Assembly: GCA_964583975.1 (NCBI GenBank)
Contig: CAZOXU010000005.1
Location: 2,034 to 66,033, forward strand
Direction of reading: 5' to 3'
Origin: an uncultured Planctomycetales bacterium
Lineage (GTDB): Bacteria > Omnitrophota > Gorgyraeia > Zapsychrales > Fredricksoniimonadaceae
DNA length: 64,000 nucleotides
The notes under the pieces: model-generated
Seen by the model: the letters and a program-made list of their open reading frames with translations, nothing else
Database searches by the model: none
What the model was told of the DNA's origin: nothing
Shown: piece after piece, positions 1-64,000 of the stretch
Layout of the letters: each line of letters starts with the position of its first letter
Numbering within the stretch: position 1 is the first letter of the stretch
Translations under genes and position numbers: made by a program

Positions 1-2085
1 TAAGCTATGCTTTCCTGCCGGCAAAACCACACCTTTAAAGGCCAAGCCAGCTCGATAAATTTTAACAACCTTCCCATCCATCAGAGCCTGCCAGTCATTG
101 GTAAAATTGTCCGTATAAACCAAAAACTTAGGATGATCAAGATCGATAATTAAATCAATACGATTAACATCAAAATGTTTAACTTTTAATTGAACAGATG
201 AAGCATCGATAATCTGCGCTTGATTCACCCCTCCTTCTTGCTCCATACGCATCTGTTTAATGTTATTTCTGGGCAACTGATCATCAAAGGCGTATGTTGC
301 ATCACTGTGATCAATCATTCGTTGCTCTAAATCTTTTAATATCTCCTTGTCTTCCTTATTGTAAAAATCAACCTTATTATATAAGTAAAACTTATGTCGA
401 ATAAACTGATCCATGGTTCCTGATTTCATATACAAAACACCCAAAAGAAACCACCGTGAAATAGCCCCGGGTGGTCGTATAAATGCGTCATAAGAATCCT
501 TCATCTTCAACAGGGCTTCGAAATTAAAGTCCCGAAACATATAGTCATATTTTTTAATTTTCTCAGGCCGATCAAATGTAAAGACCGGTACCGTGTGACT
601 AGAAGCAACCAAAGGCTTCCCAGCAGCTGCATGGGACTGATATGCCAAATAAACTTCTAGAGGTTGAATTACAATCAAAATCAAAAGTGAGATGAAATAA
701 AAAGGTGTTAATTCTTTACGACGAAAGAAAACAAAGAATATGAACAAAAGCCCCGCTAATGCCAATGTTAGGTAGGATGAACCAAGATTAGGACCTTGTA
801 ACTGTGCGATACTTGCCAAGATCAACAATAAACCAATAACAATAATTACTGTCCTCATACCAAAATTAGCCAAATGTTCCACAAGAACCTTCAATTGCAT
901 CATGGAAAACAGGATTATCATGGGAATTAAGAAGGCCATGAAAAAGAAAAAATTTCTGAAATACTTAAAATAGAAACCGTGCTTAAAAAGAAAACTTTCA
1001 ACAGGCGTTGTGACCCCCATAGCAACAATAAAGACAGCAAACCCAGAAAACAAAAACACCTTAGCAGCTCGTGAAAGAGGCAAAAACAACGAAATAAAAA
1101 TAACTGCCAAGCAAAAAATGGGCACAAAAAAAACACTATCATCTATTATGTTTATCTTATCCAAATGAGAAAAAAGCGAAGAAAATGAAACACGTTCAGC
1201 CAAAGATCCGGGCACAACATCGAGTAATTTCAATTGTGAATTCTCGAAACAAGGCCCAACATTATTCTTCAAATTACAATCAAAATGACGCGATGGCGCG
1301 ATGATTTCACCTGCCGCATCTTTAAATTTGTACATAATTAGCGGCATTGCTGTAATCATTAAACCCGTCAAACAAACAACCACTACTATCTTATGTTTAT
1401 GACAAAAACTCCAAATATTACGGCAAATAATCTTAAAATTAACGAAATTATAAAGCACATAAAACAAAGTGACGGCTAAAAATACTGTCAAAAGATAAAA
1501 AGGATAGTAAGAAATCTCCATAATCATCAAACTAAAAAATATTCCAAAAAAATCTGCTACACGATATTCCCTGACAAAACGCATTAAAAAGAAGAAAAAC
1601 CAGACTGAAGGCACAAAAATTAACAAAATATAATATTGATTAAAAATCATCAACCCCATTCCTGAGAACAAAAGGGCCACAGACGACAAAGTAGCATATG
1701 CAGAGTCTTTAAGAAGCAGCCGAGAAAGAAAAAAGAAACCTAGAACACCTAAGAAATAATTAAGCAAGATAAAACAAAGAAACGCTTGATAATAAGAAAA
1801 ACCCAGGAAAACAGTCAAAAAACTAATATGCATCAAAGGATGCAACATTGCCTGGTTAAGCAATCCCAAAAAAGGACGTCCAGCAAAAACAAAAGGTTCC
1901 CAATGTGGCACCACCCCATTAAAAACATTATTCATAAAATATTTCATAAAAACATACAGGGACATGGTATCCATATTGATAGATGTCTTGCCAGTAACAA
2001 AATCCTGGCACACCCAAAGGTAAAAAACAAAAGCGGATAACAATGCCCCAATCCATATAAAACGAGGGAAAATAGTTCTATTCAT
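1..2085 (-). CDS. Large polytopic membrane protein, partial (C-terminus lies beyond window start); YfhO/GT-C-like putative glycosyltransferase
   Basis: Hand translation of the minus strand gives an uninterrupted ORF of about 695 codons from ATG at 2083-2085 (SD-like aaaagga 6 nt upstream) to position 1 with no stop. It is absent from the ORF track because its stop lies outside the window. The N-terminal two thirds are very hydrophobic with many predicted TM helices, the C-terminal third is soluble, and the last residues in the window read ...GVVLPAGKHSL. The family call rests on general architecture only. Confidence 0.6.
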   Translation of the reverse strand, partial: MNRTIFPRFIWIGALLSAFVFYLWVCQDFVTGKTSINMDTMSLYVFMKYFMNNVFNGVVPHWEPFVFAGRPFLGLLNQAMLHPLMHISFLTVFLGFSYYQAFLCFILLNYFLGVLGFFFLSRLLLKDSAYATLSSVALLFSGMGLMIFNQYYILLIFVPSVWFFFFLMRFVREYRVADFFGIFFSLMIMEISYYPFYLLTVFLAVTLFYVLYNFVNFKIICRNIWSFCHKHKIVVVVCLTGLMITAMPLIMYKFKDAAGEIIAPSRHFDCNLKNNVGPCFENSQLKLLDVVPGSLAERVSFSSLFSHLDKINIIDDSVFFVPIFCLAVIFISLFLPLSRAAKVFLFSGFAVFIVAMGVTTPVESFLFKHGFYFKYFRNFFFFMAFLIPMIILFSMMQLKVLVEHLANFGMRTVIIVIGLLLILASIAQLQGPNLGSSYLTLALAGLLFIFFVFFRRKELTPFYFISLLILIVIQPLEVYLAYQSHAAAGKPLVASSHTVPVFTFDRPEKIKKYDYMFRDFNFEALLKMKDSYDAFIRPPGAISRWFLLGVLYMKSGTMDQFIRHKFYLYNKVDFYNKEDKEILKDLEQRMIDHSDATYAFDDQLPRNNIKQMRMEQEGGVNQAQIIDASSVQLKVKHFDVNRIDLIIDLDHPKFLVYTDNFTNDWQALMDGKVVKIYRAGLAFKGVVLPAGKHSL

Positions 2086-2108
2086 TAATATCCTTTTAGA
2101 ATTAAAAA

Positions 2109-2972
2109 TTATTTCAAACGCGCGTACACCCACAAAACATTATTGGGCATTAAAACATCTAAAGGAGCACTCCCAGCACTGACAATACCTTGGGGGTTAA
2201 AAATTTCACATAACTTTTGCGGGAAATTCTTCAAAGAAAGATAGCGATACAAATTGCTGACCAAATTGGGAATTGTATAGTATCCACTAGAGATAATCGA
2301 AAGACCCTGTTCTTCCAAAAACTGTTTTAAGATTGGCTTTTTAAAGAACCACAAATGCATTGGCGGATCATAAAAGAAATAATATTGACCAAATAAGCGG
2401 TCTTGTAAATTGCCGTGATTAGGCACAACAATATAGAAATCGGTTATCCCATAAGAAATCAATTTTTGGATAAACAACCGTGGTGAATAGATATGTTCCA
2501 AGACATGCCTTAAAATAACAACTCCTCTATTCATAGGATTCATCCCTTGAATGCTATAGTTGGAATAATCAAACTGGAAATAATCGATGGCTTTGATATC
2601 CTTAACCATGACTGGCCTTTCAAGGGTTGAATCCGAAGCCCTCACCTTAAATCCCTGATCGTAAATCGTTTTGACAAAATCTCCTGTTCCACAGCCAATA
2701 TCCAAAAATTCACGTTGAGGACCACAAAAATTAACAATCCTATCTAATTCTTTTTTAAGCAAAAATTGTTTTAAGAAAACATATAGCTTATTATTGGGCT
2801 TTCGCATATGTGTATCGATATAATATTTGGATAAATCTTTAGGAGGATTCAACACCTTACGAACCCCACATGCGACACATTCCCCTATTTGAAAAATCTC
2901 TTTAGTTTGTCTGGAAGGAGTCTCAAAAACGAAATTGCTTTTAGCCTGTTGATTACAAAGATTACAAATCAT
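2109..2972 (-). CDS. Class I SAM-dependent methyltransferase with N-terminal Cys cluster
   Basis: 287-aa ORF with motif I LDIGCGTGDF. It overlaps the upstream GT9 gene by 11 nt, suggesting an operon. Confidence 0.75.
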   Translation of the reverse strand: MICNLCNQQAKSNFVFETPSRQTKEIFQIGECVACGVRKVLNPPKDLSKYYIDTHMRKPNNKLYVFLKQFLLKKELDRIVNFCGPQREFLDIGCGTGDFVKTIYDQGFKVRASDSTLERPVMVKDIKAIDYFQFDYSNYSIQGMNPMNRGVVILRHVLEHIYSPRLFIQKLISYGITDFYIVVPNHGNLQDRLFGQYYFFYDPPMHLWFFKKPILKQFLEEQGLSIISSGYYTIPNLVSNLYRYLSLKNFPQKLCEIFNPQGIVSAGSAPLDVLMPNNVLWVYARLK

Positions 2973-4062
2973 TACACAAGTCCTGTAATTGAAGATTTTT
3001 TACACAAATGTAAGACTCGTTACAAGTTGGCACGGTATAGCCAAAACGAGTGCAGGGTGAACACGATACCTGTTCAGTAATAACTTTATGCTTCTCTCCC
3101 TTAGGCTGCCATTTAAACAAATTCCCTGGTCCGAACGCAGCAATGACCGGTGTCCCTACTGCACAAGCCAAATGCATAAGGCCAGAATCAGGACCGATAA
3201 ACTTTTCACTTCTTTGGATGAGCGCAGCACTCTCCATAAGGGAAATCTTTCCCACAAAATTCAAAACTCTAAAATCTTTCATTAAATCTACTAATTCTTG
3301 AGGGATCTCTTGGACATCTTTACCCCCCAAAAGCACAGCATTATATCCAGCCCCCAACACCTTCTTGATAAAAAACCGTAACTGTTGTTCTGAAAAACGC
3401 CTTAACTGAATACTGCCTCCTAGAAAAATAGTAACACTCTTCTGTTGAAGCTGTTGTACAGCCCATTGCTGGACTGCAGAAGAGACTTCAAAACAATCAT
3501 TGATATCCACAGGTCGTATAGATGGCGGCACAAAATCCTCTAATAGACGAACAAAGTTATCTAATGCATAACCATTTTCATCATAAGAAACTGATTTATG
3601 AAAAAGTTTTAACCGCAAAGGACGAGTCCCAAACCCAATTTTATAAGCGGCTTTTGACCAATAACAAACTAAAGCGCTTAAGTAATGCCATTGCTCTGTG
3701 TCAATGACAACATCGTACTCCTGTTTCATGACAGACCAAAAATCTACCTGATTATGATACAAAAAAACCGGATACCCTTGCGACGAAAACACCTGAACAT
3801 TCCTGTCCTCACAAAGCACATCTATCGCAATGCATTGAGACTTCAAGACTCTGAGAATTGGCAATAAGAATATTGCGTCTCCCATTCCACCAGGTCGAAT
3901 AACAAGAATCCTTTTTACTTTACCCTCCCAAGAAGAAGCCTTAATTGGAGGAACAAAAAGACTTATCATTGAACCTAAGAAATAATCAATAAGCTTCACA
4001 CATTTTGAATGGAGATTTCCTTGGGAAAAAAAGATATCAAAAAGTGTAACTCGAGGAGGCAT
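2962..4062 (-). CDS. Glycosyltransferase family 9 (ADP-heptose:LPS heptosyltransferase-like)
   Basis: 366-aa ORF. It has KRILVIRPGGMGDAIF near the N-terminus and the GT9 signature GPDSGLMHLACAVGTPVIAAFGP near the C-terminus. Confidence 0.85.
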   Translation of the reverse strand: MPPRVTLFDIFFSQGNLHSKCVKLIDYFLGSMISLFVPPIKASSWEGKVKRILVIRPGGMGDAIFLLPILRVLKSQCIAIDVLCEDRNVQVFSSQGYPVFLYHNQVDFWSVMKQEYDVVIDTEQWHYLSALVCYWSKAAYKIGFGTRPLRLKLFHKSVSYDENGYALDNFVRLLEDFVPPSIRPVDINDCFEVSSAVQQWAVQQLQQKSVTIFLGGSIQLRRFSEQQLRFFIKKVLGAGYNAVLLGGKDVQEIPQELVDLMKDFRVLNFVGKISLMESAALIQRSEKFIGPDSGLMHLACAVGTPVIAAFGPGNLFKWQPKGEKHKVITEQVSCSPCTRFGYTVPTCNESYICVKNLQLQDLCNDL

Positions 4063-4065
4063 AAT

Positions 4066-4944
4066 TTAAAAAGCTAAGAAATAAATGACTGTAGTAACAA
4101 AGACAATCCACAGCACTATATTAATCATCAAGGGACGGTCCGATAAAAGTATTTCCGTAGGATCATCTCCTCCATGACGCATGTAAATCAAATACAAGTA
4201 ACGAAAAATACCATAAATAACAAAACCAACCGAATACAAAATATCGTATCTTCCGTGTAATCGGTTCAAAATATCAGGTGATATTGAGTATAAACTATAA
4301 AAGACTATAGCCAATGTAGAACAGATAACAATGATATGGTCCAAAAAATATGCCGAATAGTGATGCAACACTTCGCGGTGTTCAAAAGCATCTTTCTTTA
4401 AAGCAATTAATTCATACCTACGCTTTGTAAAACCAAGAAATAAAGCCAGTACCAACACACAGATTTGCAGCCATACCGATGGCAACACTCCAATAGCAAC
4501 AGAGCCTGCCCAAATACGAATTTGAAAGCCAAAACTAATGGTTAACACATCGAGAAGAACCAATTTCTTAGTTCTTAAATTATATAGAAACTGTAGCAAA
4601 ACGTAAGCAAACGCTAGAAACAAAACTTCTGTAGAAACAGCAAGACAAGCTAACAACCCACTGATCAGCAACGCCAAGGCTATAACAAGGGCAGGAACAA
4701 CCGCAATTCTGCCACTAGCTAGAGGTCTCTTGGATTTACGCGGATGAAGTCGATCTTGTCGTAGATCTAAATAGTCGTTGATAACATACATACTGCTGGT
4801 TACAAGACAAAATCCAGCCACTGTAGCAAGACACATTTTCCATAATGATAGATGCACGAAAAGCCCTGAGAAAATCAGAGGAAAGACTATAAAGATATTT
4901 TTGGTCCATTGTTTGACTCTTAAAAGCTCTATCAAGGTATGCAT
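4066..4944 (-). CDS. UbiA-family polyprenyl-phosphate transferase (decaprenyl-phosphate phosphoribosyltransferase-like)
   Basis: 292-aa protein with about 8 TM segments and motif NDYLDLRQDRLHPRKSKRPLASG, which fits the UbiA superfamily NDxxDxxxD plus a DRxHPxKxxRPxAxG-type signature. Confidence 0.75.
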   Translation of the reverse strand: MHTLIELLRVKQWTKNIFIVFPLIFSGLFVHLSLWKMCLATVAGFCLVTSSMYVINDYLDLRQDRLHPRKSKRPLASGRIAVVPALVIALALLISGLLACLAVSTEVLFLAFAYVLLQFLYNLRTKKLVLLDVLTISFGFQIRIWAGSVAIGVLPSVWLQICVLVLALFLGFTKRRYELIALKKDAFEHREVLHHYSAYFLDHIIVICSTLAIVFYSLYSISPDILNRLHGRYDILYSVGFVIYGIFRYLYLIYMRHGGDDPTEILLSDRPLMINIVLWIVFVTTVIYFLAF

Positions 4945-5015
4945 ATGGTTTAGTATAATTTCTTAACTCTTAAAAAACCATTGATTTTAGGGCAATTTTG
5001 ATATCTAATCCCAAC

Positions 5016-5597
5016 ATGCATCTTGCTATTTTTGATTTCGATGGAACCATTACTCACAAAGACAGTTTGTTTGATTTCATTGCTTACGCAGTAAAGCCAC
5101 CGGTCTACTACGCTGGGCTTTTTTGTTTAATCCCTGTTTTAATTGCTTATAAATTAAAAATATTAGCCAACAACAAAACTAAAGAAGCTGTCCTGAGCCA
5201 ATTCTTTAAGGATTGGGAATTACAACGGTTCGAATGTACGGCCAAAGCCTATAGTGACCGCATCCCTTCTATTGTTCGCAAAGCTGCTTTAGAAAGAATC
5301 CACTGGCATTTAAATCAAGGACATACCGTTGTCATTGCTAGCGCTTCTCTGGAGAATTATTTAAAAGACTGGTGCGCGAAATTACAGGTAGGATTAGTTG
5401 GCTCACACATAGAATTTATTAATGAAAAATGTACTGGCCGGCTCGTGGGAGCCAATTGCTATGGTCAGGAAAAAGTCCGCCGTCTTCAAGAAAAATATAA
5501 TCTAAAGAATTTTGATCGTATTTACGCTTATGGCGATTCTCCTTCCGATTACGCCCTTAAAAACATAGCCCATGAATTCTATTATAAATATTTTTGA
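5016..5597 (+). CDS. HAD-IB family hydrolase (phosphatase)
   Basis: The track ORF starts at a TTG at 4998. An internal ATG at 5016 gives MHLAIFDFDGTITHKDS with HAD motif I (DxDGT) at the extreme N-terminus, and a TAGTATAAT -10-like box lies upstream. Confidence 0.75.
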   Translation: MHLAIFDFDGTITHKDSLFDFIAYAVKPPVYYAGLFCLIPVLIAYKLKILANNKTKEAVLSQFFKDWELQRFECTAKAYSDRIPSIVRKAALERIHWHLNQGHTVVIASASLENYLKDWCAKLQVGLVGSHIEFINEKCTGRLVGANCYGQEKVRRLQEKYNLKNFDRIYAYGDSPSDYALKNIAHEFYYKYF

Positions 5598-5656
5598 AAT
5601 AAAGCCCCAAAATTACATATTCACAAAAAGATATGCTTTTGTTAGTATAAAATCCT

Positions 5657-7321
5657 ATGTTGAACCAGCTTAATATCAGCAATTTCGGACTCATCGACAA
5701 ACTTTCCATCGAATGGGTCGACCGACTTAATATCCTCACTGGTGAAACTGGTGCGGGAAAATCAATCCTCATTGATGCCTTACGTTCAGTGCTTGGAGAA
5801 CGTTTTGATACATCTTCTATCAGAGATCCCAAGCTTCCCTGCGTCATTGAAGCTGTTTTTGAACTCAATTCTTCTATTAAAAGCAATGAAATTTTCCAAG
5901 ACTTTCTAACTGATGGGGAATCCCAGTTAATTATTCAACGTACTATTACAGCGGATGGAAAAAACAAAATCAAAATTAATGGATTAAATGTGACCGTTGG
6001 CCAATTAAAAAGTATTGGCAATTATCTGGTTGATTTTCATGGACCTCATGATCACCAAATGCTTCTTTCAGAAGAAGAACATTTAAAAATGTTAGATAAG
6101 TTGATTGATTTTAAAACCCTCAAAAAAGACTACTCTAGCATCTATCAAAACTATATTGATCTCCAACATAAGCTTAAAACTCTCACCGAGCTCGCTCAAA
6201 CACGTCAACGCGACCTTGATTTGCTAAGTCATCAAGCCAAAGAATTAGAAACCGTCCCGTTAATTGAAGAAAAATACGAGCAAGTGTCTCAAGAAATTGT
6301 CAAAATTAATAACGCTCAGAAATTGTATGAACATATTCAGAACTTGCTTAACATTTTAGAAGATGAAGATGGTGGTGTTAATCAGCAACTTCGTAAAGCG
6401 TTTAATCCTCTTAGAAATCTTAATCAAATTGATGAAAAAACTACTCCTCTTTTAGACCAATTAAGCTCTATTCAAGAAAATACGAATGATCTGATCAGCC
6501 AGTTAAATGATTATGCCCAAAGCCTTAATTTTGATCAATCCGAAGCCCAAGAAATCAATAAACTTTACGATACCTATCAAGACATTCGACGTAAATATGG
6601 TCCTTCCCTGACCGAAGCGGCTGCCTTTTTTGCAGAAATAAAAGAGAAGCTCGAGCTTATTAAGAATTTCGAACACAATGATCATCAATTACGTCAAAAC
6701 ATTGCGGATCAAGAAAAAGAATTAACCAAGATTGCTAATAAAATCACTAAAGCCCGCCAGTTGGCAGCTGCTGATCTTAACAAAACCATTGAAAAAGAAC
6801 TTAAAGAACTAGGGATCAATCATGTCCGTTTTGAAGTGCGTTTTGAAAAAACAGACTTTGGACCTAATGGCAATGATCATGTCGTCTTTTATATCAGCCC
6901 TAATGCGGGTGAAGATTTAAAACCATTAGCTCAAATTGTTTCTTCTGGAGAAGCTGCTCGGGTCATGCTGGCTCTTAAAAAAGCTTTAATTAAGGTAGAT
7001 CCGATTCCTGTACTGATCTTTGATGAAATTGATGCTCAGATTGGCGGCCGACTAGGGACCGTGACTGGTAAGAAGTTGACTGAACTTGCTCGACACAGAC
7101 AGGTCATTTTAATCACCCATCTCCCTCAAATCGCCTCTTTTGCTGATAGGCATTTTAAAGTCGTCAAGTCAGTCAAATCATCCAGGGCGACTACTCAAAT
7201 CAACCTCCTGGAGAATAAAGCTAGGGTTGAAGAAATCGCCCAAATGATGAGCGGCCATGACACTAATCGTATTTCTCTAGAGCATGCCCAAGACATGCTT
7301 CTATCTGCTCAAAAAGCTTAA
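5657..7321 (+). CDS. recN: DNA repair protein RecN
   Basis: 554 aa. The N-terminus MLNQLNISNFGLIDKLSIEWVDRLNILTGETGAGKSILIDAL carries Walker A, the middle is a long coiled-coil, and the C-terminus has the SMC-like signature and Walker B (LIFDEIDAQIGG). This is the canonical RecN architecture. Confidence 0.9.
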   Translation: MLNQLNISNFGLIDKLSIEWVDRLNILTGETGAGKSILIDALRSVLGERFDTSSIRDPKLPCVIEAVFELNSSIKSNEIFQDFLTDGESQLIIQRTITADGKNKIKINGLNVTVGQLKSIGNYLVDFHGPHDHQMLLSEEEHLKMLDKLIDFKTLKKDYSSIYQNYIDLQHKLKTLTELAQTRQRDLDLLSHQAKELETVPLIEEKYEQVSQEIVKINNAQKLYEHIQNLLNILEDEDGGVNQQLRKAFNPLRNLNQIDEKTTPLLDQLSSIQENTNDLISQLNDYAQSLNFDQSEAQEINKLYDTYQDIRRKYGPSLTEAAAFFAEIKEKLELIKNFEHNDHQLRQNIADQEKELTKIANKITKARQLAAADLNKTIEKELKELGINHVRFEVRFEKTDFGPNGNDHVVFYISPNAGEDLKPLAQIVSSGEAARVMLALKKALIKVDPIPVLIFDEIDAQIGGRLGTVTGKKLTELARHRQVILITHLPQIASFADRHFKVVKSVKSSRATTQINLLENKARVEEIAQMMSGHDTNRISLEHAQDMLLSAQKA

Positions 7322-7404
7322 CTACATTGATTTATACCCTAGTTTATGGTATTTTACTGCCTTCCATTTGTTATTAACCTCATTAATAAGCAAGGAGTTT
7401 TTTA

Positions 7405-8610
7405 ATGAAACGCATTGGTATTATCACTTCAGGCGGAGATTGTGGCGGTCTTAATGGTGTTATTAAAGGTGCAGCTTCTATGGCTCGCGCTCATGGTGTC
7501 GCTTCTTTCGTCATTCCCAACGGCTATGCCGGTCTTTACAATTTAATTAATTTTGATCATTTAACCGAATTAACTCAAGAACGTTTAGATAAAATCAATA
7601 CGAACCTAGCTGGTTCGGAAGCTGGCCACTCTAGAGTTAACATCAAAAAGATCGATGATCCTAATAAATATCAACAGATCAAAAAAGGTATGGAGAAATT
7701 CAAACTCGATGGCCTTATTATCTCTGGCGGTGATGATTCGGGCAGTGTTATGGTGGATTTAATTGAGCATGGTATTAAATGTGTCCACGCACCTAAAACC
7801 ATGGATTTGGATCTGCAAACCTATTCCGTAGGCGCTGACTCAACCATCAATCGCATTGCAACTTTCCTGGAAGACTTAAAAACTACAGCAGCAACCCATA
7901 ACCGTATCTTGGTCATGGAAGTATTTGGACGCTATGCTGGACACACTGCCTTTCGTGGTGGCGTGGCTGCAGATATTGATGCCATTATCATCCCTGAAAT
8001 CCCCTGCGATTTCGATATTCTCTATAAACATATGAAAGAACGTTATTTTAAACGTATTAAAGAAGATGATGTGCATGCTGGAACCTACATGATTGTGGTT
8101 GCTGAAGGTATTAAGGATGCTTCTGGAGCTGATATTGTAGATGAAAATGCACCTGTGGATGCTTTTGGACACAAACGTTTGGCTGGTGCGGGAAATTATG
8201 TCTGCCAACAGCTGACCAAACGCCTCAAAGCTGATAAAGAGATCACCGCCCTCATGCAATCGTCTAACATGTATGTTAAAGGAATCAATGAGATCCCCGA
8301 AGTACGTGCTGTCACCCCTGGCCATTTAGTACGCTGTGGTCACTCTAGCGCTTATGATGTTAACTTTGGTAAAGAAGTTGGGGCTGGCGCCTTTATTCTT
8401 CTGAATCAAGGCATTACAGGCGTAACTGTTGCTGGTATTAACGAGGGCACGGTTCGCTATATGGATACCAAGGAAGCCATCCAACAACGCTTTGTAGATG
8501 TCAATCAAGTCGCTATTTATGAAGCTATGGGAATGTGTTTTGGACGTATAGCCCCAAAGGCTCAAACCAAGACTGAAAAACTCAGTGGTAAAACTGAACG
8601 ACATTTCTAA
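7405..8610 (+). CDS. pfp: 6-phosphofructokinase, probably PPi-dependent
   Basis: MKRIGIITSGGDCGGLNGVIKGA is the PFK N-terminus. The ISGGDDSGS motif has Asp where ATP-dependent PFKs have GGDGS, and the GGDDS variant is characteristic of PPi-dependent enzymes. A good SD (aaggag) sits upstream. Confidence 0.8.
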   Translation: MKRIGIITSGGDCGGLNGVIKGAASMARAHGVASFVIPNGYAGLYNLINFDHLTELTQERLDKINTNLAGSEAGHSRVNIKKIDDPNKYQQIKKGMEKFKLDGLIISGGDDSGSVMVDLIEHGIKCVHAPKTMDLDLQTYSVGADSTINRIATFLEDLKTTAATHNRILVMEVFGRYAGHTAFRGGVAADIDAIIIPEIPCDFDILYKHMKERYFKRIKEDDVHAGTYMIVVAEGIKDASGADIVDENAPVDAFGHKRLAGAGNYVCQQLTKRLKADKEITALMQSSNMYVKGINEIPEVRAVTPGHLVRCGHSSAYDVNFGKEVGAGAFILLNQGITGVTVAGINEGTVRYMDTKEAIQQRFVDVNQVAIYEAMGMCFGRIAPKAQTKTEKLSGKTERHF

Positions 8611-9317
8611 TTCTTAGAACAGACTGTAATTAAGGATTGTCCCCACATAGGTTTAAGTATGGTTTCTATTTTCTCAAAAATAGGAACCATACGATCTAAT
8701 TGCCCCGCAGATCTATGGTCAAATGATTGGTATTTTAAAATACGACCCGCTACAAACCAAGAAACGATCCCAAATAAATTCATATAAAACTGATGTTGGA
8801 TCATAAAACCACTGGCTTCTAAAATAGAATTTAATCTTGTCTTTGTGTAGCGTCGATGATGCCCTACCAACCTATCTAGTGTTCCATAAATACTAGGTAT
8901 AGCTGGAACCATTAAGACCACCCTTCCATGGGGTTTTAATAATCGACGAATATTGTCTAGCGCTTCCTGCTCATTCTCGATATGTTCCAACACATTAATA
9001 CAAGTGACACAGTCACCAAAACTGTATAGTTTCTGAGGGATTGTTTGTCGGTCGGCAATATCCATAGGAACAATACGGTAAAAAGGATCTGTGCCGAATC
9101 TTTCTCTTAAGGGGATAAGAGTCTCTTTGTGACTATCTGTTAAGACCACCTGGGCAATAGTTTTATGCTCTTTGTAATATTTGGTTATATCCCCTATCCC
9201 GCTACCCACATCCACTACCGCACCAGATAAATAAGGTTGAATATTACGAAAAATCCAAGAATTATAATTATGGAAGGCGCTAATGATGTTTAAAGCTTTT
9301 AAAAGATCCGTAGCCAT
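8607..9317 (-). CDS. Class I SAM-dependent methyltransferase
   Basis: 236 aa with motif I VVDVGSGIGD. Its stop and start are tightly packed with both neighbours. Confidence 0.7.
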   Translation of the reverse strand: MATDLLKALNIISAFHNYNSWIFRNIQPYLSGAVVDVGSGIGDITKYYKEHKTIAQVVLTDSHKETLIPLRERFGTDPFYRIVPMDIADRQTIPQKLYSFGDCVTCINVLEHIENEQEALDNIRRLLKPHGRVVLMVPAIPSIYGTLDRLVGHHRRYTKTRLNSILEASGFMIQHQFYMNLFGIVSWFVAGRILKYQSFDHRSAGQLDRMVPIFEKIETILKPMWGQSLITVCSKN

Positions 9318-10159
9318 TAGGGAAACAATCTGGGTATTTGTTCGATGATATCACTGGCAATTAAAGAAGTTTTTGATCCTTGTCGAACGGCTAAATCCCC
9401 TGCCTTGCCATGGTCGTAAACACCCCACCGAGCTGCTTCGAAAGCTTCTATTCCCTGCGCCAAGAACGCAGCAATCATTCCTGTTAGAACATCACCGCTT
9501 CCTGCGGTGGCCATACCGACATTCCCGGTTGGATTGATGATAATTTTAGAAGGCGCTGCAATGATCGTATGGTGTCCTTTAAGGACAAGCACACAATGAT
9601 ACTGATGCGTAAATTCCCGAGCCACTGTCTTACGGTTTTCTTCAATATATTTAGCACTCTTGCCTATAAGTCGAGACATTTCTCCAACATGAGGAGTTAA
9701 TATCCGTGGCCCTTTAGCTTTAGCTAAACACCTGAGATTGGCAGCCAAGGTATTTAAGGCATCGGCATCAATGACCATCGGGCCAGGATAATGTTCTACT
9801 ATCTTATAAACAAAAGCACAGGTACTATGATTTAGCCCTAACCCAGGACCAAGAGCTATAGCATTAAATTTCGAATAGATTCTTTTTAAAACATCAAAAG
9901 CTTTAAGAGAAATGGTCCCCTGAGTCGTCTCTGGCAAGCTTACAGTCATTACAACATTAGAGATTTTCTTTTGTAGGGTAAGATTAAGGCTTCGAGCCAC
10001 GCCAGCACTCACCATGCCTGCCCCGCAACGCATTGCAGATAAAGAACACAAGGCTGCAGCACCGAGCATATTGGGTGAACCAGCTATGACCAAAACATGG
10101 CCAAAGTCTTTTTTATTTAAACGAGGATTACGGCGTGACAATACAGAAGGCCGTGGCAT
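9317..10159 (-). CDS. nnrD: NAD(P)H-hydrate dehydratase (YjeF C-terminal carbohydrate-kinase domain)
   Basis: 280 aa with HVLVIAGSPNMLGAAALC and GSGDVLTGMIAAFLAQG, the typical YjeF-C motifs. Confidence 0.8.
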   Translation of the reverse strand: MPRPSVLSRRNPRLNKKDFGHVLVIAGSPNMLGAAALCSLSAMRCGAGMVSAGVARSLNLTLQKKISNVVMTVSLPETTQGTISLKAFDVLKRIYSKFNAIALGPGLGLNHSTCAFVYKIVEHYPGPMVIDADALNTLAANLRCLAKAKGPRILTPHVGEMSRLIGKSAKYIEENRKTVAREFTHQYHCVLVLKGHHTIIAAPSKIIINPTGNVGMATAGSGDVLTGMIAAFLAQGIEAFEAARWGVYDHGKAGDLAVRQGSKTSLIASDIIEQIPRLFP

Positions 10160-10475
10160 AGTCTTTAGAATGGGAAATGGAAATTAAAATTTGATTTTTA
10201 AAACTCTTGAGTCGGTGTCGGCAAACTGGTTTGCCATGTTTGTCATTTACAATACTCACATCCTGAAATGACAATTTAGGATCACCCACTGCTTTAAAAA
10301 TAGCCTCTTTGGCAGCAAAGCGCCCTGCGTAATGGGCAAACGGATAACGATAACGCTTGGCATTGAGAATCTCTTCGCGGGTCAGAATGTGCTTTAAGAA
10401 ATCTTCACCCCAACGCTCAACCGCTTTTTTAATGCGATCAATTTCAACAATATCCGTACCAATGCCTAGAATCAT
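10128..10475 (-). CDS. acpS: Holo-[acyl-carrier-protein] synthase
   Basis: 115 aa starting MILGIGTDIVEIDRIKKA, the canonical AcpS N-terminus. It overlaps both pdxJ and nnrD. Confidence 0.85.
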   Translation of the reverse strand: MILGIGTDIVEIDRIKKAVERWGEDFLKHILTREEILNAKRYRYPFAHYAGRFAAKEAIFKAVGDPKLSFQDVSIVNDKHGKPVCRHRLKSFKNQILISISHSKDYATAFCIVTP

Positions 10476-11197
10476 CGCTTAATAAGTCCTAACATTTCTC
10501 TGACAGCCTGCTTTAAACCTACAAATACTGCTCTGGAAATAATCGAATGACCTATATTTAATTCCTGCATTCCAGGGATGGCAGCAATCTTCGAAACATT
10601 GTGATAATTCAATCCATGTCCTGCATGAACGATCAATCCCAATTTTTGAGCATAGGCAGCCATGGTCTTCATTCGAACTAGCTCTTTGGCGTCTCTACGA
10701 TTCTCAAAAGCTTTGGCATACGCACCTGTATGTAATTCAATCATCGGCACGCCAAGGCCTTTGGCTGCATCAATCTGGCGTTTATCGGGTGCAATAAAAA
10801 GACTGACATCAATACCCTTATTTTGGAAACCATCACACACAGGGCCTAATTGTCTGCGCAAAGCCACCACATCCAAGCCACCTTCGGTGGTGATTTCCTG
10901 ACGTCTTTCGGGTACCAAGGTCACCTGGTCTGGCTTGACCCCTAAAGCCACCTTAACCACATCCTTAGCGATCGACATTTCTAAATTAAATCTGGTTTTG
11001 ACGGATTTGCGAAGCATAACCACATCCACATCTTGAATATGGCGACGATCTTCTCTTAAATGAGCGACTATGCTATGAACCTTCTGTTGTTCGCAAATAC
11101 GAGCTGCAAGGATGGGATCTGGATCGGTTTCTCTTCGAGCTTGACGCAAAGTTGCTACATGATCTATGTTAACTCCGAGCTTAGGCATCTTATCCAT
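10472..11197 (-). CDS. pdxJ: Pyridoxine 5'-phosphate synthase
   Basis: 241 aa starting MPKLGVNIDHVATLRQARR and carrying HLREDRRHIQDVD; PdxJ is unmistakable. Confidence 0.9.
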   Translation of the reverse strand: MDKMPKLGVNIDHVATLRQARRETDPDPILAARICEQQKVHSIVAHLREDRRHIQDVDVVMLRKSVKTRFNLEMSIAKDVVKVALGVKPDQVTLVPERRQEITTEGGLDVVALRRQLGPVCDGFQNKGIDVSLFIAPDKRQIDAAKGLGVPMIELHTGAYAKAFENRRDAKELVRMKTMAAYAQKLGLIVHAGHGLNYHNVSKIAAIPGMQELNIGHSIISRAVFVGLKQAVREMLGLIKR

Positions 11198-11282
11198 TCT
11201 TGACGTATAACCATGTAATCACAGCCAGCGCCAGAGCAACCAATTTATAAAGCAAATTAGAGTTAAACCATGTTTTCATATG

Positions 11283-12050
11283 TTATGCTTTCGCAGATGG
11301 ATTAAAGAATTCTTCCAGTAAGGTCACAAAATGTTTCTGGTCCTCAATCTTGATTAAGCGACCTTCAAAAACAATACTGATATCAGAAGTTTCCTCCGAA
11401 ACCAAGGCAATCACTGCATCGGTATGTTCACTTAAGCCCAAGGCTGCACGATGTCTTGTGCCAACCGTTTTACTCACTGTTGGATTTTCAGAAAGTGGGA
11501 ACAAACAAGATGAGGCTGCTATGCGTTCACCCCGCACAACTACCCCCCCATCATGTAAAGGAGACTGGATCATAAAAATACTCTGTAAAAGTGCTGAAGA
11601 AATCTTTGAATCAAGGGGTACGCCACTTTCAATATACATGTTTAATTTCATTTCACGTTCGATAGCAATCAAACAGCCAGTCTTACGGCTAGAAAGCTTA
11701 AAGACGGCATCAGCAATCTCATCAATCAAAGCTTTTAATTCAATCTCTCCTAAAGAAACGCTAAACAAATGTTGTTGTCCCAGCCGAGCTAGCCCAGAAC
11801 GTAATTCATGCTGAAAGATAACTACAATGACAATAATCCAAATCGAAAAGAAATTTCTTAAAAGCCAATTAAGGACTTGAAAATCAAAAATCTGCGACAA
11901 TAAAAGGGCAATAATTAAATAAGCAATCCCCTTAAGCACCTGAAAAGCACGTGTTCCTTGAAAGAATAATAAAATACGGTAGAAAACAAACCAAAGGATG
12001 GCAATTTCAAGAACAGGTTTAACAAATTCTATAAAAGGGAGATTCGACAT
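11283..12050 (-). CDS. cdaA: Diadenylate cyclase (c-di-AMP synthase, DAC domain) with N-terminal TM helices
   Basis: 255 aa. It has 2-3 N-terminal TM helices followed by a DAC domain containing HDGGVVVRGERIAAS and GTRHRAALGLSEHTDAVIALVSEETSDISIV (the DGA and TRHRAA motifs). Confidence 0.8.
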   Translation of the reverse strand: MSNLPFIEFVKPVLEIAILWFVFYRILLFFQGTRAFQVLKGIAYLIIALLLSQIFDFQVLNWLLRNFFSIWIIVIVVIFQHELRSGLARLGQQHLFSVSLGEIELKALIDEIADAVFKLSSRKTGCLIAIEREMKLNMYIESGVPLDSKISSALLQSIFMIQSPLHDGGVVVRGERIAASSCLFPLSENPTVSKTVGTRHRAALGLSEHTDAVIALVSEETSDISIVFEGRLIKIEDQKHFVTLLEEFFNPSAKA

Positions 12051-12069
12051 ATGGCCAATTGTAGCGCGA

Positions 12070-12777
12070 CTATGGATTTTTTTCTAGAAAATTAGTCATA
12101 TCTTTAGCTAATAAAGCTTTAACATTTATCATTTTTCCTGTCACAGGATGTGGCCAACTTAATTCTTGAGCATGTAGCGCTGTTCGTTTAAACCTTAAAG
12201 CAAAGTCTTTACGAAAAGCGTACTTATCTTCCCCCACCAAGGGATGACCTATCTTGGCCAAATGAATACGAATCTGATTTGTACGACCGGTAATAGGATT
12301 AACTTCTAGAATACTGAATTCTTTACGCCCTTCTAGGACCTTATATAGAGTCAAGGCTGACAGTGCTGGGATATTTTTCTGAAATTTCTTTTGGTGAAAA
12401 TCTTTAATTGGCAAACTAATTTTCCCCTGAGATTCTTTAAGCCTGCCATGAACAAAGGCTATGTAGGTTTTCTTAACCTTCTTGGCTTTAAAAGCATCCA
12501 TCAAAATCTGCTGATTGTCCTTACCCTTGGCGAATAAAATCACTCCAGAGGTATCTCGATCCAGACGATGCGCGGGAAACAACTTAAGCCCACTCTTGCT
12601 TTGCTGATTAACAATAGACACAACAGTCCATTGTTCATTTTTATCGGTAGGAATGACTAAAAGACCTGCTGGCTTATAAAACGCCACACAATCTTTATCT
12701 TCATATAAAACTTCGATGGTTCGACTAGGCTCACCTTGAGCGCTAGTTGTTACATCTCTACCTGGGTGAGGATCCAT
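12070..12777 (-). CDS. RluA-family pseudouridine synthase
   Basis: 235 aa with the catalytic motif HRLDRDTSGVILFAK. Confidence 0.85.
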   Translation of the reverse strand: MDPHPGRDVTTSAQGEPSRTIEVLYEDKDCVAFYKPAGLLVIPTDKNEQWTVVSIVNQQSKSGLKLFPAHRLDRDTSGVILFAKGKDNQQILMDAFKAKKVKKTYIAFVHGRLKESQGKISLPIKDFHQKKFQKNIPALSALTLYKVLEGRKEFSILEVNPITGRTNQIRIHLAKIGHPLVGEDKYAFRKDFALRFKRTALHAQELSWPHPVTGKMINVKALLAKDMTNFLEKNP

Positions 12778-13144
12778 GCGATATTATTGTGTAATCCACA
12801 AATTCGTGAAGGATTTGACTATCTCGTGGAGAAATATCATTAAAAAAGATGGCTGTCTGAAAAGCATCTTGGTCAACTGCAGCCTCTGAACGAACCACTA
12901 CCCCTTCGCAGCTGATACGCTTATTAACCACCTTATTATTACGTTTAATAGGTACCAGAAAATGAAGTTTGAGCTTAGTCATCGGCGTAATAAATTTGCT
13001 AACCAAACACAAGGCTCCCGAACCACTGAGGTTTTTTGTCTCAGTCACAATATCTACATCATTACTCGAAATCTTAAGAGCTATGGGATGTTCAAGACGC
13101 GGAGCTCTGCGTCTTTCCGAAGCTTTTGATCCATGTGATGACAT
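12758..13144 (-). CDS. PilZ-domain protein (putative c-di-GMP receptor)
   Basis: 128 aa. RRRAPRL fits RxxxR and NLSGSGALC fits (D/N)xSxxG, the two PilZ signatures, in the correct order and spacing. Confidence 0.6.
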   Translation of the reverse strand: MSSHGSKASERRRAPRLEHPIALKISSNDVDIVTETKNLSGSGALCLVSKFITPMTKLKLHFLVPIKRNNKVVNKRISCEGVVVRSEAAVDQDAFQTAIFFNDISPRDSQILHEFVDYTIISHGSSPR

Positions 13145-13149
13145 GATTC

Positions 13150-13344
13150 TTACCCTTTGTTTTCTTCAGAAGAGGCTTTAGCAGCTTTAGCTGCAGCGTT
13201 AGCTTTCTTAAAACAATTGTTATTGCAATAATACGAACCGTTACGATAAAAACGTCTGGACCTCTTAAGAGGTTTCTTACAGGAAGGACAATTCTTGATT
13301 TCTTCAACTACGGGTGCCTGTGGGGTTGCTGTTTCTTTTGCCAT
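13150..13344 (-). CDS. Small Cys4 zinc-ribbon protein with Lys/Ala-rich tail
   Basis: About 64 aa from the internal start MAKETATPQ. It has CPSCKK and, 19 residues later, CNNNC, followed by a KKANAAAKAAKASSEE tail. It sits between the two PilZ genes. Confidence 0.4.
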   Translation of the reverse strand: MAKETATPQAPVVEEIKNCPSCKKPLKRSRRFYRNGSYYCNNNCFKKANAAAKAAKASSEENKG

Positions 13345-13403
13345 AAAACGTAATACTCCTTTCAAACATTAATAAAATAAAACATTAAAATGTGTTGGGA
13401 AAT

Positions 13404-13745
13404 TTAAGTGTTTTCCAAACGCAGAAATTTAATATAATTCTCTAATTCTGAAGAAAGAGTGCCGTCATCTATTAATTGCAGACCCACCTGCCAAGCTTCA
13501 AGGCGTTGGGCATGTTCTCTAATCCAGACAACCTTAGCAGTCATAAAAGCCATTTGAACCTGACCCGGCAGATGAACTTGTAGCTCAAGAGTGGTATTAA
13601 CTGGGATAAACTCATTAACATTGAGCTTTAATCCCATACGGCTTATATCTTCAGACAAAGAACCTACAAGGGGCATTTCTTCACTTTTCTGATATCCTAC
13701 AGACTCAGAAAATGGAAACCGTTGATGCTGTCTTTTATCGTTCAT
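13404..13745 (-). CDS. PilZ-domain protein (putative c-di-GMP receptor)
   Basis: 113 aa. RQHQRFPF fits RxxxR and SEDISRMGLKL fits DxSxxG. An own promoter-like TATAGT box and an SD (aagggga) lie upstream. Confidence 0.6.
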   Translation of the reverse strand: MNDKRQHQRFPFSESVGYQKSEEMPLVGSLSEDISRMGLKLNVNEFIPVNTTLELQVHLPGQVQMAFMTAKVVWIREHAQRLEAWQVGLQLIDDGTLSSELENYIKFLRLENT

Positions 13746-13913
13746 TGAAGTCCCCTTGATCTTAATTTCTATAAATACTATACCATATGATCCGAGGAAC
13801 TGACAATAAATAAACTTCTAAAAGGACGAACCCTGCCAGGCCTTTTCAGACCCAGCAGGGCCGTTTGTGGATGCCACCCTGCCCCATTTTCAGAGTGGCT
13901 GAGGGATCTCTTT

Positions 13914-14574
13914 TTAATGCTTGAGCAGCTTATTTAAATAATGAGAAGCATGCTCACGTCCGCCTATACCAAAGGCTAAACCTAAGGCCAAGGCTAAAGC
14001 AGCAACCATCAAGGTTAAAGCTGTTCCAGTAAACAAGAAGCCAAGACCAATCTTATCTACGAAAGAGATAAAGGCCGTGGCTACTACAGCCCATTTACTG
14101 AAAGTAGCAATTAAGTCAGGCTGAGGCATGTTGCAATTAGCAGCTACCATGCGCACAAAGACGCCAATGATGTGTGCCAAGATAATACCGACAGTCAAGG
14201 CTACCGCAGCTGTGGTAACAGTGGGTATATAACCTGTGAGATGATCGGTCATCCCAAGCACATTGATGCCTGTAATGCCTAAGGCGATTACAAAGGTTGT
14301 GATCATAAGAACCCAACTAATCACACAACCTACAGCATCAGAGATGGAGCGTCTAACTCCGCCTGTGACTAAAACGCGATCTAAACCAACCGTGTGGCTT
14401 AATTTGTCTGCGTGAATGTCCTTGAGGGCACCAGCCACCAGCTTCCCTAAGCTGCGAGACAATAAGGTACCAATCACCAAGACAGCCAACACTGCAACGG
14501 TTATGGGGATATAGCTATACACTAGTCCTACTACTGCTTTGAGTGGATCCAAGATGAAGTTAAGAGTATTCATA
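13914..14574 (-). CDS. Integral membrane protein of unknown function
   Basis: The track ORF begins at 14660, but the internal ATG at 14572-14574 is preceded by a perfect SD (aaaggaggg, 5 nt spacer) and gives MNTLNFILDPLK.... It has about 6 TM helices and is Gly/Ala/Val-rich. Confidence 0.6.
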
Positions 14575-14715
14575 TGGACCCTCCTTTCCGTTCCGACAGT
14601 TTTGTCTGCGGAACTCGAAGGCCCTGAAGGACCTTCTAATGCAAGGATAGCACCTGTCAAGTCAAAATCAAGACCTCCAGCCCTATTTTGAGAAAACGGT
14701 TTCTTAAGGCTATAA

Positions 14716-14756
14716 TAAAAACCCCCGTCGATACATCTGACAGGGGCTTTATTTAT
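14716..14756. terminator. Bidirectional rho-independent terminator downstream of the YceI-like gene
   Basis: aaaacccccgtcgatacatctgacaggggctttattt forms a GC stem (cccc/gggg plus gtc/gac) flanked by an A-run on one side and a T-run on the other. On the minus strand it reads gcccctgtcagatgtatcgacgggggtttttatt. Confidence 0.6.
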
Positions 14757-14775
14757 ATAATAATCTCAAATAAAA

Positions 14776-15357
14776 TTATTTATTAGCAACTTCTTGTTTA
14801 CCTGCTTCTGCACTAATATTAACTACTATATCATTAGACACAGCCAAGCCTCCTTGATCTAAAACCTTATTAAAGCTAATTCCATAATCTTGACGATTAA
14901 GAGTAAAGCTACCTGTAATACCAATAGCCATACCCATAGGAGTTTTAACCGGTCCAGCAATAGTAGCTGGGATGGTCACTTCCTTAGTGACACCTCTCAT
15001 AGTCAGGTCTCCTACAATTTCTGTAGGTGTGATTTTCTTGCTGACAAAGGTTATGGTTGGGAATTTGGCTGCATCAAAGAAATCAGCACTTCGTAAATGC
15101 TCATCTCTTTTTTCATTACGTGTATCAATACTACCAGTATCGATCGTTACATCGATTTTAGAATTGGCCAAATCTTTAGGATCATAGCTGATCTGTCCTT
15201 CAAATTTATTAAACTGTCCACTTACATTACTAATCATCATATGTTTAGCACTAAATCCTAATGTGGTATGTGAAGCATCAATTTTGTATGTATCTGCAGC
15301 CCACACGGATCCCAACAAACCAACTGTGAATAATAAACTTAAGAAAATCTTACGCAT
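14776..15357 (-). CDS. YceI-like periplasmic polyisoprenoid-binding protein
   Basis: 193 aa with a signal peptide MRKIFLSLLFTVGLLGSVWA, followed by DASHTTLGFSAKHMMISNVSGQFNKFEG, typical of the YceI family. Confidence 0.8.
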   Translation of the reverse strand: MRKIFLSLLFTVGLLGSVWAADTYKIDASHTTLGFSAKHMMISNVSGQFNKFEGQISYDPKDLANSKIDVTIDTGSIDTRNEKRDEHLRSADFFDAAKFPTITFVSKKITPTEIVGDLTMRGVTKEVTIPATIAGPVKTPMGMAIGITGSFTLNRQDYGISFNKVLDQGGLAVSNDIVVNISAEAGKQEVANK

Positions 15358-15407
15358 ACATCCTCCTTTTTATTCTTATAAACTGCGTTAGCACAATTGC
15401 TCACGAG

Positions 15408-16175
15408 TTAATTCTTAATTCCTATACCCTTTTTCAACAACCAAATATTAGTACACCAAAGCACTACCGTTAAAATAATCAAAAATATAGCGCTAAAAAT
15501 TACGCTAACATCAGAAAAGCCAAAAAATCCGTAACGAAAACCATCAACCATGTATAAAAGAGGATTTAACTTAGAAGCATGCTGCCAAAACTCAGGTAAT
15601 TTTAAAATTGAATAAAATACTCCCCCTAAATAAATAAGCGGAACGAGGATAAAGTTCTGAAAGATGGCCACCTCATCAAAATTTCTAGCAAAAATTCCAT
15701 TAATCATGCCTGCCAACGAAAAGACTGTGGCTGAAAGAAACATAAAAAGAAAAACTGTTCCAATTTGATAAACCGTTGGATGAGTAAAGAAACACGATAC
15801 CAAAAACACCAAGAATCCAACAGCCACCCCTCTGAGCACACCTGCAATGGTATAACCCGCTACCACAACCCATTCTTGCATGGGAGCAACGAGCATTTCC
15901 TCAATATTACGTTGAAATTTAGCACCAAAGAACGAACTGACGACATTACTGTAGGAACTATTAATCACCGCCATCATGACCAAACCTGGCACAATAAAAG
16001 ACATGTAACTGACTCCATTAATTGGGCCTACTTGTGATCCAATAAATTTCCCAAAAATAATAAAATAAAGACTCTGAGTCACCAAAGGCGGCAACAGCGT
16101 CTGTGTCCAAATCCTAAGGATCCGACTAATTTCTTTTCGAACTAATGTCTGTAAGGCAATCCATTGTTGTTTCAT
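15408..16175 (-). CDS. ABC-2 type transporter permease
   Basis: 255 aa with 6 TM helices. It overlaps the upstream ATPase gene by 4 nt. Confidence 0.8.
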   Translation of the reverse strand: MKQQWIALQTLVRKEISRILRIWTQTLLPPLVTQSLYFIIFGKFIGSQVGPINGVSYMSFIVPGLVMMAVINSSYSNVVSSFFGAKFQRNIEEMLVAPMQEWVVVAGYTIAGVLRGVAVGFLVFLVSCFFTHPTVYQIGTVFLFMFLSATVFSLAGMINGIFARNFDEVAIFQNFILVPLIYLGGVFYSILKLPEFWQHASKLNPLLYMVDGFRYGFFGFSDVSVIFSAIFLIILTVVLWCTNIWLLKKGIGIKN

Positions 16176-17086
16176 ATGAGTGACAAAAATAATTTCTCTA
16201 AACGTTGTTCTTTAGGATGGACCTCGGTAATATCAAAACCATTTTTAATAAGATTAATTAATAGATCGTTAAGTTGTGCATCGCGATTCAGATTAACCTC
16301 TAAAGTATGCTCATCAACAATTACAGGCTTATAAACAGCAATACCCTCTATCGCTTTCATTGTTTTTACGCTAATGACATAGGTTTCTTCTTGAATCAAT
16401 TTATTTAAATTCTTTACACTGTCCCTACGCACAATCTCACCATCTTTAATAATGGCCGCTTCACGACACATTTGCTGAACTTCTTCTAGATAATGAGTAG
16501 TCAAAAGAATCGTCACGCCCTGAGCATTCAATTCTCGCAAATAATCCCACATCCCTACACGCAACTGAACATCTACCCCTGCTGTTGGTTCATCAAGGAT
16601 TAATATCTTAGGCCTATGTACCAAGGCTCGGGCAATCATCAATCTTCTTTTCATACCTCCTGAAAGAGTACGAGACATACTATTGCGTTTCTCCCAAAGC
16701 CCTACCTTTTTTAAAACTTCTTCTGTGTTTTTTAAAGCTGTTTCCCGATCAATACCAAAGAATCCAGCTTGGATGGAAACAATATCTTCGACCTTTTCAA
16801 ACATATTAAAATTAAATTCTTGTGGCACAACTCCAATGAGCCGTTTGGCTTTATCAAATTCCTTATCGATATCGTGATCAAAAATTTTAATAGTTCCTGA
16901 AGTTTTATTAACTAAACCAATGAGAATACTAATAATCGTTGTCTTGCCTGCCCCATTAGCTCCTAATAAAGCAAAGAAATCTCCTTGAGCAACAGCTAAA
17001 TTAACCCCCTTAACAGCCTTGGTTCCTGTTTTGTAAGTTTTTACTAAATTTTTAATTTCTATCGCAAGCATCGATACTATTTCCAC
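16172..17086 (-). CDS. ABC transporter ATP-binding protein
   Basis: Walker A GANGAGKTT, signature LSGGMKRRL and Walker B ILILDEPT are all present. Confidence 0.9.
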   Translation of the reverse strand: MEIVSMLAIEIKNLVKTYKTGTKAVKGVNLAVAQGDFFALLGANGAGKTTIISILIGLVNKTSGTIKIFDHDIDKEFDKAKRLIGVVPQEFNFNMFEKVEDIVSIQAGFFGIDRETALKNTEEVLKKVGLWEKRNSMSRTLSGGMKRRLMIARALVHRPKILILDEPTAGVDVQLRVGMWDYLRELNAQGVTILLTTHYLEEVQQMCREAAIIKDGEIVRRDSVKNLNKLIQEETYVISVKTMKAIEGIAVYKPVIVDEHTLEVNLNRDAQLNDLLINLIKNGFDITEVHPKEQRLEKLFLSLI

Positions 17087-17095
17087 TTAAATTAA

Positions 17096-17875
17096 CTATC
17101 TACTTTTTATAACAATAACTTCTTCAATCTGTGCCAAATCAACGACGGGATCAACAAAACATTCAGCTGTATGGCTATTTTCGCTAGCCCTAACATCTTG
17201 AACCTGACCAATCAATATTCCTTCTGGAAAAACCGAAGATAATTTTGAAGTAATGACAAGATCCCCCACCTTCACATCAGCCTTATCTGTCAAATAATCT
17301 AACCGGCATATTCCTTCTAAAGATCCTGTTAAAAGACCACTTTCACGGGTTCTTTGCACAATAGCAGCTACACTAAAACTAGGATCCGAAACTAAAATAA
17401 CCTTGGCAGTCTTATTACCAACTTCAAAAATCCTTCCTACAACTCCTAAGATAGAAACTACCGGCATCCCAACCCGCAATCCATCTTTTTGCCCTTTATT
17501 AATAATTAAGGAGGCATTCCAATTGGAAGGGTCCCGTCCAATCACATGAGCTACTATAGAAACATAGCTTTGAGTACGACGGAATTCAGATATTTTCCCA
17601 TATTGTTTATCTTGTTCAACTGTTTCTTGTAAATAAACGATGCGGGCTTTAAGAGCCTGTACTTGCTTATTTAACTTGAAATATTCGTCATAGGTTTCTC
17701 GATAAAAAAATAGTTTCTTAAATTCTAAAATAGGCGCCTCAAACCACTGAATGGGCTTAGCAGTTAAATCTAATAAAAAAGTCGGCCTGGATTGCTTAGG
17801 ATGTAAAAAAAGAATCAAAAGCGGAACGGCGAGAATAGCAATATAAATGATGTTTTTGGCGTATTTACGAAACAC
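17096..17875 (-). CDS. mreC: Rod shape-determining protein MreC
   Basis: 259 aa with an N-terminal TM helix, a coiled-coil, and a C-terminal beta domain (GDLVITSKLSSVFPEGILIGQV). It lies directly downstream of mreB. Confidence 0.8.
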   Translation of the reverse strand: MFRKYAKNIIYIAILAVPLLILFLHPKQSRPTFLLDLTAKPIQWFEAPILEFKKLFFYRETYDEYFKLNKQVQALKARIVYLQETVEQDKQYGKISEFRRTQSYVSIVAHVIGRDPSNWNASLIINKGQKDGLRVGMPVVSILGVVGRIFEVGNKTAKVILVSDPSFSVAAIVQRTRESGLLTGSLEGICRLDYLTDKADVKVGDLVITSKLSSVFPEGILIGQVQDVRASENSHTAECFVDPVVDLAQIEEVIVIKSR

Positions 17876-17887
17876 ATTAGTCTTTTA

Positions 17888-18961
17888 TTAGAAGTCTAAT
17901 TTAGTATGTTGAGTGAAACGTCGACGCATGGCAGGACTCATGTTGAGCGTCTCTCCGGTTCCATTAACGACCGCTGTTAAAGGATCATCAGCCACATGCA
18001 CAGGCAATCCAGTTTCTTCAGCAATACGTTTATCTAGACCACGAAGTAATGAACCTCCACCTGCCATCACAATGCCACGGTCAATTAAATCGGCGGCTAG
18101 TTCTGGAGGCGTATGTTCCAAGGTTGATTTAGATGCATCCACAATCGCCTGGACAGGATCAGCTAAAGCTTCACGAATTTCCACAGAACTGATATTAATC
18201 GTCTTAGGAAGACCAGCAATCAGATCACGTCCACGAACATCCATATTTAATTCTTCATCCAACGGATACGCAGAACCCAAACGGATTTTGATTTCTTCAG
18301 CTGTACGTTCACCAATCATCAAATTATAAGTTTTACGTAAATATTCAATAATGGCCATATCCATCTCATCACCAGCAATACGAATGGATTTGGCATACAC
18401 TAGACCACCTAAAGAAATGACAGCAAATTCAGTAGTACCACCACCGATATCAATGATCATATTACCTGCAGGTTCATGTACTGGAAGCCCGACTCCAATA
18501 GCTGCAGCCTTAGGCTCTTCAATTAAAATAACATGCCTAGCTCCAGCATGTTCTGCAGAATCAATAACAGCTCTTTTTTCAACTTCAGTAATTCCTGAAG
18601 GAATTGCAATAACAATAGTTGGACGAAATGAAAATTTACTAGGTTGGACTTTTTGGATGAAATACTTAAGCATGGCTTCAGTGACTTCAAAATCTGAGAT
18701 AACGCCATCTTTCATTGGACGGATCGCCACAATGCTTCCTGGGGTACGACCCAACATGCGTTTGGCTTCTTCACCTACAGCCACCACACGGTTTGTATCT
18801 TTTTCAATAGCTACTACAGAAGGCTCACACAAAACAACCCCTTCACCCTTAACGTATACCAGGGTTGTTGCTGTTCCTAAATCGATACCCATGTCTTTGG
18901 AGAATAAACCTGAAATGTAGTCGGAAATTTTTTCGGAAAATTTCTTTATCTGGTTAATCAT
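17888..18961 (-). CDS. mreB: Rod shape-determining actin homologue MreB
   Basis: The track ORF starts at 18988. The likelier start is [37 protein letters not shown] at 18961, and the rest matches the MreB actin fold motifs. Confidence 0.9.
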
Positions 18962-18988
18962 AATAGCCCACATATTAACCAAAAGCAT

Positions 18989-20248
18989 CTATAGTGTCAA
19001 TCGATTATTACGCGACTTCCCTGCCGGCAGGCAGGTTAAGCCTAATGATTTCATATCTTTAACAAAATCTGGGTAGGATTTACGACAGGATTCTATGCCT
19101 CTAATTTGACAGCCAATTTTCATCCCTAAAACACTCCACGCCATGGCTAAGCGATGATCATGGTGACTGTCTAATATCTGATTGGCCTTATAAATATTCT
19201 TAGGATTAATAATTAAGGCATTCGATGTTTCTTTAATATCTGCCCCCACCTTAAGAAGCTCCTGACGCACGCTGCTAATACGATCAGACTCTTTAATACG
19301 CGCATGAAAGACATCTATAATCTTAGTAGGCCCTTTGGCAAACAATCCTAATACGGCCATAATAGGAACAAGATCGGGGCAATTCTTAAGCGAGAATGTC
19401 CCTCCCTGGAGTGTAAAAGGACCTTTGATCGAAATAGCTGTATCAGTCTTTTTATACAAAACTCCCATCCGTTTAAGAAATTCCATAATATGTCCGTCAG
19501 ACTGGATCAAATCATTTTTCAAATGACCTTTTAAAACAATATTAGATTTAAGCAAACTAGCAGCAGCCATAGAAAAAGCAGCCAATCCATAATCTGAAGG
19601 GACCACAAAATTCTTTAGGCCTTTAAATGCTTGATTACCTTTGACGAAATATTTTCGGGGAGCTAATTGCTTAATACGAATCCCTGCTCGAGCCAGAATC
19701 TGATTAGTCATGACAATATAATCAGCTGAGACCATTTCTTTACCCGTGATGATAATATGACTATCTTCTTCAAGTCGAGGCAAAGCAATCAATAAGGCAG
19801 AGATAAATTGAGAACTTAAAGAACCATCAATCTTAATTACCCCTCCCTTTAACTTGCCTCCTTGGTACACCATAGGTACTGACTCTTTGGCTCCCTCACC
19901 TTGAATATCCATCCCTTGATGACGCAATGCTGCACACAAATGATGATTAGGCCTTCCAATTAAGGTTCCCTTTCCTTTAATCGTAGCTCGGGAGGTATGA
20001 AAAGGTAACAAGGGCAATAAAAAGCGTAGACTAGTGCCTGATTCACCAACATTAAAAAATTTGGATCGTCGCTTTAAGGCTTTAGAAATATTTTGGGCAA
20101 CGATGGCATCTTCGCAATTGGAAGGATGAATGATCTTCGATCTGCCTCCACAAGCGGCAATAATTAAAGCCCTTATGGAGTAAGACTTTGAAGCTGGCAG
20201 ACGGATCTGGCCTTTTAATAATTTTACAGGGGAAACATTTAAAATCAT
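18989..20248 (-). CDS. murA: UDP-N-acetylglucosamine 1-carboxyvinyltransferase
   Basis: 419 aa with the EPSP-synthase/MurA fold (KSYSIRALIIAA...; ...DHRLAMAWSVLG). It overlaps the upstream coiled-coil gene by 4 nt. Confidence 0.9.
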   Translation of the reverse strand: MILNVSPVKLLKGQIRLPASKSYSIRALIIAACGGRSKIIHPSNCEDAIVAQNISKALKRRSKFFNVGESGTSLRFLLPLLPFHTSRATIKGKGTLIGRPNHHLCAALRHQGMDIQGEGAKESVPMVYQGGKLKGGVIKIDGSLSSQFISALLIALPRLEEDSHIIITGKEMVSADYIVMTNQILARAGIRIKQLAPRKYFVKGNQAFKGLKNFVVPSDYGLAAFSMAAASLLKSNIVLKGHLKNDLIQSDGHIMEFLKRMGVLYKKTDTAISIKGPFTLQGGTFSLKNCPDLVPIMAVLGLFAKGPTKIIDVFHARIKESDRISSVRQELLKVGADIKETSNALIINPKNIYKANQILDSHHDHRLAMAWSVLGMKIGCQIRGIESCRKSYPDFVKDMKSLGLTCLPAGKSRNNRLTL

Positions 20249-21045
20249 GATTGTTTGAGTACTACAATATCATTCTTACGGACATTTCGGCTGGAAAGTG
20301 GTGCAACAAAATCTGCAGCAGACATCTCATCTTGGATACGAGAAATCTTTAAGTCTCCTAAATATTGATCCTCCCTATATACAGACAAAAGATCTCCTAA
20401 CCTAACCCCCTTAGTCGATCCTAAATTACAAATAACAAATTCAGACTCGCGATCCACACTTAATATTCGTCCCTTATCAAGATTATCTCCAACAACAATT
20501 TTCTCTAACTCCAACTTATTCTTGTTTTGTGCCGGAGCTGGAACTTCTGAATTATTCGACTTGGCGCGTTCAAGATTTGATTGATCAATAGTACTGATTC
20601 TTGCTTGTAATTCTTTTGCTTTATCCAATTGGGCTTTCAACATCTCTTGGCTTTCTTGAAATTTCTTAACTCTATCATCTAGATCAGCCTTGATCGCCTC
20701 TTTTTCTTTTTTAACAGTCTCTATAGCTTCTTTCAAAGTAGCATTTTCTTTCTTCAATGCAGTGCGAAGCCCATCACTAAGCTCCATCTCATCCATCAGA
20801 CTGTTAATCTTATTATCAGCTTCTTTATTTTTATCTTGTAATAAGACTAATTGTTTCCTGGTATCCTTAAGATCGGCTGTTAATTTGTCTTGCGCTTGTC
20901 GACTTTCTTCTAATTGTGCTTCAAGGTTTTTACGCATTTGGTTTTCTTTTTGAAACATAAAAAACCCTATGGCTGTTGAGGAAATCAACAGGAGCCCAAT
21001 AAGAATGATAAAAATCGTTGAAGTTCTTCCTTTGGAGTTATTCAT
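20245..21045 (-). CDS. Membrane-anchored coiled-coil protein with C-terminal beta domain (unknown function; heads the murA-mreBC cluster)
   Basis: 266 aa. One N-terminal TM helix is followed by about 150 aa of heptad-rich coiled-coil (EAQLEESRQAQDKL...) and a C-terminal domain of about 70 aa. Confidence 0.5.
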   Translation of the reverse strand: MNNSKGRTSTIFIILIGLLLISSTAIGFFMFQKENQMRKNLEAQLEESRQAQDKLTADLKDTRKQLVLLQDKNKEADNKINSLMDEMELSDGLRTALKKENATLKEAIETVKKEKEAIKADLDDRVKKFQESQEMLKAQLDKAKELQARISTIDQSNLERAKSNNSEVPAPAQNKNKLELEKIVVGDNLDKGRILSVDRESEFVICNLGSTKGVRLGDLLSVYREDQYLGDLKISRIQDEMSAADFVAPLSSRNVRKNDIVVLKQS

Positions 21046-21119
21046 CTTATTTATTATAAAAAAATCTTCTTGAGAGTAAAGGTTTAATTACCCTAATTTT
21101 GGTATCCGCCAAAGGCGAA

Positions 21120-22019
21120 TCAGCCTTTGAATGTTAAAAATTCAGGCGGCAATGGGCAAGAGAATTCTATTAACTCCTTGGTAATAGGATGGTTAAAGCA
21201 AATGCTCTGAGCATGTAATGCTAGCCTTGAAAAAGACTCTTTGCGGCCATACTTCTCATCCCCCAAAATCGGATGTCCTAAATGTTTCATATGCACCCTT
21301 AACTGATGGGTTCGCCCTGTTTGTGGAAAAAGAGCCACCAAGGTCGAAGACTTAAAACGTTTCAAAACTTGATAAAGCGTACTAGCTTCTTTTCCTTCAC
21401 CTTCTTCTACAATGCTGCGCTGATCATGATATTTATAATGGCGACCTATCTCCGCGTTAATGACTCCTTGGTCAAACTGAACAACCCCCTGCACAATAGC
21501 CACATAACGTTTGATGACAGTGTGTTTTTCAAATTGTCGAGCCAGACGCGCATGGGCCAGATTGGTTTTAGCAACAATAATAAGACCTGATGTATCTTTA
21601 TCCAGACGATGGATAATACCAGGCCGGACAGGACCATTGACATCTGAAAGTTCTTCAAATTTTCCAAGCAAAGCATTCACAAGCGTACCTGTCTGGTCCC
21701 CGCTCGCTGGATGAACAGTTAATCCAGAAGGTTTATTAATCACAATAATATCCGGATCTTCATAAAAAACATCCAACGCCATTTTCTGGGCTGGCAAATC
21801 TTTAGGACCAAAGGCGGAAGAATCAATATCAACCTCTACCTTGTCTCCTAGAGCAACCTTATACTTGGTCTTCTGAGGTTTGCCATTAACCAAAACTTGA
21901 TCTGAATCGATAAACTTTTTGATAAAAGTACGCGATGGAAGATTTTCAATCACATGGGTGAGATAAATATCTAGACGTAAATCCTGATGGGCTTCTTCAA
22001 CCGTAAATTTGTGTTTCAT
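21120..22019 (-). CDS. rluD: 23S rRNA pseudouridine synthase, RluD-like (S4 + RluA domains)
   Basis: 299 aa with an S4-like N-terminus and the catalytic motif HRLDKDTSGLIIVAK. Confidence 0.85.
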   Translation of the reverse strand: MKHKFTVEEAHQDLRLDIYLTHVIENLPSRTFIKKFIDSDQVLVNGKPQKTKYKVALGDKVEVDIDSSAFGPKDLPAQKMALDVFYEDPDIIVINKPSGLTVHPASGDQTGTLVNALLGKFEELSDVNGPVRPGIIHRLDKDTSGLIIVAKTNLAHARLARQFEKHTVIKRYVAIVQGVVQFDQGVINAEIGRHYKYHDQRSIVEEGEGKEASTLYQVLKRFKSSTLVALFPQTGRTHQLRVHMKHLGHPILGDEKYGRKESFSRLALHAQSICFNHPITKELIEFSCPLPPEFLTFKG

Positions 22020-22738
22020 CGCTTAAATTTCCAGAACAAAAAACCACCAATGATGATCATGGCTAAAGAGATATACTGAAACAAACTCAAACCTCCCCAC
22101 AGAACATCATGGTCAGCCCGATAAAATTCCACAATAAAACGTTCGAGAGCAGCTAGCCATAAATACAGAACAAAAATCATTCCCGTACGATGAGGCTGGC
22201 GTTGAGCATATTTAAGAATGAAAAAAGCTAAAAAAAGCCCCCCGGTTTCATAAAGTTGAGTTGGAATAAGCTTAGCATGGTGGACCGGAAAATAAAGCCC
22301 CCAAGCCACTGGTTTTCCATAACAACATCCATTAAAAAAACAACCTAACCGCCCAATCGCTTGTCCCAGAGCAATGTACGGAGCTACTAGATCTATAAAA
22401 GTTCTTAACTTTAATTTTTTAAATTTTACAAACCATACGCCTGCTAAACACCCTCCCAACAATCCTCCCTGCCAAGCTAAACCACCATGCATAATCATGA
22501 TTATTTCTAATGGATTTTCACTGAAATAATCCCACAGTAAAAATACATAAAAGATCCTGGCTCCAATAATACCCCAGGCCACTACCCAAAACATTAAATC
22601 ATAAATAACTTCAGGAAGAATTTTATAAACTTTAGCATCTCGGCTTAATAAGAAAGCACATACAACCGCAGCTATAGCGATCATCGCGCCATAGGAATAA
22701 ACAGTGATGGGGCCTATTTGGAAGAGGATGGGATGCAT
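22016..22738 (-). CDS. lgt: Prolipoprotein diacylglyceryl transferase
   Basis: 240 aa. MHPILFQIGPITVYSYG and GRLGCFFNGCCYGKP are the Lgt signature motifs. Confidence 0.85.
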   Translation of the reverse strand: MHPILFQIGPITVYSYGAMIAIAAVVCAFLLSRDAKVYKILPEVIYDLMFWVVAWGIIGARIFYVFLLWDYFSENPLEIIMIMHGGLAWQGGLLGGCLAGVWFVKFKKLKLRTFIDLVAPYIALGQAIGRLGCFFNGCCYGKPVAWGLYFPVHHAKLIPTQLYETGGLFLAFFILKYAQRQPHRTGMIFVLYLWLAALERFIVEFYRADHDVLWGGLSLFQYISLAMIIIGGFLFWKFKR

Positions 22739-23193
22739 TTTAATAAAATAATGGCTGCACCAATGGTGATAGCACTATCAGCTACATTAAACACCGGCCA
22801 AATGCGAAAATCAATAAAATCTATGACATACCCTAAAGAAATGCGGTCAATCAAATTACCGATAGCCCCGCCTAAAATCAAAGAAAAAGCTGTAATATAA
22901 ATTCGGCTTAATTGTTGGGCGTGCTGATAGTAATAAATATTATAGATGAGCAGTCCTGTTAAGACGACTGGGATAACAAAAAAGACAAAACCGCAATCTT
23001 TAAAAAGACCAAAGGCAATCCCTGTATTATGAACCAGAGTAAAATGAAAAATATTCTTAAAAATAATCAGAGAATCATTAACGTCTAAAAGATTGGAAAA
23101 GAAGATTTTGCTAAATCTATCTAGGACAATAGTACCTAATACGCCAGAAATAAAAATAGCAATATCTATTTTAGAACGCTTAAGATCATTCAT
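22714..23193 (-). CDS. lspA: Lipoprotein signal peptidase II
   Basis: 159 aa with 4 TM helices, NTGIAFGL, and the C-terminal VIDFIDFRIWPVFNVADSAI. Confidence 0.85.
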   Translation of the reverse strand: MNDLKRSKIDIAIFISGVLGTIVLDRFSKIFFSNLLDVNDSLIIFKNIFHFTLVHNTGIAFGLFKDCGFVFFVIPVVLTGLLIYNIYYYQHAQQLSRIYITAFSLILGGAIGNLIDRISLGYVIDFIDFRIWPVFNVADSAITIGAAIILLKCIPSSSK

Positions 23194-23199
23194 GAGAAC

Positions 23200-23601
23200 T
23201 TATTTTCGACGAGATTCAAGCTTTTCCTGACACTTCAGACATGTCTGAGCATGTGGCAAAGCTTTTAAACGCGTAGCAGCAATAGGTTTCTTACAATCAA
23301 CACAAGTTCCATAGGTGCCATCTTCAATCCGTTTCATCGCATCATTAATACGCACCAATAATTCTCTATCATTAGCGGCAAGACCCATTGCAAATTCACG
23401 ATCATACATATCGGTCGCCACATCAGCCATATGCAAGGCATGGCCTGACACATCGCCACCACCATCATTAGCAGAACCTGCATTATCATCAGAAAGATTT
23501 CTGATATCTCCAGAAATTTGATCCTTGATCTTGATGAGTAATTTTCTGTAAACTTCTAATTTAGGATTGATTTTAACTCTTCTTCTTTTAATGGGAGGCA
23601 T
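23200..23601 (-). CDS. DksA/TraR-family C4 zinc-finger protein
   Basis: 133 aa with a coiled-coil N-terminal half and the C-terminal zinc finger CVDCKKPIAATRLKALPHAQTCLKCQ. Confidence 0.7.
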   Translation of the reverse strand: MPPIKRRRVKINPKLEVYRKLLIKIKDQISGDIRNLSDDNAGSANDGGGDVSGHALHMADVATDMYDREFAMGLAANDRELLVRINDAMKRIEDGTYGTCVDCKKPIAATRLKALPHAQTCLKCQEKLESRRK

Positions 23602-23611
23602 TAATGATCTC

Positions 23612-26443
23612 CTACTTTAGATTTTCCACTACTTGCGCACAATTCCCGCACAAGCTTGGATGATTGTTATTTTTTCCTATATCCACCCGATAATTCCAAC
23701 AACGAGAACATTTCTGACCATCAGCATTGTGAACTTCTATAGATGTTTGAGCAAAATATTCGTTTAATCCTTGGCTTACTTGAGCGACCTTTTCAATCTT
23801 TACTTGCGAAACAATAAAATAAGCGGCTAACTGAGATTCAAAACTGCTTAAATAATCAAAATCACGAGCGCTGGCTGTCTTAATAAGCACCTTGGCTTGT
23901 AATCCACTGCCAATGACCCCCTGTTTTCTTTGTTCATCTAAGGCTTTAAGAACAAAAGGCCGAAAATCAATGAGCACCTTAAATTTATTTTCGATCTGTG
24001 TACTAAACCATTGTGGATCAATCACAGGCCAGCTTAACAAATGTACACTAGAGTCTGATGAAGTCTTTTGACTTGAAGGAGTTATGGCAAATATCTCCTC
24101 TGAAGTCACCACCATAATCGGAGCAATCAAACGCGTTAAATTATTTAAAATATGATAAAGAACGCTCTGTGCTGACTTCCTTTCGAGCGATAAAGCGGGG
24201 CAAGTATACAAGCGGTCCTTAAGGATGTCAAGATAAATGCTCGAAAGATCTTCATTACAAAAGCTATGAATTGTTTTGTAAACCTTTACAAAATCATAAG
24301 CTTCATAAGCACCATCAACTTCTTTAATAACACAAGCCAGCCGATTTAAGGCCCATCGATCCAGATCCAAAAGCTTGTCATAACTCAATAAATCATTATC
24401 AGGAGTAAAATCACTCAAATTGCCTAAAAGATAGCGAACTGTGTTACGAATTTTACGGTAAGAATCCACCAAACGATCCACGATTTCTTTAGAAATGCGC
24501 ACATCATCATTATAAGAACTTGAAGCGACCCACAAGCGCAGGATCTCTGCTCCATGGTCCTTAATCATATCTTGAGGTGAAACCACATTTCCAAGAGATT
24601 TGGACATCTTTCTTCCCTGCCCATCCACCACAAAACCATGGGTCAAGACCTGGCGATATGGCGCCTTACCATCAATCGCCACTGATGGGATCAAGGATGA
24701 TTGGAACCATCCGCGATGTTGATCAGAACCTTCTAGATAAAGATCTGCAGGCAAAGGTGAATTAATCAAGGTATGAAACACCGCTTGATGTGAAACACCC
24801 GAATCAAACCAGACATCCAGGATATCATGGGTCTTTTCAAACGTATTGCCTCCACAATTGGGGCATTTAAATCCTGGTGGTAGCAGATCTTTCACATCCT
24901 TTTCAAACCACACATCCGACCCTTGAGTTTTCACAAGTTGGGCTAAGTAGACAATGACATCAACAAATAATTTATGTTCTCCCTTACATCCAGCACAAGC
25001 CAAAGCTGGGATAGGAACACCCCAAAGCCGCTGGCGAGACAAACACCAATCGGGACGGGTTGTTACCATCGCTGAAATACGCTCACGGCCTGCTGGCGGA
25101 ACCCATTGCACTTCATTCTCAATAGCACTTTTTAACTTCTCTCTTAGATTATTATGAGAGACATTCAAAAACCACTGTTCGGTGGCTCGAAAGATCACAG
25201 GATTCTTGCATCGCCAGCAATGTGGATACGAGTGTTGAATATTTTCGGTGACGAATAATTCTCCGCGCTTCTTGAGCTCTTCAATGATCACATCATTGGC
25301 TTTAAAAACATGCTGCCCTGTAAATGGTGCACCATCTTCGTTAAATACACCCTTACTGTTGACTGGCATCAAAATCGGCAATTTGTACTTCAGCCCTGTT
25401 TGATAATCTTCCTGACCGTGGCCCGGAGCTGTATGCACCAAACCAGTACCATCTTCCTTGGTCACATAATCGACATTTACCACAGGACAATCTTTTAATT
25501 TATCAAACGGATGGTGGTAGGTAAGCTTGATTAGATCCTTACCCTTCACTTCCTTAACAATTTTCGCGGTGATATTATTCTTAGCAAAGATAGTCTCAGA
25601 CAAATTTTTCTCAACAATGACAATCTCTTGTCCTAGATCAGCTAAGACATAGGTAAAATCAGCATGAGTAGCCACAGCCACGTTAGCCAATAAGGTCCAA
25701 GGAGTAGTTGTCCAAATAAGTAAGGATACAGGTTTAACAAAAGTCTGCCCCAGCGCTTGTGAGTTATTAACCTTAAATTTCACATAGACTGTTGGTGAGG
25801 AGTGATCTTCATACTCAACCTCTGCCTCGGCAAGCGCGGTCTCGCATGAAAAGCACCAGTTTACTGGCTTTAAGCTACGATAAACATACCCTTTATCCAC
25901 CAAGGTGGCCAAAGATTTCAGGATCCAATATTCATATTCGGGGGCTAAGGTCAAATAAGGATTATCCCATTGTCCCCAAATCCCCAGCCGCTTAAACTCT
26001 TCGCGTTGAATTCCCACAAACTTCATCGCATACTCATGAGCTTTCTTACGAAAGACAACTGTATCAAAATCACCCTTCTTAGCCTTTAAGTCCTTAAGCA
26101 ACTGGTGCTCAATAGGTAGTCCATGACAGTCCCAGCCAGGCACATACAAAGCATCAAAACCCTTCATGCTCTTGTAACGAACAATAATATCTTTCAAAAC
26201 CTTATTAAGGGCATGGCCGATGTGGATATGTCCATTGGCATACGGTGGGCCATCATGCAAAATAAAAGGCTTACGGCCTTTAGATCTAGCACGCAAAGAC
26301 TGATAAATCTTATCATTTTCCCACTTAGCCAGAAACTGTGGTTCTCTTTGCGCCAGATTTGCTTTCATCGCAAAGTCAGTTTTAGGCAGATTCAGTGTTT
26401 TTTGATAATCAGTGTTACTGGATGTATTTTCCGATGATGACAT
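23612..26443 (-). CDS. ileS: Isoleucine--tRNA ligase
   Basis: 943 aa. It has HDGPPYANGHIHIGHALNK (HIGH), KMSKSLGN (KMSKS) and a C-terminal Cys4 zinc finger (CSRCWNY...CGNC). It sits in the classical ileS-lspA neighbourhood. Confidence 0.95.
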   Translation of the reverse strand: MSSSENTSSNTDYQKTLNLPKTDFAMKANLAQREPQFLAKWENDKIYQSLRARSKGRKPFILHDGPPYANGHIHIGHALNKVLKDIIVRYKSMKGFDALYVPGWDCHGLPIEHQLLKDLKAKKGDFDTVVFRKKAHEYAMKFVGIQREEFKRLGIWGQWDNPYLTLAPEYEYWILKSLATLVDKGYVYRSLKPVNWCFSCETALAEAEVEYEDHSSPTVYVKFKVNNSQALGQTFVKPVSLLIWTTTPWTLLANVAVATHADFTYVLADLGQEIVIVEKNLSETIFAKNNITAKIVKEVKGKDLIKLTYHHPFDKLKDCPVVNVDYVTKEDGTGLVHTAPGHGQEDYQTGLKYKLPILMPVNSKGVFNEDGAPFTGQHVFKANDVIIEELKKRGELFVTENIQHSYPHCWRCKNPVIFRATEQWFLNVSHNNLREKLKSAIENEVQWVPPAGRERISAMVTTRPDWCLSRQRLWGVPIPALACAGCKGEHKLFVDVIVYLAQLVKTQGSDVWFEKDVKDLLPPGFKCPNCGGNTFEKTHDILDVWFDSGVSHQAVFHTLINSPLPADLYLEGSDQHRGWFQSSLIPSVAIDGKAPYRQVLTHGFVVDGQGRKMSKSLGNVVSPQDMIKDHGAEILRLWVASSSYNDDVRISKEIVDRLVDSYRKIRNTVRYLLGNLSDFTPDNDLLSYDKLLDLDRWALNRLACVIKEVDGAYEAYDFVKVYKTIHSFCNEDLSSIYLDILKDRLYTCPALSLERKSAQSVLYHILNNLTRLIAPIMVVTSEEIFAITPSSQKTSSDSSVHLLSWPVIDPQWFSTQIENKFKVLIDFRPFVLKALDEQRKQGVIGSGLQAKVLIKTASARDFDYLSSFESQLAAYFIVSQVKIEKVAQVSQGLNEYFAQTSIEVHNADGQKCSRCWNYRVDIGKNNNHPSLCGNCAQVVENLK

Positions 26444-27275
26444 CTAATTCCTTTTTCTTTTTTGCAGTAATCTTATCACGAGAGGTAATGATAGCAAATT
26501 TCAACGCCTCTGCCGCAGAGAACTTCTTTAATTTTCCTACCCTTGGAATAGCTGCTCTTAAAATCTTCTTGGCATTACCCACATTTTGATGCAAATTATG
26601 AATAATCATTTCCACAGTCACAGAATCATGATCTGGATGCCAGCAATCATAATCGGTCACGGCAGCCAAGGTCGCATAAGAAATCTCTGCCTCGCGAGCC
26701 AGCTTTGCTTCTGTAAGATTGGTCATGCCAATAATATCCATGCCCCAGCTGCGATACAAATTAGATTCGGCTTTTGTTGAAAACTGCGGACCTTCCATAT
26801 TCACATAGGTCCCGCCCCGATGCGCCTTAATTTTTAGGGATTTAGCTGTAGAATCAATAATGTCGGCAATCTCAGGACTAATCGGATCAGCAAATGCCAC
26901 GTGCGCCACAATGCCACCACTAAAAAACGTATCGATTCTTCCCTTACGGGTTCGATCCAAAAACTGATCTGGAATCACAAAATCCATAGGTCTATATTCT
27001 TTTTTCAAACTTCCACAGGCAGAAACAGAAATGATCCCCTCAACCCCGAGCTTCTTCATTCCATAAATATTGGCACGAAAATTAATCTCAGAAGGAGAAA
27101 TGGCATGACCGCGACCGTGCCGAGGCAGGAACACTACCTTCGTATTATCAATCTCGCCAGTGACATACGCATCCGATGGATCACCAAAAGGAGTCTTTAA
27201 CTTAACTTCCTTAACCTTGTTAATCCCTTCCATCTGGTAAAGTCCGCTACCACCGATTACACCGACAATGGCCAT
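26415..27275 (-). CDS. mtnP: S-methyl-5'-thioadenosine phosphorylase (PNP family 2)
   Basis: 286 aa starting MAIVGVIGGSGLY, with the conserved GPQFST.. and TNLTEAKLAREAE motifs. Confidence 0.85.
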   Translation of the reverse strand: MAIVGVIGGSGLYQMEGINKVKEVKLKTPFGDPSDAYVTGEIDNTKVVFLPRHGRGHAISPSEINFRANIYGMKKLGVEGIISVSACGSLKKEYRPMDFVIPDQFLDRTRKGRIDTFFSGGIVAHVAFADPISPEIADIIDSTAKSLKIKAHRGGTYVNMEGPQFSTKAESNLYRSWGMDIIGMTNLTEAKLAREAEISYATLAAVTDYDCWHPDHDSVTVEMIIHNLHQNVGNAKKILRAAIPRVGKLKKFSAAEALKFAIITSRDKITAKKKKELDVIIGKYIQ

Positions 27276-27285
27276 ATCCTATCCT

Positions 27286-28098
27286 TTATTTAGCTAATTC
27301 TCTGGCTCGGTTTTTAGCAGCTGATAAAGCATTTTTCATCAACTGATCCAATCGACCTTTAGAAAAAACATCCATCGCTGCTTGTGTTGTGCCCCCTTTA
27401 GAGGTAACCTTGGCACGCAAAGTAGCTGCATCGAACTCGCTTTGTTCTAATAAATGTGCGCTTCCTAAAAGAGTTTGATAAACCAATTGCCGAGCTTGGG
27501 TGGCATCGAATCCTAATTGCCTAGCAGCTGCGATCCATTGCTCGACAAACAAAAACACATAAGCAGGACCACTACCTGAAACGGCCGTGACGGCATCAAT
27601 CATGGATTCTTTCACCACAACTGTCGCACCTATGGTCTGTAAAATCTTCTGTGCTGTTTTAATATCTGCAGATGTTGCATATTTACCAGCACAAATGGCT
27701 GTAATGCCTTGGGCGATCAATGCTGGCATATTAGGCATGGTACGAATGATTCGTGCGTTTGGACTTGTCTTGGAATTTAAATGCTTCTCAAAAAACGTTG
27801 TAGTTAAACCAGCAGCAATAGAGATAATTAATTTCTCTTTTTTCGAGAACTCTTTCTCTACTCTCACATAAGAAAGAACCGCATGCATATCCTGAGGCTT
27901 TACAGCCAAGATGAGAACATTAGCTTGATGAATGGTTTCATCAATGTCTTCTATGCTCAGGCGGTATTTCTTCTTTAAGAATGCGGCTCTTTTAGTATCT
28001 GCTTCAGTGACATATAAAATATGGCTAGAATGCAGACCTTTAATCAAGGCCTCACCCATGTTCCCACCACCAATAATCCCAATTTTCAATTTAGGCAT
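27286..28098 (-). CDS. proC: Pyrroline-5-carboxylate reductase
   Basis: 270 aa starting KIGIIGGGNMGEALIKGL (Rossmann fold), with a ProC C-terminal dimerisation domain. Confidence 0.85.
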   Translation of the reverse strand: MPKLKIGIIGGGNMGEALIKGLHSSHILYVTEADTKRAAFLKKKYRLSIEDIDETIHQANVLILAVKPQDMHAVLSYVRVEKEFSKKEKLIISIAAGLTTTFFEKHLNSKTSPNARIIRTMPNMPALIAQGITAICAGKYATSADIKTAQKILQTIGATVVVKESMIDAVTAVSGSGPAYVFLFVEQWIAAARQLGFDATQARQLVYQTLLGSAHLLEQSEFDAATLRAKVTSKGGTTQAAMDVFSKGRLDQLMKNALSAAKNRARELAK

Positions 28099-28819
28099 TT
28101 TGCATTACCTCTTTAAAGATAGCACTACCCACACGAATCATGGTGGACCCCTCTTGAATAGCTATTTTGTAATCTCCACTCATACCCATCGATAAAATAC
28201 TTGTTTCAATTCTTGGATGTGATGAAAAATTGGTTTTGATTCGGTCTCTAATGGTGCGTAAATCTGCAAAAGTTTTTCGAATGATCCCCTGATCTTCAGT
28301 GTAAGGCGCCATGCACATGAAACCTTTGATCGCTACGTGTTCTAATTTGGCGATCGCTTCAATAAGAACCAAAGCTTCCTCAGCTTGAGCACCGAACTTC
28401 TGTTCCTCACGTGCTGTATTAAATTGGACGAGAATTTCAGCTACTTGATTGAGCTTAGCAGCTTGCTTTTCAATCTCTCCCGCTAACTTCAAACTATCTA
28501 CCGATTGGATTAAAGAGCAAACTTTAATGGCGTCCTTGGCCTTATTGGATTGCAAATGGCCAATAATGTGGGAACGTACCTGAGGATTCTTAACTAATAA
28601 AGGAGGAAATTTTTTCTCAGCCTCCTGAACTCGATTTTCAGCAATATGGATGATTCCAGCATCAATGGAATCTTGAATAGCTTCTAAAGGAGCATATTTG
28701 GTAACAGCAACCAAGAGGACTTCTTGAGGATTACGGCCTGCCTGGCGGCAAGCTTCTTGAAGCTGGGATTGGACTTTTTGGACGTTTTCTTTGACTGACA
28801 TAGGTTGATAAACTAACAC
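28091..28819 (-). CDS. yggS: YggS-family pyridoxal-phosphate homeostasis protein
   Basis: 242 aa with an alanine-racemase-N-like TIM barrel and a conserved Lys region (LVAVTKYAP). Confidence 0.8.
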   Translation of the reverse strand: MLVYQPMSVKENVQKVQSQLQEACRQAGRNPQEVLLVAVTKYAPLEAIQDSIDAGIIHIAENRVQEAEKKFPPLLVKNPQVRSHIIGHLQSNKAKDAIKVCSLIQSVDSLKLAGEIEKQAAKLNQVAEILVQFNTAREEQKFGAQAEEALVLIEAIAKLEHVAIKGFMCMAPYTEDQGIIRKTFADLRTIRDRIKTNFSSHPRIETSILSMGMSGDYKIAIQEGSTMIRVGSAIFKEVMQNA

Positions 28820-28859
28820 AAAAGCCAGACAGCGTCAACCCTTGGAACCGCTCTTTGAT

Positions 28860-28910
28860 ATCGCAATTTGCGACATCAAACTTGAGGTCGCAAATTGAGG
28901 CCTCAAGTTT
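28860..28910. promoter_or_regulatory. Two overlapping, mutually exclusive hairpins followed by a T-run (terminator or attenuator-like element)
   Basis: cgcaatttgcgac (28863-28875) pairs with gtcgcaaattg (28888-28898). cttgagg (28881-28887) pairs with cctcaag (28901-28907) and is followed by tttt. The second arm of helix 1 lies in the loop of helix 2. Confidence 0.45.
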
Positions 28911-28914
28911 TCAA

Positions 28915-29286
28915 TTAGCGCCAAAATCTTATAAGAATATACGAACCCACAATCCCAATACTATCAATCATAACATCATAAATCGAACTTGTACGGGAAG
29001 GGACAAAACTTTGATGGTATTCATCCAAGAGGGCGTATATTACAGAAAATACGACAGAACAAAGAAAAAGCTTCTTTGGATCTAGCTTAAACGAACCTTT
29101 AAGAGCCCTGTAGAATAAAATGTTAAGCATAAAGTATTCAAAAACATGAACGCATTTTCTTAAAGCTAAATCCACCAAGCCAGCTTCCACCTCTTCTAAT
29201 CCTGAACCGATCCTTGGTTGATTAGAAAAGTAAAAAATCATTCCAGCCCAAAAAATAACAGGCCCCCAAAGTTTAAGTATTTTCAT
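28915..29286 (-). CDS. VanZ-like family membrane protein
   Basis: 123 aa with 3-4 TM helices and a VanZ-like pattern (...LDEYHQSFVPSRTSSIYDVMIDSIGI...). Confidence 0.55.
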   Translation of the reverse strand: MKILKLWGPVIFWAGMIFYFSNQPRIGSGLEEVEAGLVDLALRKCVHVFEYFMLNILFYRALKGSFKLDPKKLFLCSVVFSVIYALLDEYHQSFVPSRTSSIYDVMIDSIGIVGSYILIRFWR

Positions 29287-29963
29287 AGTTCCTTTATAAA
29301 AATGACAGGCTTACGATTACGATCAAGCCAGTTAAGAATTTTAAAAACATTATCCTCAGATAATGCTACACAACCGCTGGTAGCTTTATCAAAACTTCGC
29401 CAGATATGCAAAAAGATTGCACTTCCCTTGCCAGCTACAACAGGATTTTCATTATATTTGATAACCACCCCTGCTTTGTATAAATCATCACTTCTTTTCA
29501 TTATTTCAAAAGACTTAGCATCGCCTTTTTTCTTCAAATAACTCCATCGATTATATTGTGCTGATTGGGGATCATCAATCCAGATATCTTCAGCCTTAAG
29601 AACCCGATAATCCATCTTGGTTGAGACCTTGCGTAAGTAGCCAAAACTGGTGCCAAGATTAAAGACTCCTGCAGGAGTAAACCCATCCCCCTCACGTTTT
29701 TCTTGGGCCGAAATCACACCGCTTCTTCCAACAACAGCATCGAGAGACACGAAGACAGGTTTCCATCCATTCCATCTTCTCTCCCAGACATTGACCTTGG
29801 CTTTAAAAAGACTTCCGGGTACAACTTCAACCACCAAGGCTTGGGTAATATGCCTCGATAATGGCTTAAAAATTTCAGGAGTAGACGTTTGAGCTCGAGC
29901 ATCTTGAGAGTTTAGAAAAAGCAATACAACACAGATAAAGAATAATTTGAGGAATTGTAACAA
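29283..29963 (-). CDS. L,D-transpeptidase (YkuD domain), secreted
   Basis: 226 aa with a signal peptide and a C-terminal catalytic region GKGSAIFLHIWRSFDKATSGCVALSEDN (His ... SGC motif). Confidence 0.7.
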   Translation of the reverse strand: MLQFLKLFFICVVLLFLNSQDARAQTSTPEIFKPLSRHITQALVVEVVPGSLFKAKVNVWERRWNGWKPVFVSLDAVVGRSGVISAQEKREGDGFTPAGVFNLGTSFGYLRKVSTKMDYRVLKAEDIWIDDPQSAQYNRWSYLKKKGDAKSFEIMKRSDDLYKAGVVIKYNENPVVAGKGSAIFLHIWRSFDKATSGCVALSEDNVFKILNWLDRNRKPVIFIKEL

Positions 29964-29966
29964 AAT

Positions 29967-30329
29967 TTATACTCCGAGAATTTCTTGGACTTTTTCTACA
30001 ATTTCTTGGAGTTTGAGAGGTTTTAAAAGGTAGGATTTAATTCCATGGCGTTTAAAAACAGGCTCCATCTCTCCATAAGCGGTCAGGACTACAACGGGGA
30101 TCTTGGCAAATTCAGGATTCTTGTCTTTCTCCATAACAAAAGTGTAGCCATTCATATTAGGCATTTGGACATCCAATAAAATCAAATCTGGAACTCTTTG
30201 TTTAAGCATTTCCAAAGCTTGATCTCCATCACCCGCTGTCATCACCTCATAACCATGCTCAAGGAGTTTGCGTTTTGAGATTTCGACTATGACTTCTTCG
30301 TCATCTACCACCATGACACATTTTGCCAT
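29967..30329 (-). CDS. Stand-alone response-regulator receiver domain (CheY-like)
   Basis: 120 aa. VMVVDDEEVIVE provides the acidic pocket, DLILLDVQMPNMNGY the phospho-acceptor Asp, and there is a conserved Lys in KPLK. No output domain is present. Confidence 0.8.
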   Translation of the reverse strand: MAKCVMVVDDEEVIVEISKRKLLEHGYEVMTAGDGDQALEMLKQRVPDLILLDVQMPNMNGYTFVMEKDKNPEFAKIPVVVLTAYGEMEPVFKRHGIKSYLLKPLKLQEIVEKVQEILGV

Positions 30330-30412
30330 TCACTTAATCCCTTTCAATTGTAATAAATTAATTTTATATAATTTAACGGCTTTAGCAAGGCTTTACCAGA
30401 GATATTTAACGA

Positions 30413-33214
30413 TCAATCTCTCTGATTTCTTTGTGGGTCATCCACAAAAGGAATTTGTGGATCCAATATTTCCTCCAAAATAAAGCCCAGCGACCGAAGA
30501 CCTGCATCAATAGCTTGCTTAGAATCTTCCAAGCTATAACCTTTGATAAATTTCTCAATCTTGTTGGTCTTTAAATGGTAAAGGGCGGCATTAATAGGTA
30601 CATTTGGGTAAACTCCCTGTAAATAATAAAGATACAAAGGCATCTGGAAAGACAATAACTGGTCTCGGATAATTTCTCGACTTAAATGACCTTCAAGCAG
30701 TTCATCAAAACTCTTAGGGATTAATTCTTGTCCTCCCGTCTTATAATCCAAAACCAAAATACTACCATCCGTCATCTGGTCAACCCTATCCATACGATAT
30801 GTCAATCGCACCTGCTTATCTCCTAAAAAGGTTACATGATCAAACCTTCTTTCTAGGGCTAGGATAGTGGCCACCTCCTTATGGCAACGCAAAGCTTCAA
30901 CATCTAAAAAACGCTGCAATCTGGTTTCTAATACACTCTTAATTAAAAAGGCATCACTTCTTTGCCTACGGCCAAAGATTTCTTCAAATTTCCGGCGACT
31001 AACATTTAGAAAATATTTTCTAAACTCTTCATCCAAAATAGGTTTTTTGTTAATAAATGACTTAAAGGTATCTTCCAAAAGTTCATGCACAAAGTTTCCA
31101 ATATGCCTGGCTTCTGGCTCATCTAATAAATTATCTTGTTCCCTTAAACCCAAAACATAATTCTCATAAAATTCATAAGGGTTACGCAAATAGGTATTAA
31201 GACTAGAGGCTGAAAAACTCATAGTCTTTAAGAAATCAACCATGGCCTGCGTTTTGGGAATAATTTTTTGAGTAGAATTTAATTTGACCTGAAAACGACC
31301 TGATTCGACCGTAACCACATCGAGCTTCTGCGCCTTCTTCTCCTCTTCCCAAATCAATTCTTCAATAAAACGACTACGTTGTTTATCTGCCCGTTCCTGG
31401 TAAATCAAATGTACGTTTCGAGCAGAAGAAATCAAACGCATGAATCCATAACGTTGGATTTCTTCTTCAAGCTCAAGGCGATCCAAATTCAACTTAATCA
31501 TGATGTCTCTAGGGATTAAAGGCTCGTAGATATTGAGATTTGGCAAAATACCTTCATTCACATCCACCACAATGACATTTTCAAAACTTAAAGCACGCGT
31601 TTCAAAAAGACCCAAAATTTGCAAGCCTCGTAAAGGCGAGCCAGTAAAAGCTACCATTTGATTACTCAAAGTATCTTCTAGAATTCGAAACATTTCATGA
31701 GGTAAGAAAGACTGCTTAGCAAATTCACTGGCTGCAAGTTCTTGAGATAAGTTTTCCAGACTCAAAGCGATCCGATCATTAAAAGGATACTTTGACATAG
31801 AACCACCTTGTCTCATTAAAGACGTAAAATCACCCAATACTTGCGCTAAATCTCCAAAGCTAGCAGCCTTCTGCCATTGATAAAAAAGGTTCTGATGTAG
31901 AAATTTCAATGTTTCTTTTAAATTCTGTGGTGTTATATCAATATCTATAGCTTTAAGAGCAACCAAGCTTCGCTCAATCAATTTTTCTTCTTGAGCAAAA
32001 GCCTCAAGGTTTAGAAAAATCTGTCCGGAATATTGCGATTCAACCTGACCGGTTAAAATCTCTTCAATTGTATGGACCAATACCCTGACAACTTGAGCCC
32101 CTCCTTTTTCTAAATTCTGAACCAAAGGATGGCGCAGTACTCTTAAATAATCACGTGTATAATACAAATTTTTCTGCAGAGATTTCTGGGCCGCAAAGAT
32201 CTTTTCTAAAAGAGCATACAATGCGCTTCGTTTTAATGGATAACCCATTGAAATATTAAATTCTTTAACCTGGTCTGATAACAATGACAACAGTGGAAGA
32301 ATAAAATCGGTTTGAGGCAAAACAATGACAGTTCGCTCAGGCTGTGAAACTTTCTCTAAAATATTCTTAACCATAGCTGCTTGGGAATGAATATCAAAAG
32401 CTTTATGGATTTTTAACTTAAAATCCCCTTCAATAACCTTAGGCCCCTCTAAGATCTCTCCACCTAGCACAGACGAAATACGTTTAAGCGCGGGCCATCG
32501 GCGTTGATCACCTTGCATCATCAGCGTTGTGTTGGCATGCTTGTAACAATACTCAATAGTTTTCATCTCACTACGGTGCAAATAAAAGAAATTGCAAAAC
32601 AAAATTTCCTGCCAGCCACTTAAATCACAAGATGCAACCAATTGACTAGCTTTGGAATATTGGAAGCCTCTGGAAGTGATATTTTGTTGCTCCAACAATT
32701 GATGATACTCTCTTCTTAAAACAAACAAACTTTCAAGCAAACGACTAATATCTTTAGGAATATCAAAACCAATCTGTGCCTGAGCTTGTAAATTTTTAAG
32801 AATGTTCTGAGAAGTCAATTCTAAATCCAACTGCTCAATAAGCGCATGGATCTCCTTGGCCCATGGGAGAAAAGAACAGAAACGCTCTCTTCCTTTTAGA
32901 AGTTCGGGAGTATGTTTTAAAGCTAATTGATAAATCAGATAATAATGATCTAGTCCAGAAAGTGGTTGGGTTTCCTTCTGGCTCGCAACAATATGCGCCA
33001 TCCATTCATCGATAGTAAAAAAGGTTGGTGGGTAGAAAACTTTTTTTGACCTCGCAGCTAAAGCACGTTTTAGAAAAAGCGCAGGCCTTCGACCGCCAAA
33101 AATAACAGCCAGCTTGCGCAAATCTATCCCCTTCAAAATATAATTTTGATGGATATAGTCTGCCAAGTGATCAATAAAATCTTCTGTGAATGGGACAGTA
33201 ATTATTTTACTCAT
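30413..33214 (-). CDS. AddB-like subunit of a helicase-nuclease (PD-(D/E)XK nuclease, degenerate helicase fold)
   Basis: 933 aa. The C-terminal ILVLDYKTGG is the RecB-family nuclease motif. There is no Walker A at the N-terminus and no Cys cluster, so no Fe-S domain. It overlaps the addA-like gene by 8 nt. Confidence 0.65.
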   Translation of the reverse strand: MSKIITVPFTEDFIDHLADYIHQNYILKGIDLRKLAVIFGGRRPALFLKRALAARSKKVFYPPTFFTIDEWMAHIVASQKETQPLSGLDHYYLIYQLALKHTPELLKGRERFCSFLPWAKEIHALIEQLDLELTSQNILKNLQAQAQIGFDIPKDISRLLESLFVLRREYHQLLEQQNITSRGFQYSKASQLVASCDLSGWQEILFCNFFYLHRSEMKTIEYCYKHANTTLMMQGDQRRWPALKRISSVLGGEILEGPKVIEGDFKLKIHKAFDIHSQAAMVKNILEKVSQPERTVIVLPQTDFILPLLSLLSDQVKEFNISMGYPLKRSALYALLEKIFAAQKSLQKNLYYTRDYLRVLRHPLVQNLEKGGAQVVRVLVHTIEEILTGQVESQYSGQIFLNLEAFAQEEKLIERSLVALKAIDIDITPQNLKETLKFLHQNLFYQWQKAASFGDLAQVLGDFTSLMRQGGSMSKYPFNDRIALSLENLSQELAASEFAKQSFLPHEMFRILEDTLSNQMVAFTGSPLRGLQILGLFETRALSFENVIVVDVNEGILPNLNIYEPLIPRDIMIKLNLDRLELEEEIQRYGFMRLISSARNVHLIYQERADKQRSRFIEELIWEEEKKAQKLDVVTVESGRFQVKLNSTQKIIPKTQAMVDFLKTMSFSASSLNTYLRNPYEFYENYVLGLREQDNLLDEPEARHIGNFVHELLEDTFKSFINKKPILDEEFRKYFLNVSRRKFEEIFGRRQRSDAFLIKSVLETRLQRFLDVEALRCHKEVATILALERRFDHVTFLGDKQVRLTYRMDRVDQMTDGSILVLDYKTGGQELIPKSFDELLEGHLSREIIRDQLLSFQMPLYLYYLQGVYPNVPINAALYHLKTNKIEKFIKGYSLEDSKQAIDAGLRSLGFILEEILDPQIPFVDDPQRNQRD

Positions 33215-36200
33215 GTAAATAGACTAAAAATCCTTCCACCTTTAATTTAGGATAAAGCTGACCAATTAATTGTTGATATTCCTTCATTTGGCTTTGATGC
33301 ATCTGCTCTTCTATTCGACTGGTTTTAAAATCTACAATCCAAATCTTATCTTTAAAAACCATAACTCTATCTAAGCGTCGGGTGTCACCAAAGCGATTGA
33401 CAATTTCTTGTTCACAAAGCACCCCAACATCCGAGCTTATTTCAAATAATGGACACACATCAGACCTTACCAAAAATGTTGATAATTGCTTCGTATAAAA
33501 ACCCTCATCCAAACGGCCAAACTTTAACCTTGCTTCATCTACAACCTTTGCGACTACAGCCTCTATCTTCCCTTCAATACGAACAATCTTAGATAAGCAG
33601 TAGTGTAAGATCACACCCTGCTGGCGAATCTTAGCCTGCTGTGAACTTTCTTGAGCTAGCTCTTCTGTCAACTCAGCTACCCATCTTCGATCAACAGCCG
33701 TAGCTAGAACTGGCAAAGTCACTGCTGATTCAGGTTCTTTCTTATGAGCTATTTTTTGACCTAAAGAAAAGGAGGCTTCCTGAAACAAAAAGCCTGCCGG
33801 ATTGATACTATTAGCACTCCTTTGAGGAACCATGACATAAAGCTCACTAATGGCTCTGGTGAGGGCCACATAGACATTATTCAATTCAATAGCTAACGAA
33901 GCTTTATATTCATCTTCATAACGCTTTTTTAGAATTTCACTAAATCGGCCGTAGGTTTTCTTCAACCGAAGCATTCTTAAGCCCTCATCATCGACATCCA
34001 ACACATAGGCGAGCGCCTTATCAGAACTCTTAGATGTTTGTACGGTCATTTCTAAAAATGGAATAATCACAACTTCAAATTCCAATCCCTTGGCTTTATG
34101 AAGGGTCATGACCTTGATAGCTTCCTGAGAAGCAACGCTCACAAACCTTTCTTCCGTAGGTAAATTATCAAAATAATCAATAAAGCCTTCTAAGTCGCAA
34201 CTCGATTCTTCACGGCGCTTAATTAGTTCTAAAAAATGCATCAAGAAACCTTGAGCATCATGAAACTCATGCAAACGAAATTGGGCATAGATGCTGACAA
34301 CCAATTCATAAATAGGATAGATGCCCACCTGATTAAAGAAATCTTCCAGGCAATCTTTCCACACTTGCGAATAGCGTTCTTGAAATTGTTTATAAAGATA
34401 CGCCTGTGCGTGGGTCCGTCTCTTAGCGCGACATTCAAACAGAAAATCTCTTAATTGCTCTTGAGATAAACCACTGGCTTTAGGGAAGATCTCGCCTAAT
34501 AAAAATCGAGCGAAGTTTACATTATCAACGGGCGCGTTTAAAAAACGTAAGAACTCAACGATCTCATTGATCAAAGGATGGTTCTTAATATCACAACTTC
34601 TTTCAGACTGCGCATGGATCCCCTGACTTAAAAGCCAACCAGTCACCTCCTCTACCTGTCCATTGGTGCGTGTTAAAACAGCAATATCCTTTAAAGCATA
34701 ACGCTTTTGAACATCAGCAATGGTTTTAAGCAATTGCTGTCTAACAGACTCCTGACGTTCTTGTCGCCTTTTTCCTTCTATGAGATGGACCTGTACAAAA
34801 CCTCCTGACATGTCTTCTCTAATTTCTTGCTTCGAATGTTCAAAGGTCTTTTGGATCTCTTGAATATTTTCCTGATTAAAATAAACCTCTTCACCAGATT
34901 TGTCTTTTTCCGAGTAATGCTCCTGGCGTCTTACAAAGAAATCTTCTATATTTTTAGGACTAAACAAATAATTATTAAATTCCACAACAGCCTTACGACT
35001 ACGCCAATTCTTCAATAAAAAATCCCTGTTTAAAGGAGCGCTAGGGAACTGCTGCGGTAATTCATCAAATAAACGACTTTCGCCACCACGAAAAGAATAA
35101 ATTGCTTGTTTCTTATCGCCAACCACAAACAAAGATCCTTGAATAGAAAGAGCTTCTTGAATCATTAAAAATAGATTCTTCCACTGTGAGTCACTGGTAT
35201 CTTGAAATTCATCAATTAAATAATGGTGAAAACGGACAGCCAAGCGATAGTAAAGCTCACTGACACTAATTCCTTCCTCGATCAAGGCTGAAGCTTTCTT
35301 ATTGAGTTCTTGTAAGAATAAAATGTCATCTTGGGCACAAAGCCTGGCAAAGACCTCATTGACCTTTTGAAAAATCATGACATAAGGATTAAAAACTCCA
35401 TAGCTTTCTGCCAAACACAAATTTTTAATACATTCCCTGGCCTTAGCCCATTGCTGTTCTAAATCCTTAGAAATTTCTACCCCTTTATTGGCAGGAAACT
35501 GCTCGTAGGAGAAATACCGGCTCACATCATCTAAGTCAAACGATACAGGATGAGCTTCAAGGAATTTAGCGAGACCCTCTGTAAACTTCTTATTCATCGA
35601 AGGATCAGATAATGCTTGTATATTTTTGGCTATATCCAGAAATTCTTTTTTAGCTAGGTATAAATCCCTGCTATCAGCAGGAAAGATAATAAAAGACTTT
35701 TGGTAAGTGTTATATTCTCCAAAAAGCATGGTGAGGGTATCCATAAGGTCTTCCTTAGGAAACCATCCGCTTCTATTCTCCAAAAACAAATACTGATGTA
35801 CAAAATCGTCTAATAAGGCGCGGACCTTGGGATCATCCTGACTTAAAGCAATCCATTGGTCCAAGCTCTGTTGTAAATAATCCTGGCTGTTACGTTGAAT
35901 CTTAAAACGGGCTGATAGATTAATTTTAAACGCACAACCGGCCAGTAAAGTATTGATAAAACTATCAATGGTTTTGATGGAAAAGAAATGATAGTGGCGG
36001 ATCAAAGAATCCATAAGGCTAAAACTCAAGGTAGAAGCCTCGTGAGCTGAAATACCCAATGGATCAAGAAAAGCCTGCTTTTCTTGTGAATTAAGTCGAT
36101 TGAGTGCAATCTTCTTTAAAAACTGCAGCACCCTGGTTTTCATTTCAAAAGAAGCTTTATTAGTGAAGGTAATGGCAAGAATATTCTTAAAGCTTTGTGG

Positions 36201-36320
36201 ATTGTCCTTGGCTGTTTTAAGCAATAACTGGACATACCTCAAGGCCAGCGCATAGGTTTTGCCGCTACCAGCAGAAGCTTCGGTAATGCAAATCTCGGGA
36301 AAGTCAAACAATTGGGACAT
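33207..36320 (-). CDS. AddA/RecB-like UvrD-family helicase with C-terminal PD-(D/E)XK nuclease
   Basis: 1037 aa. Helicase motifs are I EASAGSGKT, II LIDEFQDTS, III VVGDKKQAIYSFRGG, and a late motif MTLHKAKGLEFEVVIIP. The C-terminal nuclease motif is IWIVDFKTSR. Confidence 0.8.
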   Translation of the reverse strand: MSQLFDFPEICITEASAGSGKTYALALRYVQLLLKTAKDNPQSFKNILAITFTNKASFEMKTRVLQFLKKIALNRLNSQEKQAFLDPLGISAHEASTLSFSLMDSLIRHYHFFSIKTIDSFINTLLAGCAFKINLSARFKIQRNSQDYLQQSLDQWIALSQDDPKVRALLDDFVHQYLFLENRSGWFPKEDLMDTLTMLFGEYNTYQKSFIIFPADSRDLYLAKKEFLDIAKNIQALSDPSMNKKFTEGLAKFLEAHPVSFDLDDVSRYFSYEQFPANKGVEISKDLEQQWAKARECIKNLCLAESYGVFNPYVMIFQKVNEVFARLCAQDDILFLQELNKKASALIEEGISVSELYYRLAVRFHHYLIDEFQDTSDSQWKNLFLMIQEALSIQGSLFVVGDKKQAIYSFRGGESRLFDELPQQFPSAPLNRDFLLKNWRSRKAVVEFNNYLFSPKNIEDFFVRRQEHYSEKDKSGEEVYFNQENIQEIQKTFEHSKQEIREDMSGGFVQVHLIEGKRRQERQESVRQQLLKTIADVQKRYALKDIAVLTRTNGQVEEVTGWLLSQGIHAQSERSCDIKNHPLINEIVEFLRFLNAPVDNVNFARFLLGEIFPKASGLSQEQLRDFLFECRAKRRTHAQAYLYKQFQERYSQVWKDCLEDFFNQVGIYPIYELVVSIYAQFRLHEFHDAQGFLMHFLELIKRREESSCDLEGFIDYFDNLPTEERFVSVASQEAIKVMTLHKAKGLEFEVVIIPFLEMTVQTSKSSDKALAYVLDVDDEGLRMLRLKKTYGRFSEILKKRYEDEYKASLAIELNNVYVALTRAISELYVMVPQRSANSINPAGFLFQEASFSLGQKIAHKKEPESAVTLPVLATAVDRRWVAELTEELAQESSQQAKIRQQGVILHYCLSKIVRIEGKIEAVVAKVVDEARLKFGRLDEGFYTKQLSTFLVRSDVCPLFEISSDVGVLCEQEIVNRFGDTRRLDRVMVFKDKIWIVDFKTSRIEEQMHQSQMKEYQQLIGQLYPKLKVEGFLVYLHE

Positions 36321-36326
36321 GAAATG

Positions 36327-37070
36327 CTATTTGTGAGCTTTGAAAATAGGATCTTCTAGAACTTCACGGATGATGGCAATTGAGGCATCCAAGGTGCTTT
36401 GCCCTGGCTTAACTCCCCAATCGGTAACATCTTTACCATATACTTCTAAATCTTCTAATAATTTGCTGCGTTGCTTTTCCGTGATGGCTAAAAGCTTACC
36501 TTTATCATTTGCATTATCTTGACTTAAAAGAACCTTGGTCATCAACGCTGAGGCCTTAATAACAGACTTATCTATTTCCTTACGTTGAAGCTCCAATTGA
36601 CGCAAGGAGTTACTAAACTCCTTCTCTTCAGCTACTTTAGGTTTTGCCTTAGTTTTATATTCCAGCCAATTCTGCCACAGATCTTTAGCTTTATCATTTA
36701 AGACTATTTCCTTATCACAAGCAATGATCACTAAATCAGACACTTTCCGCATCAATTGATTGGAAGATGTTAAATATTTATTCAGATAACCTTTAATAAT
36801 TCTCAGATTAGCATTATCTAAAACATAGTATTCGATATTACCTCGAATCATCTTTAATTCATCTTTGGGGAACTTTTTCTTAGGGGGATTTTGACTCCAT
36901 CGATTCTCAATGGTTCGAAAATAACTGAGAGCCGAAATATAACTGCGGGCAAATTCATACTTATTACCATCAGGATTGTTCTTTTTAAATTCATTCTCTG
37001 CAGCCAAAACATTGGAAGCACCAATGAATATTAAAAATCCAATAAGAACATTCAAAATGATTTTATTCAT
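36327..37070 (-). CDS. Small secreted protein of unknown function, abutting the giant gene
   Basis: The track ORF starts at 37106. The internal start MNKIILNVLIGFLIFIGASNVLA at 37070 is a classic signal peptide. The rest is Lys/Glu-rich and alpha-helical. The gene sits between the giant gene's stop at 37107 and the addA-like start at 36320. Confidence 0.5.
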   Translation of the reverse strand: MNKIILNVLIGFLIFIGASNVLAAENEFKKNNPDGNKYEFARSYISALSYFRTIENRWSQNPPKKKFPKDELKMIRGNIEYYVLDNANLRIIKGYLNKYLTSSNQLMRKVSDLVIIACDKEIVLNDKAKDLWQNWLEYKTKAKPKVAEEKEFSNSLRQLELQRKEIDKSVIKASALMTKVLLSQDNANDKGKLLAITEKQRSKLLEDLEVYGKDVTDWGVKPGQSTLDASIAIIREVLEDPIFKAHK

Positions 37071-37106
37071 GTGTGCTATTGTAACGTCCACAAAGGTCTT
37101 GGGCAA

Positions 37107-40100
37107 TTAAATCTTTGCTAATGCTTGCGCTTCTTTACTGATTCCAAGTAATGGAAATGGGCTTAGGATGGGTGCGATATCGATAATGACAGGTGAAAAA
37201 CCTTGAAACTCTCCTTGAAGCAATTCATCGAGTTGGGCTGGATCAAAATCAACCTTAATCGTCTTGCCAGTACGATTAATATTAATTTGATTTAAATCAA
37301 TACCACCTAGATCTTGTGATTTATTAGATCGGTTAAGCATTGCTTGATCATTTCCTTCATATAGTTGAGATTCTTCGCCATAACGAATACCCCTTAAAGC
37401 ATCTTCATACATTTGCTTACGTCTTAACCATTCTAAAGCCCCACTTGCTCGATTATGAGCTTCAACTAAATCCATTTCGGGCGTTGATTTACTTAAGAAC
37501 ATAATATCAATCAACTCTTTAGCCTTGATTACCTCATTAGAATTAAATGATTGCAAAAACCAAACAAGCGCCTTGACCAACATTTCTTCCCTAATATTGT
37601 GAGCCACCCTACGTTCATTTAAATCATCTATTGTCAAACTTTTCGAATTACCAATAAGATCCCGTGCAAACATTATGGTATCTGCCATTTGAGCTATCTC
37701 CCTAGCAGTTGCTTTGGAAGGCAATAACGACTTAGCTACTTCAAAATCCGAGACATCATTAGAAGACATCGCCCTGTCATCCCCCATTGCACTATTAAGC
37801 TTATTAAATACTTTTTGCGCTTTAATATAGGCAATATTAATAGCTGTATAAATATCATTGTTAGATCTCCTATATCCATAAATCAAATAAATAATTTCTA
37901 TGGCCTTTAAAACTTCATCATTAATCTTTGAATCCAAAAACCTAAGAAGAGCTTTTACTAAATAAGTTTCATTTGTATCATAAACTTCTAATTTAGATTC
38001 TATGTCTTTCACGGATATAATTTGATCTTTAGAGTCTACCCATTCTCGGGCAAGTCTTAAGGCATTTCCAAACCTGTAAATATTCTGTGGATTATTTTCT
38101 AGAGGTAAAAAATCTTTAGCATAATCATAAAAAGCACCTAATGCATCATTCAAAGAGGGAATCTGGCCCAATTTCTTAATACGCAATGATTTAGTATCCC
38201 AAGGAACTATTTTCGAAGGCTCCCCCTCAACAGAAGAATCAATAGCTCTAGAAGCTTTCTGGTACATTGACCTTAATAATGCACTGCGCTCATCTTTCTT
38301 TGTTTCTAAATAAATGCCATAAATTAAAGATATGGCTCGTGATTTTTCATCATCATTTCCAAATCTTAAAAACCAATCCAAAGCAATGATTAACAAATTA
38401 CGATCAAACTTTGAAGCTTTAATATCTGAATCTATTTCTTCAATTGAAAAGTTTTTTTGTTCTCTAATATATCTGTGCGCCAGATTTAAAGCGTCTCCTA
38501 ATTGAGTTAATGGTATCTCTTTATACTTGTTATCTTGCTCTTGGATCTTTTGAGCTAACTCATAACCATTGAAAACTGTTGGAGATGTTGAATCTGATTT
38601 AGAATTCATAGCTTGATCTGCAGGCACGGTGGGCTCGCTGTCCCATATACGAATTGTTTCATCAACCTTACTCTGATCAATCCATCGATCCCACTTGCAG
38701 CTCATAAGCGCTTGGCGAATGGCCCCATCTCGATCTAATGGTTTTAATCTTAAAACATATTCTTGAATAATCAAACGAGCTTGTTCTCGTACTCGATTAA
38801 TTCTTTCATTTTGAGGATTCATGGAAGCAATCAAATAGGGTACCGATCTTTCTAACTCCACAACTGACATTGTTTTTAAACTCAACATGCGAACATGGTC
38901 ATTTTGCTCAACACCATTAAATCCATGATTATTTCTTTCATCCATATAGGCATGTTGTTCCAACAATTTCCAAAATTCTCCTTTATCAAGCAAGTCTTGT
39001 CGCAATGATAATATTAACAATGCCCCTTGTCGGGCTTTCGAATAATCTCTTCCTGTCGTAGATAGTATTTCTAACAAAGCTTGAACATTCAAATCCCTAT
39101 TCACTAAAGCTCTTGCCTTGTCTCTAATATTATTATTAGCATATTCATCAGGAAATTCTTGTGCCAGCTCTTTAGCTTCCGATGATAAAGCACCCTCTTT
39201 TATAATATCCTTAGCAACTCCTTTGTCTATACCTGCACCTGACTTCCCATCCCACAAACCTATAAATCTTCGAATCCTATCTTTATCAATTTTAAAATCA
39301 TCTACTAGCGCGCTACCAAACGCACTTCTAAAACGTCCCTGCCTATCTAATTCTCTAATTTCTGCAATATATTGAATGGCTATATCTATAACTACATTTC
39401 TCACCTCTACTGACAACTCACTCTTCCAATAAAATGATTCAACCAAATAAGGAATTGCTCTACGTAAATCTAAAGCGGCCATGGTTCTTAAACTTTGAAC
39501 CCTTACAAAATTATTTCGTTCAATGCCTTTAATCCTCATTGAATTATATTGATTTTCATACGCATGTTGCACCAAGTAAGGCCAAAGATCATCCTTTTTG
39601 ATTAAATCTTTACGTAATGTAAAAATAAACAAAACTGCTTCTCGAGCCGGAGCATATTTTCGATCTGTCGTTGCTAAAACCTCCAACAATACCTTTAACT
39701 CTAGCGTTCCTTGCACAATCTCCCGCGCCTTACTATAAATTTGCTCTCCTTTCCAATGACTTAGAAACTCATCGGCAAATGCTTGCGCTTCTAGTGACAA
39801 GACTGGCTTGGAATCTGGCTGGGAAGTCATAGCATGATCTGAAACATCTGGCATTGTTGCAGAAATATTAGCCCATCGATTTACTAATTCTAAGACCCTA
39901 TCTTTATCTATCCATTGATCATATTTATAGGACAATCTTAATTGTTTCAATAATTCACCTTCTGAATCTAATCTTATTATCCAATTAAGCTTACCAGATA
40001 TAATTCTCAATATTCTTGCACGAACATCTACTATTCTTTCATTTCTAGGGTTTAATGAATGAATTAAATACGGAATTGACCTTTTTAAATCCAGCTCAGC

Positions 40101-42170
40101 CATTGTTCTTATACTTTGTAATCGAACATAATTATTCTGTTCAATACCTGGAATTCTTTTATCATTTGTATCATCACGATAGGCATGTTCTTCAAGCAAT
40201 GGCCACAAGATTTTATTCGGAATTAAATTCTTTCGAATAGATAAAATGATTAAAACCGCCTGTCTAGCCCTAGAACATCTTGCTGTTCTTGTTGCTAAAA
40301 CTTCCAACAAAAGATCTTTCTCATAATACCTTTGAGATATATCTTGTGCCTTTTTAATAACATCTTGGACTAAAAAGCTTACTGGAAACTCCTCTACAAA
40401 TTTTCTAGCTCCTTCAGATAAATAATCATCTTCGTTTAACTGGGAAGTCATGGCGGAATCTTGTGATAGTTCTTGAGCAATTTGGAGAATTCGAGGTAAA
40501 TTTCGTTCTAATTTAAGTTGAATTTCTAAGACTTTCTCGGCCATTTCTTGAGTAAAACCACCATCAATTATAAATTTAGCCGCATCCCAAAGATTCACTA
40601 ATCCAGCATTATTATCTTCTAATTTAGGTCTATTTGGCATTCGTTGAATAATTTTATGCGCCCAATCTAATAAATTTCTTAATTTAGAATAATTACTAAA
40701 CTGATCTAAAACATTTCTTAATGTTTCTGCACCTTGATCTATATTAACTTTTTTATCTGTAATTTCTGAAATCTGAAGAAAAGCCAATTCAAAGCTTACA
40801 ATTGGTTCAATAATTAAATGATTAATCCCTGTAGAATTTAAATTAGCTTTTGATTGTAAATAGCCAAACAAGCCCTTGTGATAGACGTCTTTTATTTCTT
40901 CTATTAATTTCACACCCTCTTTCTGTAAATTATCTCTCTTTGCTTTAGAAATCATTGCTACATCTGTTGCAAAATTATTTACTAATTTCACCTGCAAAGA
41001 CATCATCGCCCCATCTGCTTTAATATCAGCCTGTCTTCCATTTCTTTCTACAGGAATCTTCATCAACGTCAGTCCACCAGAGAAATACTTCCGTGGTCCT
41101 GCTGATGCTGCACCAGATCCAACGTCAGTTGGATCTGGGTCCTTAATGTAATTAAACACACCCTTTTTATAGGCTTGCAGATAGCGCTCGTATATCTGTT
41201 GTTTTATCGCAGGGTCGTTAAGATTAACACCTGCCACCTTGTTCTTATTGGTATACACTGCATCTAAAAGACCATTTTGAATGGTTTCCTTGTACCATTT
41301 AGCTAAGATCAATGCATCGTAGATTTGACGAAGTGGGGCAAAGTTCTTTCCCTGATTGACTTCTTTGGTGATTTCGGGAATGACAATCTCACGGATGATT
41401 TGGCTTCCGATTTGATTGGATTCGCGTACGGGCGGGGTTTCCTCGCCCTTATTAGGGCTGGGTGACCCAGCCCGTACATTATTCTTTGACATCGCCAAAT
41501 AATCCTCATCCAACATGACCTTCAAGGTTGATTTGGTCACGTAGGCCGCTGGTGGAACATTTCCGCCAGAGGCGGATCGACCTGCGGCCGACTCATACAC
41601 CTGCGCTTGATCTGGTAGAATCCATACCTTGTTAAAAGTATTGACTGGAACATCCGTGGTGCCAAATTGCTCTTGGGCTTTTTTGTAGACTCTACTCCAA
41701 AACTCCTTGCCTAAATCCTTCTCTGGGTAAATCAGCGAGGCAGTCAATTGCTTAAGGATATAGTCTTGGGCTAATAGATCACGACCTAGCTCGGTTTCAC
41801 CTAAAGACTGGGTAGTCATGCGGTCTTTTTCATAAGGTGAAAGATTGACCCATAAATCACCTTCTGGGATGGTTAGGCCAGCTAAGAAGTACTTCACTAA
41901 TCTTTCTGCCTCTTCTTGATTAGGGCTGCTAGCTGCCCCTACCGAGCCAGTGTCTACGATAAATTGAAATTCCAGAGGTTTCTGGGGATTAACAATAATA
42001 CCTTTTAAAGCTAGGGGTGTAAAAGCTGCTGATGGCCCTACCATGACTCCTGGCTCGGGCAGCTGTAGTAGGGGCACGGCATGCCGTGCTCCTACATCCG
42101 CATAGGAATACTGTAAGTTGCTGCAAATAAATGACATGCAGACTATAGAAGAAATCAAACGTTTGAACAT
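37107..42170 (-). CDS. Giant secreted modular protein (1687 aa): signal peptide, conserved N-terminal module, 3 x ~200-aa HEAT-like tandem repeats, further helical modules, conserved C-terminal ~75-aa module
   Basis: The signal peptide is MFKRLISSIVCMSFICSNLQYSYA. The N-terminal 365 aa and the last 75 aa are clearly homologous to the partial ORF at 60607..64000. Three internal repeats share ATTxRxYxxARxAxLxIxxLRxxLxxxxxWxxLxxHAYxxxxNxxxIxGxExNxxVRxQSxRTMAxLDLxRxIPYL. Confidence 0.85.
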   Translation of the reverse strand: MFKRLISSIVCMSFICSNLQYSYADVGARHAVPLLQLPEPGVMVGPSAAFTPLALKGIIVNPQKPLEFQFIVDTGSVGAASSPNQEEAERLVKYFLAGLTIPEGDLWVNLSPYEKDRMTTQSLGETELGRDLLAQDYILKQLTASLIYPEKDLGKEFWSRVYKKAQEQFGTTDVPVNTFNKVWILPDQAQVYESAAGRSASGGNVPPAAYVTKSTLKVMLDEDYLAMSKNNVRAGSPSPNKGEETPPVRESNQIGSQIIREIVIPEITKEVNQGKNFAPLRQIYDALILAKWYKETIQNGLLDAVYTNKNKVAGVNLNDPAIKQQIYERYLQAYKKGVFNYIKDPDPTDVGSGAASAGPRKYFSGGLTLMKIPVERNGRQADIKADGAMMSLQVKLVNNFATDVAMISKAKRDNLQKEGVKLIEEIKDVYHKGLFGYLQSKANLNSTGINHLIIEPIVSFELAFLQISEITDKKVNIDQGAETLRNVLDQFSNYSKLRNLLDWAHKIIQRMPNRPKLEDNNAGLVNLWDAAKFIIDGGFTQEMAEKVLEIQLKLERNLPRILQIAQELSQDSAMTSQLNEDDYLSEGARKFVEEFPVSFLVQDVIKKAQDISQRYYEKDLLLEVLATRTARCSRARQAVLIILSIRKNLIPNKILWPLLEEHAYRDDTNDKRIPGIEQNNYVRLQSIRTMAELDLKRSIPYLIHSLNPRNERIVDVRARILRIISGKLNWIIRLDSEGELLKQLRLSYKYDQWIDKDRVLELVNRWANISATMPDVSDHAMTSQPDSKPVLSLEAQAFADEFLSHWKGEQIYSKAREIVQGTLELKVLLEVLATTDRKYAPAREAVLFIFTLRKDLIKKDDLWPYLVQHAYENQYNSMRIKGIERNNFVRVQSLRTMAALDLRRAIPYLVESFYWKSELSVEVRNVVIDIAIQYIAEIRELDRQGRFRSAFGSALVDDFKIDKDRIRRFIGLWDGKSGAGIDKGVAKDIIKEGALSSEAKELAQEFPDEYANNNIRDKARALVNRDLNVQALLEILSTTGRDYSKARQGALLILSLRQDLLDKGEFWKLLEQHAYMDERNNHGFNGVEQNDHVRMLSLKTMSVVELERSVPYLIASMNPQNERINRVREQARLIIQEYVLRLKPLDRDGAIRQALMSCKWDRWIDQSKVDETIRIWDSEPTVPADQAMNSKSDSTSPTVFNGYELAQKIQEQDNKYKEIPLTQLGDALNLAHRYIREQKNFSIEEIDSDIKASKFDRNLLIIALDWFLRFGNDDEKSRAISLIYGIYLETKKDERSALLRSMYQKASRAIDSSVEGEPSKIVPWDTKSLRIKKLGQIPSLNDALGAFYDYAKDFLPLENNPQNIYRFGNALRLAREWVDSKDQIISVKDIESKLEVYDTNETYLVKALLRFLDSKINDEVLKAIEIIYLIYGYRRSNNDIYTAINIAYIKAQKVFNKLNSAMGDDRAMSSNDVSDFEVAKSLLPSKATAREIAQMADTIMFARDLIGNSKSLTIDDLNERRVAHNIREEMLVKALVWFLQSFNSNEVIKAKELIDIMFLSKSTPEMDLVEAHNRASGALEWLRRKQMYEDALRGIRYGEESQLYEGNDQAMLNRSNKSQDLGGIDLNQININRTGKTIKVDFDPAQLDELLQGEFQGFSPVIIDIAPILSPFPLLGISKEAQALAKI
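38600..40450 (-). repeat. Three divergent tandem coding repeats (~600 nt / ~200 aa each) inside the giant gene
   Basis: Protein-level alignment of three consecutive segments beginning ...FVEEFPVSFLVQDVIKKAQ, ...FADEFLSHWKGEQIYSKAR and ...LAQEFPDEYANNNIRDKAR; each continues with LLEVLATxxRxYxxAR...HAY...NER...W(I/D)xKDR. DNA-level identity is low, so the duplication is old. Coordinates are approximate. Confidence 0.6.
41424..41478. repeat. GC-rich nested palindromic mini-element embedded in-frame in the giant ORF
   Basis: gtacgggcggggtttcctcgcccttattagggctgggtgacccagcccgtac. The outer arms gtacgggc/gcccgtac are perfect. The inner hairpin gggctgggtgacccagccc is nearly identical to an intergenic copy at 59262-59284. 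It encodes the low-complexity linker AGSPSPNKGEETPPVRE. Confidence 0.55.
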
Positions 42171-42181
42171 TTAGAAAAGTA

Positions 42182-42205
42182 TGCCATATATTTATATATA
42201 TGGCA
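42182..42205. promoter_or_regulatory. Perfect 9-bp inverted repeat in the ppa / giant-gene intergenic region (ppa terminator and/or operator in the giant-gene leader)
   Basis: tgccatata (42182-42190) and tatatggca (42197-42205) flank a 6-nt tttata spacer, 12-35 nt upstream of the giant gene's ATG at 42170. It is followed by a T-run when read on the minus strand. Confidence 0.45.
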
Positions 42206-42239
42206 AATGGACTTCACTTAAGATTTACACTGGCAGGAT

Positions 42240-42920
42240 CTACTCTTCGAGAATGGTTTCCATCATGGCTTCGAGTTTGCCGAAACGCTCTTTGTAATCA
42301 ATACGTGAACGACGGATGACTTCAATCGCCTCTTCACGCCCATAAACATGCGTAATTTCACAGGCACGCTCTTCAGATCCAGGAAGATCTTTGTAGGTTA
42401 AAAAGTAGTGCTTGAGCCTATCAATAAATGCGCGAGGACAATCTTCAATATTATTCCAAGCACTATAAAGACCGTCACCTTGCATCACCGCAATGATTTT
42501 ATCGTCAGCCTGGCCTCCATCGATCATGCGAAACCCTCCGATGGGAATTGCTCGAATAATAATATCGCCATGGCTAATGACCTTCTCGGTTAGGATACAA
42601 ATGTCTAATGGATCATCATCCCCAATTATACCTTCTCGATTGGTACGTTCCGAACAAAGTTCTGCTACTTTTTGAGAACAGTAGGTTTGAGGAATAAACC
42701 CATAAAGCGTTGGACAAATGCTAGAATATTTCTGTGGCCTATCGACCTTCAAAAAACCACTTTTTTTATCAATTTCATACTTAACTGTATCAGAAGGAAC
42801 GGTCTCAACGTAGGTATTGACGATTTGAGGAGCATCTTCCCCAATAGGCACACCATGCCAGGGATGGGAACGCAACAAAAGCGCCATGGATTGCCAGATA
42901 TCTTTTAAATCATCAGTCAT
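42240..42920 (-). CDS. ppa: Inorganic pyrophosphatase (family I, soluble)
   Basis: 226 aa with HPWHGVPIG, YVETVPSDTVKYEIDKKSG and DDDPLDICIL, the family I PPase signature regions. Confidence 0.9.
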   Translation of the reverse strand: MTDDLKDIWQSMALLLRSHPWHGVPIGEDAPQIVNTYVETVPSDTVKYEIDKKSGFLKVDRPQKYSSICPTLYGFIPQTYCSQKVAELCSERTNREGIIGDDDPLDICILTEKVISHGDIIIRAIPIGGFRMIDGGQADDKIIAVMQGDGLYSAWNNIEDCPRAFIDRLKHYFLTYKDLPGSEERACEITHVYGREEAIEVIRRSRIDYKERFGKLEAMMETILEE

Positions 42921-43041
42921 AATAAAGTCCTTACAAATAAAAGGGTTACACGTTTAAAGACGCTTTAGTATAGCCAAGTTCAAAAGAATTTCAAGAGTAT
43001 ATTATTCTTGCCTTTAACGGCCCATAGTTTATACTATCTAT

Positions 43042-44877
43042 ATGATTAAAAACACATCCATTCATACATTTCACGTTCCAGTCATGGGAACAGCCTTCAC
43101 CATTGATAGCCCTGTTAAGGTGGCTAAATATGGGATCCATTCTGTCATATCCCTGGTGGACGATCATTTAATTGAAGAAATGCGTAAGTTTTATTGCACC
43201 AAATACGTCCAAGACTATACACCCATTACTAAATACGATGAAGATTACCGAGCCAGACGTATTACAGCCTATCTTGATCTCCTTGACTGGATTGTCCAGA
43301 AAGAATTTAATGCTGTCAAAAACTCCCAGTTTGTGCCAGGAAGCGAAATCACCAAATATTTCGAACTACTTCCTGATGATTCTGTACTAAAAGCAGCCTA
43401 TCACCACATGCTCGAATGCCAAGATGAAAAAGTCAAAGAAGGCCTCCAAAAGAACCTGCGCGAAGCGATGAAACCTGGCGATATTAACGTAAACATTATG
43501 ACCAAGTTAGATCGTGATAATTATGACTCTAAGGGCAATCTCTTGGCTCCTGAATTTTCTGATGGGCTCTCAGCCTTACGTGGTTATGCCCAAAGCCGCT
43601 TAAAATCCTGTATCATCTTCTCAGCTGGTTTTAACCGTCGTCTTTATGGTTATATTGAAAACTTCAAAGATTTCTATGCAGATGCCACGGGTGAGATCAA
43701 AAAGAAAATCATTTTAAAGGTCAGCGATTTTCGCTCCACCCTGATTCAAGGCAAATTCTTGGCCAAAAAAGGCCTGTGGGTTTCTGAGTATCGCATTGAA
43801 TCTGGTCTTAATTGTGGCGGACACGCCTTTGCAACCGATGGTTATCTCATGGGCCCTATCATGGAAGAATTTAAAACCAAACGCCAAACGCTTATTGATG
43901 ATCTGCACAAAATTTGTAATGAAGCCTTGAAAATTAAAAACCGTTTAACAACCATCCAGCCTCATAGCGTTAGAATCACCGCTCAAGGTGGTATTGGTAA
44001 TTACAAAGAAGATTCATTTCTTCGTAAACATTACAATCTTGATGGTACAGGTTGGGGCACTCCTTTCTTGCTGTGCCCAGAAGTCACCAACGTTGATCCG
44101 GTGACCATGGAAAAACTATCAAAAGCAACCGAGAAAGATGTATATTTGAGCCCCGTTTCTCCTCTTGGCGTGCCTTTTAATAATTTGCGTGATTCTTTAA
44201 GTGATCTCGAGCGTGATATGCGCGTCATGCGCGGCCGTCCAGGCAGTGCTTGCCCTAAAAGCTATTTAGTTTCAAATACCGAATTTACTCAGCAACCTAT
44301 TTGTACAGCCAGCCGTCAATATCAAAAATTGAAATTAGAACAGTTAGCTTCTTTAAATCTCGAGCAACAAGAATACAAAAAACAATTTGAGAAGATTATT
44401 GTGAAATCTTGCATTTGTAATGATCTTGGTGAATCTGTATTAATGAATAATAAGGTCCCTACTCCTATCAATCGCTTTCCGGCTGTTTGCCCAGGGCCAA
44501 ATATTGCCTACTTTTCTAAAATTGTATCGCTCAAAGAAATGGCTGACCATATCTATGGACGTATTAATATCCTAAATAACACCTATAGACCGCATATGTT
44601 CATCAAAGAATTACGTATGTATGTGGATTATCTGCGTAGTGACGTCGTCAAATCACTTGACTCATTAAGCGATCAGAAAACTAAATATTTCGGAGAGTTT
44701 AGAAATAATCTGCTAGAGGGAATTGAATACTACCGCAAACTATTTCCACAAATGACTGATGAGAGCGTAGAATTTCGTAGTAAGATGATTAATGAACTCG
44801 AAGAGTGCAGAACAAATCTTTTAAATCTTTGCCAAGAACACGCCACAGCCTTCTCACCTGCTCTAGCGCAAGTCTAA
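43042..44877 (+). CDS. Unassigned 611-aa protein; central region resembles an FMN-type TIM barrel (nitronate monooxygenase / FabK / IMPDH-like) with extra N- and C-terminal domains
   Basis: ESGLNCGGHAFATDGY parallels the QGxEAGGH catalytic His motif of NMO/FabK, and ITAQGGIGNYKED parallels the (A/S)GGI FMN phosphate-binding motif. The remaining ~300 aa are unassigned. A TATACT box lies 6 nt before the ATG and there is no SD. Confidence 0.55.
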   Translation: MIKNTSIHTFHVPVMGTAFTIDSPVKVAKYGIHSVISLVDDHLIEEMRKFYCTKYVQDYTPITKYDEDYRARRITAYLDLLDWIVQKEFNAVKNSQFVPGSEITKYFELLPDDSVLKAAYHHMLECQDEKVKEGLQKNLREAMKPGDINVNIMTKLDRDNYDSKGNLLAPEFSDGLSALRGYAQSRLKSCIIFSAGFNRRLYGYIENFKDFYADATGEIKKKIILKVSDFRSTLIQGKFLAKKGLWVSEYRIESGLNCGGHAFATDGYLMGPIMEEFKTKRQTLIDDLHKICNEALKIKNRLTTIQPHSVRITAQGGIGNYKEDSFLRKHYNLDGTGWGTPFLLCPEVTNVDPVTMEKLSKATEKDVYLSPVSPLGVPFNNLRDSLSDLERDMRVMRGRPGSACPKSYLVSNTEFTQQPICTASRQYQKLKLEQLASLNLEQQEYKKQFEKIIVKSCICNDLGESVLMNNKVPTPINRFPAVCPGPNIAYFSKIVSLKEMADHIYGRINILNNTYRPHMFIKELRMYVDYLRSDVVKSLDSLSDQKTKYFGEFRNNLLEGIEYYRKLFPQMTDESVEFRSKMINELEECRTNLLNLCQEHATAFSPALAQV

Positions 44878-44883
44878 AACTGA

Positions 44884-46368
44884 TTAACCTAAAAATCCTC
44901 TGGCTGAACCTGCACGTGTAATAAGGTCAGTTAAATGAACGCCAAAATTCTTCTTTTGAACATTCTCGATAAGTTCACTCGAAACCTCTAGATGCTCCTT
45001 ATTGGTCTCAAATTCATATCTTTTAACCACAGATTGCAGTTGTTTTCTTAAGCTTGCAGGGACCAAACTTAACACTTCAGGGTTCCATAGGCTTAAAGTA
45101 TCTTGAAGATTGTCTTCAAATTGAGCATAGGTGCGTTGAATAAATTGAAAATCCTCATCACTCAGAGCGTTTAAACCAATAATATCGGGTGGAAGACCTA
45201 AACTGTATAAAACGGCGCAAAATGAAATAACGCGCGGCAGGGTCACTCCCTTTTTCAATTCACGAGAATATCCAAACAATCCTGTATGTAATTTTCTCAT
45301 ACGGCGAGCTGGGACAAATTTAGAGACCTCGTTGATTAGCGGAGCCAAGATTTGAATTTGGCGTTGGTATTCTTTAGACACCTTCTCAATAATCTTAAGT
45401 GCACGCTTTTCATCTTCAATACGAACTGGCGGCTGGGCTGAAGTCTGATTGATCATGGCAATTGCCTTTTGGACTTCTTGAACAGAAAAATCATACTTAA
45501 AGGCCGATTGAATCGTAAAAGTCGCCACACTAGGATATTTATTTAAAACATTTTGAACCGTTCGCGGGTTTAAATGTCCACGAAAAGGAGCGCTACCTGC
45601 CCCTAAAATAGGATAAATAGCTACCCCGGTTTCTTCTTGTAGATCATAAAGCCTTTGCAAAGCAATTTGCAAAGCCAAAATAACAGCCACGGAAGAATGG
45701 TTCATGGCTGGATCGGAACGAGCCAAGAAAACGCGCTGATGCTTGGCCTTGTTTTGTTTTAAGAATACTCTGAGCGTTTGATCAGCTGATAACATCGAAG
45801 AGACATCTTCAAACAACGGAATTACATTGATAGTCTTAGGATTAAAATCTCCGATCCACTGCCCTACCGTCAATCGCTTGTGATCCATAAAATTATGGTT
45901 TTCTTTACCAATGACAACGTTCTTATAGTAATAGTAAATCTTTTCAATGATCTTGGCATCAGCCATAGGAACAATGACTTCAAAAATTGGAGGATTTTTA
46001 CCATCGCCATAAAAAGCACGAGCCGTATCATAAGAACGAGGAATACTTTCTAAAGTCTCTAAAAGGATCTTAGCTTCAGCTTTTTCATAATCTGGATTAG
46101 GAACACGAATGGTAATAAACACATCCTTGCCCATGCGTTTCTCTTGGAAGAAGTTCTTATGTTCGGTGATTAATTTACGAATAACAAAATCGTCAGCCTC
46201 TTTGCCTTCAGAATCCCACATAATTTCTTCAACGCCAAGGTTGGAGAATGCATAAAAAGCCTCCTTGATTTCATCATCACCACGTAACACAGAATGATTA
46301 GCAAAAAATGGAATGGTGACGTTATCAGGATGCTGTGTGGACATGGTTCGAGGTATTTTGATATTCAT
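44884..46368 (-). CDS. Archaeal-type phosphoenolpyruvate carboxylase (PepcA family)
   Basis: 494 aa. The N-terminus MNIKIPRTMSTQHPDN carries the PRxMSTQHPDN hallmark of the short archaeal-type PEPC family, and the length is about 500 aa rather than 900 aa. Confidence 0.8.
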   Translation of the reverse strand: MNIKIPRTMSTQHPDNVTIPFFANHSVLRGDDEIKEAFYAFSNLGVEEIMWDSEGKEADDFVIRKLITEHKNFFQEKRMGKDVFITIRVPNPDYEKAEAKILLETLESIPRSYDTARAFYGDGKNPPIFEVIVPMADAKIIEKIYYYYKNVVIGKENHNFMDHKRLTVGQWIGDFNPKTINVIPLFEDVSSMLSADQTLRVFLKQNKAKHQRVFLARSDPAMNHSSVAVILALQIALQRLYDLQEETGVAIYPILGAGSAPFRGHLNPRTVQNVLNKYPSVATFTIQSAFKYDFSVQEVQKAIAMINQTSAQPPVRIEDEKRALKIIEKVSKEYQRQIQILAPLINEVSKFVPARRMRKLHTGLFGYSRELKKGVTLPRVISFCAVLYSLGLPPDIIGLNALSDEDFQFIQRTYAQFEDNLQDTLSLWNPEVLSLVPASLRKQLQSVVKRYEFETNKEHLEVSSELIENVQKKNFGVHLTDLITRAGSARGFLG

Positions 46369-46391
46369 TATTTGCTTTCCTAAGTTATGGA

Positions 46392-48176
<1,785 letters not shown>

Positions 48177-48515
48177 TTAACTAAACGAGGTGCCGCAACC
48201 GCAGCTTGATTTAGCATTGGGGTTTTTATATTTAAAACCACTCTCTTTTAAAGTGTCTACGTAATCGACTTCAATACCTTTTAAAAACTCTAAGCTTTCT
48301 TGATTCACAATCACGGTCAAACCCTTATGTTGATAGACAATATCATTATCGTAAGGGTTTTTCTGAAATTTCATCTCATAGGATAAACCAGCACATCCGC
48401 CTGTGGTAACCCCCAGGCGTAAAGCATAGCCATCCTTGCCTTCTTTTTTCATCATAGAAAGGATTTTTTCGACGGCTGAATCAGTTAATGTGGCAACAGG
48501 TGTTGTTGTACTCAT
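48177..48515 (-). CDS. Iron-sulfur cluster insertion protein (IscA/ErpA/HesB family)
   Basis: 112 aa with GGCAGLSYEM and the C-terminal SCGCGTSF, which supplies the three conserved Cys. Confidence 0.85.
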   Translation of the reverse strand: MSTTTPVATLTDSAVEKILSMMKKEGKDGYALRLGVTTGGCAGLSYEMKFQKNPYDNDIVYQHKGLTVIVNQESLEFLKGIEVDYVDTLKESGFKYKNPNAKSSCGCGTSFS

Positions 48516-48576
48516 ATTAAAATCATATCATACTAAACTTTTTTTAGCAATGCTCGTTCCCGGCGGAGTAAGAACC

Positions 48577-49845
48577 CTACAAACCCGCAATATTTCTTAG
48601 CTTTTTCTGCTTGGCCTCATCCAAAGGACCGATCAGACTCACATTTAAACGACGCTCGGAAAGCACTTCTTGAGCTACTCTTCTTATATCTCCCAAGCTA
48701 ACGGCCTTAATCTTCTTAACAACAGCGGCTAATGTTCTGGTCTTATCGCGACTAATCAATCCTGCTCCTAACCAAATCATATGATCCAAAGTATCTTCCA
48801 GGCCTAGGAGGAATTGGCCTATAAAATATTCTTTGGCACGGCCCAACTCATCGGCCGTCACACCATCCTTTGTGATCTTACGCAATACCTTTAGAATTAA
48901 TTCAAGCGCATCGACAATCTTCTCGTTATCAACCCCTGCGCGAATTAAAAACATGCCCGTATCATCCAGTGTCTTTAAGGAGCTGCCAATTGAATAGGCC
49001 AGACCTCTGTCTTCACGCACTTCATTAAAAAGCCGGCTCGACATATTACCGCCTAAAATGATACTCAATAGCGCCAGCACATAGTAATCCTTATGATTGG
49101 TTTCATAAGCCAAGTAACCTAAGGCCAAATGCATCTGTTCAGTATTTTTCTGATAGAACTTAACCGATGGTTTATCCTGATGACTGCGGGCAGGAACATA
49201 TTGATCCTGGCTTTCACCCTTAAGCTTTCCTAGCTTTTTATCAACAACTTTAACAACAGCCTCATGATCGATATCTCCACACACCGAGACAACGATATTA
49301 TCGGGCACATAAAACCGACGTTGAAAATCTCTCAAATCAACATCACTTAAAGCCGAGACCGTTCGGCTATCGCCTGCCAAACCTTGCCCCAAAGGATGCT
49401 CTGGCCACAATAATTCCTGCAAAAGCTCCATGACATAATATTGTGGCAGATCATGGTACATCTTGATTTCTTCTAAGATAACCGAACGTTCTTTTTCTAA
49501 ATCAGTCTTATTGATAATCGGAAAAAGGCTGATATCCGCTAAAATATCAAAGGTGCGATTTAAATGTTTGCCTGGGACCTTGGCGTAATAACAAGTCTCT
49601 TCTTCACCCGTAAAGGCATTCAGATTTCCCCCAACCCCTTCAATGAGCTGCTTGATCGCCTGGCAAGAATAATTGCGACTGCCTTTAAAAGCCATGTGCT
49701 CCATAAAATGAGCAACTCCCTTATTTTGAGAGTTCTCATATCGACCACCCACTCCAAACCAAACACCTACCGCTGTGCTGTCACGGTCTTTTAGATGTTG
49801 AGTGATGATGCGAAGCTTATTATTGAGAGTTGTTAACTTTTGCAT
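48577..49845 (-). CDS. M16-family zinc metallopeptidase (pitrilysin-like)
   Basis: 422 aa with the inverted zinc motif HFMEHMAFKGS (HxxEH) followed by the downstream Glu region. Confidence 0.8.
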   Translation of the reverse strand: MQKLTTLNNKLRIITQHLKDRDSTAVGVWFGVGGRYENSQNKGVAHFMEHMAFKGSRNYSCQAIKQLIEGVGGNLNAFTGEEETCYYAKVPGKHLNRTFDILADISLFPIINKTDLEKERSVILEEIKMYHDLPQYYVMELLQELLWPEHPLGQGLAGDSRTVSALSDVDLRDFQRRFYVPDNIVVSVCGDIDHEAVVKVVDKKLGKLKGESQDQYVPARSHQDKPSVKFYQKNTEQMHLALGYLAYETNHKDYYVLALLSIILGGNMSSRLFNEVREDRGLAYSIGSSLKTLDDTGMFLIRAGVDNEKIVDALELILKVLRKITKDGVTADELGRAKEYFIGQFLLGLEDTLDHMIWLGAGLISRDKTRTLAAVVKKIKAVSLGDIRRVAQEVLSERRLNVSLIGPLDEAKQKKLRNIAGL

Positions 49846-50633
49846 AACGATTTTACGAAACGAGATATCTTAGGCGCTAGATTTTTGTCCTTAGCATACC
49901 GGTTGATTTGTTTAACAATGGCGCTGCCGACAATCACCCCATCAGCCACCTTAGACATACTTTTAACTTGAGCCGCATTGGAAATCCCAAAACCTACACA
50001 CACAGGTTTATTGGTGAATTTCTTAATACGCTTGATATCAGCACCTACCGTGGCAGGCAAGGCTTCTCTGGCGCCAGTCACCCCGGTTAATGAAACATAA
50101 TAAATAAATCCACTGCTAGCCTGAGCAATTGGTTTGATACGATCATTACTGGTTGTAGGAGCAATAAAAAACACCGTAGCTAAATTTGCTTTAGAAGCAT
50201 ACTTTCTTAAAGACCCTGCCTCGGTGACTGGCAGATCCGGAATAATAACCCCATCCACCCCACAAGACACTGCCTCGCGAACAAATCGCTCTTCACCGTG
50301 AGCAAAAATAATATTGTAATAGGTCATCAGACACAAAGGGATCTGTGTCTTTAATCGCAACTGTTTGACCAAATTTAGAACTTTATTTAAACTCGCGCCT
50401 TTTTGTAAAGCTCTCATGGAAGACGCTTGTATGGTTGGTCCATCAGCCATGGGATCAGAAAACGGAACACCCAGCTCGATAATATCAGCCCCTGCCTTTT
50501 CTAAAGCCAGCACCAAATCATAGGTAGCTTTAAGATTAGGATCGCCTGCCGTGATAAAAGCAATGAAGGCTTTCTTCTTTTGCTGACGTAATTTCTTAAA
50601 TGTGAGATCAATTCTATTCATAGGATTAAACAA
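49833..50633 (-). CDS. trpA: Tryptophan synthase alpha chain
   Basis: 266 aa with ITAGDPNL and [22 protein letters not shown]. It overlaps trpB by 8 nt. Confidence 0.85.
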
Positions 50634-51816
50634 ACTGTGAAATCTGATTCATATCCTTATCCCCACGGCCAGAGAGACAGACAATGACCGAGGCCTTTCC
50701 CTTAACGCGCCGAGCCAGGGTCTCCAAATAAGCAATCGCATGCGAAGTTTCCAACGCTGGGATAATCCCTTCTGTGCGAGCCAGTAACTTAAGTCCTGCT
50801 ATCGCCTGCTTATCATCGACCGACACATATTGGGCGCGACCGCTATCCTTGTAAAAAGAATGCTCTGGTCCGACGCCTGGATAATCTAACCCTGCTGCAA
50901 TCGAATGTGCAATTTGAACTTGTCCATCCTTGTCTTGCAAAAGCATGCTCTTAGAGCCATGCAAAACCCCAACCTTGCCCTTGGTCAAGGTGGCTGAGTG
51001 AGCGTGCGAGTTTAGTCCATGCCCAGCTGCCTCGACACCAATAATCTTTACTGTCTTATCATTATAAAATGGATGGAAAAGCCCCATGGCATTGCTGCCT
51101 CCACCCACACAAGCCAGCAAATAATTAGGCAGACGGCCTTCTTTAGCTAAAAACTGACGGCGAGCTTCCTGACCAATCACAGACTGAAAATGTCGCACCA
51201 TGACAGGATACGGATGAAAGCCTGCAACTGAACCAATGATATAAAATGTATCTCTGACATTGGTGACCCAGTCACGCACAGCTTCGTTCATTGCATCTTT
51301 AAGAGTCTTCGAGCCGCTCTCAACTGGAATAACTTCTGCCCCCATAAGCTTCATACGCACCACATTAAGCGACTGACGTTTCACATCTTCGGCACCCATA
51401 TAGATCACACATTTTAGCCCAAACAAGGCTGCCACGGTGGCAGTGGCTACTCCATGCTGCCCTGCCCCGGTCTCAGCAATAATACGGGTTTTACCCATGC
51501 GGCGAGCCACTATGATTTGGCCTAAGGTGTTGTTGATCTTATGCGCACCTGTGTGCAGAAGATCTTCACGTTTGAGATAAACCTTCAGATTCTTGAGATG
51601 CGCACTGAGGCGCTTGGCGAAATATAAATTGGTAGGACGACCTGCATACTCTTTAAGATAGAACTCAAACTCTCGCTTAAAAGCAGCATCCTTCTTGACC
51701 TTTTGAAATTCTTTTTCCAGATCCAACAAAAGTCCCATTAAGGTCTCTGGTGCATAGCAGCCACCAAATTGACCAAAATGTCCAGTACTGTTGGGTAATT
51801 GTATCGTCTTTTTCAT
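50626..51816 (-). CDS. trpB: Tryptophan synthase beta chain
   Basis: 396 aa. HTGAHKINN carries the PLP lysine, and GGGSNAMG is also present. Confidence 0.9.
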
Positions 51817-51818
51817 GA

Positions 51819-52481
51819 TTATTCCTTCATCACCATGGCTGTGTTACCAAAACCCACGGCTCCTGATATACGAACGGGCAACTTCTTACTCGATGTTTCA
51901 AACCATATCTTGTATTTCGAAGGCTTGCTTTGCATATAAAGCACATCATAGGTCTTATCGCCTATGGTCAATGTATCTTTTTTCACCAACACAATCTTGA
52001 TATCCTTGGTGGGCAAATTAATCGAAAGAGTTTCATTGATTTGAAACTTGCCAGACTGACGATAACGATAAATAAACGCATAAATATTATCCATCCAGCC
52101 TGCTTTGTCAATAACTTGCTCAGTCGTCTTGTTACCGACCGTTTTTACAATCTTTAACTTTCCTTGAGAATAAAACTCAACAATCTTTTCTTTCTTACCA
52201 AAGATGTTCAAGTCGCGTTCTACAATTAAAGGCTTCAGTCTCTGTGGGTCTAGATAAATCTTCTCATGGTCTTGGAAATTCATTCCCTGAGCTACAAAAT
52301 CAATATAGATCGTTTCCTGGTCCTTAATCTTGACCTTGCCGTTAAAGGTTAAGGTGGCCTCTCCTGCTTTAATGCCCATCTGGGTCAAATTATAATGAAT
52401 CTGCTCACCTACTTCCTGACCCCAGGCAGACTGCCAAGCTGATCCGATCAATAACCCACAAAGAAGAATAATTGTTCTCAC
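51819..52481 (-). CDS. Secreted beta-rich protein, DUF3108-like
   Basis: 220 aa with a signal peptide [21 protein letters not shown] and alternating hydrophobic beta-strand pattern. The family call is tentative. Confidence 0.4.
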
Positions 52482-53620
52482 TTAGAATCGTATTCTTTCA
52501 GATAGGCTTCAAGTGCTTGAGCACCATTGTAGAGTGTTTTAATGACAGCATACTCATCATTAGCATGAATAACCCCATGCGATCCCCAGCCTGTAGAAAA
52601 GGCGGGAATACCATAATCTTGGAAGAATGTAATGACGGTCGCTCCCTGACTGCCTAGGTACTTTGCATCAAAACCCATTTTCTGACACACATCCACATAG
52701 GTTTTCACAAAAGGATGTTTGGGATCAAGTTCATAGGGTTTCTGGCTGTCATCAATAATCACCTTAAATTTCTTGGCTTCTTTGGCCACAATGCTTTTGA
52801 CTTCCTTTAAGACGCCCGCGGCAGTCATTCCTGGCATAAAACGAATATCTAAGGCAAACTCACAGAAATCAGCCACCATGTTGACCTTATCGCCACCACG
52901 GATTGTGCCAATATTCTTGGTTGGCGGTACCAGCAAAGGATGTTTCTTATATTTGAATTGATGCTCTTTTAAACGATTGATCACGCGAGCGGCAATCTCG
53001 ATTGCACTTACTCCTCTCCAGTTATAAGCCCCATGCGCTTTCTTACCAAAGATCTGTACGCGACAATGAAACAAACCTTTCTGGGCAACGATGCAATCAA
53101 ACTCTTCTGAATCAGTAATTAAAGCGACTTTAGGACGCAAGACGCCTTTTTCAAGCAAAGGTCTGATGCCTTGATGCGAGCCAGTCTCTTCATCCACTGT
53201 AGCAGCGTAAATAATATCGCGGTTAAGTTTAACCCCATCTTCAACCAAGGATCTCAAGACTTCCATGCCAACGGCAGTATTGCCTTTATCATCACTGGCT
53301 CCGCGACCATAAATCTTTCCTGCATGGATAGTTCCGCCAGTAGGGTCAAATTTCCAGCCTGAACCAAAGGGTACTGTATCAATATGTGGGGTAATTAAAA
53401 TAGCTTCCGAGGCAGCCTTTTTACGCGGCCATGTTCCTTTAAGCGTTGCAATGACATTCGGTCGATTTTTAGCATAAGAAACGGTTTTAACATCAAGCCC
53501 TAAGGACTTTAAATCTTTTTCTATAAAACGTGAAACTTCCAGTTCATTACCTGGAGGGTTAACGGAGTTAAATTGCAATAATTTCTGGGTTAATTTTACC
53601 AAACGATTTTTATTAATCAT
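52478..53620 (-). CDS. M20-family metallopeptidase (ArgE/DapE-like deacylase)
   Basis: 380 aa with ITPHIDTVPFG, GRGASDDKG and VDEETGS, the M20 metal-binding motifs. Confidence 0.8.
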   Translation of the reverse strand: MINKNRLVKLTQKLLQFNSVNPPGNELEVSRFIEKDLKSLGLDVKTVSYAKNRPNVIATLKGTWPRKKAASEAILITPHIDTVPFGSGWKFDPTGGTIHAGKIYGRGASDDKGNTAVGMEVLRSLVEDGVKLNRDIIYAATVDEETGSHQGIRPLLEKGVLRPKVALITDSEEFDCIVAQKGLFHCRVQIFGKKAHGAYNWRGVSAIEIAARVINRLKEHQFKYKKHPLLVPPTKNIGTIRGGDKVNMVADFCEFALDIRFMPGMTAAGVLKEVKSIVAKEAKKFKVIIDDSQKPYELDPKHPFVKTYVDVCQKMGFDAKYLGSQGATVITFFQDYGIPAFSTGWGSHGVIHANDEYAVIKTLYNGAQALEAYLKEYDSK

Positions 53621-53926
53621 TTATCCTAATATCTCCTTGGCCTTGAGCTCCCCTTCAATTTTCTTAAAATCATCGTAATCAATAAAAACTATCTCAGGCC
53701 TTTCATGCGCTATGCGCTGCATTTTTGGCAAATGGTCTTTAATGTTAATAAAACCTATGTATTTAAAAGTATTTTTGCACGAAGGGCAAGCAGTAGCATC
53801 TAGTTTGATATCTAAGGTCTTGCAATGGCTACAACTTCCAGAAAGCGCCCCATACAAAAGCGTGTGTGACTTAACTTCATCAAAGTAAAATTTCTTATAA
53901 ATACGCAGAAAACGTTCTGTGGACAT
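53621..53926 (-). CDS. Small Cys-rich (zinc-ribbon-like) protein, unknown function
   Basis: 101 aa. It has CSHCKT and, 11 residues later, CPSCKN. It directly abuts the M20 peptidase start. Confidence 0.4.
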   Translation of the reverse strand: MSTERFLRIYKKFYFDEVKSHTLLYGALSGSCSHCKTLDIKLDATACPSCKNTFKYIGFINIKDHLPKMQRIAHERPEIVFIDYDDFKKIEGELKAKEILG

Positions 53927-53976
53927 GAGGGAAATTATATATCAAATTTAAAATAAAATGCGAAATTTCCTAGTTA

Positions 53977-54252
53977 TCAAACAAGACTAACTTTTAAATG
54001 CTTGTCTAATGCCAAAGCTACTTTATACAAGGTGGATAATTTGATATCTTCAGCATGATTTTCAATTCTGGAAATAGCTGTTCTTTTAGTACTTATCTTG
54101 CGCGCCACCTCTTCCTGGCTTAAACCAGCCTTTTCCCGAGCTTCCCTTAACATAACACCTACCTTAAATTCTTCAAAACCCTCATCAAAACCCTGGGCAA
54201 ATTTAGGATCTTTCTTTTTACGCTTTGAGATATATTTATTTAAATCGTCCAT
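53977..54252 (-). CDS. XRE-family HTH protein, HigA-like antitoxin
   Basis: 91 aa. The HTH is GLSQEEVARKISTKRTAISRIENH. It lies immediately downstream of the HigB-like toxin gene, in the toxin-first order typical of higBA. Confidence 0.7.
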   Translation of the reverse strand: MDDLNKYISKRKKKDPKFAQGFDEGFEEFKVGVMLREAREKAGLSQEEVARKISTKRTAISRIENHAEDIKLSTLYKVALALDKHLKVSLV

Positions 54253-54313
54253 TTAAAACTCCTTAACTAAATAGTCATTATCAATTACCTTCTTTACAAA
54301 GGTAACATGCGTG

Positions 54314-54673
54314 TTACGTATTGTCAACCCTCTTAGTTAACCAATAGTCTTTCTGATACGATTTTGCTCGTTCTATTTCTAAATACGGCGTCTTTTGGGA
54401 TTTCTTAACAAATCCATGCGTTAAAATAATTTTATTAGCATCCCAGAATGCAAAAATACGATAAATGTTAGATCCTAACTTGATTCTACACTCCCAAAGA
54501 TCCTCCTGCCCTTGCAATTTACAAAAATACCGGGTTGGAACCCTATTTAATTGAACAGTAAGCTGTAATACCCAAACGACTTTCTGGGCCGCCTTGGGAG
54601 GTAAACAGTCCAAGAAATACTCAACTGGACATTGGTCATTAGCTGTTCTATAAAAAATAATCTTTTTTTCCAC
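54314..54673 (-). CDS. HigB-like type II toxin (RelE/ParE superfamily, Gp49/DUF891-type)
   Basis: 119 aa. DLWECRIKLGSNIYRIFAFWDANKIILTHGFVKKSQKTPYLEIERAK matches the Gp49-type HigB pattern LWELR...YRI.Y.....I.LLH.F.KK.QKTP..EIE.A. It has a GTG start with a strong SD (gaaggaggg). Confidence 0.7.
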   Translation of the reverse strand: MEKKIIFYRTANDQCPVEYFLDCLPPKAAQKVVWVLQLTVQLNRVPTRYFCKLQGQEDLWECRIKLGSNIYRIFAFWDANKIILTHGFVKKSQKTPYLEIERAKSYQKDYWLTKRVDNT

Positions 54674-54916
54674 AGAAACCCTCCTTCAATAAAGAATGTA
54701 AGAAATATTGGGGGAATTTATAGAAAAAAAGACCGATTGAGGATATCGGGTGGAATTAGGCTTAAAAATGTAAGCCGGATGGTCATCTATCTTTTATCTT
54801 TGTCTAGTGCGCCCCTCACAAATCTGACGGGCCTTAAGACGAATGATGACGAAACCGGCTTATCTACTAGGAATATAGCACCAGCCTTTTAAGAAATCAA
54901 GTTTTAAATTCGACAA

Positions 54917-55771
54917 TCACCGACGACGATTTGCTATTTTTGACTTAATTTGGAAATAATTTACACGAGAGGAAATGAGTTGGTATTCTTTTAATTCCCA
55001 AGGCTTAGGTGTCACATTAAAACTCTTCAAATCCATTGCTTCGAGTACTTTTCCAGTCTTAACCGAACGAAATTCCATACCTGCTTTTTGAATAATAGGC
55101 CAACTGCCAGCAAAGTCCCACAAATTACATCTTAAAAAACTTCCTATACCCCGGCCTATGGCGGGCCAGCATAAATTAACTACGGCACAGGCGTTGATCA
55201 TGATGTGAAAATCCTTGTCAGACCAGGCAAATCGATCAAAGAAGGTATCATTACAAAAGAACAGGGATTTGGGTGAAAGCTTTTCATTAATGGGCTTAAT
55301 GCGCGTCTTCTTTTGAGCTTTGCTAAAGGCGTTTTCAACAAAATAGGCATGCTTGCCATCGCAATAAAATAATTCCTTAAGGGCTGGGAAATATACGACT
55401 CCGAGCCAGGGTTTTAGACATTTAAGTAAACCTAAAGAAATTCCATACATAGGCATGCCATTGGCATAAAGTCGGGTGCCATCAATAGGATCTACAGCCC
55501 AGAGAAACCGAGTTGCATCTAATTTTTTTTGAGTTAAGTATTCTGCGATATGAGGATCTTCCTCATCCAGCAGTAAATGTGAAGGATCTTTGAGGTATTT
55601 TTGCAGCGATTTGCGGCAATATGCAGATATTGCTTTATCTGCCTTGGTAATGACGCTGGCATCTTTTTTAAGGGTTGGTGAGCTTCGATTCTGATGTCGT
55701 AAAGCGATCTGGCCTGCGCCCCGAGCCACACTCAACATTGTATTAAGATATTCAAGGGCGTTACTTTGCAT
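54917..55771 (-). CDS. Inositol monophosphatase / CysQ-family phosphatase
   Basis: WAVDPIDGT (motif A) and WDFAGS (WDxAAG-like motif). The track start at 55843 overlaps the upstream FIST gene by 83 nt. The internal start MQSNALEYLNTMLSVARGAGQIAL at 55771 is more plausible. Confidence 0.7.
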   Translation of the reverse strand: MQSNALEYLNTMLSVARGAGQIALRHQNRSSPTLKKDASVITKADKAISAYCRKSLQKYLKDPSHLLLDEEDPHIAEYLTQKKLDATRFLWAVDPIDGTRLYANGMPMYGISLGLLKCLKPWLGVVYFPALKELFYCDGKHAYFVENAFSKAQKKTRIKPINEKLSPKSLFFCNDTFFDRFAWSDKDFHIMINACAVVNLCWPAIGRGIGSFLRCNLWDFAGSWPIIQKAGMEFRSVKTGKVLEAMDLKSFNVTPKPWELKEYQLISSRVNYFQIKSKIANRRR

Positions 55772-56921
55772 AAAATAAAGCCATACTATTGGTAAAACCA
55801 TGTAAAAAGTTGATCCCACCCACCGGCCCAATCTCACCTGCACAGAAAAAGCCTGCTGCGGGCATAGGACCCAAATGCTGCTGGATAATCTTTATATCAT
55901 GATTGTGTTCTTTAAAAAGCCCTAAACCTCGCCCATTGCAAGAAAATACTAAAGCTCCCTGAGGCACTTGCTCGGTCTTTTTCTTCTGCAAGGTTAAAAG
56001 TTCATGTAGGTCTTCATTGGCTGTTTTCGCATCACGTAGATGAAATTGTACGGTTTGACCAACATTGATGTAATCCCCAATCGCTCCTGCCCCATTGGCT
56101 GGGTCGACCGCCATCAAAGGCCTGATCAAAAAATCACCACGCTTTAATTCTTGCTTGTATTCATTAATCGCAATGCCCACAAAAATAGCCTCCCGAGCCA
56201 GATGACGATCATATTCCGTACCTTCCTTTAAAATGTTCTCTAGCACCTTATAAAAAGGCTGGCCCGCTAACTCATAAATGAGATTGTCTTTGGCCTTAGT
56301 CACGATAAAACTCTGGCCAAAGGGGCGACATCCTTGAGAAACTACAGTCTCGACCTTCAAAGGCCCGCTCAAAACAATCCCCATCAGTCCTTCGTTATAA
56401 ATCTGACCATTCATAATTAAAGTATTCTCTTGAGGACCAGACGCTGCTGAAGCAAGCCCTCCAATAATCGCTGATCCTTTATAGGCATTGTTAAGAGATT
56501 TTAAGAAACGATTCGTATCAACGGCATACGGATCTGGCAATATCAGGAAATTAGGATTTTCATTGGGGTATATTTCAAAAAAATTATACAATGCCTCAGG
56601 AGTTTGCAAACCTTCTAATTCGACTTGGTTGATATAGAAAGGATTAATAGCGACAGCTGGTAATCGTGCTAAAAGCAATGATGCGGCAGGCCTTCCTTCT
56701 ATTTCCCTTTCACTGCCAATAATGCCGGCGCAAGTACAACAAAGGAAATGACGAATGCCAATCTTGTTTTTGAGCGCGTTGTAAAGCTCATGCGGTTCAT
56801 ATGGACGCCAGGGAGCGATAAATAAAATACCAAGATCAAAAGCTCCTCTTACGTCTTCGGTAAGGTCTTTAATAATCTGTTCTTGATCTAAAGCTTCAGT
56901 AATGCGGCTTAAAAATTGCAT
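55761..56921 (-). CDS. FIST-domain (FIST_N + FIST_C) putative sensory protein
   Basis: 386 aa with two-lobed FIST-like composition. The call rests on overall pattern. A TATAAT box lies 6 nt upstream of the ATG. Confidence 0.5.
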   Translation of the reverse strand: MQFLSRITEALDQEQIIKDLTEDVRGAFDLGILFIAPWRPYEPHELYNALKNKIGIRHFLCCTCAGIIGSEREIEGRPAASLLLARLPAVAINPFYINQVELEGLQTPEALYNFFEIYPNENPNFLILPDPYAVDTNRFLKSLNNAYKGSAIIGGLASAASGPQENTLIMNGQIYNEGLMGIVLSGPLKVETVVSQGCRPFGQSFIVTKAKDNLIYELAGQPFYKVLENILKEGTEYDRHLAREAIFVGIAINEYKQELKRGDFLIRPLMAVDPANGAGAIGDYINVGQTVQFHLRDAKTANEDLHELLTLQKKKTEQVPQGALVFSCNGRGLGLFKEHNHDIKIIQQHLGPMPAAGFFCAGEIGPVGGINFLHGFTNSMALFYAK

Positions 56922-56992
56922 GAATGCATTATAACAAATTAGGGACAGCTCCCTATTTTTTATTAAAGAAAAATAAGGCGCTGTCCCTAATT

Positions 56993-57421
56993 TTATTTAC
57001 TTGAACGAATCATGAGGATTGGGATATCGGTGTTGTGCCTTAAGGTGTCTGCCACAGAACCTAAAATAACATCTTTCACAAAACCATGACCGTGGGTCGC
57101 CATAGCAATCAAATCACAGCCTTCTTTGTTAGCAGCTTCTAAGATAGCCTCAGCAGGCTCTTTGCCCTGTAGAAGCATCGACTTAACTTTAAAACCTTCT
57201 TTGGCGAAACGCTGATCAACTTTGTCTAGATATTGCTGATCTTTTTTGATTTCCTCAGAATCAGCTAAATTAAGCTCATTTTGTAAACGTGCACCAAAAC
57301 CATCAGCCACATGTACCAAAATAAGCTCAGCTTTGCTTAACTTAGCCAAAGGACGTATATGCTCTAAGATCGTTTCATCGGTTAAAGAGTTATCCAAAGG
57401 TATTAATATCTTTTTATACAT
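56993..57421 (-). CDS. Universal stress protein (UspA family)
   Basis: 142 aa with a C-terminal ATP-binding-type motif (MATHGHGFVKDVILGSVADTLRH). Confidence 0.8.
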   Translation of the reverse strand: MYKKILIPLDNSLTDETILEHIRPLAKLSKAELILVHVADGFGARLQNELNLADSEEIKKDQQYLDKVDQRFAKEGFKVKSMLLQGKEPAEAILEAANKEGCDLIAMATHGHGFVKDVILGSVADTLRHNTDIPILMIRSSK

Positions 57422-57422
57422 C

Positions 57423-58769
57423 CTAGCCCCCTAACCATGAACGAATAGTTTGAAATAATAAATAAGCATTTAATCCACCAATAATGACCGTAATAGTCCA
57501 AGCCAACACCTTGAGCCAAGTAGGATTAACAAATTGATCCATCTTGAGTCGATCAGACGTAAACAATACCAACGGTACTACTGCAAAACTTAATTGTAAA
57601 GACAAAACCACCTGACTTAAAACCAAAAGGCTTCCTACCCCTTTTTCACCATACATGGCAGCCACAATAACAGCTGGCACGATCGCTACCGAGCGGGTCA
57701 AGATACGGCGCATCCAGGGACGTAAACGAATGTTTAAAAATCCTTCCATGACAATTTGACCGGCTAAGGTACCTGTGAGGGTCGAATTTTGGCCTGAAGC
57801 GAGCAAGGCCACGGCAAACAAGGTACTGGCAAATGTAGCTCCAAGTACAGGAGTCAGAAGTTTATAAGCATCGTTAATATCAGCCACATCTTGATGTCCT
57901 GTACCATGAAAGGCTGCTGCGCTTAAGATTAAAATAGCTGCATTGATAAAAAAGGCGCACAGCAAAGCTGCAGTTGAATCAATAGTGGCAAAACGGATCG
58001 CCATTTTCTTACCTGCATCATTGCGTTCATAAGCTCGTGTTTGCACAATGCTAGAGTGCAAATACAAATTGTGGGGCATGACCGTGGCTCCCAAAATACC
58101 GATAGCGATATATAACATTTGGGGATTGGTGACAATCTCAGGCTTGGGGATAAGCCCTGTTAAAACATCCGGTAAAAACGGATGCGAGATAGCCATTTCA
58201 TAAGCAAAGCAACCACCAATGAGCACAATTAAACCCGCTACCAAGCATTCCAAAACGCGAAAACCCTTATGCTGCAAAAATAGGATGATCATAACATCAG
58301 TAGCCGTAATCAAAATACCAACCACCAGGGGAATACCAAACAGTAAATTTAAGGCAATGGCTGAACCGATAACTTCAGCTAAATCGCATGCTGCAATAGC
58401 AATTTCACAAAGAACCCATAAAAACATCGACACAGGTTTAGAATAATGATCGCGGCAAGCCTGGGCAAGGTCGCGGCCAGTTACAATCCCTAGTTTTAAA
58501 GCTAAATGCTGCAGAATAATGGCCATAAAATTAGAAATTAAGATGACTGATAATAAAGTGTATCCAAATTGAGCACCACCTGCTAAATCGGTCGCCCAAT
58601 TACCTGGATCCATGTAACCAACAGCCACCATCAATCCAGGACCAACAAAAGCCATCATCTTACGCCAAAATGTAGCTGTTACAGGCACATGCACTGAAGC
58701 ATGAACTTCGGGCAAACTTAGTTGTATGGCGTCACGCCGCCAAGGCTTTCTCATAAACTCTCCTGACAT
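57423..58769 (-). CDS. mntH: Nramp-family divalent metal (Mn2+/Fe2+) transporter
   Basis: 448 aa with 11-12 TM helices. The Nramp motifs DPGN ([20 protein letters not shown]) and MPH ([14 protein letters not shown]) are both present. Confidence 0.9.
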
Positions 58770-59197
58770 TGACTACAAATTCCATAAAAATGCATTTCAT
58801 GACCAATAATTTTAAATCCTTCTTTCTCCAGAAGCGGACGATACCGACTCTCCTCATCTAAATCAGGAAACTCGATAAACTTCTGGCAGCGGATGCATTT
58901 GGCATGATGATGCTTTTGTTCATCATAAAGATGCTCATAATGCTGATGCTTATCTCCAAAGGCTGTACCTCGAATAACTCCCGACTCAAGAATTTCATGC
59001 AAGGTGCGATAAACGGTTGCTCTGGACACTGCTGGTTTTAATCGGCTGCAAATCTTGGCCAATTCCTCAGCTGTAAAATGACCATGCTTATTCATGACCT
59101 GGTCAAACACCACCTGCCGGCCACGACTCAAACGCAAACCCTCTTCTTTCAAATAAGCCTCATACTTGAGCCTTTCGCCCTGAATTGTTTTCTTCAT
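58751..59197 (-). CDS. fur: Fur-family metalloregulator (likely Mn/Fe-responsive, co-transcribed with mntH)
   Basis: The track ORF begins at a TTG at 59233. The ATG at 59197 ([10 protein letters not shown]...) is likelier. It has an [13 protein letters not shown], and [13 protein letters not shown] metal-binding motifs. Its 3' end overlaps the mntH start by 19 nt. Confidence 0.8.
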
Positions 59198-59231
59198 AAT
59201 GAGACCGTGTATCCTTATAAAATTAAAAAGC

Positions 59232-59285
59232 AAGGGGTTAATTTTATTAACCCCTTAAAAGTACGGGCTGGGTTACCCAGCCCCT
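59232..59285. terminator. Tandem hairpins between the redoxin gene and fur: AT/GC terminator hairpin plus GC-rich palindromic element
   Basis: aaggggttaa-tttta-ttaacccctt forms a perfect 10-bp stem at 59232-59256, followed by a T-run on the minus strand. gggctgggttacccagccc (59265-59283) is the second hairpin and copies the element at 41455-41473. Confidence 0.6.
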
Positions 59286-59289
59286 ACAA

Positions 59290-59856
59290 TCACGCTCTCC
59301 ACTTGATTGAACAACCCATCGAAGGCTTTTGCTGAGCATCAATAGGCCGACCTGCCGCCATATTGTTCATAGCTTCTTTAAGCTCTTCACGCGTGACCTT
59401 TGCTTCTTCTTTCCAATTATCATCGATACGGCCATGATAAACCAATTTACCTTCTTTATTAAAAAGATAGATATCCGGTGTGCACTGAGCTTTAAAGGCA
59501 TCCGCGGTCTTTTGCGTCTCATCAACTAAATAAGGAAATTCAATACCCAACTCTTTGATTTTCACGATCATTTTATCAGGAGCATCATCAGGAAAATCTG
59601 GATTGATATTAGGATTAATGGCAACGGTATTAACTCTCATCCCTAAGCCATACTTGGCTAGCGCAATGACACGCGGCCACACGGCAATGGCATAAGGACA
59701 GTGATTGCAAGTGAATACCACCAATAGTCCTCTTTCACCAAAAAGCTCTTTTCCTTTATAAGCCCTGCCAAATGGATCTTGAAGTTCAAAATCTGGCATC
59801 GATGTGCCCAAAGGAATTTTGATAGACTCTAATAAAGCCATTTGATTACCTCCCAA
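59290..59856 (-). CDS. Thioredoxin-fold redoxin (TlpA/AhpC-TSA-like thiol-disulfide oxidoreductase)
   Basis: 188 aa. LVVFTCNHCPYA supplies the CxxC in thioredoxin-fold context. Confidence 0.7.
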   Translation of the reverse strand: MGGNQMALLESIKIPLGTSMPDFELQDPFGRAYKGKELFGERGLLVVFTCNHCPYAIAVWPRVIALAKYGLGMRVNTVAINPNINPDFPDDAPDKMIVKIKELGIEFPYLVDETQKTADAFKAQCTPDIYLFNKEGKLVYHGRIDDNWKEEAKVTREELKEAMNNMAAGRPIDAQQKPSMGCSIKWRA

Positions 59857-59968
59857 TTGTAATGTAATATCTGTTTGTCATTCCCGAATGTTTTTATCGG
59901 GAATCTAGTACCTGGATCCCCGATAAAAACATTCGAGGAAGACCCTCATTATAAAAGGATGCATACCT

Positions 59969-60610
59969 ATGTCAAGCAAGTCTCTCGTCATTAAACAATA
60001 CGAAATCGGTCCTTTAAATAATTTTCTCTACCTTTTAGGAGATCCAGCTACCAAGGAAATGGCCGTGGTCGATCCAGCTTGGGATGCCACCTTCTTATGC
60101 CGTGAAGCCCAAAATATGGGTTATAAAATCACCAAAGTCTTTTTAACCCATGCGCATCCTGATCACGTCAATGGCCTTGATGAACTTTTACGACAACACG
60201 ATGTGCCCGTTTACATATCCCGACACGAAGCCGCTTTCTTACGCAAAAACCTCAAGAATCTCGTAGATGTGTCTGATAAAGAGAAACTCACTCTAGGCCA
60301 AATATCTTTTGATTGTATTCATACACCAGGACACACTCCAGGCTGCCAATGTTTCCTATCTCAAGGACAGCTTATTTCTGGAGATACTCTCTTTATTGAT
60401 GGATGTGGTCGATGCGATCTGCCTGGCGGGGATGCTAGAATCATGTATAACAGTCTTAATATTATTAAAAAGCTTCCTGATGACATAATTGTCTGGCCTG
60501 GTCACAACTACGGCCCCACCGTTACAGACACCATTGGTCATCAAAAACTTACCAATCCCTACTTACAGGCTTCTAGCATTGAAGAATTTTTGGGCGAACG
60601 AATGGGCTAA
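59969..60610 (+). CDS. MBL-fold metallo-hydrolase (glyoxalase II-like)
   Basis: 213 aa. HAHPDHVNG is the HxHxDH motif, and the downstream His/Asp ligands are GDTLFIDGCGRCDLPGG and HNYG. Confidence 0.85.
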   Translation: MSSKSLVIKQYEIGPLNNFLYLLGDPATKEMAVVDPAWDATFLCREAQNMGYKITKVFLTHAHPDHVNGLDELLRQHDVPVYISRHEAAFLRKNLKNLVDVSDKEKLTLGQISFDCIHTPGHTPGCQCFLSQGQLISGDTLFIDGCGRCDLPGGDARIMYNSLNIIKKLPDDIIVWPGHNYGPTVTDTIGHQKLTNPYLQASSIEEFLGERMG

Positions 60611-63600
60611 ACTTTAGCAGTAGATTCTTGCAATTGTGAGAACATTGGCAGGCTTACAGCAGGTTTGATATCAATAATAATAGGCACCAGACCTTCGATG
60701 TGAATGTTTTCTAAATCTTGCTGACTAATAGGCAATGGCACGCCTGCCCCATCACGCTTAATCTGTAAATTCAAATTCGCTGCGTTAAAATCAATACCAC
60801 CCTTATTAAAATTCTGATCAGCCACCCTCATAGCACCATCTGGATTCTGATTTGTATTTTGATTATATCTACTAACCGCCTCTGCAATATTAGAAGGAAT
60901 TTGCTGACCATCTATTGGATATAATTTATTACTTTTTACAAAATAAAATACCGATTGAGGTCCTTTGTCCGGATTGTCAATTCTACCTAAATTAAAAATC
61001 ATTCCCTCTTCTGAAAGATAATCAAGCCGTATATATTTTCCAGATATTCTTGACAAATTCATTAAATCAAAAATTTGACGATGATTATAGTTAATAACTT
61101 TTTGTGAATCTTGCTCCACATGACGCATAACAATAAAAACATTCTTTGTCACATCTTGAAGTCGAAAGGTTATATTTAAAGTATTATCTTTATTTTTTAG
61201 AGCCCACAACTGAATAAGAAACCGACTCATCTGGGCAAGCCCTTCAATTCTTGTTTCAATTACAACCTTTGAATCTTTTTTAGTAAAACCAATTGTACTA
61301 ATATCACCTATTGCAATCTCTCCTAATTCTTTTAGGTTCGAATCTAATAATACCAATTGTCCTTTTGCATTAGTATGAAGACCCAATGTGAATGTACCAA
61401 TTCTTAAGATAATCGGATCATTTTGATATAAAACTGTAGCAGCTCCGCCCATATCCCCATCATCTCGAATTGCTATAGAATGATATTGCGTGTACTGCAG
61501 ACCATGTTCAACAGATTGAAGCTTTTCAAATTCATTTAGTATTTCTTCATATTTCCTTGTTTCCTCAATGGCGCGCTCATTTGCCCCTCCAAAAACGCTC
61601 CAAACCTTAATTCGAGCTCTTAACACATCAAAATTTCTAACATCCTCAGCTTGAATATCTAGCTGATTATCGGGAATCTCTCGTGTTAAGTATTGCACGT
61701 CATCCCTAGCAACAGATAACAATAAACGTACGGCTCGGATTAATTTATCTTTCGATGCTAAATCATCTTTATTGCTTATAACCCTCTTATTTAATCCTTT
61801 AACAAATGACATTATCTTTATTTCCCAATTTTCCCGCGTCTCTCCACCGTTCATAGCAGAATCAGCGTTTGATGCCGGCTCCACTGGAATAGACCCACTC
61901 GTTGAAGCTATCTCAGACATACTTTTTTCTAAATAGTTACTAAGAGCATCGGTGAATAATTTAACATTACTAGGTGTCAGTAGACTAACACTAATTCCCT
62001 TTTTATCAGAACTAACCCTTGCAATAGGAACTCCAAACCAGAGAAACTGATCATTTTCAAATTTTAATTCTGAATTCAACTGAGCAAGCATATTTATTTG
62101 ATAGTTATCATATAAATATGCATATACAAAATGAGCTATTGAGGCCATAAACTCTTCTGGAGTATTTAACTGGCGCTCTATTTCTTCTAGAAGAGCATCT
62201 GTAACTTTACCCTCAAAGTCTTTTTTATTTGAATCGCGTAAATCTTCTATTGCCTGTCTCATCGCTTTAGCTGTTTCACCACTCGACATTGCTGCATCAC
62301 CTCTTAAATATGCATCTATTCTATCTCTTACATTTAATAAATCTGCTTTGATAGACACCCTTGTAATTCCAGATGCCTCAAAATTATTCATAGCTCGTAA
62401 TTGGCTAACCAAAACTATCTCCCTATTTTTCAACCTAAGCAATTCATTAGCTAAAGTAACTTGAAAAACATTGGAATCAATCTCGCTTATCATTTTCTGT
62501 AACTCTTCATCTTCTTGAAGAAAATCACGAAATCTTTTCTTAAACGTTCCTGCTTGTGGCCCAACGTCAGAGAACATAGATAATATTTGCATTGAATATT
62601 CATCCAAAAGTTTTCTGGTTAAAACCGGATATTCTTTTAATTTCCTAACAATTTCTTGGAAAGATTCTAGCTTATCTTTGGAAATATACATCTTCACGTA
62701 ATCTTTAGCGACCAACTCATTCAATAGAACATCAATTGCACCTCTATTTTTATTTACCCAAATACGCACCTGTTTAGGCAAAGATTTTACTTCTAAATTA
62801 GATGACAAATTATCTAGCCTACTCACTGCTGTTGCCATTGCCATGTCACTGAAGAACACTCTAGTCAAATAATCTGCCAATGCATTAGCAAATTCTTCTT
62901 TACTATAATCTTCCACCTTAACCAACCCTACATTAATACTAGCCACACGAATTCCTAAAAATCTAATGACATCTCTCTCTATTTTTATATTTTCAGGTTT
63001 AAATTTAAAAAAACCTAAATCTAACGTATTTAATAAGAATGTATTAATTCTTTCAGCAAACTTTTTTTGGAAATCATCTGAGTCAATAAAATCTCCTTTA
63101 TACAAAATGAGCCTTAAACTCCCTATAGAACTTTTCATAGAATCTTCCATCTGACGTAAGGACTGAACGGCTTCCAATACTTGACTCTTTACTTTCTCAT
63201 TCCATACAAATCCAACATCCTTATCAGAGACATAATAAGCACCACCATCTCTTAGTAAGATCAATTTATCATCTTCCTCTCTAACTAATTCGATATTATC
63301 AAACTCAATGGAAATCGTATCAAGAATATTACTAGCCTTAATAAAGCTATCCCTCACCTGCAAATCTTGAGCACTAGCAAAAATCTTTGTATTTAAACCT
63401 TTCAATATAACCCTATTCTTTTTATTCTCTAACTCTACTTTGCTACCTAAGTTTGGAATCTTAACGCTATAGATACCTTCTTCTTCAAGAACCAACTTAT
63501 CATTCGCTCTAACAACCATCGCCGCATCAGCCTCAGACTTCTCTGCCAATACAGCTTCAGCAGCATCTAGCTTTCCTGCCTCGGTGATCATAATAGGTCT

Positions 63601-64000
63601 TGCCATGGCAGAATCTGTTGTTGTGCGCATTGCTTTTCCGTATTCATTCTTGGTCCCACCCGAAAAATACTTCCTTGGCATTGGCTGATGCGTGAATTTA
63701 TCGGTGTCTTCTTTAATATAGTTAAATACACCCTTCTTATAAGCTTTGAGGTATTGCTGATAGATCGCTTCGTTGTTCTTTGGGTCTTGGTTAATTCCAT
63801 TAACCTTGGCTTTATCTGCATAAATCTTCCCTAATAAAGATTCTTTCAAAGCACGTTTATACCAGGCTGCTAAAATCATTCCGCTATACACCTGACGAAG
63901 CATGGCAAAATTCTTGCCTTCATTGACTTCTTTTTCAAGGGCTGGAAGAACGATTTCACGGACGATTTGGGAGCCGATTTGATTGGTTTCCGTAGGGGCA
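60607..64000 (-). CDS. Paralogue of the giant secreted modular protein, partial (N-terminus beyond window end)
   Basis: The minus-strand ORF stays open from 64000 down to the stop at 60607; the track's Met at 63903 is internal. The residues read ...TETNQIGSQIVREIVLPALEKEVNEGKNFAM-LRQVYSGMILAAWYKR...KYFSGG. These align to ...NQIGSQIIREIVIPEITKEVNQGKNFAPLRQIYDALILAKWYKE...KYFSGG of the 1687-aa protein. The last ~75 aa also align (GGIDFN...PIIIDIKP against GGIDLN...PVIIDIAP). Confidence 0.8.
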   Translation of the reverse strand, partial: APTETNQIGSQIVREIVLPALEKEVNEGKNFAMLRQVYSGMILAAWYKRALKESLLGKIYADKAKVNGINQDPKNNEAIYQQYLKAYKKGVFNYIKEDTDKFTHQPMPRKYFSGGTKNEYGKAMRTTTDSAMARPIMITEAGKLDAAEAVLAEKSEADAAMVVRANDKLVLEEEGIYSVKIPNLGSKVELENKKNRVILKGLNTKIFASAQDLQVRDSFIKASNILDTISIEFDNIELVREEDDKLILLRDGGAYYVSDKDVGFVWNEKVKSQVLEAVQSLRQMEDSMKSSIGSLRLILYKGDFIDSDDFQKKFAERINTFLLNTLDLGFFKFKPENIKIERDVIRFLGIRVASINVGLVKVEDYSKEEFANALADYLTRVFFSDMAMATAVSRLDNLSSNLEVKSLPKQVRIWVNKNRGAIDVLLNELVAKDYVKMYISKDKLESFQEIVRKLKEYPVLTRKLLDEYSMQILSMFSDVGPQAGTFKKRFRDFLQEDEELQKMISEIDSNVFQVTLANELLRLKNREIVLVSQLRAMNNFEASGITRVSIKADLLNVRDRIDAYLRGDAAMSSGETAKAMRQAIEDLRDSNKKDFEGKVTDALLEEIERQLNTPEEFMASIAHFVYAYLYDNYQINMLAQLNSELKFENDQFLWFGVPIARVSSDKKGISVSLLTPSNVKLFTDALSNYLEKSMSEIASTSGSIPVEPASNADSAMNGGETRENWEIKIMSFVKGLNKRVISNKDDLASKDKLIRAVRLLLSVARDDVQYLTREIPDNQLDIQAEDVRNFDVLRARIKVWSVFGGANERAIEETRKYEEILNEFEKLQSVEHGLQYTQYHSIAIRDDGDMGGAATVLYQNDPIILRIGTFTLGLHTNAKGQLVLLDSNLKELGEIAIGDISTIGFTKKDSKVVIETRIEGLAQMSRFLIQLWALKNKDNTLNITFRLQDVTKNVFIVMRHVEQDSQKVINYNHRQIFDLMNLSRISGKYIRLDYLSEEGMIFNLGRIDNPDKGPQSVFYFVKSNKLYPIDGQQIPSNIAEAVSRYNQNTNQNPDGAMRVADQNFNKGGIDFNAANLNLQIKRDGAGVPLPISQQDLENIHIEGLVPIIIDIKPAVSLPMFSQLQESTAKV

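Follow-up and report, generated by a model that had tools for sequence, protein, structure and literature searches.

The seven-gene array at positions 28915-42170 of the window (the whole 64-kb stretch of DNA that was analysed) most probably consists of an ordinary addAB pair, positioned in a conserved string of housekeeping genes, and lineage-specific insertions. It is likely to be a composite and not a functional system. At the core of the 13-kb array would be AddAB, the enzyme of two subunits with which Candidatus Omnitrophota resects the ends of double-strand breaks. Its single SF1A motor would reside in AddA, together with one RecB-type nuclease; AddB would contribute the other RecB-type nuclease and a scaffold without a motor, presumably an inactivated UvrD-like helicase fold in the N-terminal region, that would scan for Chi. 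Two insertions would have interrupted the string: a member of an exported modular family entered between PPase and p247, and VanZ entered together with an L,D-transpeptidase between REC and yggS. On this reading, AddAB has no functional tie to the large exported protein.

Gene order and packing of the array

The seven ORFs at 28915-42170 are all on the minus strand. Their coordinates were re-checked, and the domain calls of the array genes were upheld by Pfam and NCBIfam, in agreement with the genes, annotations, and gaps given in an earlier note on this DNA. When the longest ORF is used for each gene, the gaps from the large gene to VanZ are 0, 6, -8, 83, 3, and -4 nt. The first of these, between the large gene and p247, is 36 nt if p247 begins at the ATG at 37070. 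The earlier note had described the array as tightly packed and co-directional. Of the 56 ORFs in the 64-kb window that are 100 aa or longer, 51 share the minus strand; neighbouring same-strand ORFs are separated by a median of 6 nt, and the gap does not exceed 20 nt in 32 of 49 cases. In its tightness and co-orientation, the array matches the genome background and is not unusual. The GC skew is below zero throughout the window. The tight spacing would result from genome-wide compaction, and the addAB housekeeping string is probably co-oriented with replication.

The upstream boundary of the array is a terminator-like hairpin (42182..42205, minus strand), with an AT-rich 10-bp stem and a U-rich tail, located between the stop codon of PPase and the ATG of the large gene. 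The predicted RNA fold of 42171-42239 has an energy of -14.3 kcal/mol (z = -2.66), and the hairpin is likely the PPase terminator, with an overlapping promoter-like site. The downstream boundary is a structured spacer (28820..28914, minus strand; -30.6 kcal/mol, z = -2.47) containing two strong hairpins 3′ of VanZ, ahead of yggS. No hairpin or terminator-like signal was found between the large gene and addA, and structured hairpins are present at the two array ends only. Because hairpins flank the array and none is internal, the seven genes may be read as one transcript, and the co-transcription of the large gene with addAB suggested previously is possible.

AddA and AddB

AddA (33207..36320, minus strand) is an SF1A UvrD-like helicase with a C-terminal RecB-family nuclease, as identified by matches in Pfam (UvrD-helicase, UvrD_C, and a weak PDDEXK_1), NCBIfam, and the PDB. 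Every helicase and nuclease motif that was checked is present: Walker A GSGKT at approximately residues 17-22, DEFQD at 370, motif III at 401, motif VI at 818, and the nuclease motif VDFKT at 996. The NCBIfam model of the RecB-like helicase PRK13909 matches the full length of the protein, and the top PDB sequence match is AddA of Bacillus subtilis (3u44_A). The genes addA and addB overlap by 8 nt.

AddB (30413..33214, minus strand) carries a C-terminal PD-(D/E)XK (RecB-type) nuclease, detected by Pfam PDDEXK_1 (E = 1.4e-26), with the residues RMDRVD...LDYKTG and Q857...Y861. The best NCBIfam AddB match is TIGR02786 addB_alphas (E = 1e-28, residues 322-827). More than 580 full-length orthologs of AddB were found in Omnitrophota. 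In the alignment of 20 of them, D809, R810, D823, Y824, K825, and Q857...Y861 are invariant.

Both proteins score below all NCBIfam trusted cut-offs: AddA reaches 320 bits against 650 for PRK13909 and 168 against 861 for TIGR02784, and AddB 99.9 against 486.5 for TIGR02786, all three being models built for other phyla. No sequence-detectable relative of AddB was found in the PDB, including chain B of 3U44, even with a profile. The low scores and the lack of a PDB sequence relative of AddB count against the composite reading.

The motif comparison agrees with the previous description of AddB as lacking both the Walker A motif and the C-terminal Fe-S cysteine cluster. The Walker A pattern GxxxxGK[ST] has no match in AddB; the N-terminal region contains FGGRRPALFLKR instead, and the conserved FGGRRPxLFLKR occupies the place of Walker A. 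The C-terminal CxxCxxxxxC and the four Fe-S cysteines are absent, the only cysteines of the protein being 113, 196, 207, 223, and 777. Walker A and the Fe-S cysteines are likewise missing in the 20 aligned Omnitrophota orthologs, among which no cysteine is invariant. In direct comparison, AddB of Sinorhizobium also has neither Walker A nor the cysteine cluster, and that of Bacteroides has no Walker A. Residues 22-846 of AddB align in tblastn with AddB of Bacteroides (B. finegoldii), covering 88% of the length. The missing motifs had been taken to suggest a reduced or divergent AddAB, but they are the normal state in the 20 aligned orthologs and match the alphaproteobacterial type of AddB. Judged by its motifs, AddB is of a known type and is not degraded. 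It appears to belong, as alphaproteobacterial AddB does, to the type without Walker A and without the Fe-S staple.

Conserved gene string, insertions, and alternative readings

The synteny set comprised 80 related Candidatus Omnitrophota genomes at the species level, and 83 loci were used for tblastn searches (E < 1e-6). The conserved backbone in the 80 genomes is PPase-[REC]-p247-addA-addB-REC-yggS-proC-PNP-ileS, and addAB occupies one housekeeping position throughout. The full backbone PPase-p247-AddA-AddB-REC-YggS-ProC-PNP-IleRS is present in loci L001, L002, L006, L007, L010-L017, L022, and L066. In all related loci that span both genes, addA and addB are adjacent and their order is unchanged. 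The genes neighbouring addAB in the string are unrelated housekeeping genes and are equally tightly packed.

The small secreted protein p247 (36327..37070, minus strand) corresponds to the 259-aa ORF of the earlier note. The longest ORF begins at a TTG and spans 36327-37106; the database copy (P0241, 247 aa) and all homologs of approximately 247 aa begin at the ATG at 37070. Its N-terminal helix is a signal or an anchor and is followed by a long four-helix bundle and, at the C-terminus, a small alpha/beta unit; the family is known from Omnitrophota alone. The single-domain CheY-like receiver REC (29967..30329, minus strand; Pfam Response_reg, E = 7e-25, full length) has an intact phospho-acceptor pocket formed of D9, D10, D53, T83, and K103, as read from the translation. 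REC is a conserved downstream neighbour of addB in a sub-clade, positioned 3′ of AddB in L001, L002, L004-L007, L010-L017, L019, L022, L032, L034, L041, L062, and L066.

It is possible, but unlikely, that p247 and the receiver or receivers are accessory or regulatory partners of AddAB in one Omnitrophota clade, and that REC-p247-addA-addB-REC is a true joint-function operon, in which end resection might, for example, be coupled to incoming DNA or to a signal from the envelope or periplasm. In this respect, p247 is positioned directly upstream of addA in all 21 retrieved loci that contain it, and in L001, L002, and L005 the two genes overlap or are 5-10 nt apart. The linkage to addAB survives in L084, where p247 has an identity of only 38% and REC lies directly upstream with a 1-nt overlap, and REC follows addB across the sub-clade. 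However, PPase adjoins addA without p247 in L019 and L032, both p247 and REC are missing from most Omnitrophota loci with AddB identity below approximately 50%, and the remotest p247 homolog (L085) adjoins iPGM rather than addA. Furthermore, p247 has the fold of a generic helical bundle, its export would separate it topologically from a cytoplasmic nuclease, and the plainly unrelated housekeeping genes of the string are packed as tightly.

The linkage of the exported p247 and a CheY-like receiver to addAB across one sub-clade is an observation worth keeping. The persistence of this linkage down to 38% p247 identity, with stop and start codons that overlap or nearly do so, counts against the composite reading, as it may reflect function rather than inheritance.

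The large gene, the L,D-transpeptidase, and VanZ are lineage-specific insertions, because the large gene is nearly absent from its position in the related loci and the other two from these loci altogether. The YkuD-type L,D-transpeptidase (29283..29963, minus strand; Pfam YkuD, E = 1.4e-9) carries a signal peptide and an H...SGC catalytic motif, and no homolog was detected in the 83 loci by tblastn (E < 1e-6). The VanZ-family membrane protein (28915..29286, minus strand; Pfam VanZ, NCBIfam vanZ_1) occurs among the related loci in L004 alone, where it is also 3′ of REC. The p247 gene and REC, which the earlier note had also listed beside addAB, are conserved neighbours of the pair in the sub-clade.

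The large gene (37107..42170, minus strand) encodes a 1,687-aa exported modular protein. It is organized into a Sec-type signal peptide, a conserved N-domain of approximately 385 aa, helical-repeat modules, and a conserved C-tail of approximately 70-80 aa with the sequence GGIDLNQI...SPFPLLGI...LAKI. The modules are bounded by D-x-A-M motifs at residues 386, 403, 571, 778, 1185, 1465, and 1608, and no TM-like segment was found beyond the signal peptide and C-tail. The protein has no match in Pfam, NCBIfam, or PADLOC. The similarity to more than 3,800 word-index homologs is confined to its N-terminal ~24%, and an exhaustive HMMER search detected the N-domain in 7,863 representatives of 50%-identity clusters. 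The N-domain is 55-78% identical to those of hundreds of members, and GG[IV]DL is present within the last 110 aa of 90 of 120 family members. With its signal peptide, N-terminal ~385-aa N-domain, and GGIDLNQI...LLGI C-tail, the protein is, by predicted architecture, a member of a very large family of exported modular Omnitrophota proteins without a Pfam-A or NCBIfam match. The thousands of members have unrelated cargo and unrelated gene contexts; the cargo includes HEAT, TPR, ankyrin, NUDIX, PPDK_N, REC, hexokinase, and methyltransferases. The combination of signal peptide, N-domain, variable modules bounded by D-x-A-M, and C-tail is worth keeping as one family architecture.

It is very unlikely that AddAB works with p247 and the large exported protein as a single co-transcribed functional unit, with an envelope or secreted apparatus mechanistically linked to a reduced recombination nuclease. 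The gap of 0-36 nt and the lack of a hairpin or terminator-like signal before p247 and addA are consistent with such a unit. The arrangement recurs in L005, where a family member is positioned at the identical PPase|p247 (p259) junction with a 6-nt gap, and family genes are located less than 10 kb from addAB in 9 of the 80 loci. However, the L005 gene has an N-domain identity of just 46% to that of the window and carries different cargo, and among the 19 distinct loci with p247 outside the window, L005 alone has a large gene between PPase and p247. At this junction, the gene is missing from all three other members of the closest-relative group (L001/L020, L004, and L006), in which AddB is 69-71% identical; the linkage of the large gene to addAB thus fails the synteny test that the earlier note had set for its refutation. 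Eight further loci have N-domain genes at other positions, with approximately 10 copies in 1.29 Mb, and their density near addAB is no higher than that of the 64-kb window (2 copies). The supposed reduction of AddB is usual in this lineage and corresponds to a known AddB type, and the variety of cargo and contexts in the family also argues against a dedicated unit. Given L005, the PPase|p247 junction is perhaps favoured rather than random, which counts against the composite reading.

It is extremely improbable that addAB belongs to a defence island or a mobile element, such as a Gabija-like UvrD/nuclease system, instead of being a housekeeping pair. AddA matches many PADLOC models of GajB (UvrD helicase), with E-values down to 1e-36, and variable genes are inserted around addAB. 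However, the GajB matches span the shared UvrD core alone, no PADLOC model matches AddB, p247, or the large protein, the position of addAB is the same in the 80 species-level genomes, and no integrase, transposase, or tRNA landmarks were found.

Comparison with known systems

Archaeovorins (bioRxiv 10.1101/2023.11.21.568195, 10.64898/2026.06.07.730766) are very long multi-enzyme or repeat-scaffold proteins of the phylum Omnitrophota, to which the large-protein family also belongs. The two are alike in cargo repertoire and in their signal peptide or signal-peptide-plus-TM architecture. In contrast to Archaeovorins, the protein of the window has just 1,687 aa, no enzyme cargo, and no TM helix past the signal peptide. 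Text searches of these two papers for motifs and linkers gave no account of the ~385-aa N-domain, the D-x-A-M motifs, or the C-tail, and West-Roberts et al. give the cleavage points as unknown.

The earlier note had called for a comparison of the helicase-nuclease motifs with AddAB, AdnAB, and RecBCD, of which AddAB alone fits: two adjacent co-oriented subunit genes are present, AddA has a motor and a nuclease, and AddB has a C-terminal nuclease. AdnAB of the mycobacterial type, in which both subunits have Walker A/B and a nuclease, does not fit, as the B subunit of the window lacks Walker A; AdnB from the PDB is only a weak match of AddA. The three-subunit RecBCD, with the SF1B motor RecD and the nuclease-less RecC, does not fit either, as the partner subunit of the window has an intact nuclease, and there is no RecD-like gene within the array.

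The alphaproteobacterial-type AddAB (TIGR02786 AddB and TIGR02784 AddA; for example, in Sinorhizobium meliloti and Rhizobium etli) is a two-subunit helicase-nuclease, as is the AddAB of the window. Its AddB shares with that of the window a C-terminal RecB-type nuclease (…DR.D…(I/L)DYKTG), the lack of Walker A and of the four-cysteine Fe-S staple, and the N-terminal hF.P/G..RR....L in place of the P-loop. The two differ in gene order, which is addB-addA in Sinorhizobium and addA-addB in the window, and in length, with approximately 930 aa for the AddB of the window and 1,024 positions in the TIGR02786 model. The matches to the alphaproteobacterial models reach 100 and 168 bits, compared with trusted cut-offs of 486 and 861, and the identity of the AddB proteins is just ~25%, in the C-terminal third.

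The Bacteroides-type AddAB (B. fragilis BF2192/BF2191) has the same order of addA followed by addB as the window, and its AddB, which is approximately 950 aa long and ~200 aa shorter than that of B. subtilis, likewise lacks Walker A (PMC2887965). The B. fragilis AddAB is biochemically active, as a processive single-motor helicase-nuclease (PMC2887965). The identity of Bacteroides AddB to that of the window is ~22%, and Bacteroides AddB retains the Fe-S cysteines C674, C946, C949, and C955 (PMC2887965), whereas the AddB of the window and the 20 orthologs have none. The Fe-S cluster is found in many, not all, AddB proteins (PMC3321194, PMC2887965).

In AddAB of B. subtilis (PDB 3U44/3U4Q), AddB has an N-terminal Walker A that stabilizes the Chi complex and a 4Fe-4S iron staple held by C801, C1121, C1124, and C1130 (PMC3321194), and both are absent from the AddB of the window. 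The AddA of B. subtilis is the closest solved relative of the window AddA by sequence, and labour appears to be divided alike in the two enzymes, with one motor and two RecB-type nucleases.

Gene content and transcription signals of the array

The seven minus-strand genes between positions 28915 and 42170 encode, in the direction of transcription, a 1,687-aa large protein (37107-42170), p247 (36327-37070), AddA (33207-36320), AddB (30413-33214), a receiver protein (REC, 29967-30329), an L,D-transpeptidase (29283-29963), and VanZ (28915-29286). The seven ORFs were recovered exactly where the earlier note had placed them, with gaps of 0, 6, -8, 83, 3, and -4 nt. Matches in Pfam and NCBIfam bear out five of its gene calls: VanZ, a YkuD L,D-transpeptidase, a single-domain receiver, an AddB-like protein with a C-terminal PD-(D/E)XK domain, and an AddA-like protein with a UvrD-type helicase and a weak C-terminal PD-(D/E)XK match. 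Neither the 259-aa nor the 1,687-aa protein has a match in Pfam or NCBIfam. The 259-aa ORF opens with TTG, but a length of about 247 aa and a start at the ATG at 37070 are found in the database copy (P0241) and in each of the 115 homologs. Because p247 starts at this ATG, the first gap is 36 nt, not 0. The homologs with names, whether of AddB, p247, or the large protein, are almost exclusively named Candidatus Omnitrophica or Omnitrophota, and some MAGs are deposited under "uncultured Planctomycetales".

By the standards of the window, the packing of the array is ordinary. The 64-kb window has 56 ORFs that reach 100 aa or more, 51 of them on the minus strand; the median same-strand gap is 6 nt (20 nt or less in 32 of 49), and the GC skew is negative throughout. 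Therefore, the co-orientation and tightness of the array represent genome background.

A scan for promoter and terminator consensus sequences returned no more sites than shuffled sequence did. In RNA folding, only two spacers stand out. The spacer after PPase, the gene upstream of the large protein, forms a hairpin with a U-rich tail (z = -2.66), and that after VanZ forms two hairpins (-30.6 kcal/mol, z = -2.47). The spacers between the large gene and p247 and between addB and REC show no structure on folding. The pattern fits one transcription unit spanning the seven genes, without proving one.

A perfect AT-rich palindrome, TGCCATATAT-ATAA-ATATATGGCA (42178-42206, minus strand), is located directly upstream of the ATG of the large gene. 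It is overlapped by a promoter-like -35/-10 pair, the -10 element of which ends 7 nt before the ATG. The arrangement suggests an overlap of terminator and operator, possibly with a leaderless start. No obvious Shine-Dalgarno sequence was found at the large gene, p247, or addA, the genes that were read closely.

Synteny around addAB

Twenty AddB orthologs were aligned and used to scan the GTDB species genomes, which yielded 80 loci, in which all proteins of the window were placed by tblastn. AddA adjoins AddB in constant order in every locus covering both. Where AddB is at least about 50% identical, the recurring order is PPase-[REC]-p247-AddA-AddB-REC-YggS-ProC-PNP/UDP phosphorylase-IleRS, with which separate gene calls agree, and the array in the window is flanked by the same housekeeping genes. 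The earlier note had raised a possible linkage of the large protein to addAB. In the Omnitrophota loci L001/L020, L004, and L006, whose AddB proteins are 69-71% identical to that of the window, the junction of PPase and p247 is without a large gene. Only in L005 does a member of the large-protein family occupy this junction, and it is 1,338 aa long with different cargo and 46% identity in the N-domain, the conserved N-terminal region. Elsewhere, family members are positioned after REC (L004, L034, L041), after AddB (L054, L070, L078), or upstream (L038, L083). The family is not enriched near addAB, since about ten copies are present in 1.29 Mb of addAB-centred sequence versus two in the 64-kb window. 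Among the related loci, tblastn detected no homolog of the L,D-transpeptidase, and VanZ in L004 only. A search for target-site duplications or a common junction sequence around the large-gene insertion returned nothing convincing.

Judged by the refuting condition of the earlier note, absence of this linkage from any related genome, the large protein and addAB are merely juxtaposed, in a way specific to the lineage. The array consists of a conserved string of housekeeping genes, including a standard Omnitrophota AddAB whose AddB is devoid of Fe-S cluster and Walker A, and of lineage-specific insertions. Both the synteny and the standard type of AddB leave a functional coupling of the large secreted protein to a reduced AddAB unsupported. 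The result is a clean negative, in which genome compaction and lineage-specific insertion produce the appearance of an operon.

In L004 (13592-22450), the closest related genome, a family member of 2,684 aa is inserted between REC and yggS, with its start overlapped over 4 nt by VanZ. VanZ of the window is at the same REC/yggS junction, whereas the family member of the window is 8 kb away, upstream of p247. The difference could reflect relocation or repeated insertion. On the opposite strand of the window, a 611-aa ORF without a Pfam match (43042-44877, plus strand) is conserved in the same PPase-adjoining position, with 613 aa in L001 and 618 aa in L004.

The p247 family was found with an HMM in 21 loci, each time directly upstream of addA, and the order REC-p249-AddA-AddB is retained in L084, where the p247 homolog is 38% identical. 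The receiver has an intact phospho-acceptor pocket and comes after addB throughout the sub-clade. Both the constant position of p247 and its persistence at such divergence speak for REC-p247-AddAB as a true functional unit. However, several loci speak against a required partnership: addA adjoins PPase without p247 in L019 and L032, more distant Omnitrophota have no p247 beside addAB, and the most divergent homolog, in L085, is beside iPGM. We consider a true functional unit improbable, and inherited synteny in a compact genome is the likelier account. AddAB may have a clade-specific accessory in REC-p247, and the conserved unit REC-p247-addAB-REC is a candidate means of regulating break repair in a clade-specific manner in these host-dependent nanobacteria.

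An additional single-domain receiver is encoded directly 5' of p247 in most p247-bearing genomes, including L002 (5572-5949), L084 (7627-8001, overlapping the p247 gene by 1 nt), L007, L010-L013, L015, L017, L022, L034, and L066. In some p247-bearing genomes, addB is followed by two receivers. The receiver upstream of p247 is missing from the window and from its closest relatives.

A modular family of exported proteins

The N-terminal approximately 385 residues of the large protein are 55-78% identical to those of thousands of proteins. Matches to this N-domain form 7,863 clusters at 50% identity, 6,105 of them with E <= 1e-30. In the best 150 matches, which are 447-5,709 aa long, the domain lies at the N-terminus or no more than about 120 residues from it. 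Common to the family are a Sec-type signal peptide and a C-tail of about 70 residues, GGIDLNQI...SPF.LLGI, often ending in LAKV; GG[IV]DL is present within the last 110 residues of 90 of 120 members. The C-terminal parts are highly variable and carry, among others, hexokinase, phosphofructokinase, glucose-6-phosphate isomerase, NUDIX, methyltransferases, receivers, PEP-utilising domains, and HEAT, ankyrin, and TPR repeats. The protein of the window contains helical-repeat modules only, without enzyme cargo, and has no transmembrane-like segment outside the signal peptide and C-tail. Its internal repeats are visible by eye, but were not reported by a BLASTP self-comparison. Pfam-A and NCBIfam contain no match to the family, nor does the PDB contain a fold match.

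A second family member extends on the minus strand from 60607 to beyond 64000 and is cut by the window edge. Residues 250-366 of the N-domain map to 63990-63655 (56% identity) and the C-tail to 60801-60616. It contains six D-x-A-M motifs and has no Pfam match.

The motif D-x-A-M marks the module boundaries of the large protein (residues 386, 403, 571, 778, 1185, 1465, and 1608), with seven copies observed and 0.19 expected from composition. In 120 family members it is present 406 times, compared to 17 expected and 9-14 for permuted patterns; AddB orthologs of the same lineage have only three copies in 111,550 aa. The motif is encoded with all four Ala and both Asp codons; selection therefore acts on the peptide, and selection at the DNA level was rejected.

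The signal peptide and N-domain may form a fixed export or anchoring head, with the C-tail fixed at the other end. The modules in between, which across the family include cytoplasmic-type enzymes, would be freely exchangeable. D-x-A-M, which would mark every module junction, is a candidate for the processing or cleavage site, or the scar of module capture, that work on the Omnitrophota mega-proteins gives as unknown. The conserved 5' and 3' ends of the genes might also provide the homology arms of a cassette exchange, and family members at differing places around the same backbone would thereby be explained. We consider this reading less likely than not.

Omnitrophota mega-proteins that have this same repertoire of cargo, and a signal-peptide or transmembrane topology, are the subject of two preprints (bioRxiv 10.1101/2023.11.21.568195 and 10.64898/2026.06.07.730766). 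Their text, searched for "motif" and "linker", contains no description of the shared head domain, junction motif, or tail, and one of them states that the cleavage points are unknown. The large protein is a candidate small, tractable member of a huge Omnitrophota-only family, for which no earlier description was found. Judged by sequence, the putatively modular exported family is the most interesting lead of the analysis. Such by-products could outweigh the main result: the D-x-A-M family provides concrete, testable module boundaries for Omnitrophota mega-proteins, and both it and the REC-p247-addAB linkage merit separate study.

AddB without Walker A and Fe-S cluster

AddA contains Walker A, DEFQD, motifs III and VI, and the VDFKT nuclease motif, and among solved structures B. 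subtilis AddA is nearest to it in sequence. For AddB, more than 580 full-length orthologs were found, about 930 aa long. Among protein families, AddB matches TIGR02786 best (alphaproteobacterial AddB; E = 1e-28), with a score well under the trusted cut-off, and neither single-sequence nor profile searches found a usable relative in the PDB. All 20 aligned orthologs have the nuclease residues D809, R810, D823, Y824, K825, and Q857...Y861. None of their cysteines is invariant, and at the N-terminus a conserved FGGRRPxLFLKR occupies the position where a P-loop would be. A defence-system reading of AddAB was rejected; PADLOC yields generic UvrD matches only.

The absence of Walker A and Fe-S cluster was evaluated by motif comparison with AddB of Bacteroides finegoldii and Sinorhizobium meliloti, fetched from PLSDB. 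In the record of S. meliloti Ak57 (L087, labelled pSymB), addB (3086-6266) is split into two overlapping frames, of 341 aa and 762 aa, and the gene table omits it. These features suggest that the gene is frameshifted or a pseudogene, or that the sequence contains an error. The record, a "plasmid" of 3.7 Mb, resembles a chromosome.

The AddB of B. finegoldii, like that of the window, is without Walker A. In contrast to the window protein, it retains C674, C946, C949, and C955, in exact agreement with the report on the active enzyme of B. fragilis (PMC2887965). In the S. meliloti AddB, as in that of the window, both Walker A and the cysteine cluster are missing. The Fe-S cluster is carried by "many", not all, AddB proteins, and the Walker A of AddB stabilises the Chi complex and is not for DNA unwinding (PMC3321194, PMC2887965). 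The absence of both elements noted earlier is confirmed, whereas the reduced or divergent AddAB that it was taken to suggest is not supported, given the Sinorhizobium protein, which is without both, and the Bacteroides protein, which is without Walker A. The comparison and the published "many" indicate that the AddB of the window is, as far as its motifs tell, a normal representative of a known type and not a decayed one. The 20 aligned orthologs document this type as standard in a candidate phylum, and AddB without the iron staple is widespread outside Alphaproteobacteria.

Follow-up and report, generated by a model that had tools for sequence, protein, structure and literature searches.

A huge, undescribed Omnitrophota protein family with a conserved head and tail around shuffled cargo and a candidate role in delivery or display

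Based on sequence comparison, the long ORF studied here and its partly visible paralogue, both located in one stretch of 64,000 nucleotides of Omnitrophota DNA (the window), belong to a huge, undescribed protein family that has so far been found in Omnitrophota only. The members follow one strict grammar, in which a predicted cleavable signal peptide is followed by a head of ~345 aa, then by shuffled cargo with motif-bearing linkers and finally by a tail of ~70-80 aa. We propose, with a probability of about 0.5, that this is a Sec-exported modular delivery or display family, in which head and tail provide a constant targeting or assembly device and the cargo acts in a prey or host cell.

Results

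Two proteins with common ends and unrelated cores

The ORF boundaries, ATG start and length of the long gene were reproduced exactly as given in the first-pass annotation (Table 1). The product of the paralogue, P0213, was recovered in full (1380 aa) by protein search from the same 126,235-bp contig; within the window its head is represented by no more than its final ~117 residues, which align with the long protein at 56% identity (E 4e-36). Comparison of P0213 with residues 3-366 of the long protein gave 51% identity over 367 columns (E 3e-111), so the N-terminal module of ~365 aa that had been described as common to both ORFs is shared at a level far better than chance. The similarity of the last ~75 residues, which had also been proposed, is weak when the two tails are compared pairwise (33% over 66 aa, E 1e-4) but is secured at the level of the family, since the tail HMM matches 303 of 332 relatives, always no more than 30 aa from the C-terminus. 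The tail at the extreme C-terminus, with GGID[LF]N and a hydrophobic PVIINI-type segment, is present in both window proteins, and both the type-1 and the type-2 subtypes of the family occur in the window. Pairwise protein comparison of the window ORFs detected no significant similarity between the two cores, as the first reading of the sequence had it.

Table 1. Coordinates of the family genes and their parts in the window.
Feature	Position	Strand	Basis
Whole gene, 1687-aa type-1 head-cargo-tail member (P0001), including stop codon	37107..42170	-	ORF, ATG start
Predicted cleavable Sec signal peptide, aa 1-24, MFKR / LISSIVCMSFICS / NLQYSYA, cleavage before D	42099..42170	-	rule-based reading
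Conserved head, aa ~25-370, LPxPG to KYFSGG; invariant residues e.g. WVNLSPxE, DY..KQ, KYFSGG	41061..42098	-	
Post-head segment, aa 365-406: GG-LTLMKIPVERNGRQADIKAD resembles tail start; then first DxAM pair (386, 403)	40953..41078	-	weak tail-HMM match aa 365-391
DxAM site DGAM, aa 386	41004..41015	-	
DxAM site DVAM, aa 403	40953..40964	-	
Cargo module A, unique helical segment, aa 407-570	40461..40952	-	no homologue found
Cargo, three tandem ~205-aa repeats, aa 571-1184	38619..40460	-	E 1e-42 and 6e-40
DxAM site DSAM, aa 571, opens 205-aa repeat 1	40449..40460	-	
DxAM site DHAM, aa 778, opens 205-aa repeat 2	39828..39839	-	
Cargo, three ~140-aa helical repeats, aa 1185-1607	37350..38618	-	E 6e-7 and 4e-6
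DxAM site DQAM, aa 1185, opens 140-aa repeat series	38607..38618	-	
DxAM site DRAM, aa 1465, opens 140-aa repeat 3; NSAM 6 residues upstream (1459)	37767..37778	-	
DxAM site DQAM, aa 1608, directly before tail	37338..37349	-	
Conserved tail, aa 1608-1687, DQAM-x10-GGIDLN...FDPAQL...GFQGFSPVIIDIAPILSPFPLLGI...LAKI-end	37110..37349	-	
Paralogue P0213, type-2 member; window holds aa 251-1380 + stop, start beyond window	60607..64000	-	
Paralogue head, C-terminal third (P0213 aa ~251-365)	63655..64000	-	
Paralogue type-2 tail: DGAM...GGIDFN...GLVPIIIDIKPAVSLPMF...AKV-end	60610..60840	-	

Family size, spread and gene neighbourhood

At a cut-off of E<=1e-3 the searches returned 7,830 clusters (50% identity), of which 6,097 remain at E<=1e-30. 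Among the 150 best clusters listed the head almost always lies at residues ~25-400, rare exceptions looking N-terminally truncated or mis-started, and more than 3,849 matches to the long protein cover the head portion alone. At least 594 genomic matches were confirmed, and in the best 79 of these at least 594 all named records are Omnitrophota. Genomes carry several copies, which lie in tandem at 22 of the 79 loci. The members range from ~0.6 to ~4.5 kaa, reaching at least 4,553 aa, hence "giant", as the long protein had been called, is a relative term. The constant head and tail around swapped cores, noticed at first in two proteins, turned out to be a strict grammar in 332 relatives within this 7,830-cluster family. 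We found no description of the family or of its motif strings in the literature, the main Omnitrophota papers included.

Among the ORFs of the 79 loci, compared with one another, no conserved neighbour outside the family was seen; when neighbouring ORFs were clustered in search of a partner gene, the clusters consisted solely of antisense shadow ORFs that overlie the head. For the downstream ORF 36327..37070 of the window no family match was found. Neither secretion machinery nor a protease was found linked in the neighbourhood. Further genes are a free-standing PFK gene within the window, an MBL-fold neighbour and an Nramp gene, and a weak Cas7-like hit of the PADLOC models on a 611-aa ORF (E 0.004) is regarded as noise.

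The head and the tail

The head HMM matches all 332 retrieved proteins, with one N-terminal head in each, and the head of the long protein is 52-73% identical to those of 45 relatives. Conservation between paralogues is unusually high for the head and likewise for the tail. The head has no match in Pfam, NCBIfam or the PDB by sequence or by fold, and is a domain without any known family or fold; the model of the query head is mixed alpha/beta with long helices, and is not a beta-helix. PADLOC defence models match neither the head, the tail nor the ORF 36327..37070, and the first-pass annotation, which could not place the architecture, is borne out in that no curated family among the Pfam, NCBIfam and PADLOC models contains it. 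The family alignment of the head contains no invariant His or Cys, thus the head is not an obvious self-processing protease, and a classical Ser/His/Asp, Cys/His or Zn protease was rejected.

A tail without a head was found in none of the 332 retrieved proteins. All seven ORFs that appeared to consist of a tail only either come after a head ORF that is cut short, and are parts of split genes, or touch the start of the locus, and the DxAM-rich ORF L066, considered as a headless protein, is a family member cut at its 5' end. In the full-length model of P0131, a relative of 722 aa, the tail has a pLDDT of 71-87 and the flanking cargo one of 35-45, and the modelled tail is mostly extended, with two short strands and one helix beside an extended segment; its high pLDDT could reflect conservation in the alignment instead of docking. 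The conserved C-terminal stretch of the head has a pLDDT of ~40 when the query head is modelled alone, and the same stretch reaches 51-67 in the full-length P0131 model and is folded as a hairpin there. The subtypes of head and tail are correlated over the family members with r = 0.96, a figure that is partly shaped by the retrieval of two protein sets, and the correlation could be the result of plain vertical descent.

The signal peptide

Our rule-based (not SignalP) reading of the window sequences found a tripartite Sec-type signal, and in the long protein the n-, h- and c-regions, with small residues at -3 and -1, agree with the clean signal peptide noted at first. The same kind of check on 289 family N-termini found a positive n-region and a hydrophobic core in 283 and an AxA-like site in 278. 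The h-region of the family is ~12-13 residues long, with positive charge ahead of it and an A-x-A site followed by a conserved Gln after it; the residues at -3 and -1 before this Gln are V/A and A, giving V-H-A, V-Q-A or A-Y-A, and variable low-complexity inserts begin immediately past the predicted cleavage site. RR occurs in 34 of the 289 n-regions, among sister-clade members, and is not in a Tat consensus; Tat export was considered and not adopted. A lipoprotein signal was considered and rejected, as there is no lipobox ([LVI][ASTVI][GAS]C) and the Cys found in the h-region follows a Val and varies across the family. The sole strongly hydrophobic 19-aa window of the long protein sits in the tail, and since hydrophobic segments are few in the first 120 members, most of the family probably has no TM helices apart from the signal peptide and the hydrophobic segment of the tail.

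A linker motif at module boundaries

A short D-x-A-M motif had been counted about nine times in the long protein and at least five times in the paralogue. The strict count is seven, plus the NSAM at residue 1459, and six in the visible paralogue, so the numbers are corrected while the enrichment stands: 0.19 occurrences are expected from composition in the former and 0.15 in the latter. Across family members D.AM occurs 406 times against 17 expected (23-fold; 9-14 in permuted controls), and in the cargo regions, where its density is ~1 per 240 aa, it is the most enriched gapped tripeptide (21-fold). In the five motif-bearing members examined it was never located inside a mapped Pfam domain. 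The motif follows the head in 202 of 303 complete members and, as [DN]xAM, precedes the tail in 163 of 303; a sister clade that is free of DxAM has SSSP[VI] at the equivalent positions, and the linkers with motifs fall in low-confidence regions of the models at module borders.

This distribution argues that DxAM is a genuine linker motif at module boundaries, as had been suspected, and a function as a processing motif is plausible. Its Ala and x codons differ from site to site and nothing like a Shine-Dalgarno sequence precedes the ATG, so the motif belongs to the protein level. A DNA-level signal or an internal translation start was rejected on these grounds, and also because the SSSP[VI] of the sister clade has no Met.

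The cargo

The first-pass annotation had described three HEAT-like tandem repeats of ~200 aa in one of the cores. Three repeats are indeed present in the long protein (aa 571-777, 778-~982 and ~983-1184; 37-41% identity in pairwise comparison), but the term HEAT-like is sub-threshold, HEAT_2 scoring 16.3 bits (E 0.012) against the Pfam cut-off of 27.7, and their helicity is predicted by analogy. Units 1 and 2 open with DSAM and DHAM, and unit 3 with a degenerate DKGV. A second set, missed earlier, comprises three units of ~140 aa with 26-31% identity, units 1 and 3 opening with DQAM and DRAM. Both modules recur in other members in different contexts, the ~205-aa module in P0085 and P0086 and the ~140-aa module in the PFK-bearing P0011. 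When the 1205-aa cargo was used as database query only the protein itself was returned, with no homologue for the whole core. The cargos of both window proteins look like orphan helical repeat modules that would be scaffold- or binder-like, and not enzyme-like.

Among the best 119 matches, ~40 carry enzyme Pfams, 27 only ankyrin/HEAT/TPR and 47 no Pfam at all. The cargo of the family includes hexokinase, PFK, pyruvate kinase, NDK and response regulators, all as complete domains, as well as NUDIX, HTH, DnaJ and ankyrin/HEAT/TPR, and strings of several enzymes are common. The matches to hexokinase, PFK, PK, NDK and GPI span most or all of the Pfam profile, the catalytic motifs GGDD/TMDND, DWGGT and MVARGD as well as the NDK His are present, and by these marks the cargo enzymes look catalytically intact.

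Discussion

We propose that, after export through Sec, the tail would dock on a head in the same or in another molecule, and that the head-tail pair would direct the protein to the envelope, the surface or a route out of the cell with the cargo held in between; the linker motifs would then be recognition or cleavage sites that free the modules. The confident model of the tail, the higher pLDDT of the head's C-terminal stretch in the full-length P0131 model and the matched subtypes favour such a coupling of head and tail. As the cargo is largely of cytoplasmic type, the most likely place of action would be another cell, namely the prey or host of an epibiotic or predatory ultra-small bacterium. 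Ultra-small cells and host-dependent or predatory traits have been described for Omnitrophota (PMC10066038), and dead prey cells were seen to contain RNA of the predator Ca. Velamenicoccus archaeovorus (PMC13153191). What we infer from the sequences is export, a docking of tail on head, cleavage at DxAM and delivery to prey, and a host-interaction or cell-surface system, as the first-pass annotation suggested, is plausible. Enzymes that need ATP and DNA-binding domains behind a Sec signal nevertheless present a paradox, which leaves room for a cytoplasmic role. More tentatively, and at odds well short of even, the family may represent a new delivery or surface-assembly system, in which a split clamp of head and tail with a novel fold would serve as universal address label for any string of folded modules of cytoplasmic type placed between the two, complete hexokinase, PFK, pyruvate kinase, NDK and response regulators among them; the string would be exported via Sec and freed at the clade-specific DxAM or SSSPV sites into the prey or host, with the giants of at least 10 kaa perhaps being the extreme form of this grammar.

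The alternative that survives best, although we consider it unlikely, is a surface coat or fibre, in which the proteins would be exported and not delivered, the tails would insert into the heads of neighbours to build a head-to-tail polymer or lattice displaying repeats and enzymes, and DxAM/SSSPV would serve as spacers or as sites of cross-linking or modification. One head and one tail per protein, strictly at the two ends, matched subtypes of the two and several paralogues per genome are consistent with such an assembly, as are the very high conservation of both ends between paralogues, expected if all copies co-assemble, and a tail that is modelled with confidence and mostly extended, as if draped over another domain. 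Flagellin and chaperone-usher pilins offer a likeness in their conserved termini, which form the assembly interface, their hypervariable displayed middle and the possible donation of a terminal peptide; however, there is no sequence or fold similarity to them and no assembly genes lie nearby, and polymerisation of the Omnitrophota proteins is hypothetical. It is also hard to see what kinases using ATP, response regulators or HTH domains would do outside a cytoplasm.

We find it rather improbable that the proteins are periplasmic polyprotein precursors, with a head-tail frame for export and folding control and a protease cutting at DxAM/SSSPV, the modules acting in the cell's own enlarged or specialised periplasm or in a compartment. 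The analysis turned up no candidate protease, Omnitrophota are not known to have such a compartment, and the substrates of nucleotide-dependent enzymes are absent from a normal periplasm. The location of the motifs at module borders in low-confidence linkers and the common multi-enzyme strings would nonetheless fit, and so would a motif whose sequence, but not its position, changes from clade to clade, as a co-evolving protease site would; a 2026 preprint also puts the same Pfam repertoire, in Omnitrophota giants with a signal peptide or TM segments, on the periplasmic side (10.64898/2026.06.07.730766). These very long "multi-enzyme metabolic cluster" proteins share hexokinase, ROK, NUDIX, methyltransferase, response regulator, starch synthase/GT1 and HEAT/TPR domains in single polypeptides and signal peptides with the present family (10.64898/2026.06.07.730766; West-Roberts et al. 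10.1101/2023.11.21.568195). They have many TM helices and at least 10,000 aa (10.64898/2026.06.07.730766) or more than 30,000 aa (West-Roberts et al. 10.1101/2023.11.21.568195), whereas the window proteins have 1687 and 1380 aa, and neither term searches of the preprint nor the abstract and outline of West-Roberts et al. show a conserved head, tail or linker motif.

Membrane-tethered cytoplasmic proteins appear less probable still: here the N-terminus would be an uncleaved anchor or membrane-association helix, the cargo a membrane-bound metabolon or signalling hub, and head and tail a clamp for regulation or oligomerisation. In its favour, nearly all cargo is of cytoplasmic type, with enzymes that look catalytically intact, and many long Omnitrophota proteins are read in the preprint as anchored in the inner membrane with cytoplasmic domains (10.64898/2026.06.07.730766). 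Yet the short h-region with positive charge before it and A-x-A and Gln after it describes a cleaved Sec signal that would leave the C-terminus outside, and the variable inserts start exactly past the predicted cut. Moreover, as a free-standing PFK gene exists in the window, the fused PFK copies found elsewhere need not be housekeeping.

Several known systems resemble the family in part. In MARTX toxins of the Vibrio RtxA type, constant ends bracket shuffled effector domains and short linkers are processing sites. The Omnitrophota family likewise has constant ends, a variable shuffled array, short linkers and a swapping of cargo between paralogues, which in MARTX is also seen between strains. 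MARTX proteins, however, have glycine-rich RTX-type repeats and an internal cysteine protease domain and leave by a T1SS without a Sec signal, whereas Pfam and NCBIfam detected no MARTX or RTX parts in the window proteins, which have a Sec-type signal instead; MARTX shows no detectable similarity to the head, the tail or DxAM, and cleavage in the Omnitrophota family is putative. Polymorphic toxins (CdiA/TPS, Rhs) also combine a trafficking part with variable modules, multiple copies and a short junction motif (VENN, PxxxxDPxGL). In those systems it is the toxin at the C-terminus that varies, with an immunity gene behind it, whereas the Omnitrophota proteins vary in the centre, end in the conserved tail and carry metabolic, signalling or repeat domains in place of toxins; no C-terminal toxin with an immunity gene, no TPS or Rhs core (Pfam, NCBIfam), no haemagglutination-activity domain of TPS/CdiA (Pfam) and no adjacent TpsB-type transporter were found.

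T9SS cargo resembles the family in having a Sec signal and a conserved C-terminal element of ~70-100 aa on functionally unrelated proteins. Its C-terminal domain is an Ig-like beta-sandwich, it belongs to Bacteroidota and relatives and it has no universal N-terminal head, and no sorting domain of the Por_Secre_tail or TIGR04183 type was detected in the window proteins at E<=1 (Pfam, NCBIfam). Chlamydial Pmp proteins and autotransporters, in turn, are likewise exported, belong to large families of paralogues with short motifs that recur (GGA[ILV], FxxN) and occur in bacteria of the PVC group, but they end in a beta-barrel of ~250-300 aa where the Omnitrophota family has a tail of ~70-80 aa and a different motif, and no Pfam match to them was found in the window proteins. 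A known route, be it that of T9SS cargo, of a T5SS autotransporter or Pmp, of a two-partner-secretion exoprotein or of an RTX/MARTX toxin, is very improbable. The likeness is superficial: a signal peptide together with ~80 conserved C-terminal residues recalls T9SS cargo, the ~350 conserved N-terminal residues recall TPS proteins, and the effector arrays in the centre recall MARTX. The Pfam/NCBIfam models of these families match neither protein at a threshold as loose as E<=1, a beta-barrel would not fit into so short a tail, the head is alpha/beta and not a beta-helix, RTX repeats and CPD are absent and no partner transporter lies nearby.

Omnitrophota are widespread, uncultured and ultra-small, and their predatory or parasitic lifestyle has been inferred mostly from giant genes and pili. 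Members of the present family are named after the Pfam domain of their cargo ("NUDIX hydrolase", "hexokinase", "response regulator"), and metabolic reconstructions of Omnitrophota may be misled as a result. The family provides a tractable handle on how these bacteria act on other cells, namely an expressible 345-aa domain of unknown fold, a candidate sorting tail and a short linker motif. If the cargo stays with the cell, enzymes of this sort bearing a Sec-type signal would suggest that the cell is organised in an unusual way. If it is released, bacterial effectors would gain a new class, made up of complete glycolytic and nucleotide-sugar enzymes, and if it enters the prey or host, the predator would rewire the metabolism of its victim with its own enzymes.

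Constant ends and unrelated cores in the window proteins

The long protein of the window and its paralogue share a conserved domain of ~345 aa behind the signal peptide, termed here the head, and a C-terminal element of ~70-80 aa, the tail, and the modules between them are referred to as cargo. Residues 3-366 of the long protein align with residues 17-365 of P0213, the full paralogue product (1380 aa) from the same 126,235-bp contig, with 51% identity (E 3e-111); the 117 head residues visible in the window are 56% identical (E 4e-36), for the tail the figure is 33% over 66 residues (E 1e-4), and no significant similarity was found between the two cores. The observation made on these proteins in the first-pass annotation is confirmed, and its reading as constant ends around swapped cores, generalised to a large family, is supported by the results below.

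Three repeats of ~205 aa are present in the long core (E 1e-42 and 6e-40), as had been described, but the HEAT label given to them is sub-threshold (Pfam HEAT, 16.3 bits against a cut-off of 27.7), and a second series of three ~140-aa repeats (E 6e-7 and 4e-6) had been missed. The DxAM linker motif, counted previously about nine times in the long protein, occurs there seven times in the strict form D.AM and six times in the visible paralogue, compared with 0.19 and 0.15 occurrences expected. The first two of the 205-aa repeats begin with it, as do the first and third of the 140-aa repeats, and it immediately precedes the long-protein tail. In the window proteins the Ala codons of the motif vary between sites, and no Shine-Dalgarno-like sequence lies upstream of them.

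Genomic setting

The long-protein gene is part of a long same-strand run of housekeeping genes, with an inorganic pyrophosphatase gene upstream and an AddA/AddB-like helicase-nuclease pair downstream; ThiC, Nramp, IleRS and MreB, among others, are also encoded in the window, together with, in this bacterial genome, a phosphoenolpyruvate carboxylase of archaeal type. A CdaA-type diadenylate cyclase is predicted, indicating c-di-AMP signalling in the source organism. The G+C content is 35-45% and no tRNA genes were found in the 64 kb. Every 2-kb bin has a negative GC skew, and the minus strand carries nearly all sizeable ORFs. The window appears to belong in its entirety to a single replichore with a strong strand bias.

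The small ORF that follows the long-protein gene has a signal-peptide-like N-terminus (MNKIILNVLIGFLIFIGASNVLA↓AENE...) but no Pfam or PADLOC match, and no such ORF was seen to recur beside family genes of other genomes when neighbour ORFs were clustered across 79 loci. An AT-rich palindrome and its T-rich run end 11 nt before the long-protein start codon, ahead of which no Shine-Dalgarno-like sequence is visible; the palindrome could be the terminator of the upstream pyrophosphatase gene or a regulatory hairpin. The 611-aa ORF has no Pfam family and only noise-level Cas7-like matches in PADLOC (E 0.004), and together with an MBL-fold ORF it accounts for the sizeable plus-strand ORFs in that stretch.

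Features of the window discussed in the text
Feature	Position	Strand	Description
Free-standing PFK	7405..8610	+	ordinary PFK
CdaA-type diadenylate cyclase	11283..12050	-	DAC and CdaA N-terminal TM domain
Small ORF	36327..37070	-	36 nt downstream of long-protein gene; ~247 aa from its ATG
Long-protein ORF	37107..42170	-	1687 aa, ATG start
Start of long-protein tail	37230..37349		first tail hairpin, GGIDLNQININRTGKTIKVDFD
Post-head segment of long protein	40953..41078		aa 365-406; GGLTLMKIPVERNGRQADIKAD
Palindrome	42182..42205	-	perfect, AT-rich, TGCCATATATAT-AAAT-ATATATGGCA, then T-rich run
611-aa ORF	43042..44877	+	several Cys-containing motifs
Phosphoenolpyruvate carboxylase	44884..46368	-	archaeal type; PEPcase_2, E 7e-178
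MBL-fold ORF	59969..60610	+	213 aa
Paralogue ORF	60607..64000	-	extends past window end

Family size and spread

Searching a database with the complete long protein gave more than 3,849 significant matches. Of the 119 listed, nearly all apart from the query itself span only ~20-28% of the query, corresponding to the head, while one, P0085, spans 45%; the source names among the matches listed are all Candidatus Omnitrophica or Omnitrophota. With only the head as query, an exhaustive HMMER scan returned 7,830 clusters at 50% identity (E<=1e-3), 6,097 of them at E<=1e-30. In nearly all of the best 150 of these 7,830 clusters the head occupies roughly residues 25-400, and protein lengths among the 150 range from 447 to 4,553 aa.

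Scanning a single genome for each species confirmed at least 594 genomic matches, of which 79 loci were used for locus-level analyses. Fifty-six of the 79 carry the label Omnitrophota, Omnitrophica or Ca. Aceula, the last being a genus of Omnitrophota. The rest consists of 23 TPA bins titled 'uncultured Planctomycetales' (L005, L007-L009, L013-L017, L021, L026, L040, L041, L057, L061, L064, L066-L068, L071, L074, L078 and L079) that hold typical family members and are probably Omnitrophota bins under a placeholder taxonomy label. Up to six of the 79 loci come from a single assembly. Two or three same-strand family genes with different cargo stand in tandem in 22 loci (L007, L044, L050, L052, L058, L070 and others), an arrangement that suggests local duplication and cargo exchange, and no conserved non-family neighbour recurs across the 79. 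Long shadow ORFs antisense to the head-coding region recur in 24 of the 79 loci; these arise as an artefact of the conserved coding sequence of the head, and annotation could mistake them for genes.

Signal peptide, head and tail

All 332 retrieved proteins have exactly one N-terminal head, and in 303 a tail ends within 30 residues of the C-terminus; those that lack it appear to be mostly truncated fragments. No retrieved protein has a tail without a head (0/332), and where an ORF in the loci has only a tail, it is taken for a split or cut gene because a truncated head ORF precedes it or it abuts the locus start. The N-terminus, with the consensus MFKRLIASLVCLTFSFSNLQYVHA↓QDFSINQLPxPG, is by prediction a textbook Sec signal, with a positive n-region and hydrophobic core in 283 of 289 N-termini and an AxA-like site in 278, and variable Pro/Gly/Ala-rich inserts begin exactly past the predicted cleavage point.

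Across 45 aligned relatives the head shares 52-73% identity with the query and has dozens of invariant residues, none of them His or Cys. Its model (pLDDT 74, pTM 0.69) contains two long beta-hairpins and about eight helices. In line with the earlier remark that the architecture could not be placed in a known family, the head matched nothing in Pfam, NCBIfam or PADLOC, its profile had no match on the head in PDB sequences, and Foldseek found no PDB fold at E<=0.001. The tail follows the pattern DxAM-x8-12-GGID[LF]N.I.V.R.GK..V.FDPAQL..L.QGGFEGF.PVIINITPI.SP..LLGI....LAK[AV]. Its start is resembled by the segment after the head (GG-L.L..I.V.R.G....IK.D), as is seen in the long protein between the post-head segment and the first tail hairpin; the cargo may be an insertion flanked by a single small element present twice. 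Two subtypes exist, with head type predicting tail type (r = 0.96, 274/303 concordant), and the window holds one gene of each.

The linker motif

Across the first 120 proteins 406 D.AM sites were counted where 17 are expected, with 9-14 occurrences for permuted control patterns, and D.AM is the most enriched gapped tripeptide of the cargo regions (21-fold). Family ORFs of the genomic loci contain 182 (14 expected) and other ORFs 29 (12 expected), 15 of the 29 being in unrecognised family fragments. The density is ~1 per 240 cargo residues; among 303 complete members the motif lies within 60 aa after the head in 202 and before the tail in 163, often in twos or threes 8-16 aa apart. None was found inside the Pfam domains mapped in five members that carry the motif. 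In the relative P0003, for example, the motifs stand between a methyltransferase and a receiver domain and 4 aa after a hexokinase, and in the model of P0131 they fall in low-confidence segments.

A sister clade (P0081-P0119, for example P0099 and P0100) has SSSP[VI] instead of DxAM, at matching positions: behind the head, at the junctions of modules and ahead of GGIDLN. Its tails are of type GIDGFAPVIINITPLPSVLPLLGLEP and its n-regions are longer and Arg-rich, some with RR, so that a different export route such as Tat is a possibility. A motif kept in position and switched in sequence between clades is what would be expected of a co-evolving recognition or cleavage site.

Cargo

According to precomputed Pfam lists of the best 119 of more than 3,849 matches, about 40 carry enzyme domains, 27 ankyrin, HEAT or TPR repeats and nothing else, a few a response-regulator receiver or DnaJ domain alone, and 47 no known domain. 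Enzyme domains among the matches listed include hexokinase, cupin-type GPI, PFK, pyruvate kinase, PPDK/PEP-utilisers, NDK, NUDIX, glutamate dehydrogenase, aldose epimerase, RmlD/epimerases, nucleotidyl-transferases, GT1/GT2/GT5, LpxC, methyltransferases, HD, and M20 and trypsin-like peptidases; a second search added cNMP-binding, PP2C, LMW-PTP, ACP, LysM and WD40. When six members were re-scanned, the matches to hexokinase, PFK, PK (barrel and C-domain), NDK and GPI extended over most or all of the profile, and there was also a match to an HTH domain; catalytic signatures are present in the cargo enzyme sequences. The free-standing PFK of the window is only 30% identical to the cargo PFK of P0011, so that fusion of a closely related housekeeping gene copy is not enough to account for the cargo enzymes.

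P0085 and P0086 also contain the 205-aa unit of the long protein, and P0011 contains its 140-aa unit, adjoining PFK. Taken whole, the 1205-aa core has no homologue in the database. On these comparisons the cargo is evidently both exchanged and fast-diverging, with head and tail frozen.

Proposed function

Taken together these data show a multi-copy family, named only from Omnitrophota so far, with the order signal peptide, head, shuffled modules and tail and a specific linker motif, and with no relation detected either to known domains or to the substrates of known secretion routes. The known secretion classes T9SS, T5SS/Pmp, TPS/CdiA and RTX/MARTX were considered, and each fails a tested defining feature. 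As to function, we infer that head and tail would together make up a constant device for targeting or assembly, and that the cargo would be what is moved or displayed. We favour delivery of the modules to another cell with processing at the linkers, a MARTX-like logic, because cytoplasmic-type cargo stands behind an export-type signal, Omnitrophota are ultra-small and show traits of host dependence or predation (PMC10066038), and prey cells have been observed to contain RNA of a predator (PMC13153191). Alternatively, the proteins could assemble head-to-tail into a surface polymer or coat, or be periplasmic polyprotein precursors. Cytoplasmic metabolons tethered to the membrane are disfavoured, since the short h-region and the A-x-A↓Q site speak against them.

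No earlier description of the family was found in the literature searched. Omnitrophota proteins of at least 10,000 aa, including 'multi-enzyme metabolic clusters', are described in a 2026 preprint (10.64898/2026.06.07.730766), and others of more than 30,000 aa by West-Roberts et al. (10.1101/2023.11.21.568195). The clusters in the preprint have signal peptides and the same Pfam repertoire as the present family; a conserved head, tail or linker motif was found neither by term searches of that preprint nor in the abstract and outline of the latter paper. We rate the family as modular or polymorphic exported proteins whose trafficking ends are constant, all of its parts being undescribed so far, and put at roughly one in four the chance that it represents a delivery or assembly system of an altogether new category. 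It may be the common, smaller form of the giant-protein phenomenon.

Follow-up and report, generated by a model that had tools for sequence, protein, structure and literature searches.

Two large open reading frames (ORFs) on the minus strand of a 64-kb stretch of DNA, analysed at its full length and here called the window, end in similar C-terminal segments, which raises the question of whether this shared tail is a secretion or anchoring signal. Such a role was proposed in a preliminary description, which took the encoded proteins (here P1 and P2) for giant ones with unrelated upstream cores and a conservation confined to the extreme C-terminus. Translation of the minus strand confirms the ORF ends and coordinates quoted there: P1 terminates in ...DLGGIDLNQININRTGKTIKVDFDPAQLDELLQGEFQGFSPVIIDIAPILSPFPLLGISKEAQALAKI (37107-42170) and P2 in ...KGGIDFNAANLNLQIKRDGAGVPLPISQQDLENIHIEGLVPIIIDIKPAVSLPMFSQLQESTAKV (window 60607-63903), and the segments originally singled out cover the last 77 codons and the stop of each ORF. 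At 1687 aa and >1130 aa, respectively, the two proteins are large and not giant. The P2 frame is open upstream of the ATG at 63903, up to base 63999, and runs off the window end, so that most of its N-terminal domain is hidden. No exact match to P1 is on record in public assemblies. The features of both proteins are collected in Table 1.

Table 1. Position of P1, P2 and their parts within the 64-kb window.
Feature	Position	Strand	Basis or remark
P1, complete 1687-aa family member	37107..42170	(-)	Translation; leader, N-domain, variable centre and tail
P1 leader, residues 1-24, MFKRLISSIVCMSFICSNLQYSYA	42099..42170	(-)	Basic start, hydrophobic core, S-Y-A site; Sec-type signal-peptide-like, read from sequence
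P1 constant N-terminal domain, residues 36-366, LPEPG to PRKYFSGG	41073..42065	(-)	phmmer vs tail carriers
P1 variable centre, residues 367-1607	37350..41072	(-)	Repeats and D-x-A-M motifs
P1 last linker motif D-Q-A-M, residues 1608-1611	37338..37349	(-)	GGID of tail 10 residues downstream
P1 constant C-terminal tail, residues 1622-1687, GGIDLNQININRTGKTIKVDFDPAQLDELLQGEFQGFSPVIIDIAPILSPFPLLG...	37110..37307	(-)	GGID to last codon; tail HMM E 1.4e-18
P2, second family member, 5' end cut by window	60607..64000	(-)	1130 residues visible from base 63999
P2 C-terminal third of constant N-domain, up to PRKYFSGG	63655..63999	(-)	51% identity to P1 residues 280-366
P2 last linker motif D-G-A-M	60829..60840	(-)	GGID 9 residues downstream
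P2 five other D-x-A-M	63604-63615, 63517-63528, 62836-62847, 62287-62298, 61852-61863	(-)	Motif scan
P2 constant C-terminal tail, common subtype, GGIDFNAANLNLQIKRDGAGVPLPISQQDLENIHIEGLVPIIIDIKPA...	60610..60801	(-)	GGID to last codon; tail HMM E 1e-37

The C-terminal tail and its carriers

The tail spans about 55-65 aa with the consensus GGID[FL]N…P[VI]I[IL]xIxP, and an invariant GG opens the module. Between P1 and P2 it is 33% identical (BLASTP E 1e-4), a likeness that is modest alone and that might have been put down to chance, to a low-complexity region or to an assembly artefact. This interpretation keeps next to no probability and is refuted by the profile evidence: rather than being restricted to P1 and P2, the tail is matched by its profile in 4,475 cluster representatives among 1.84 billion at E<=1e-3, and in 1,751 of them at E<=1e-10. 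Moreover, the invariant positions hold in alignments of 29 to 88 sequences, and the module recurs in 38 independent genome assemblies. The conserved C-terminal module is thus real, and its match is always terminal: in 181 carriers, the distance between its end and the C-terminus has a median of 3 residues and a maximum of 24. In the 38 genomic loci, ORFs carry one tail each, at 55-95 aa from the stop codon. The tail of P1 represents a rarer subtype whose hairpin is 4 residues shorter.

All named tail carriers belong to Candidatus Omnitrophota, and all 38 loci come either from Omnitrophota or from MAGs labelled 'uncultured Planctomycetales', where the neighbouring genes are 62-100% identical to Omnitrophota-labelled loci in 5 of 13 cases. 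A phage origin was rejected, as no tail carrier or relative was found on viral contigs and the only PHROG match had an E value of 0.037. These comparisons identify the tail as the constant C-terminus of a protein family that is undescribed and restricted, as far as seen, to Omnitrophota, with members of about 500-2,600 aa. Defined by a leader, an N-domain ending in PRKYFSGG and a GGID tail within ~100 aa of the stop, this family includes P1, which has all three parts, and P2, which has the tail and the final third of the N-domain and whose 5' end lies outside the window. Against a profile of 58 full-length members, P1 scores an E value of 9.7e-190 and P2 one of 2.4e-111.

As anticipated in the preliminary description, the tail corresponds to no classical sorting domain in NCBIfam and Pfam scans of the whole proteins and of 29 tails, none of which matched a sorting-signal HMM even at E<=10. 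Neither does it match any PDB entry, and its motif was not found in the literature. A motif followed by a transmembrane (TM) helix and a basic cluster is absent: the C-termini differ among members and have no basic character, with I or V as the last residue of P1 and P2 behind variable positions. Using 19-aa windows, no segment of the P2 tail reaches a Kyte-Doolittle mean of 1.6, and the single window of the P1 tail that does (1.62) is proline-rich with an Asp inside; altogether, a TM-grade hydrophobic segment was flagged in the tail of 4 out of 58 family members. The AF2 model of the tail alone (88 sequences) has one helix and no strands, with a pLDDT of 83-88 over residues 41-80 and a pTM of 0.29. 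In the full-length AF2 model of a relative (P0172) the pLDDT of the tail falls to 60-75, below the value for the tail alone, and the sheet of the N-domain is not extended by it. The modelling thus does not predict a compact fold, and the structural homology that was to be sought with Foldseek did not emerge from the PDB (0 hits).

Constant ends and a replaced centre

Conservation between both proteins is not confined to the C-terminus. They also share the N-domain of ~330 aa: residues 280-366 of P1 align with the start of P2 at 51% identity (BLASTP E 7e-22), a stronger similarity than that of the tails. The P1 N-domain matches 23 genomic tail carriers with phmmer E values of 1e-85 to 1e-156, and 1,285 homologues were retrieved, with no precomputed Pfam domain on the region among the matches listed; both ends occur together in 81 proteins. 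The AF2 model of the N-domain from the relative P0172 is a mixed alpha/beta structure with long helices (pLDDT about 60-93). The only fold matches are to ClyA-family pore-forming toxins, all of them non-significant, and the domain has no invariant His or Cys and no classic catalytic triad. In the P1 subtype, the segment following PRKYFSGG gives a local phmmer match to the GG hairpin of the tail.

No intact tail carrier examined lacks the N-domain. Three apparent exceptions were dismissed: L028 is only a remnant ORF of 266 aa, L008 contains masked bases, and in L020 an in-frame N-domain ORF precedes the carrier and ends one stop codon upstream. Moreover, the identities of N-domain and tail correlate with r=0.78, a value reached by 0 of 999 permutations in a Mantel test, and the P1-type tail pairs with a distinct N-domain subtype. 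The upstream regions are thus not unrelated as first described, nor is the tail a portable tag for otherwise unrelated proteins, since the N-domain occurs in all intact carriers examined and the two ends co-vary. What is unrelated are the centres, in 4,138 of 4,186 pairs (99%). N-domain and tail are thus passed on and diversify in step, with one centre exchanged for another between them. An origin of the centre as an insertion between duplicated GG hairpins, one after PRKYFSGG and one in the tail, was rejected on a profile-profile probability of 0.3% (172 vs 218 sequences).

The centre of P1 comprises three repeats of ~200 aa at residues 576-782, 783-982 and 995-1189, which are 39-40% identical, and three of ~110 aa at residues 1203-1311, 1348-1431 and 1476-1580. 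Its sole Pfam signal is a sub-threshold HEAT_2, and it shows no similarity to those of its closest relatives, L002 and L001. P2 and its positional homologue in locus L037 have downstream neighbours that are 75% and 84% identical, and only the 61-aa tail aligns (67%) between the two proteins. In the family as a whole, a centre is made up of one domain-sized module or several, which frequently carry domains of normally cytoplasmic type (HEAT, ankyrin, receiver, HPr, NUDIX, HAD, phosphatase); no toxin domain was detected.

These modules are often separated by the short motif D-x-A-M. P1 has 7 copies and P2 has 6, against 0.18 and 0.15 expected (about 40-fold enriched); in the P1 centre they lie at residues 386, 403, 571, 778, 1185 and 1465, besides the last one given in Table 1. 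Per 1000 aa, the motif occurs 3.3 times in centres, 0.03 in N-domains and 0.13 in other ORFs of the window. It often lies 1-25 residues ahead of GGID, and within 40 aa upstream of it in 77 of 188 tail carriers (41%). Codon use shows that selection acts on D-x-A-M at the protein level; the motifs were discarded as internal start sites, their D and A codons being as synonymous-diverse as the background, with no Shine-Dalgarno-like sequence upstream.

Of the 140 members whose N-terminus is complete, 136 begin with a signal-peptide-like leader according to our own heuristic for a three-part pattern (basic start, hydrophobic core and cleavage-like site), in line with the secretion or anchoring role first proposed. 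Behind the N-domain, some members have a second hydrophobic stretch. The dedicated secretion or sortase-like system expected in their company was not found: across the 38 loci and the window no secretion or sortase gene recurs beside carriers and no small ORF recurs downstream of them, clustering of the flanking ORFs returns only tandem paralogues and lineage-specific synteny as recurrent neighbours, and Pfam searches on the neighbours in the window and at locus L039 give housekeeping genes only.

Possible roles of the two ends

The reading that we prefer, at roughly an even chance of being right, is that the tail forms the C-terminal half of a handle specific to this family of Sec-exported, payload-swapping proteins, and not a general sorting tag. 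The leader would bring about Sec export of the family member, after which the two constant ends would jointly serve as the handle directing the protein to its final place, by retaining it in the cell envelope or by passing it on to another secretion step. The tail would act as an extended docking peptide, built from a short hairpin, a single helix and a strand flanked by prolines and folding only on its partner, and would be neither a membrane anchor, nor an enzyme, nor a free-standing sorting tag. The low pTM of the isolated tail, the lack of any Foldseek hit and that of a TM-grade segment in P2 are consistent with such a peptide. The D-x-A-M motifs upstream may let the tail, and each module, be cut off later. 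Targeting or anchoring after Sec, as part of this family-specific two-ended scaffold, is possible; domains of cytoplasmic type in the centre are unusual for envelope retention and could rather indicate that the proteins are delivered into another cell.

What survives of the sorting or anchoring role first proposed is a terminal, widespread tail on leader-bearing carriers; a portable tag, a tripartite signal, a beta-sandwich and neighbouring machinery do not. A general C-terminal signal of the T9SS CTD, PEP-CTERM or LPXTG type, read by dedicated secretion or sortase-like machinery and then removed or covalently attached, would account for the terminal position, the leaders, the invariant GG and the thousands of carriers in one phylum. 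We nevertheless regard it as unlikely, given that the tail is never seen on an intact carrier without the N-domain (bar the remnant L028), that it has no motif, TM helix and basic cluster, no sorting HMM match in the 29 tails and no predicted compact fold, and that no secretion or sortase gene recurs nearby. Unlikely as well, if a little less so, is a physical pairing of the tail with the N-domain, either as an intramolecular loop displaying the centre or, as in flagellin, in head-to-tail chains or a surface layer. The co-occurrence of both ends in all but one remnant ORF, their strong co-variation and the matching subtypes of tail and N-domain argue for it, and in the models the tail resembles a segment that folds upon binding. 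However, common descent alone could make the ends co-vary, and members with enzymes or receiver domains are unlike structural subunits. Docking of the tail onto its own N-domain is likewise unsupported by modelling, because the tail pLDDT is lower in the full-length model than in the tail alone, with the N-domain sheet left unextended.

The linkers suggest another scheme, in which family members would be polyproteins cut at D-x-A-M. The tail would be their C-terminal pro-region, serving as intramolecular chaperone, as inhibitor or for export competence; it would be removed at the D-x-A-M shortly before it and play no part in the mature products. An 18- to 40-fold enrichment of the motif, confined to the centres with a domain-size spacing, its frequent position just before GGID and the selection on it as protein agree with this scheme, as does the precedent of peptidase-mediated cutting proposed for giant Omnitrophota proteins (10.1101/2023.11.21.568195). 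We hold it to be decidedly improbable, as fewer than half of the tails have the motif close upstream (41% within 40 aa) and the N-domain lacks invariant His, Cys or a classic triad. A bolder proposal, itself improbable, takes the family for an effector-delivery scaffold used throughout the phylum by predatory or parasitic Omnitrophota. In it, the N-domain would be a membrane-active translocator, D-x-A-M sites would be cut to free the payloads (receiver, HPr, NUDIX, HAD, phosphatase, ankyrin, HEAT) in the host or prey cell, and the tail would be needed for hand-over to secretion or translocation. If true, secretion and delivery would here follow a new logic, in which internal payloads can be exchanged at will.

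Omnitrophota occur widely, have for the most part not been cultured and are often ultra-small, and they are suspected predators or parasites. The family described here is a new one, with two undescribed constant ends and a new linker motif. Its thousands of members, these undescribed ends and linker, and swappable signalling and enzyme payloads behind a signal-peptide-like leader make it a strong candidate for the main exported toolkit of the phylum. In this regard, the two ends are simple markers, and with HMMs of N-domain and tail the payloads of the family could be inventoried genome by genome. The D-x-A-M sites and the tail also yield predictions that can be tested in existing metaproteomes and by complex structure prediction.

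Comparison with known systems

The C-terminal domains of the T9SS are autonomous beta-sandwiches on unrelated cargo in Bacteroidota. Like them (Por_Secre_tail, TIGR04183), the tail is a lineage-restricted terminal module of the ~60-100-aa class with many carriers per genome, and its carriers are Sec-exported (here signal-peptide-like by heuristic), often large and multi-domain. Unlike them, it has no HMM match (Por_Secre_tail, type-B CTD), it goes with the same N-domain in every intact carrier examined, and it belongs to the phylum Omnitrophota; its model, which is moderate evidence, has neither strands nor an Ig-like beta-sandwich. No T9SS core genes (PorK/L/M/N, SprA, PorU/V) occur within the 64-kb window and the 20-kb loci. 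The tail also differs from sortase-type signals (LPXTG, PEP-CTERM, GlyGly-CTERM, PGF-CTERM), without their tripartite layout or any NCBIfam/TIGRFAM profile match.

Type I secretion (RTX) relies on a signal with no N-terminal signal peptide, on GGxGxD nonapeptide repeats and on adjacent genes for an ABC transporter and a membrane-fusion protein, whereas nearly all family members (136/140) have leaders, without an RTX Pfam match or ABC transporter and membrane-fusion neighbours. The barrels of autotransporters and YadA_anchor proteins are likewise different, as the tail has no Pfam match to them, no predicted strands and a C-terminal I or V that is not aromatic. As for the TpsA proteins of two-partner secretion, the N-domain has no Haemagg_act Pfam match and is modelled as alpha/beta and not as a beta-helix.

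Closer in logic are the polymorphic toxins (CdiA VENN, Rhs DPxGL, MafB), which also join a constant region to a non-homologous, swappable payload, even in close relatives and syntenic loci, and have a short peptide motif at the boundaries, in the place of D-x-A-M. Their variable part is C-terminal and followed by an immunity gene, whereas here it is internal and capped by a constant tail, and no Pfam family of the TPS, Rhs or PT-domain type matches the Omnitrophota family. Conserved, co-evolving ends around a variable or replaced centre are also found in flagellin (D0/D1 ends) and in Anaplasma Msp2/P44. These proteins have no similarity in sequence or fold to the Omnitrophota family, whose centres are whole unrelated domains (enzymes, receivers, repeat arrays) and not one fold with a surface loop or domain that varies.

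Within the phylum itself, giant proteins such as the Archaeovorins reach 10,000 to 147,000 aa and contain C39 or S8 peptidase and SecA-like domains (10.1101/2023.11.21.568195, 10.64898/2026.06.07.730766); the N-domain, the GGID tail and D-x-A-M are not described in either of these papers. The two groups of Omnitrophota proteins have in common an N-terminal signal peptide or TM segment, and in each of them domains that are usually cytoplasmic (HEAT_2, HATPase_c, NUDIX, HAD, receiver) are lined up within exported or membrane proteins.

Constant ends of P1 and P2

P1 and P2, the two large minus-strand ORFs of the window, belong to a family whose members keep a C-terminal tail of 55-65 aa (GGID[FL]N…P[VI]I[IL]xIxP) and an N-terminal domain of ~330 aa ending in PRKYFSGG (N-domain), with a variable centre in between. 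The C-terminal ends quoted in the preliminary description match the translated ORFs exactly, and the two tails are 33% identical (BLASTP, E 1e-4). Conservation had been taken there to be limited to the extreme C-terminus, a premise that proved wrong, since BLASTP aligns P1 and P2 in two genuine regions, the stronger being N-terminal; it pairs P1 residues 280-366 with the beginning of P2 and ends in PRKYFSGG (51% identity, E 7e-22). Upstream of its listed ATG at 63903, the frame of P2 has no stop up to base 63999, reading ...QIGSQIVREIVLPALEKEVNEGKNFAMLRQVY..., and on the minus strand of 63904-64000 it encodes the last third of the N-domain. As the frame runs on to the window end, P2 is truncated 5′ and this ATG is internal; the common N-terminal region went unnoticed because most of P2's copy lies beyond the window. 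No other ORF of the window carries either end.

Features of P1, P2 and the adjoining ORF
Feature	Position in window	Strand	Remarks
259-aa ORF beside P1	36327-37106	minus	TTG start, TM- or signal-like N-terminus
P1	37107-42170	minus	complete, 1687 aa
P1 tail	37110-37307	minus	GGID to last codon
P1 D-x-A-M span	37338-41015	minus	
P1 repeat region	37350-40445		residues 576-1607
P2	60607-63903 as listed	minus	1098-aa ORF, 5′ end beyond window
P2 tail	60610-60801	minus	GGID to last codon
P2 D-x-A-M span	60829-63615	minus	

The tail is one of two coupled constant ends in a family with signal-peptide-like leaders. Both ends occur in 81 of the protein sequences examined, and a query with P1 residues 1-400 matches 23 genomic tail carriers (E 1e-85 to 1e-156). 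Every long tail carrier lacking the N-domain is an N-terminally cut fragment, and the apparent genomic exceptions have masked bases inside (locus L008), are a 266-aa remnant (L028) or show an N-domain ORF in frame ahead of the tail ORF, ending one stop codon upstream (L020, 3134-10231), where the stop may be a sequencing error, may be read through or recoded, or may mark a pseudogene. Moreover, N-domain and tail identities correlate across 92 members (r=0.78; reached by 0/999 Mantel permutations). A heuristic of our own recognised a leader in 136/140 members with complete N-termini, its basic start being followed by a hydrophobic core and a site resembling A-x-A, usually ...PAYAQ; in P1 the leader reads MFKRLISSIVCMSFICSNLQYSYA.

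Distribution and predicted structure

The tail is real, widespread and always C-terminal. A two-sequence tail profile found 30 metagenomic fragments, whose core (GGIDFNxANLNLQIKRDGxGVPLPISQQDLENIxIDGLVPVILDIKPA) is sharply conserved. An exhaustive search with a tail HMM, covering 1.84 billion cluster representatives, gave 4,475 proteins at E<=1e-3, of which 1,751 reached E<=1e-10, so the tail is not confined to P1 and P2. The match stood at the very C-terminus in 150/150 matches listed, in carriers of up to 2,070 aa, and lay a median of 3 and a maximum of 24 residues from the protein end in 181 carriers. Species-representative genomes hold 38 tail loci, with one tail per ORF, 55-95 aa ahead of the stop, in complete ORFs of 730-2,560 aa apart from the L028 remnant; several genomes harbour three or four of them, and 8/38 loci have a tandem paralogue. 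No tail was found on viral contigs. Neither end matched Pfam, NCBIfam or PDB sequences, and the sole PHROG match was to the tail (E 0.037). A literature search found no paper with the tail motif, and the family is not described in the papers on giant Omnitrophota proteins (10.1101/2023.11.21.568195, 10.64898/2026.06.07.730766); it is an undescribed, phylum-restricted family.

In this regard, the tail is seen in Omnitrophota only. All 38 loci come from MAGs assigned to Candidatus Omnitrophota or labelled 'uncultured Planctomycetales', the latter in 13 cases (L002, L003, L005, L008, L009, L011, L015, L020, L025, L027, L034-L036). The genes flanking five of these 13 (L009, L011, L020, L027, L036) share 62-100% identity with genes beside Omnitrophota-labelled loci, L009 being also syntenic with L016 and L021, and the label is probably a naming or taxonomy-mapping artefact. 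Among 1,285 N-domain homologues, the named ones are Omnitrophica or Omnitrophota with the exception of a partial, probably mis-binned protein labelled Pacearchaeota.

AlphaFold2 modelling of P0172, the closest short relative (649 aa, 58-sequence alignment), predicted an alpha/beta N-domain of moderate confidence (pLDDT about 60-93), leaving the centre unmodelled and the tail at pLDDT 60-75. Fold matches to its N-domain (residues ~45-320) were all non-significant (E 0.16-0.5, TM-score <0.15), mostly to ClyA-family alpha pore-forming toxins (SmhA, MakA, MakB, MakE, NheA). The P1 tail alone (88 sequences) reached pLDDT 83-88 at residues 41-80 with pTM 0.29, comprising one helix (AQLDELLQG) and no strands, and Foldseek returned 0 matches; from this model the tail looks like an extended segment needing a partner to fold rather than an autonomous domain. 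A TM-grade hydrophobic stretch is absent from the P2 tail and only borderline, and proline-rich, in that of P1; neither tail has a basic C-terminal cluster.

Variable centres and the D-x-A-M motif

The centres of family members share no homology, and even at a locus with conserved synteny the centre has been replaced. Across 92 members, 4,138/4,186 centre pairs had scarcely any BLAST similarity or none, any match at E 1e-3 covering <10% of the shorter centre. As positional homologues, P2 was compared with the L037 gene of Omnitrophota nDJH6bin18 (window 59290-60801 against L037 2756-4934; DNA 70% identical over 1,279 nt), followed in conserved orientation by an MBL-fold hydrolase (75% identical) and a peroxiredoxin (84%). 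Their protein alignment is limited to the 61-aa tail (67% identity), with undetectable similarity in the ~900 residues upstream, suggesting that the centre was exchanged while the locus stayed in place. Between P1 and L002, its closest relative among the genomic loci, likewise only N-domain (63%) and tail (49%) align. Most centres had no domain in a Pfam scan; the others include unrelated HEAT, ankyrin, HPr, NUDIX and HAD domains, response-regulator receivers (5/45), LMW phosphatase, HATPase_c and PP-binding. That of P1 holds three ~200-aa repeats (39-40% identical, sub-threshold HEAT_2 signal) and three of ~110 aa (26-27%).

Receiver, HPr, NUDIX, HAD, LMW phosphatase, HATPase_c, ankyrin and HEAT domains, normally cytoplasmic, here lie behind a signal-peptide-like leader. 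In P0170, P0172, P0174, P0175 and P0275, short related family members outside the window, the N-domain is directly followed by another hydrophobic stretch of signal-peptide-, Tat- or lipobox-like character (for example ...LMTGLFAC in P0275), as though complete pre-proteins had been taken in between the two ends.

The motif D-x-A-M occurs 7 times in P1 (0.18 expected), 6 in P2 (0.15) and 385 family-wide (21). Its density per 1000 aa is 3.3 for centres, compared with 0.03 for N-domains and 0.13 for the 45 remaining window ORFs. Copies have a median spacing of 145 aa, coincide with repeat boundaries in P1, and lie within 40 residues upstream of GGID in 41% of tails and within 80 residues downstream of 53% of N-domains. 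Synonymous diversity of its D and A codons equals background, which places the selection on the peptide rather than the DNA. Judged by sequence, D-x-A-M has the character of a linker motif that would serve for processing or for docking.

Possible roles of the two ends

The preliminary description had proposed the tail as a secretion or anchoring signal. A targeting role as such is possible; a general sorting tag is unlikely, given the missing profile match, sortase-type signal and beta-sandwich, and a tail that is not portable. Nor did a dedicated secretion or sortase-like system appear: clustering of all flanking ORFs at 38 loci plus the window gave no recurrent neighbour besides paralogues. 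P1 and P2 lie among housekeeping genes (AddAB-like helicase-nuclease, pyrophosphatase, MBL hydrolase, peroxiredoxin), and a tandem pair at L039 among pyrimidine-synthesis genes. The 259-aa ORF may be co-transcribed with P1, because its TTG adjoins the P1 stop codon; it has no Pfam match and does not recur beside family members elsewhere.

After Sec export, N-domain and tail would form a handle specific to this family, through which the protein is retained or passed on for further secretion; the tail may act as docking peptide for a partner, and D-x-A-M may let modules and tail be separated. We consider this joint reading, a two-ended handle with the tail as docking peptide, about evenly balanced between right and wrong. 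The tail might instead pair with the N-domain itself, whose identity varies with its own; we regard this as unlikely. Less probable still is a scaffold for effector delivery whose internal payloads can be exchanged, kept alive because the cytoplasmic-type repertoire of the centres resembles that reported for giant Omnitrophota proteins (10.1101/2023.11.21.568195). A pro-region cut off at D-x-A-M, which often precedes GGID, seems the least likely of these readings. Altogether, the family is akin to a known kind, exported proteins of modular build whose constant ends serve trafficking and whose payloads can be swapped.

Follow-up and report, generated by a model that had tools for sequence, protein, structure and literature searches.

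In a 64-kb stretch of DNA from a Candidatus Omnitrophota genome (hereafter designated the window), we found a GC-rich palindromic element lying in-frame in the gene for a giant, 1687-aa protein and, between two other genes, a copy having the same 8-bp stem. The element most probably belongs to the GTAG-tagged REP superfamily, with the coding copy being an inserted dimer of two head-head units. The initial annotation had described a palindrome of REP/MITE-like behaviour, found in-frame in a coding region as well as in non-coding DNA, and this description is borne out by the GTAG REP anatomy and the head-head dimer (following the definition in PMC3733652), by the dispersal of the same 27-mer in other genomes, and by the presence of other palindromic repeats at the same loop in other members of the protein family.

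The coding element had been reported as a 55-bp palindrome composed of outer arms and an inner hairpin. It is indeed present and in-frame, but its true length is 52 bp, and, although the letters of the arms and hairpin are all there, the sequence is more aptly described as a pair of related, mutually inverted hairpin units (units A and B in Table 1), which match as inverted repeats at 18 of 23 positions in a hand comparison. As expected of a head-head dimer, only the two outer ends bear GTAC tags, and the interior has no tag. The G+C content is 65% for the element (hand count) and 39% for the window, in agreement with the initial impression of a GC-rich element in AT-rich surroundings. In the frame of the host ORF, the dimer encodes the peptide VRAGSPSPNKGEETPPVR, a linker of 16–18 aa rich in Pro, Ser, and Gly. 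Folded as RNA, the 63-nt coding stretch gave −40.1 kcal/mol (z = −6.5), with the MFE fold of the dimer being one long hairpin, and the intergenic copy gave −17.7 to −22.8 kcal/mol (z = −4.4 to −5.1).

Table 1 Features of the window related to the palindromic element (positions in the window; minus strand where indicated).
Feature	Position	Strand	Sequence, content, or basis
Host gene	37107..42170	-	1687-aa protein with signal peptide and N-terminal domain of ~370 aa
Probable REP dimer (head-head, GTAG-class units), in-frame in the giant gene	41426..41477	-	Sequence, folding, absence from closest homologues
Unit A of the dimer	41426-41448		GTAC GGGCGGGG TTT CCTCGCCC
Spacer of the dimer (6 bp)	41449-41454		TTATTA
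Unit B of the dimer	41455-41477		GGGCTGGG TGA CCCAGCCC GTAC
Second GTAG-headed palindrome in the giant gene, loop A	42068..42095	-	GTAGGAGCACGGCATGCCGTGCCCCTAC
Degenerate GTAG-headed palindrome, loop B	41919..41942	-	GTAGGGGCAGCTAGCAGCCCTAAT, encodes VGAASSPN
fur gene, downstream of the intergenic copy	58751..59197	-
Conventional intrinsic terminator, directly downstream of the REP unit	59221..59257	-	12-bp AT-rich stem, then CTTTTTAATT; folding, terminator scoring
Probable single REP unit (intergenic copy)	59261..59287	-	GTAC GGGCTGGG TTA CCCAGCCC CTAC; terminator-like score
AhpC/redoxin gene, upstream of the intergenic copy	59290..59856	-
Possible element head in the paralogue (60607 to beyond 64000)	63992..64000	-	GTAGGGGCA

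The unit has the architecture GTAG/GTAC, GGGCTGGG, a 3-nt loop, CCCAGCCC, and CTAC. With a size of 27 bp, a perfect 8-bp stem containing seven G-C pairs, and a 3-nt loop, it falls within the limits set for REP units (20–40 bp, stems of 6–13 bp, and loops of 2–4 nt), and the coding dimer forms one large hairpin, as do REP dimers joined head-head or tail-tail. Dimers found at other loci are head-head in L151 and L118 and tail-tail in L185 (3742–3792). Whereas canonical GTAG REPs carry an unpaired tag at one end only, the singletons here have tags at both ends, which pair with each other within the palindrome. Three of the four tags in the window copies are GTAC, and the degenerate tag forms listed in PMC3733652 do not include GTAC. 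Because the window had no Rfam match at the gathering threshold, the palindrome is not a curated RNA family.

A near-identical second copy had been placed between the redoxin and fur genes. The copy is there, and its core of 23 bases is identical to that of the coding copy but for one loop base; its coordinates, however, were one base off, and it extends over 59261–59287 instead of 59262–59284, owing to a CTAC tail. It sits between two minus-strand genes, reads GTAG...GTAC on the transcribed minus strand, and is separated by 2 nt from the redoxin stop codon (59290–59292). The location thus agrees with that preferred by REPs, just 3′ of an ORF and between unidirectional or convergent genes; the distance between GTAG REPs and the 3′ end of the preceding ORF is less than 20 bp (PMC3733652). 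The conventional terminator noted beside this copy was also recovered, as an AT-rich hairpin (59231–59257) followed by a T-run. The fur gene likely starts with ATG at 59197, which is preferred because a start at the TTG given by the ORF tool (59233) would make the gene overlap the terminator. The singleton behind the redoxin gene occupies the usual site of transcribed REPs. Most likely it would form a 3′ hairpin with a role in mRNA stabilisation or in termination, with the adjoining true terminator acting as a backup.

The proposal that the linker is an insertion was supported by alignment of the homologues. The closest homologues of the N-terminal domain (64–68% identity) are without the linker, which is hence not shared by all orthologues, and the DNA of the filled sites can be aligned cleanly to that of the empty ones. 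Removal of 48 nt leaves a linker of 17 aa, the minimal length in the family, with the reconstructed sequence LAMSKNNVRESNQIGSQ. This 48-nt net insert has GTAC on either side, and the 3′ GTAC probably represents the Val-Arg codons of the host gene. As the closest empty-site homologues have only the above identity, we infer the boundaries of the insertion from sequence comparison and not from a strain pair. The N-terminal domain is specific to Omnitrophota; the giant protein gave no Pfam match, and a PDB fold search with the model of the domain gave no match at E < 0.5. In the AlphaFold model, which has moderate confidence (pLDDT of 65), residues 233–251 are located between two helices with pLDDT < 50, and the coding insertion is predicted to sit in a permissive surface loop between the helices.

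As to the dispersal of the element, a scan of genome contigs revealed the same 27-mer core at at least 116 loci, mainly from Poribacteria; the matches listed did not include the source genome. A near-identical 27-bp unit is shared by MAGs of Omnitrophota, Poribacteria, Desulfobacca, Spirochaetia, and Chloroflexi, with at least 3–5 loci each in several Poribacteria genomes. Among the matches listed, 105 copies are tagged, including 67 with the exact GTAG...CTAC, and the untagged ones are largely from GC-rich genomes, so that the tag is taken as part of the unit. The window contains two full copies, one truncated copy, and two related ones. The strict GTAG class numbers only 8 copies in about 1 Mb of Omnitrophota DNA, far below the classic abundance of REPs.

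The coding head-head dimer would have entered the gene as DNA, presumably through the in-trans action of a RAYT (TnpA-REP, a Y1 HUH transposase) on single-stranded hairpins. It may have survived there because the surface loop is permissive, the reading frame through the dimer is open, and the net length of 48 nt is a multiple of three. The coding copy is probably immobile now, since both its tags are GTAC and not GTAG; the GTAC mutant of a group-3 REP is not cleaved by its RAYT (PMC8266576). Neither in the window nor in 196 related loci (~1.9 Mb) did the regular expression Y..NP, alone or combined with an HUH motif, detect a RAYT-like ORF, and the same DNA contained no small RAYT-like ORF flanked by GTAG heads. 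Two GTAG-flanked ORFs were rejected as RAYT candidates, being assigned by eye as a ribosomal protein L20-like ORF and a TonB-like protein. Since RAYTs are usually single-copy, genome fragments such as these may well miss one.

Alternatively, though we regard this as unlikely, the palindrome may be a MITE-like or other non-autonomous element moved by a transposase other than a RAYT, for example by a cut-and-paste enzyme that acts on terminal inverted repeats and duplicates a GTAC target, or its copies may have spread through gene conversion or recombination with one another. The dimer as a whole forms an inverted repeat, and the 4-bp GTAC direct repeat around the net insert resembles a target-site duplication, but GTAC is part of the palindrome, which may make this resemblance trivial, and no direct repeat flanks the intergenic copy. 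The negative RAYT search would also suit such a route, as would the REP classes without a dedicated transposase noted in PMC3733652 and the AAATAATTA/TAATTATTT motif, which is located within 70 nt of about one quarter of the Poribacteria copies among the matches listed and could mark a longer composite repeat. No parent IS element was seen. Against such a route, the unit resembles RAYT substrates in its GTAG tag and in the lengths of its stem and loop.

Insertions across 96 paralogues of the N-terminal domain are concentrated at a few predicted loops, above all at the loop holding the coding dimer, where 31 of the 96 carry an insertion (profile state 221). The inserts at this loop range in length from 0 to more than 30 aa and derive from at least seven unrelated palindromic repeat families; they include GTAG...CTAC dimers of 56–57 bp in L151 and L118 and a single unit with the same stem as the window element in L148. 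Long linkers have a median fold z of −2.7, compared with −0.8 for short linkers (p = 1.6e-5). Moreover, the hairpin density per 10 kb in the N-terminal domain (2.9) equals that of intergenic DNA (3.2) and exceeds that of other coding DNA (0.6–0.7) about fourfold. This enrichment rests on an unbiased hairpin scan; a census of the named families by location was set aside because its patterns had been derived from the loop inserts themselves. Among paralogues with 84–87% identity, the elements are present in some and absent in others. It is conceivable, if doubtful, that the exposed loops of this secreted, highly paralogous, Omnitrophota-specific domain are landing pads that recurrently capture many REP families at an intergenic-like density, and the capture may involve sequence-directed integration, for example at GTAC. 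Were this the case, selfish DNA would regularly diversify the surface proteins of these host-dependent nanobacteria in length and sequence, and the near-identical 27-bp REP in several phyla would point to cross-phylum transfer of the REP together with its transposase.

We consider it quite improbable that the hairpin in the gene has a selected function, whether as an mRNA structure that makes ribosomes pause at a domain boundary, as a processing site, or as a linker peptide that the protein needs, and is not tolerated selfish DNA. Its fold is certainly very stable (−40 kcal/mol), structured inserts occupy the same loop in about one third of the paralogues, and the paralogue in the window seems to have one at the same place. 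Yet the inserts at this loop belong to unrelated families and are of widely different lengths, many close homologues have no insert at all, copies of these repeats are also found in other genes and in intergenic DNA, and the encoded peptide shows no conservation. Coincidental similarity of two GC-rich hairpins, or convergence of terminator-like stems, is effectively refuted, for although the window has only the two full copies, with a terminator-like score for the intergenic one, the core GGGCTGGGTNACCCAGCCC has two matches in the window against 0.01 expected by chance, even with three mismatches allowed, the 23 bases differ at one loop base only, the tagged 27-mer recurs at more than 100 loci elsewhere, and related units occupy the homologous loops of L148, L151, and L118.

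Several known systems resemble the GTAG-type REP described here. REPINs, reportedly introduced by Bertels and Rainey in 2011, are REP doublets forming hairpins, with the doublet taken as the mobile unit. The window dimer likewise has two inverted REP units around a short spacer that yield one long hairpin, but it is shorter than the REPINs of Pseudomonas (52 bp with a 6-bp spacer) and is intragenic, not extragenic. Rickettsia palindromic elements (RPEs) are said, after Ogata et al. in 2000, to be in-frame selfish palindromes tolerated in surface-exposed, non-essential segments, and palindromic selfish DNA in-frame in protein-coding genes is likewise what we observed. RPE-1, much longer than a REP unit at roughly 100–150 bp, lies in-frame in many genes and is not known outside Rickettsia; the element here, with 52 bp, a GTAG-type tag, and an Omnitrophota host, is not a member and resembles RPEs in behaviour only. 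RPE-1 has been called a "longer palindromic insertion", and RPE-4 and RPE-6 are CGTC-tagged, not GTAG-tagged (PMC3733652).

The GTAG REPs (Di Nocera, De Gregorio and Rocco 2013, PMC3733652) and the group-3 REPtrons, for example REP-Sm of Stenotrophomonas maltophilia (Corneloup et al. 2021, PMC8266576), both share the perfect 8-bp GC-rich stem, the 3-nt loop, and GTAG directly before it; the group-3 REP having these features is cut by its RAYT (PMC8266576). GTAG REPs, with stems of 6–13 bp and loops of 2–3 nt (PMC3733652), likewise form head-head dimers with the tags outside, lie a few bases downstream of the preceding ORF where neighbouring genes have the same direction, have occasional in-frame intragenic copies, often as dimers of about 20 aa, and include families common to distant taxa. 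More than half of their intragenic copies are dimers encoding 20–30 aa, and such copies are most numerous in Opitutus terrae (PMC3733652). The present case differs from them in that the window copies mostly have GTAC, the copy density in Omnitrophota DNA is low, and no RAYT was seen in the window and the 196 loci. In recB of Xanthomonas campestris and X. oryzae, different REPs are found at the same site (PMC3733652), much as homologous genes here carry unrelated REPs at about the same position; in the present case, however, the effect extends to about 30% of the 96 paralogues and to several loops of one domain, and it involves at least seven repeat families. Omnitrophota as the host phylum and the strong clustering in the loops of one protein family have not previously been described for GTAG REPs.

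The in-gene GTAG-type REP is thus a new example of a known phenomenon, and the findings overturn no current understanding. They add Candidatus Omnitrophota, a phylum known almost solely from metagenomes, to the bacteria in which GTAG-type REPs occur and decorate proteins in-frame. Odd or Pro/Ser/Gly-rich segments in these proteins, such as VGAG..P, VIPAKAGI, VILSEAKDL, and PLxGEG, are translated repeats and not functional motifs, and they inflate the apparent divergence in alignments. The hotspot loops provide a natural experiment on the positions of a fold that tolerate insertions of 16–30 aa, and the unit present in several phyla may be a suitable system for studying how REPs and their transposases spread.

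The giant gene has two further palindromes with GTAG heads. The one in loop A encodes VGARHAVPL just after the signal peptide, and its REP subfamily also occurs in loop B of L148; the one in loop B is probably a decayed copy, being called so because it makes no net length change relative to the homologues. The elements favour one frame (GTA GGG GC.) by 6 to 1 as read from the translations, too few cases to call the choice non-random. In the window paralogue, the position of GTAGGGGCA corresponds to the element start in the giant gene, and a repeat (D1) ends exactly at the element boundary; GTAGGGGCA is probably the head of another copy cut by the window end.

Two closely related GC-rich palindromes were found in the window (G+C, 39%), one in the giant gene and the other in intergenic DNA; the core, GGGCTGGGTNACCCAGCCC, matched twice against 0.01 expected with three mismatches permitted. 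The initial annotation was correct as to this dual presence, whereas its length of 55 bp and its exact coordinates had to be revised to those in the table. Its anatomy of one hairpin with extra outer arms was also abandoned; the coding element (GTAC GGGCGGGG TTT CCTCGCCC TTATTA GGGCTGGG TGA CCCAGCCC GTAC) comprises two related hairpin units that are inverted relative to each other (18 of 23 positions matching as inverted repeats by hand comparison), with a 6-bp spacer between them and GTAC at each outer end only. As had been noted, it lies in frame in the giant gene, where it is translated as VRAGSPSPNKGEETPPVR. The intergenic element has just one unit, GTAG...GTAC on the transcribed strand, and occupies the typical post-ORF position: it starts 2 nt past the stop codon of the AhpC/redoxin gene (59290–59856), with an AT-rich 12-bp hairpin and a T-run directly after it and fur downstream. 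Folding of both copies, which had been suggested as a check, gave RNA structures much more stable than shuffled sequences (coding, −40.1 kcal/mol, z = −6.5; intergenic, z = −4.4 to −5.1).

Palindromic features of the window and of the linker loop in related Omnitrophota loci
Feature	Position or locus	Strand	Length	Sequence, product or site
Giant gene	37107–42170	minus	1687 aa	signal peptide at start
Paralogue of giant gene	60607 to beyond 64000
Coding element	41426–41477		52 bp	in minus-strand giant-gene ORF
Intergenic copy	59261–59287			GTAC GGGCTGGG TTA CCCAGCCC CTAC
Palindrome	42068–42095			GTAGGAGCACGGCATGCCGTGCCCCTAC, VGARHAVPL; loop A (just after signal peptide)
Degenerate palindrome	41919–41942			GTAGGGGCAGCTAGCAGCCCTAAT, VGAASSPN; loop B
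GTAG...CTAC head-head dimer	L151		56 bp	linker loop
GTAG...CTAC head-head dimer	L118		57 bp	linker loop
Single unit, window's stem	L148			GTAGGGGCTGGGCATGCCCAGCCCGTAC; linker loop
Insert family				ATTCCCGCGAAAGCGGGAAT, VIPAKAGI
Insert family				GTCATCCTGAGCGAAGCGAAGGATC..., VILSEAKDL
Insert family				CCCTCCCC..GGGGAGGG
Insert family				CCCCGAATG..ATCGGGG
Insert family				GGGGACATGGCTTTAGCCGTGTCCCC
Insert family	L133, L187

The linker was indeed an insertion, as had been supposed: among 120 aligned homologues, the nearest ones (64–68% identity; P0002–P0004, P0006, P0007, and others) lacked the element, and at the DNA level the flanks of filled and empty sites were well conserved on both sides. 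With 48 nt deleted, the sequence becomes LAMSKNNVRESNQIGSQ, whose 17 aa equal the minimum linker length among 80 homologues, and the reconstructed empty linker retains the Val-Arg seen in P0006, P0007, P0010, and P0022. Thus, the 3′ GTAC probably belongs to the host gene, and the net insert, with its boundary placed by sequence comparison, is probably 48 nt (16 codons) with GTAC on both sides.

Named matches to the N-terminal 399 aa of the giant protein were nearly all Candidatus Omnitrophota MAGs, and this N-terminal domain was present in more than 1300 proteins, often as two paralogues per contig, with the motifs WVNLSPYE and NTFNKVWI (37107–42170 and 60607–64000 in the window; loci L117–L196). 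No Pfam family corresponds to it; where a few matches carry Pfam domains, these lie in their C-terminal parts, which are diverse (NUDIX, HAD, ankyrin, HEAT, and HPr among the matches), and its predicted fold had no match in the PDB. The domain, about 370 aa long, marks out a very large family specific to Omnitrophota.

The linker loop was compared in 80 Omnitrophota loci (949 kb), using the stretch of DNA flanked by two conserved anchors, LKVMLDEDY and IVREIVIPE. Linkers ranged from 17 to 50 aa; the long ones (≥28 aa, n = 37) formed folds much more stable than those of shuffles (median z = −2.7), whereas the short ones (≤26 aa, n = 43) did not (median z = −0.8; Mann-Whitney p = 1.6e-5). The inserts came from at least seven unrelated palindromic families, and their presence differed even between paralogues 84–87% identical (e.g., L118 vs L125, L158 vs L191). 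When insertions of at least 6 aa in 96 paralogues were scored against a 370-state profile, 31 fell at state 221, the linker site, followed by states 71 (13), 323 (8), 299/300 (6), 25 (4), and 191 (1). In an unbiased scan, perfect GC-rich hairpins were about as dense in the N-domain (2.9 per 10 kb) as in intergenic DNA (3.2), and sparser in other coding DNA (0.7) and in the remainder of the family's proteins (0.6). An AlphaFold model (pLDDT 65, pTM 0.60) placed the checked hotspots in predicted loops between secondary-structure elements, with residues 233–251 modeled between two helices at pLDDT <50. The linker loop has repeatedly accepted such elements, and the coding copy is one of these insertions. 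Of all the results, this hotspot, found in a large domain family specific to Omnitrophota, is the most interesting; a small-scale precedent is recB of two Xanthomonas species, with different REPs (repetitive extragenic palindromes) at the same site (PMC3733652). At the linker loop, the VIPAKAGIQ repeat of L157 (3962) appears interrupted by extra sequence in L142/L143 (2329–2430; 85% identical), giving VIPAPTGALGQAKAGIQ, which looks like a nested event.

Heads of the types GTAGGGGC/GCCCCTAC occurred four times in the window, where base composition would predict about 0.7 (our own estimate), and two of them were additional palindromes in the giant gene in the same reading frame. Since the unit of loop A recurs as VGARHAMPL at loop B in L148, the loop in which this REP subfamily landed differs between lineages. 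Between the paralogue and the giant gene, a 134-nt match of 71% nucleotide identity (repeat D1) stops exactly at the element boundary, and the paralogue's final nine visible bases, GTAGGGGCA, are probably the head of the same unit type as the coding element. At state 191, which falls in a predicted beta-hairpin turn, an 11-aa insertion, GRSASGGNVPP (41549–41569), was seen in the window's gene alone of the 96 paralogues. It includes an 8-bp hairpin, CTGGTGGAACATTTCCGCCAG, of which the DNA searched gave no second copy.

A scan of one genome per species located the 19-mer core in at least 116 loci. Among the matches listed, the majority were from Candidatus Poribacteria, and the others from Desulfobacca, Spirochaetia, Chloroflexia, and Melainabacteria MAGs and one unclassified MAG. 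A tag adjoined at least one side in 105 of 118 listed occurrences (exact GTAG...CTAC in 67), which identifies the unit as a 27-bp palindrome, GTAGGGGCTGGGTNACCCAGCCCCTAC; the 13 untagged listed matches, largely in GC-rich genomes, look like chance. The unit commonly lies inside genes, with 31 of the 105 listed tagged copies in stop-free frames of ≥200 codons. These sequences constitute a dispersed palindromic repeat family. Collectively, this family, the loop insertion, and the post-ORF intergenic copy support the initial reading of a REP/MITE-like element in both non-coding DNA and a coding linker. In Poribacteria (L001–L116), a AAATAATTA/TAATTATTT motif lay within 70 nt of the palindrome in 25 of the 105 listed tagged copies (e.g., L021 5744, L058 3943, L084 2377), and flanks were alike by eye (...TAATTATTTGCACAC...GTAG..CTAC...GTGTAAACAT...), which suggests a composite MITE-like element around the REP.

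GTAG-tagged REPs are known from eight phyla, with stems of 6–13 bp, loops of 2–3 nt, head-head dimers with tags outside, and locations ≤20 bp from the 3′ end of the upstream ORF; over half of the intragenic ones, most numerous in Opitutus terrae, are dimers or groups, encoding 20–30 aa (PMC3733652). The window's elements fit this kind, but differ in that singleton units are tagged at both ends, tags are mostly GTAC, and density is low. Opitutus terrae belongs to the PVC group, to which Omnitrophota are usually also assigned. A group-3 REP has an 8-bp perfect stem and a 3-nt loop immediately preceded by GTAG; its GTAC mutant is not cleaved by its RAYT (TnpA-REP, a Y1 HUH transposase), and in REPtron Mb GTAC redirects cleavage to other sites (PMC8266576). 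As a further difference from the known kind, no RAYT was found in the window or the 196 loci; no report of REPs from either Poribacteria or Omnitrophota turned up in the literature searched. Presumably, the elements were mobilized as single-stranded hairpins by a RAYT in trans, and the coding copy probably survived in the giant gene because its loop is permissive, its frame open, and its net length a multiple of three; three of the six frames of the dimer, read by hand, lack stops. The GTAC-tagged coding copy is probably now immobile, and the intergenic copy probably acts as an RNA-level 3′ stabilizer.

Downstream of the giant gene, beyond one ORF (36327–37106), lies an AddAB-like pair of a UvrD-type helicase (1037 aa) and a PD-(D/E)XK nuclease (933 aa) (30413–36320). 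Repair genes of this kind often hold intragenic REPs (PMC3733652); none were seen in the pair. A different repeat family, GTCATTCCCGAATGTTTTTATCGGGAATC, forms a 67-bp inverted pair (59877–59943; 32-nt arms, 84% complementary, 3 nt between) in the redoxin 5′ UTR, between a perfect 12/12 sigma-70 promoter (59975–59948, minus strand) and the start codon; homologues L176, L174, L196, L178, and L140 carry the same family in frame at their linker loop. In L185, a GTAG REP tail-tail dimer with a 20-bp stem (GGTTTGGAACCCGCCCCTAC aacacaaattc GTAGGGGCGGGTTCCAAACC; 3742–3792) was assigned to a coding region by a crude mask. Finally, two minus-strand ORFs are separated by a gap with a 25-nt inverted repeat (56936–56993; AAATTAGGGACAGCTCCCTATTTTT / AAAAATAAGGCGCTGTCCCTAATTT; 92% complementary, 8 nt between arms) that resembles a bidirectional terminator.
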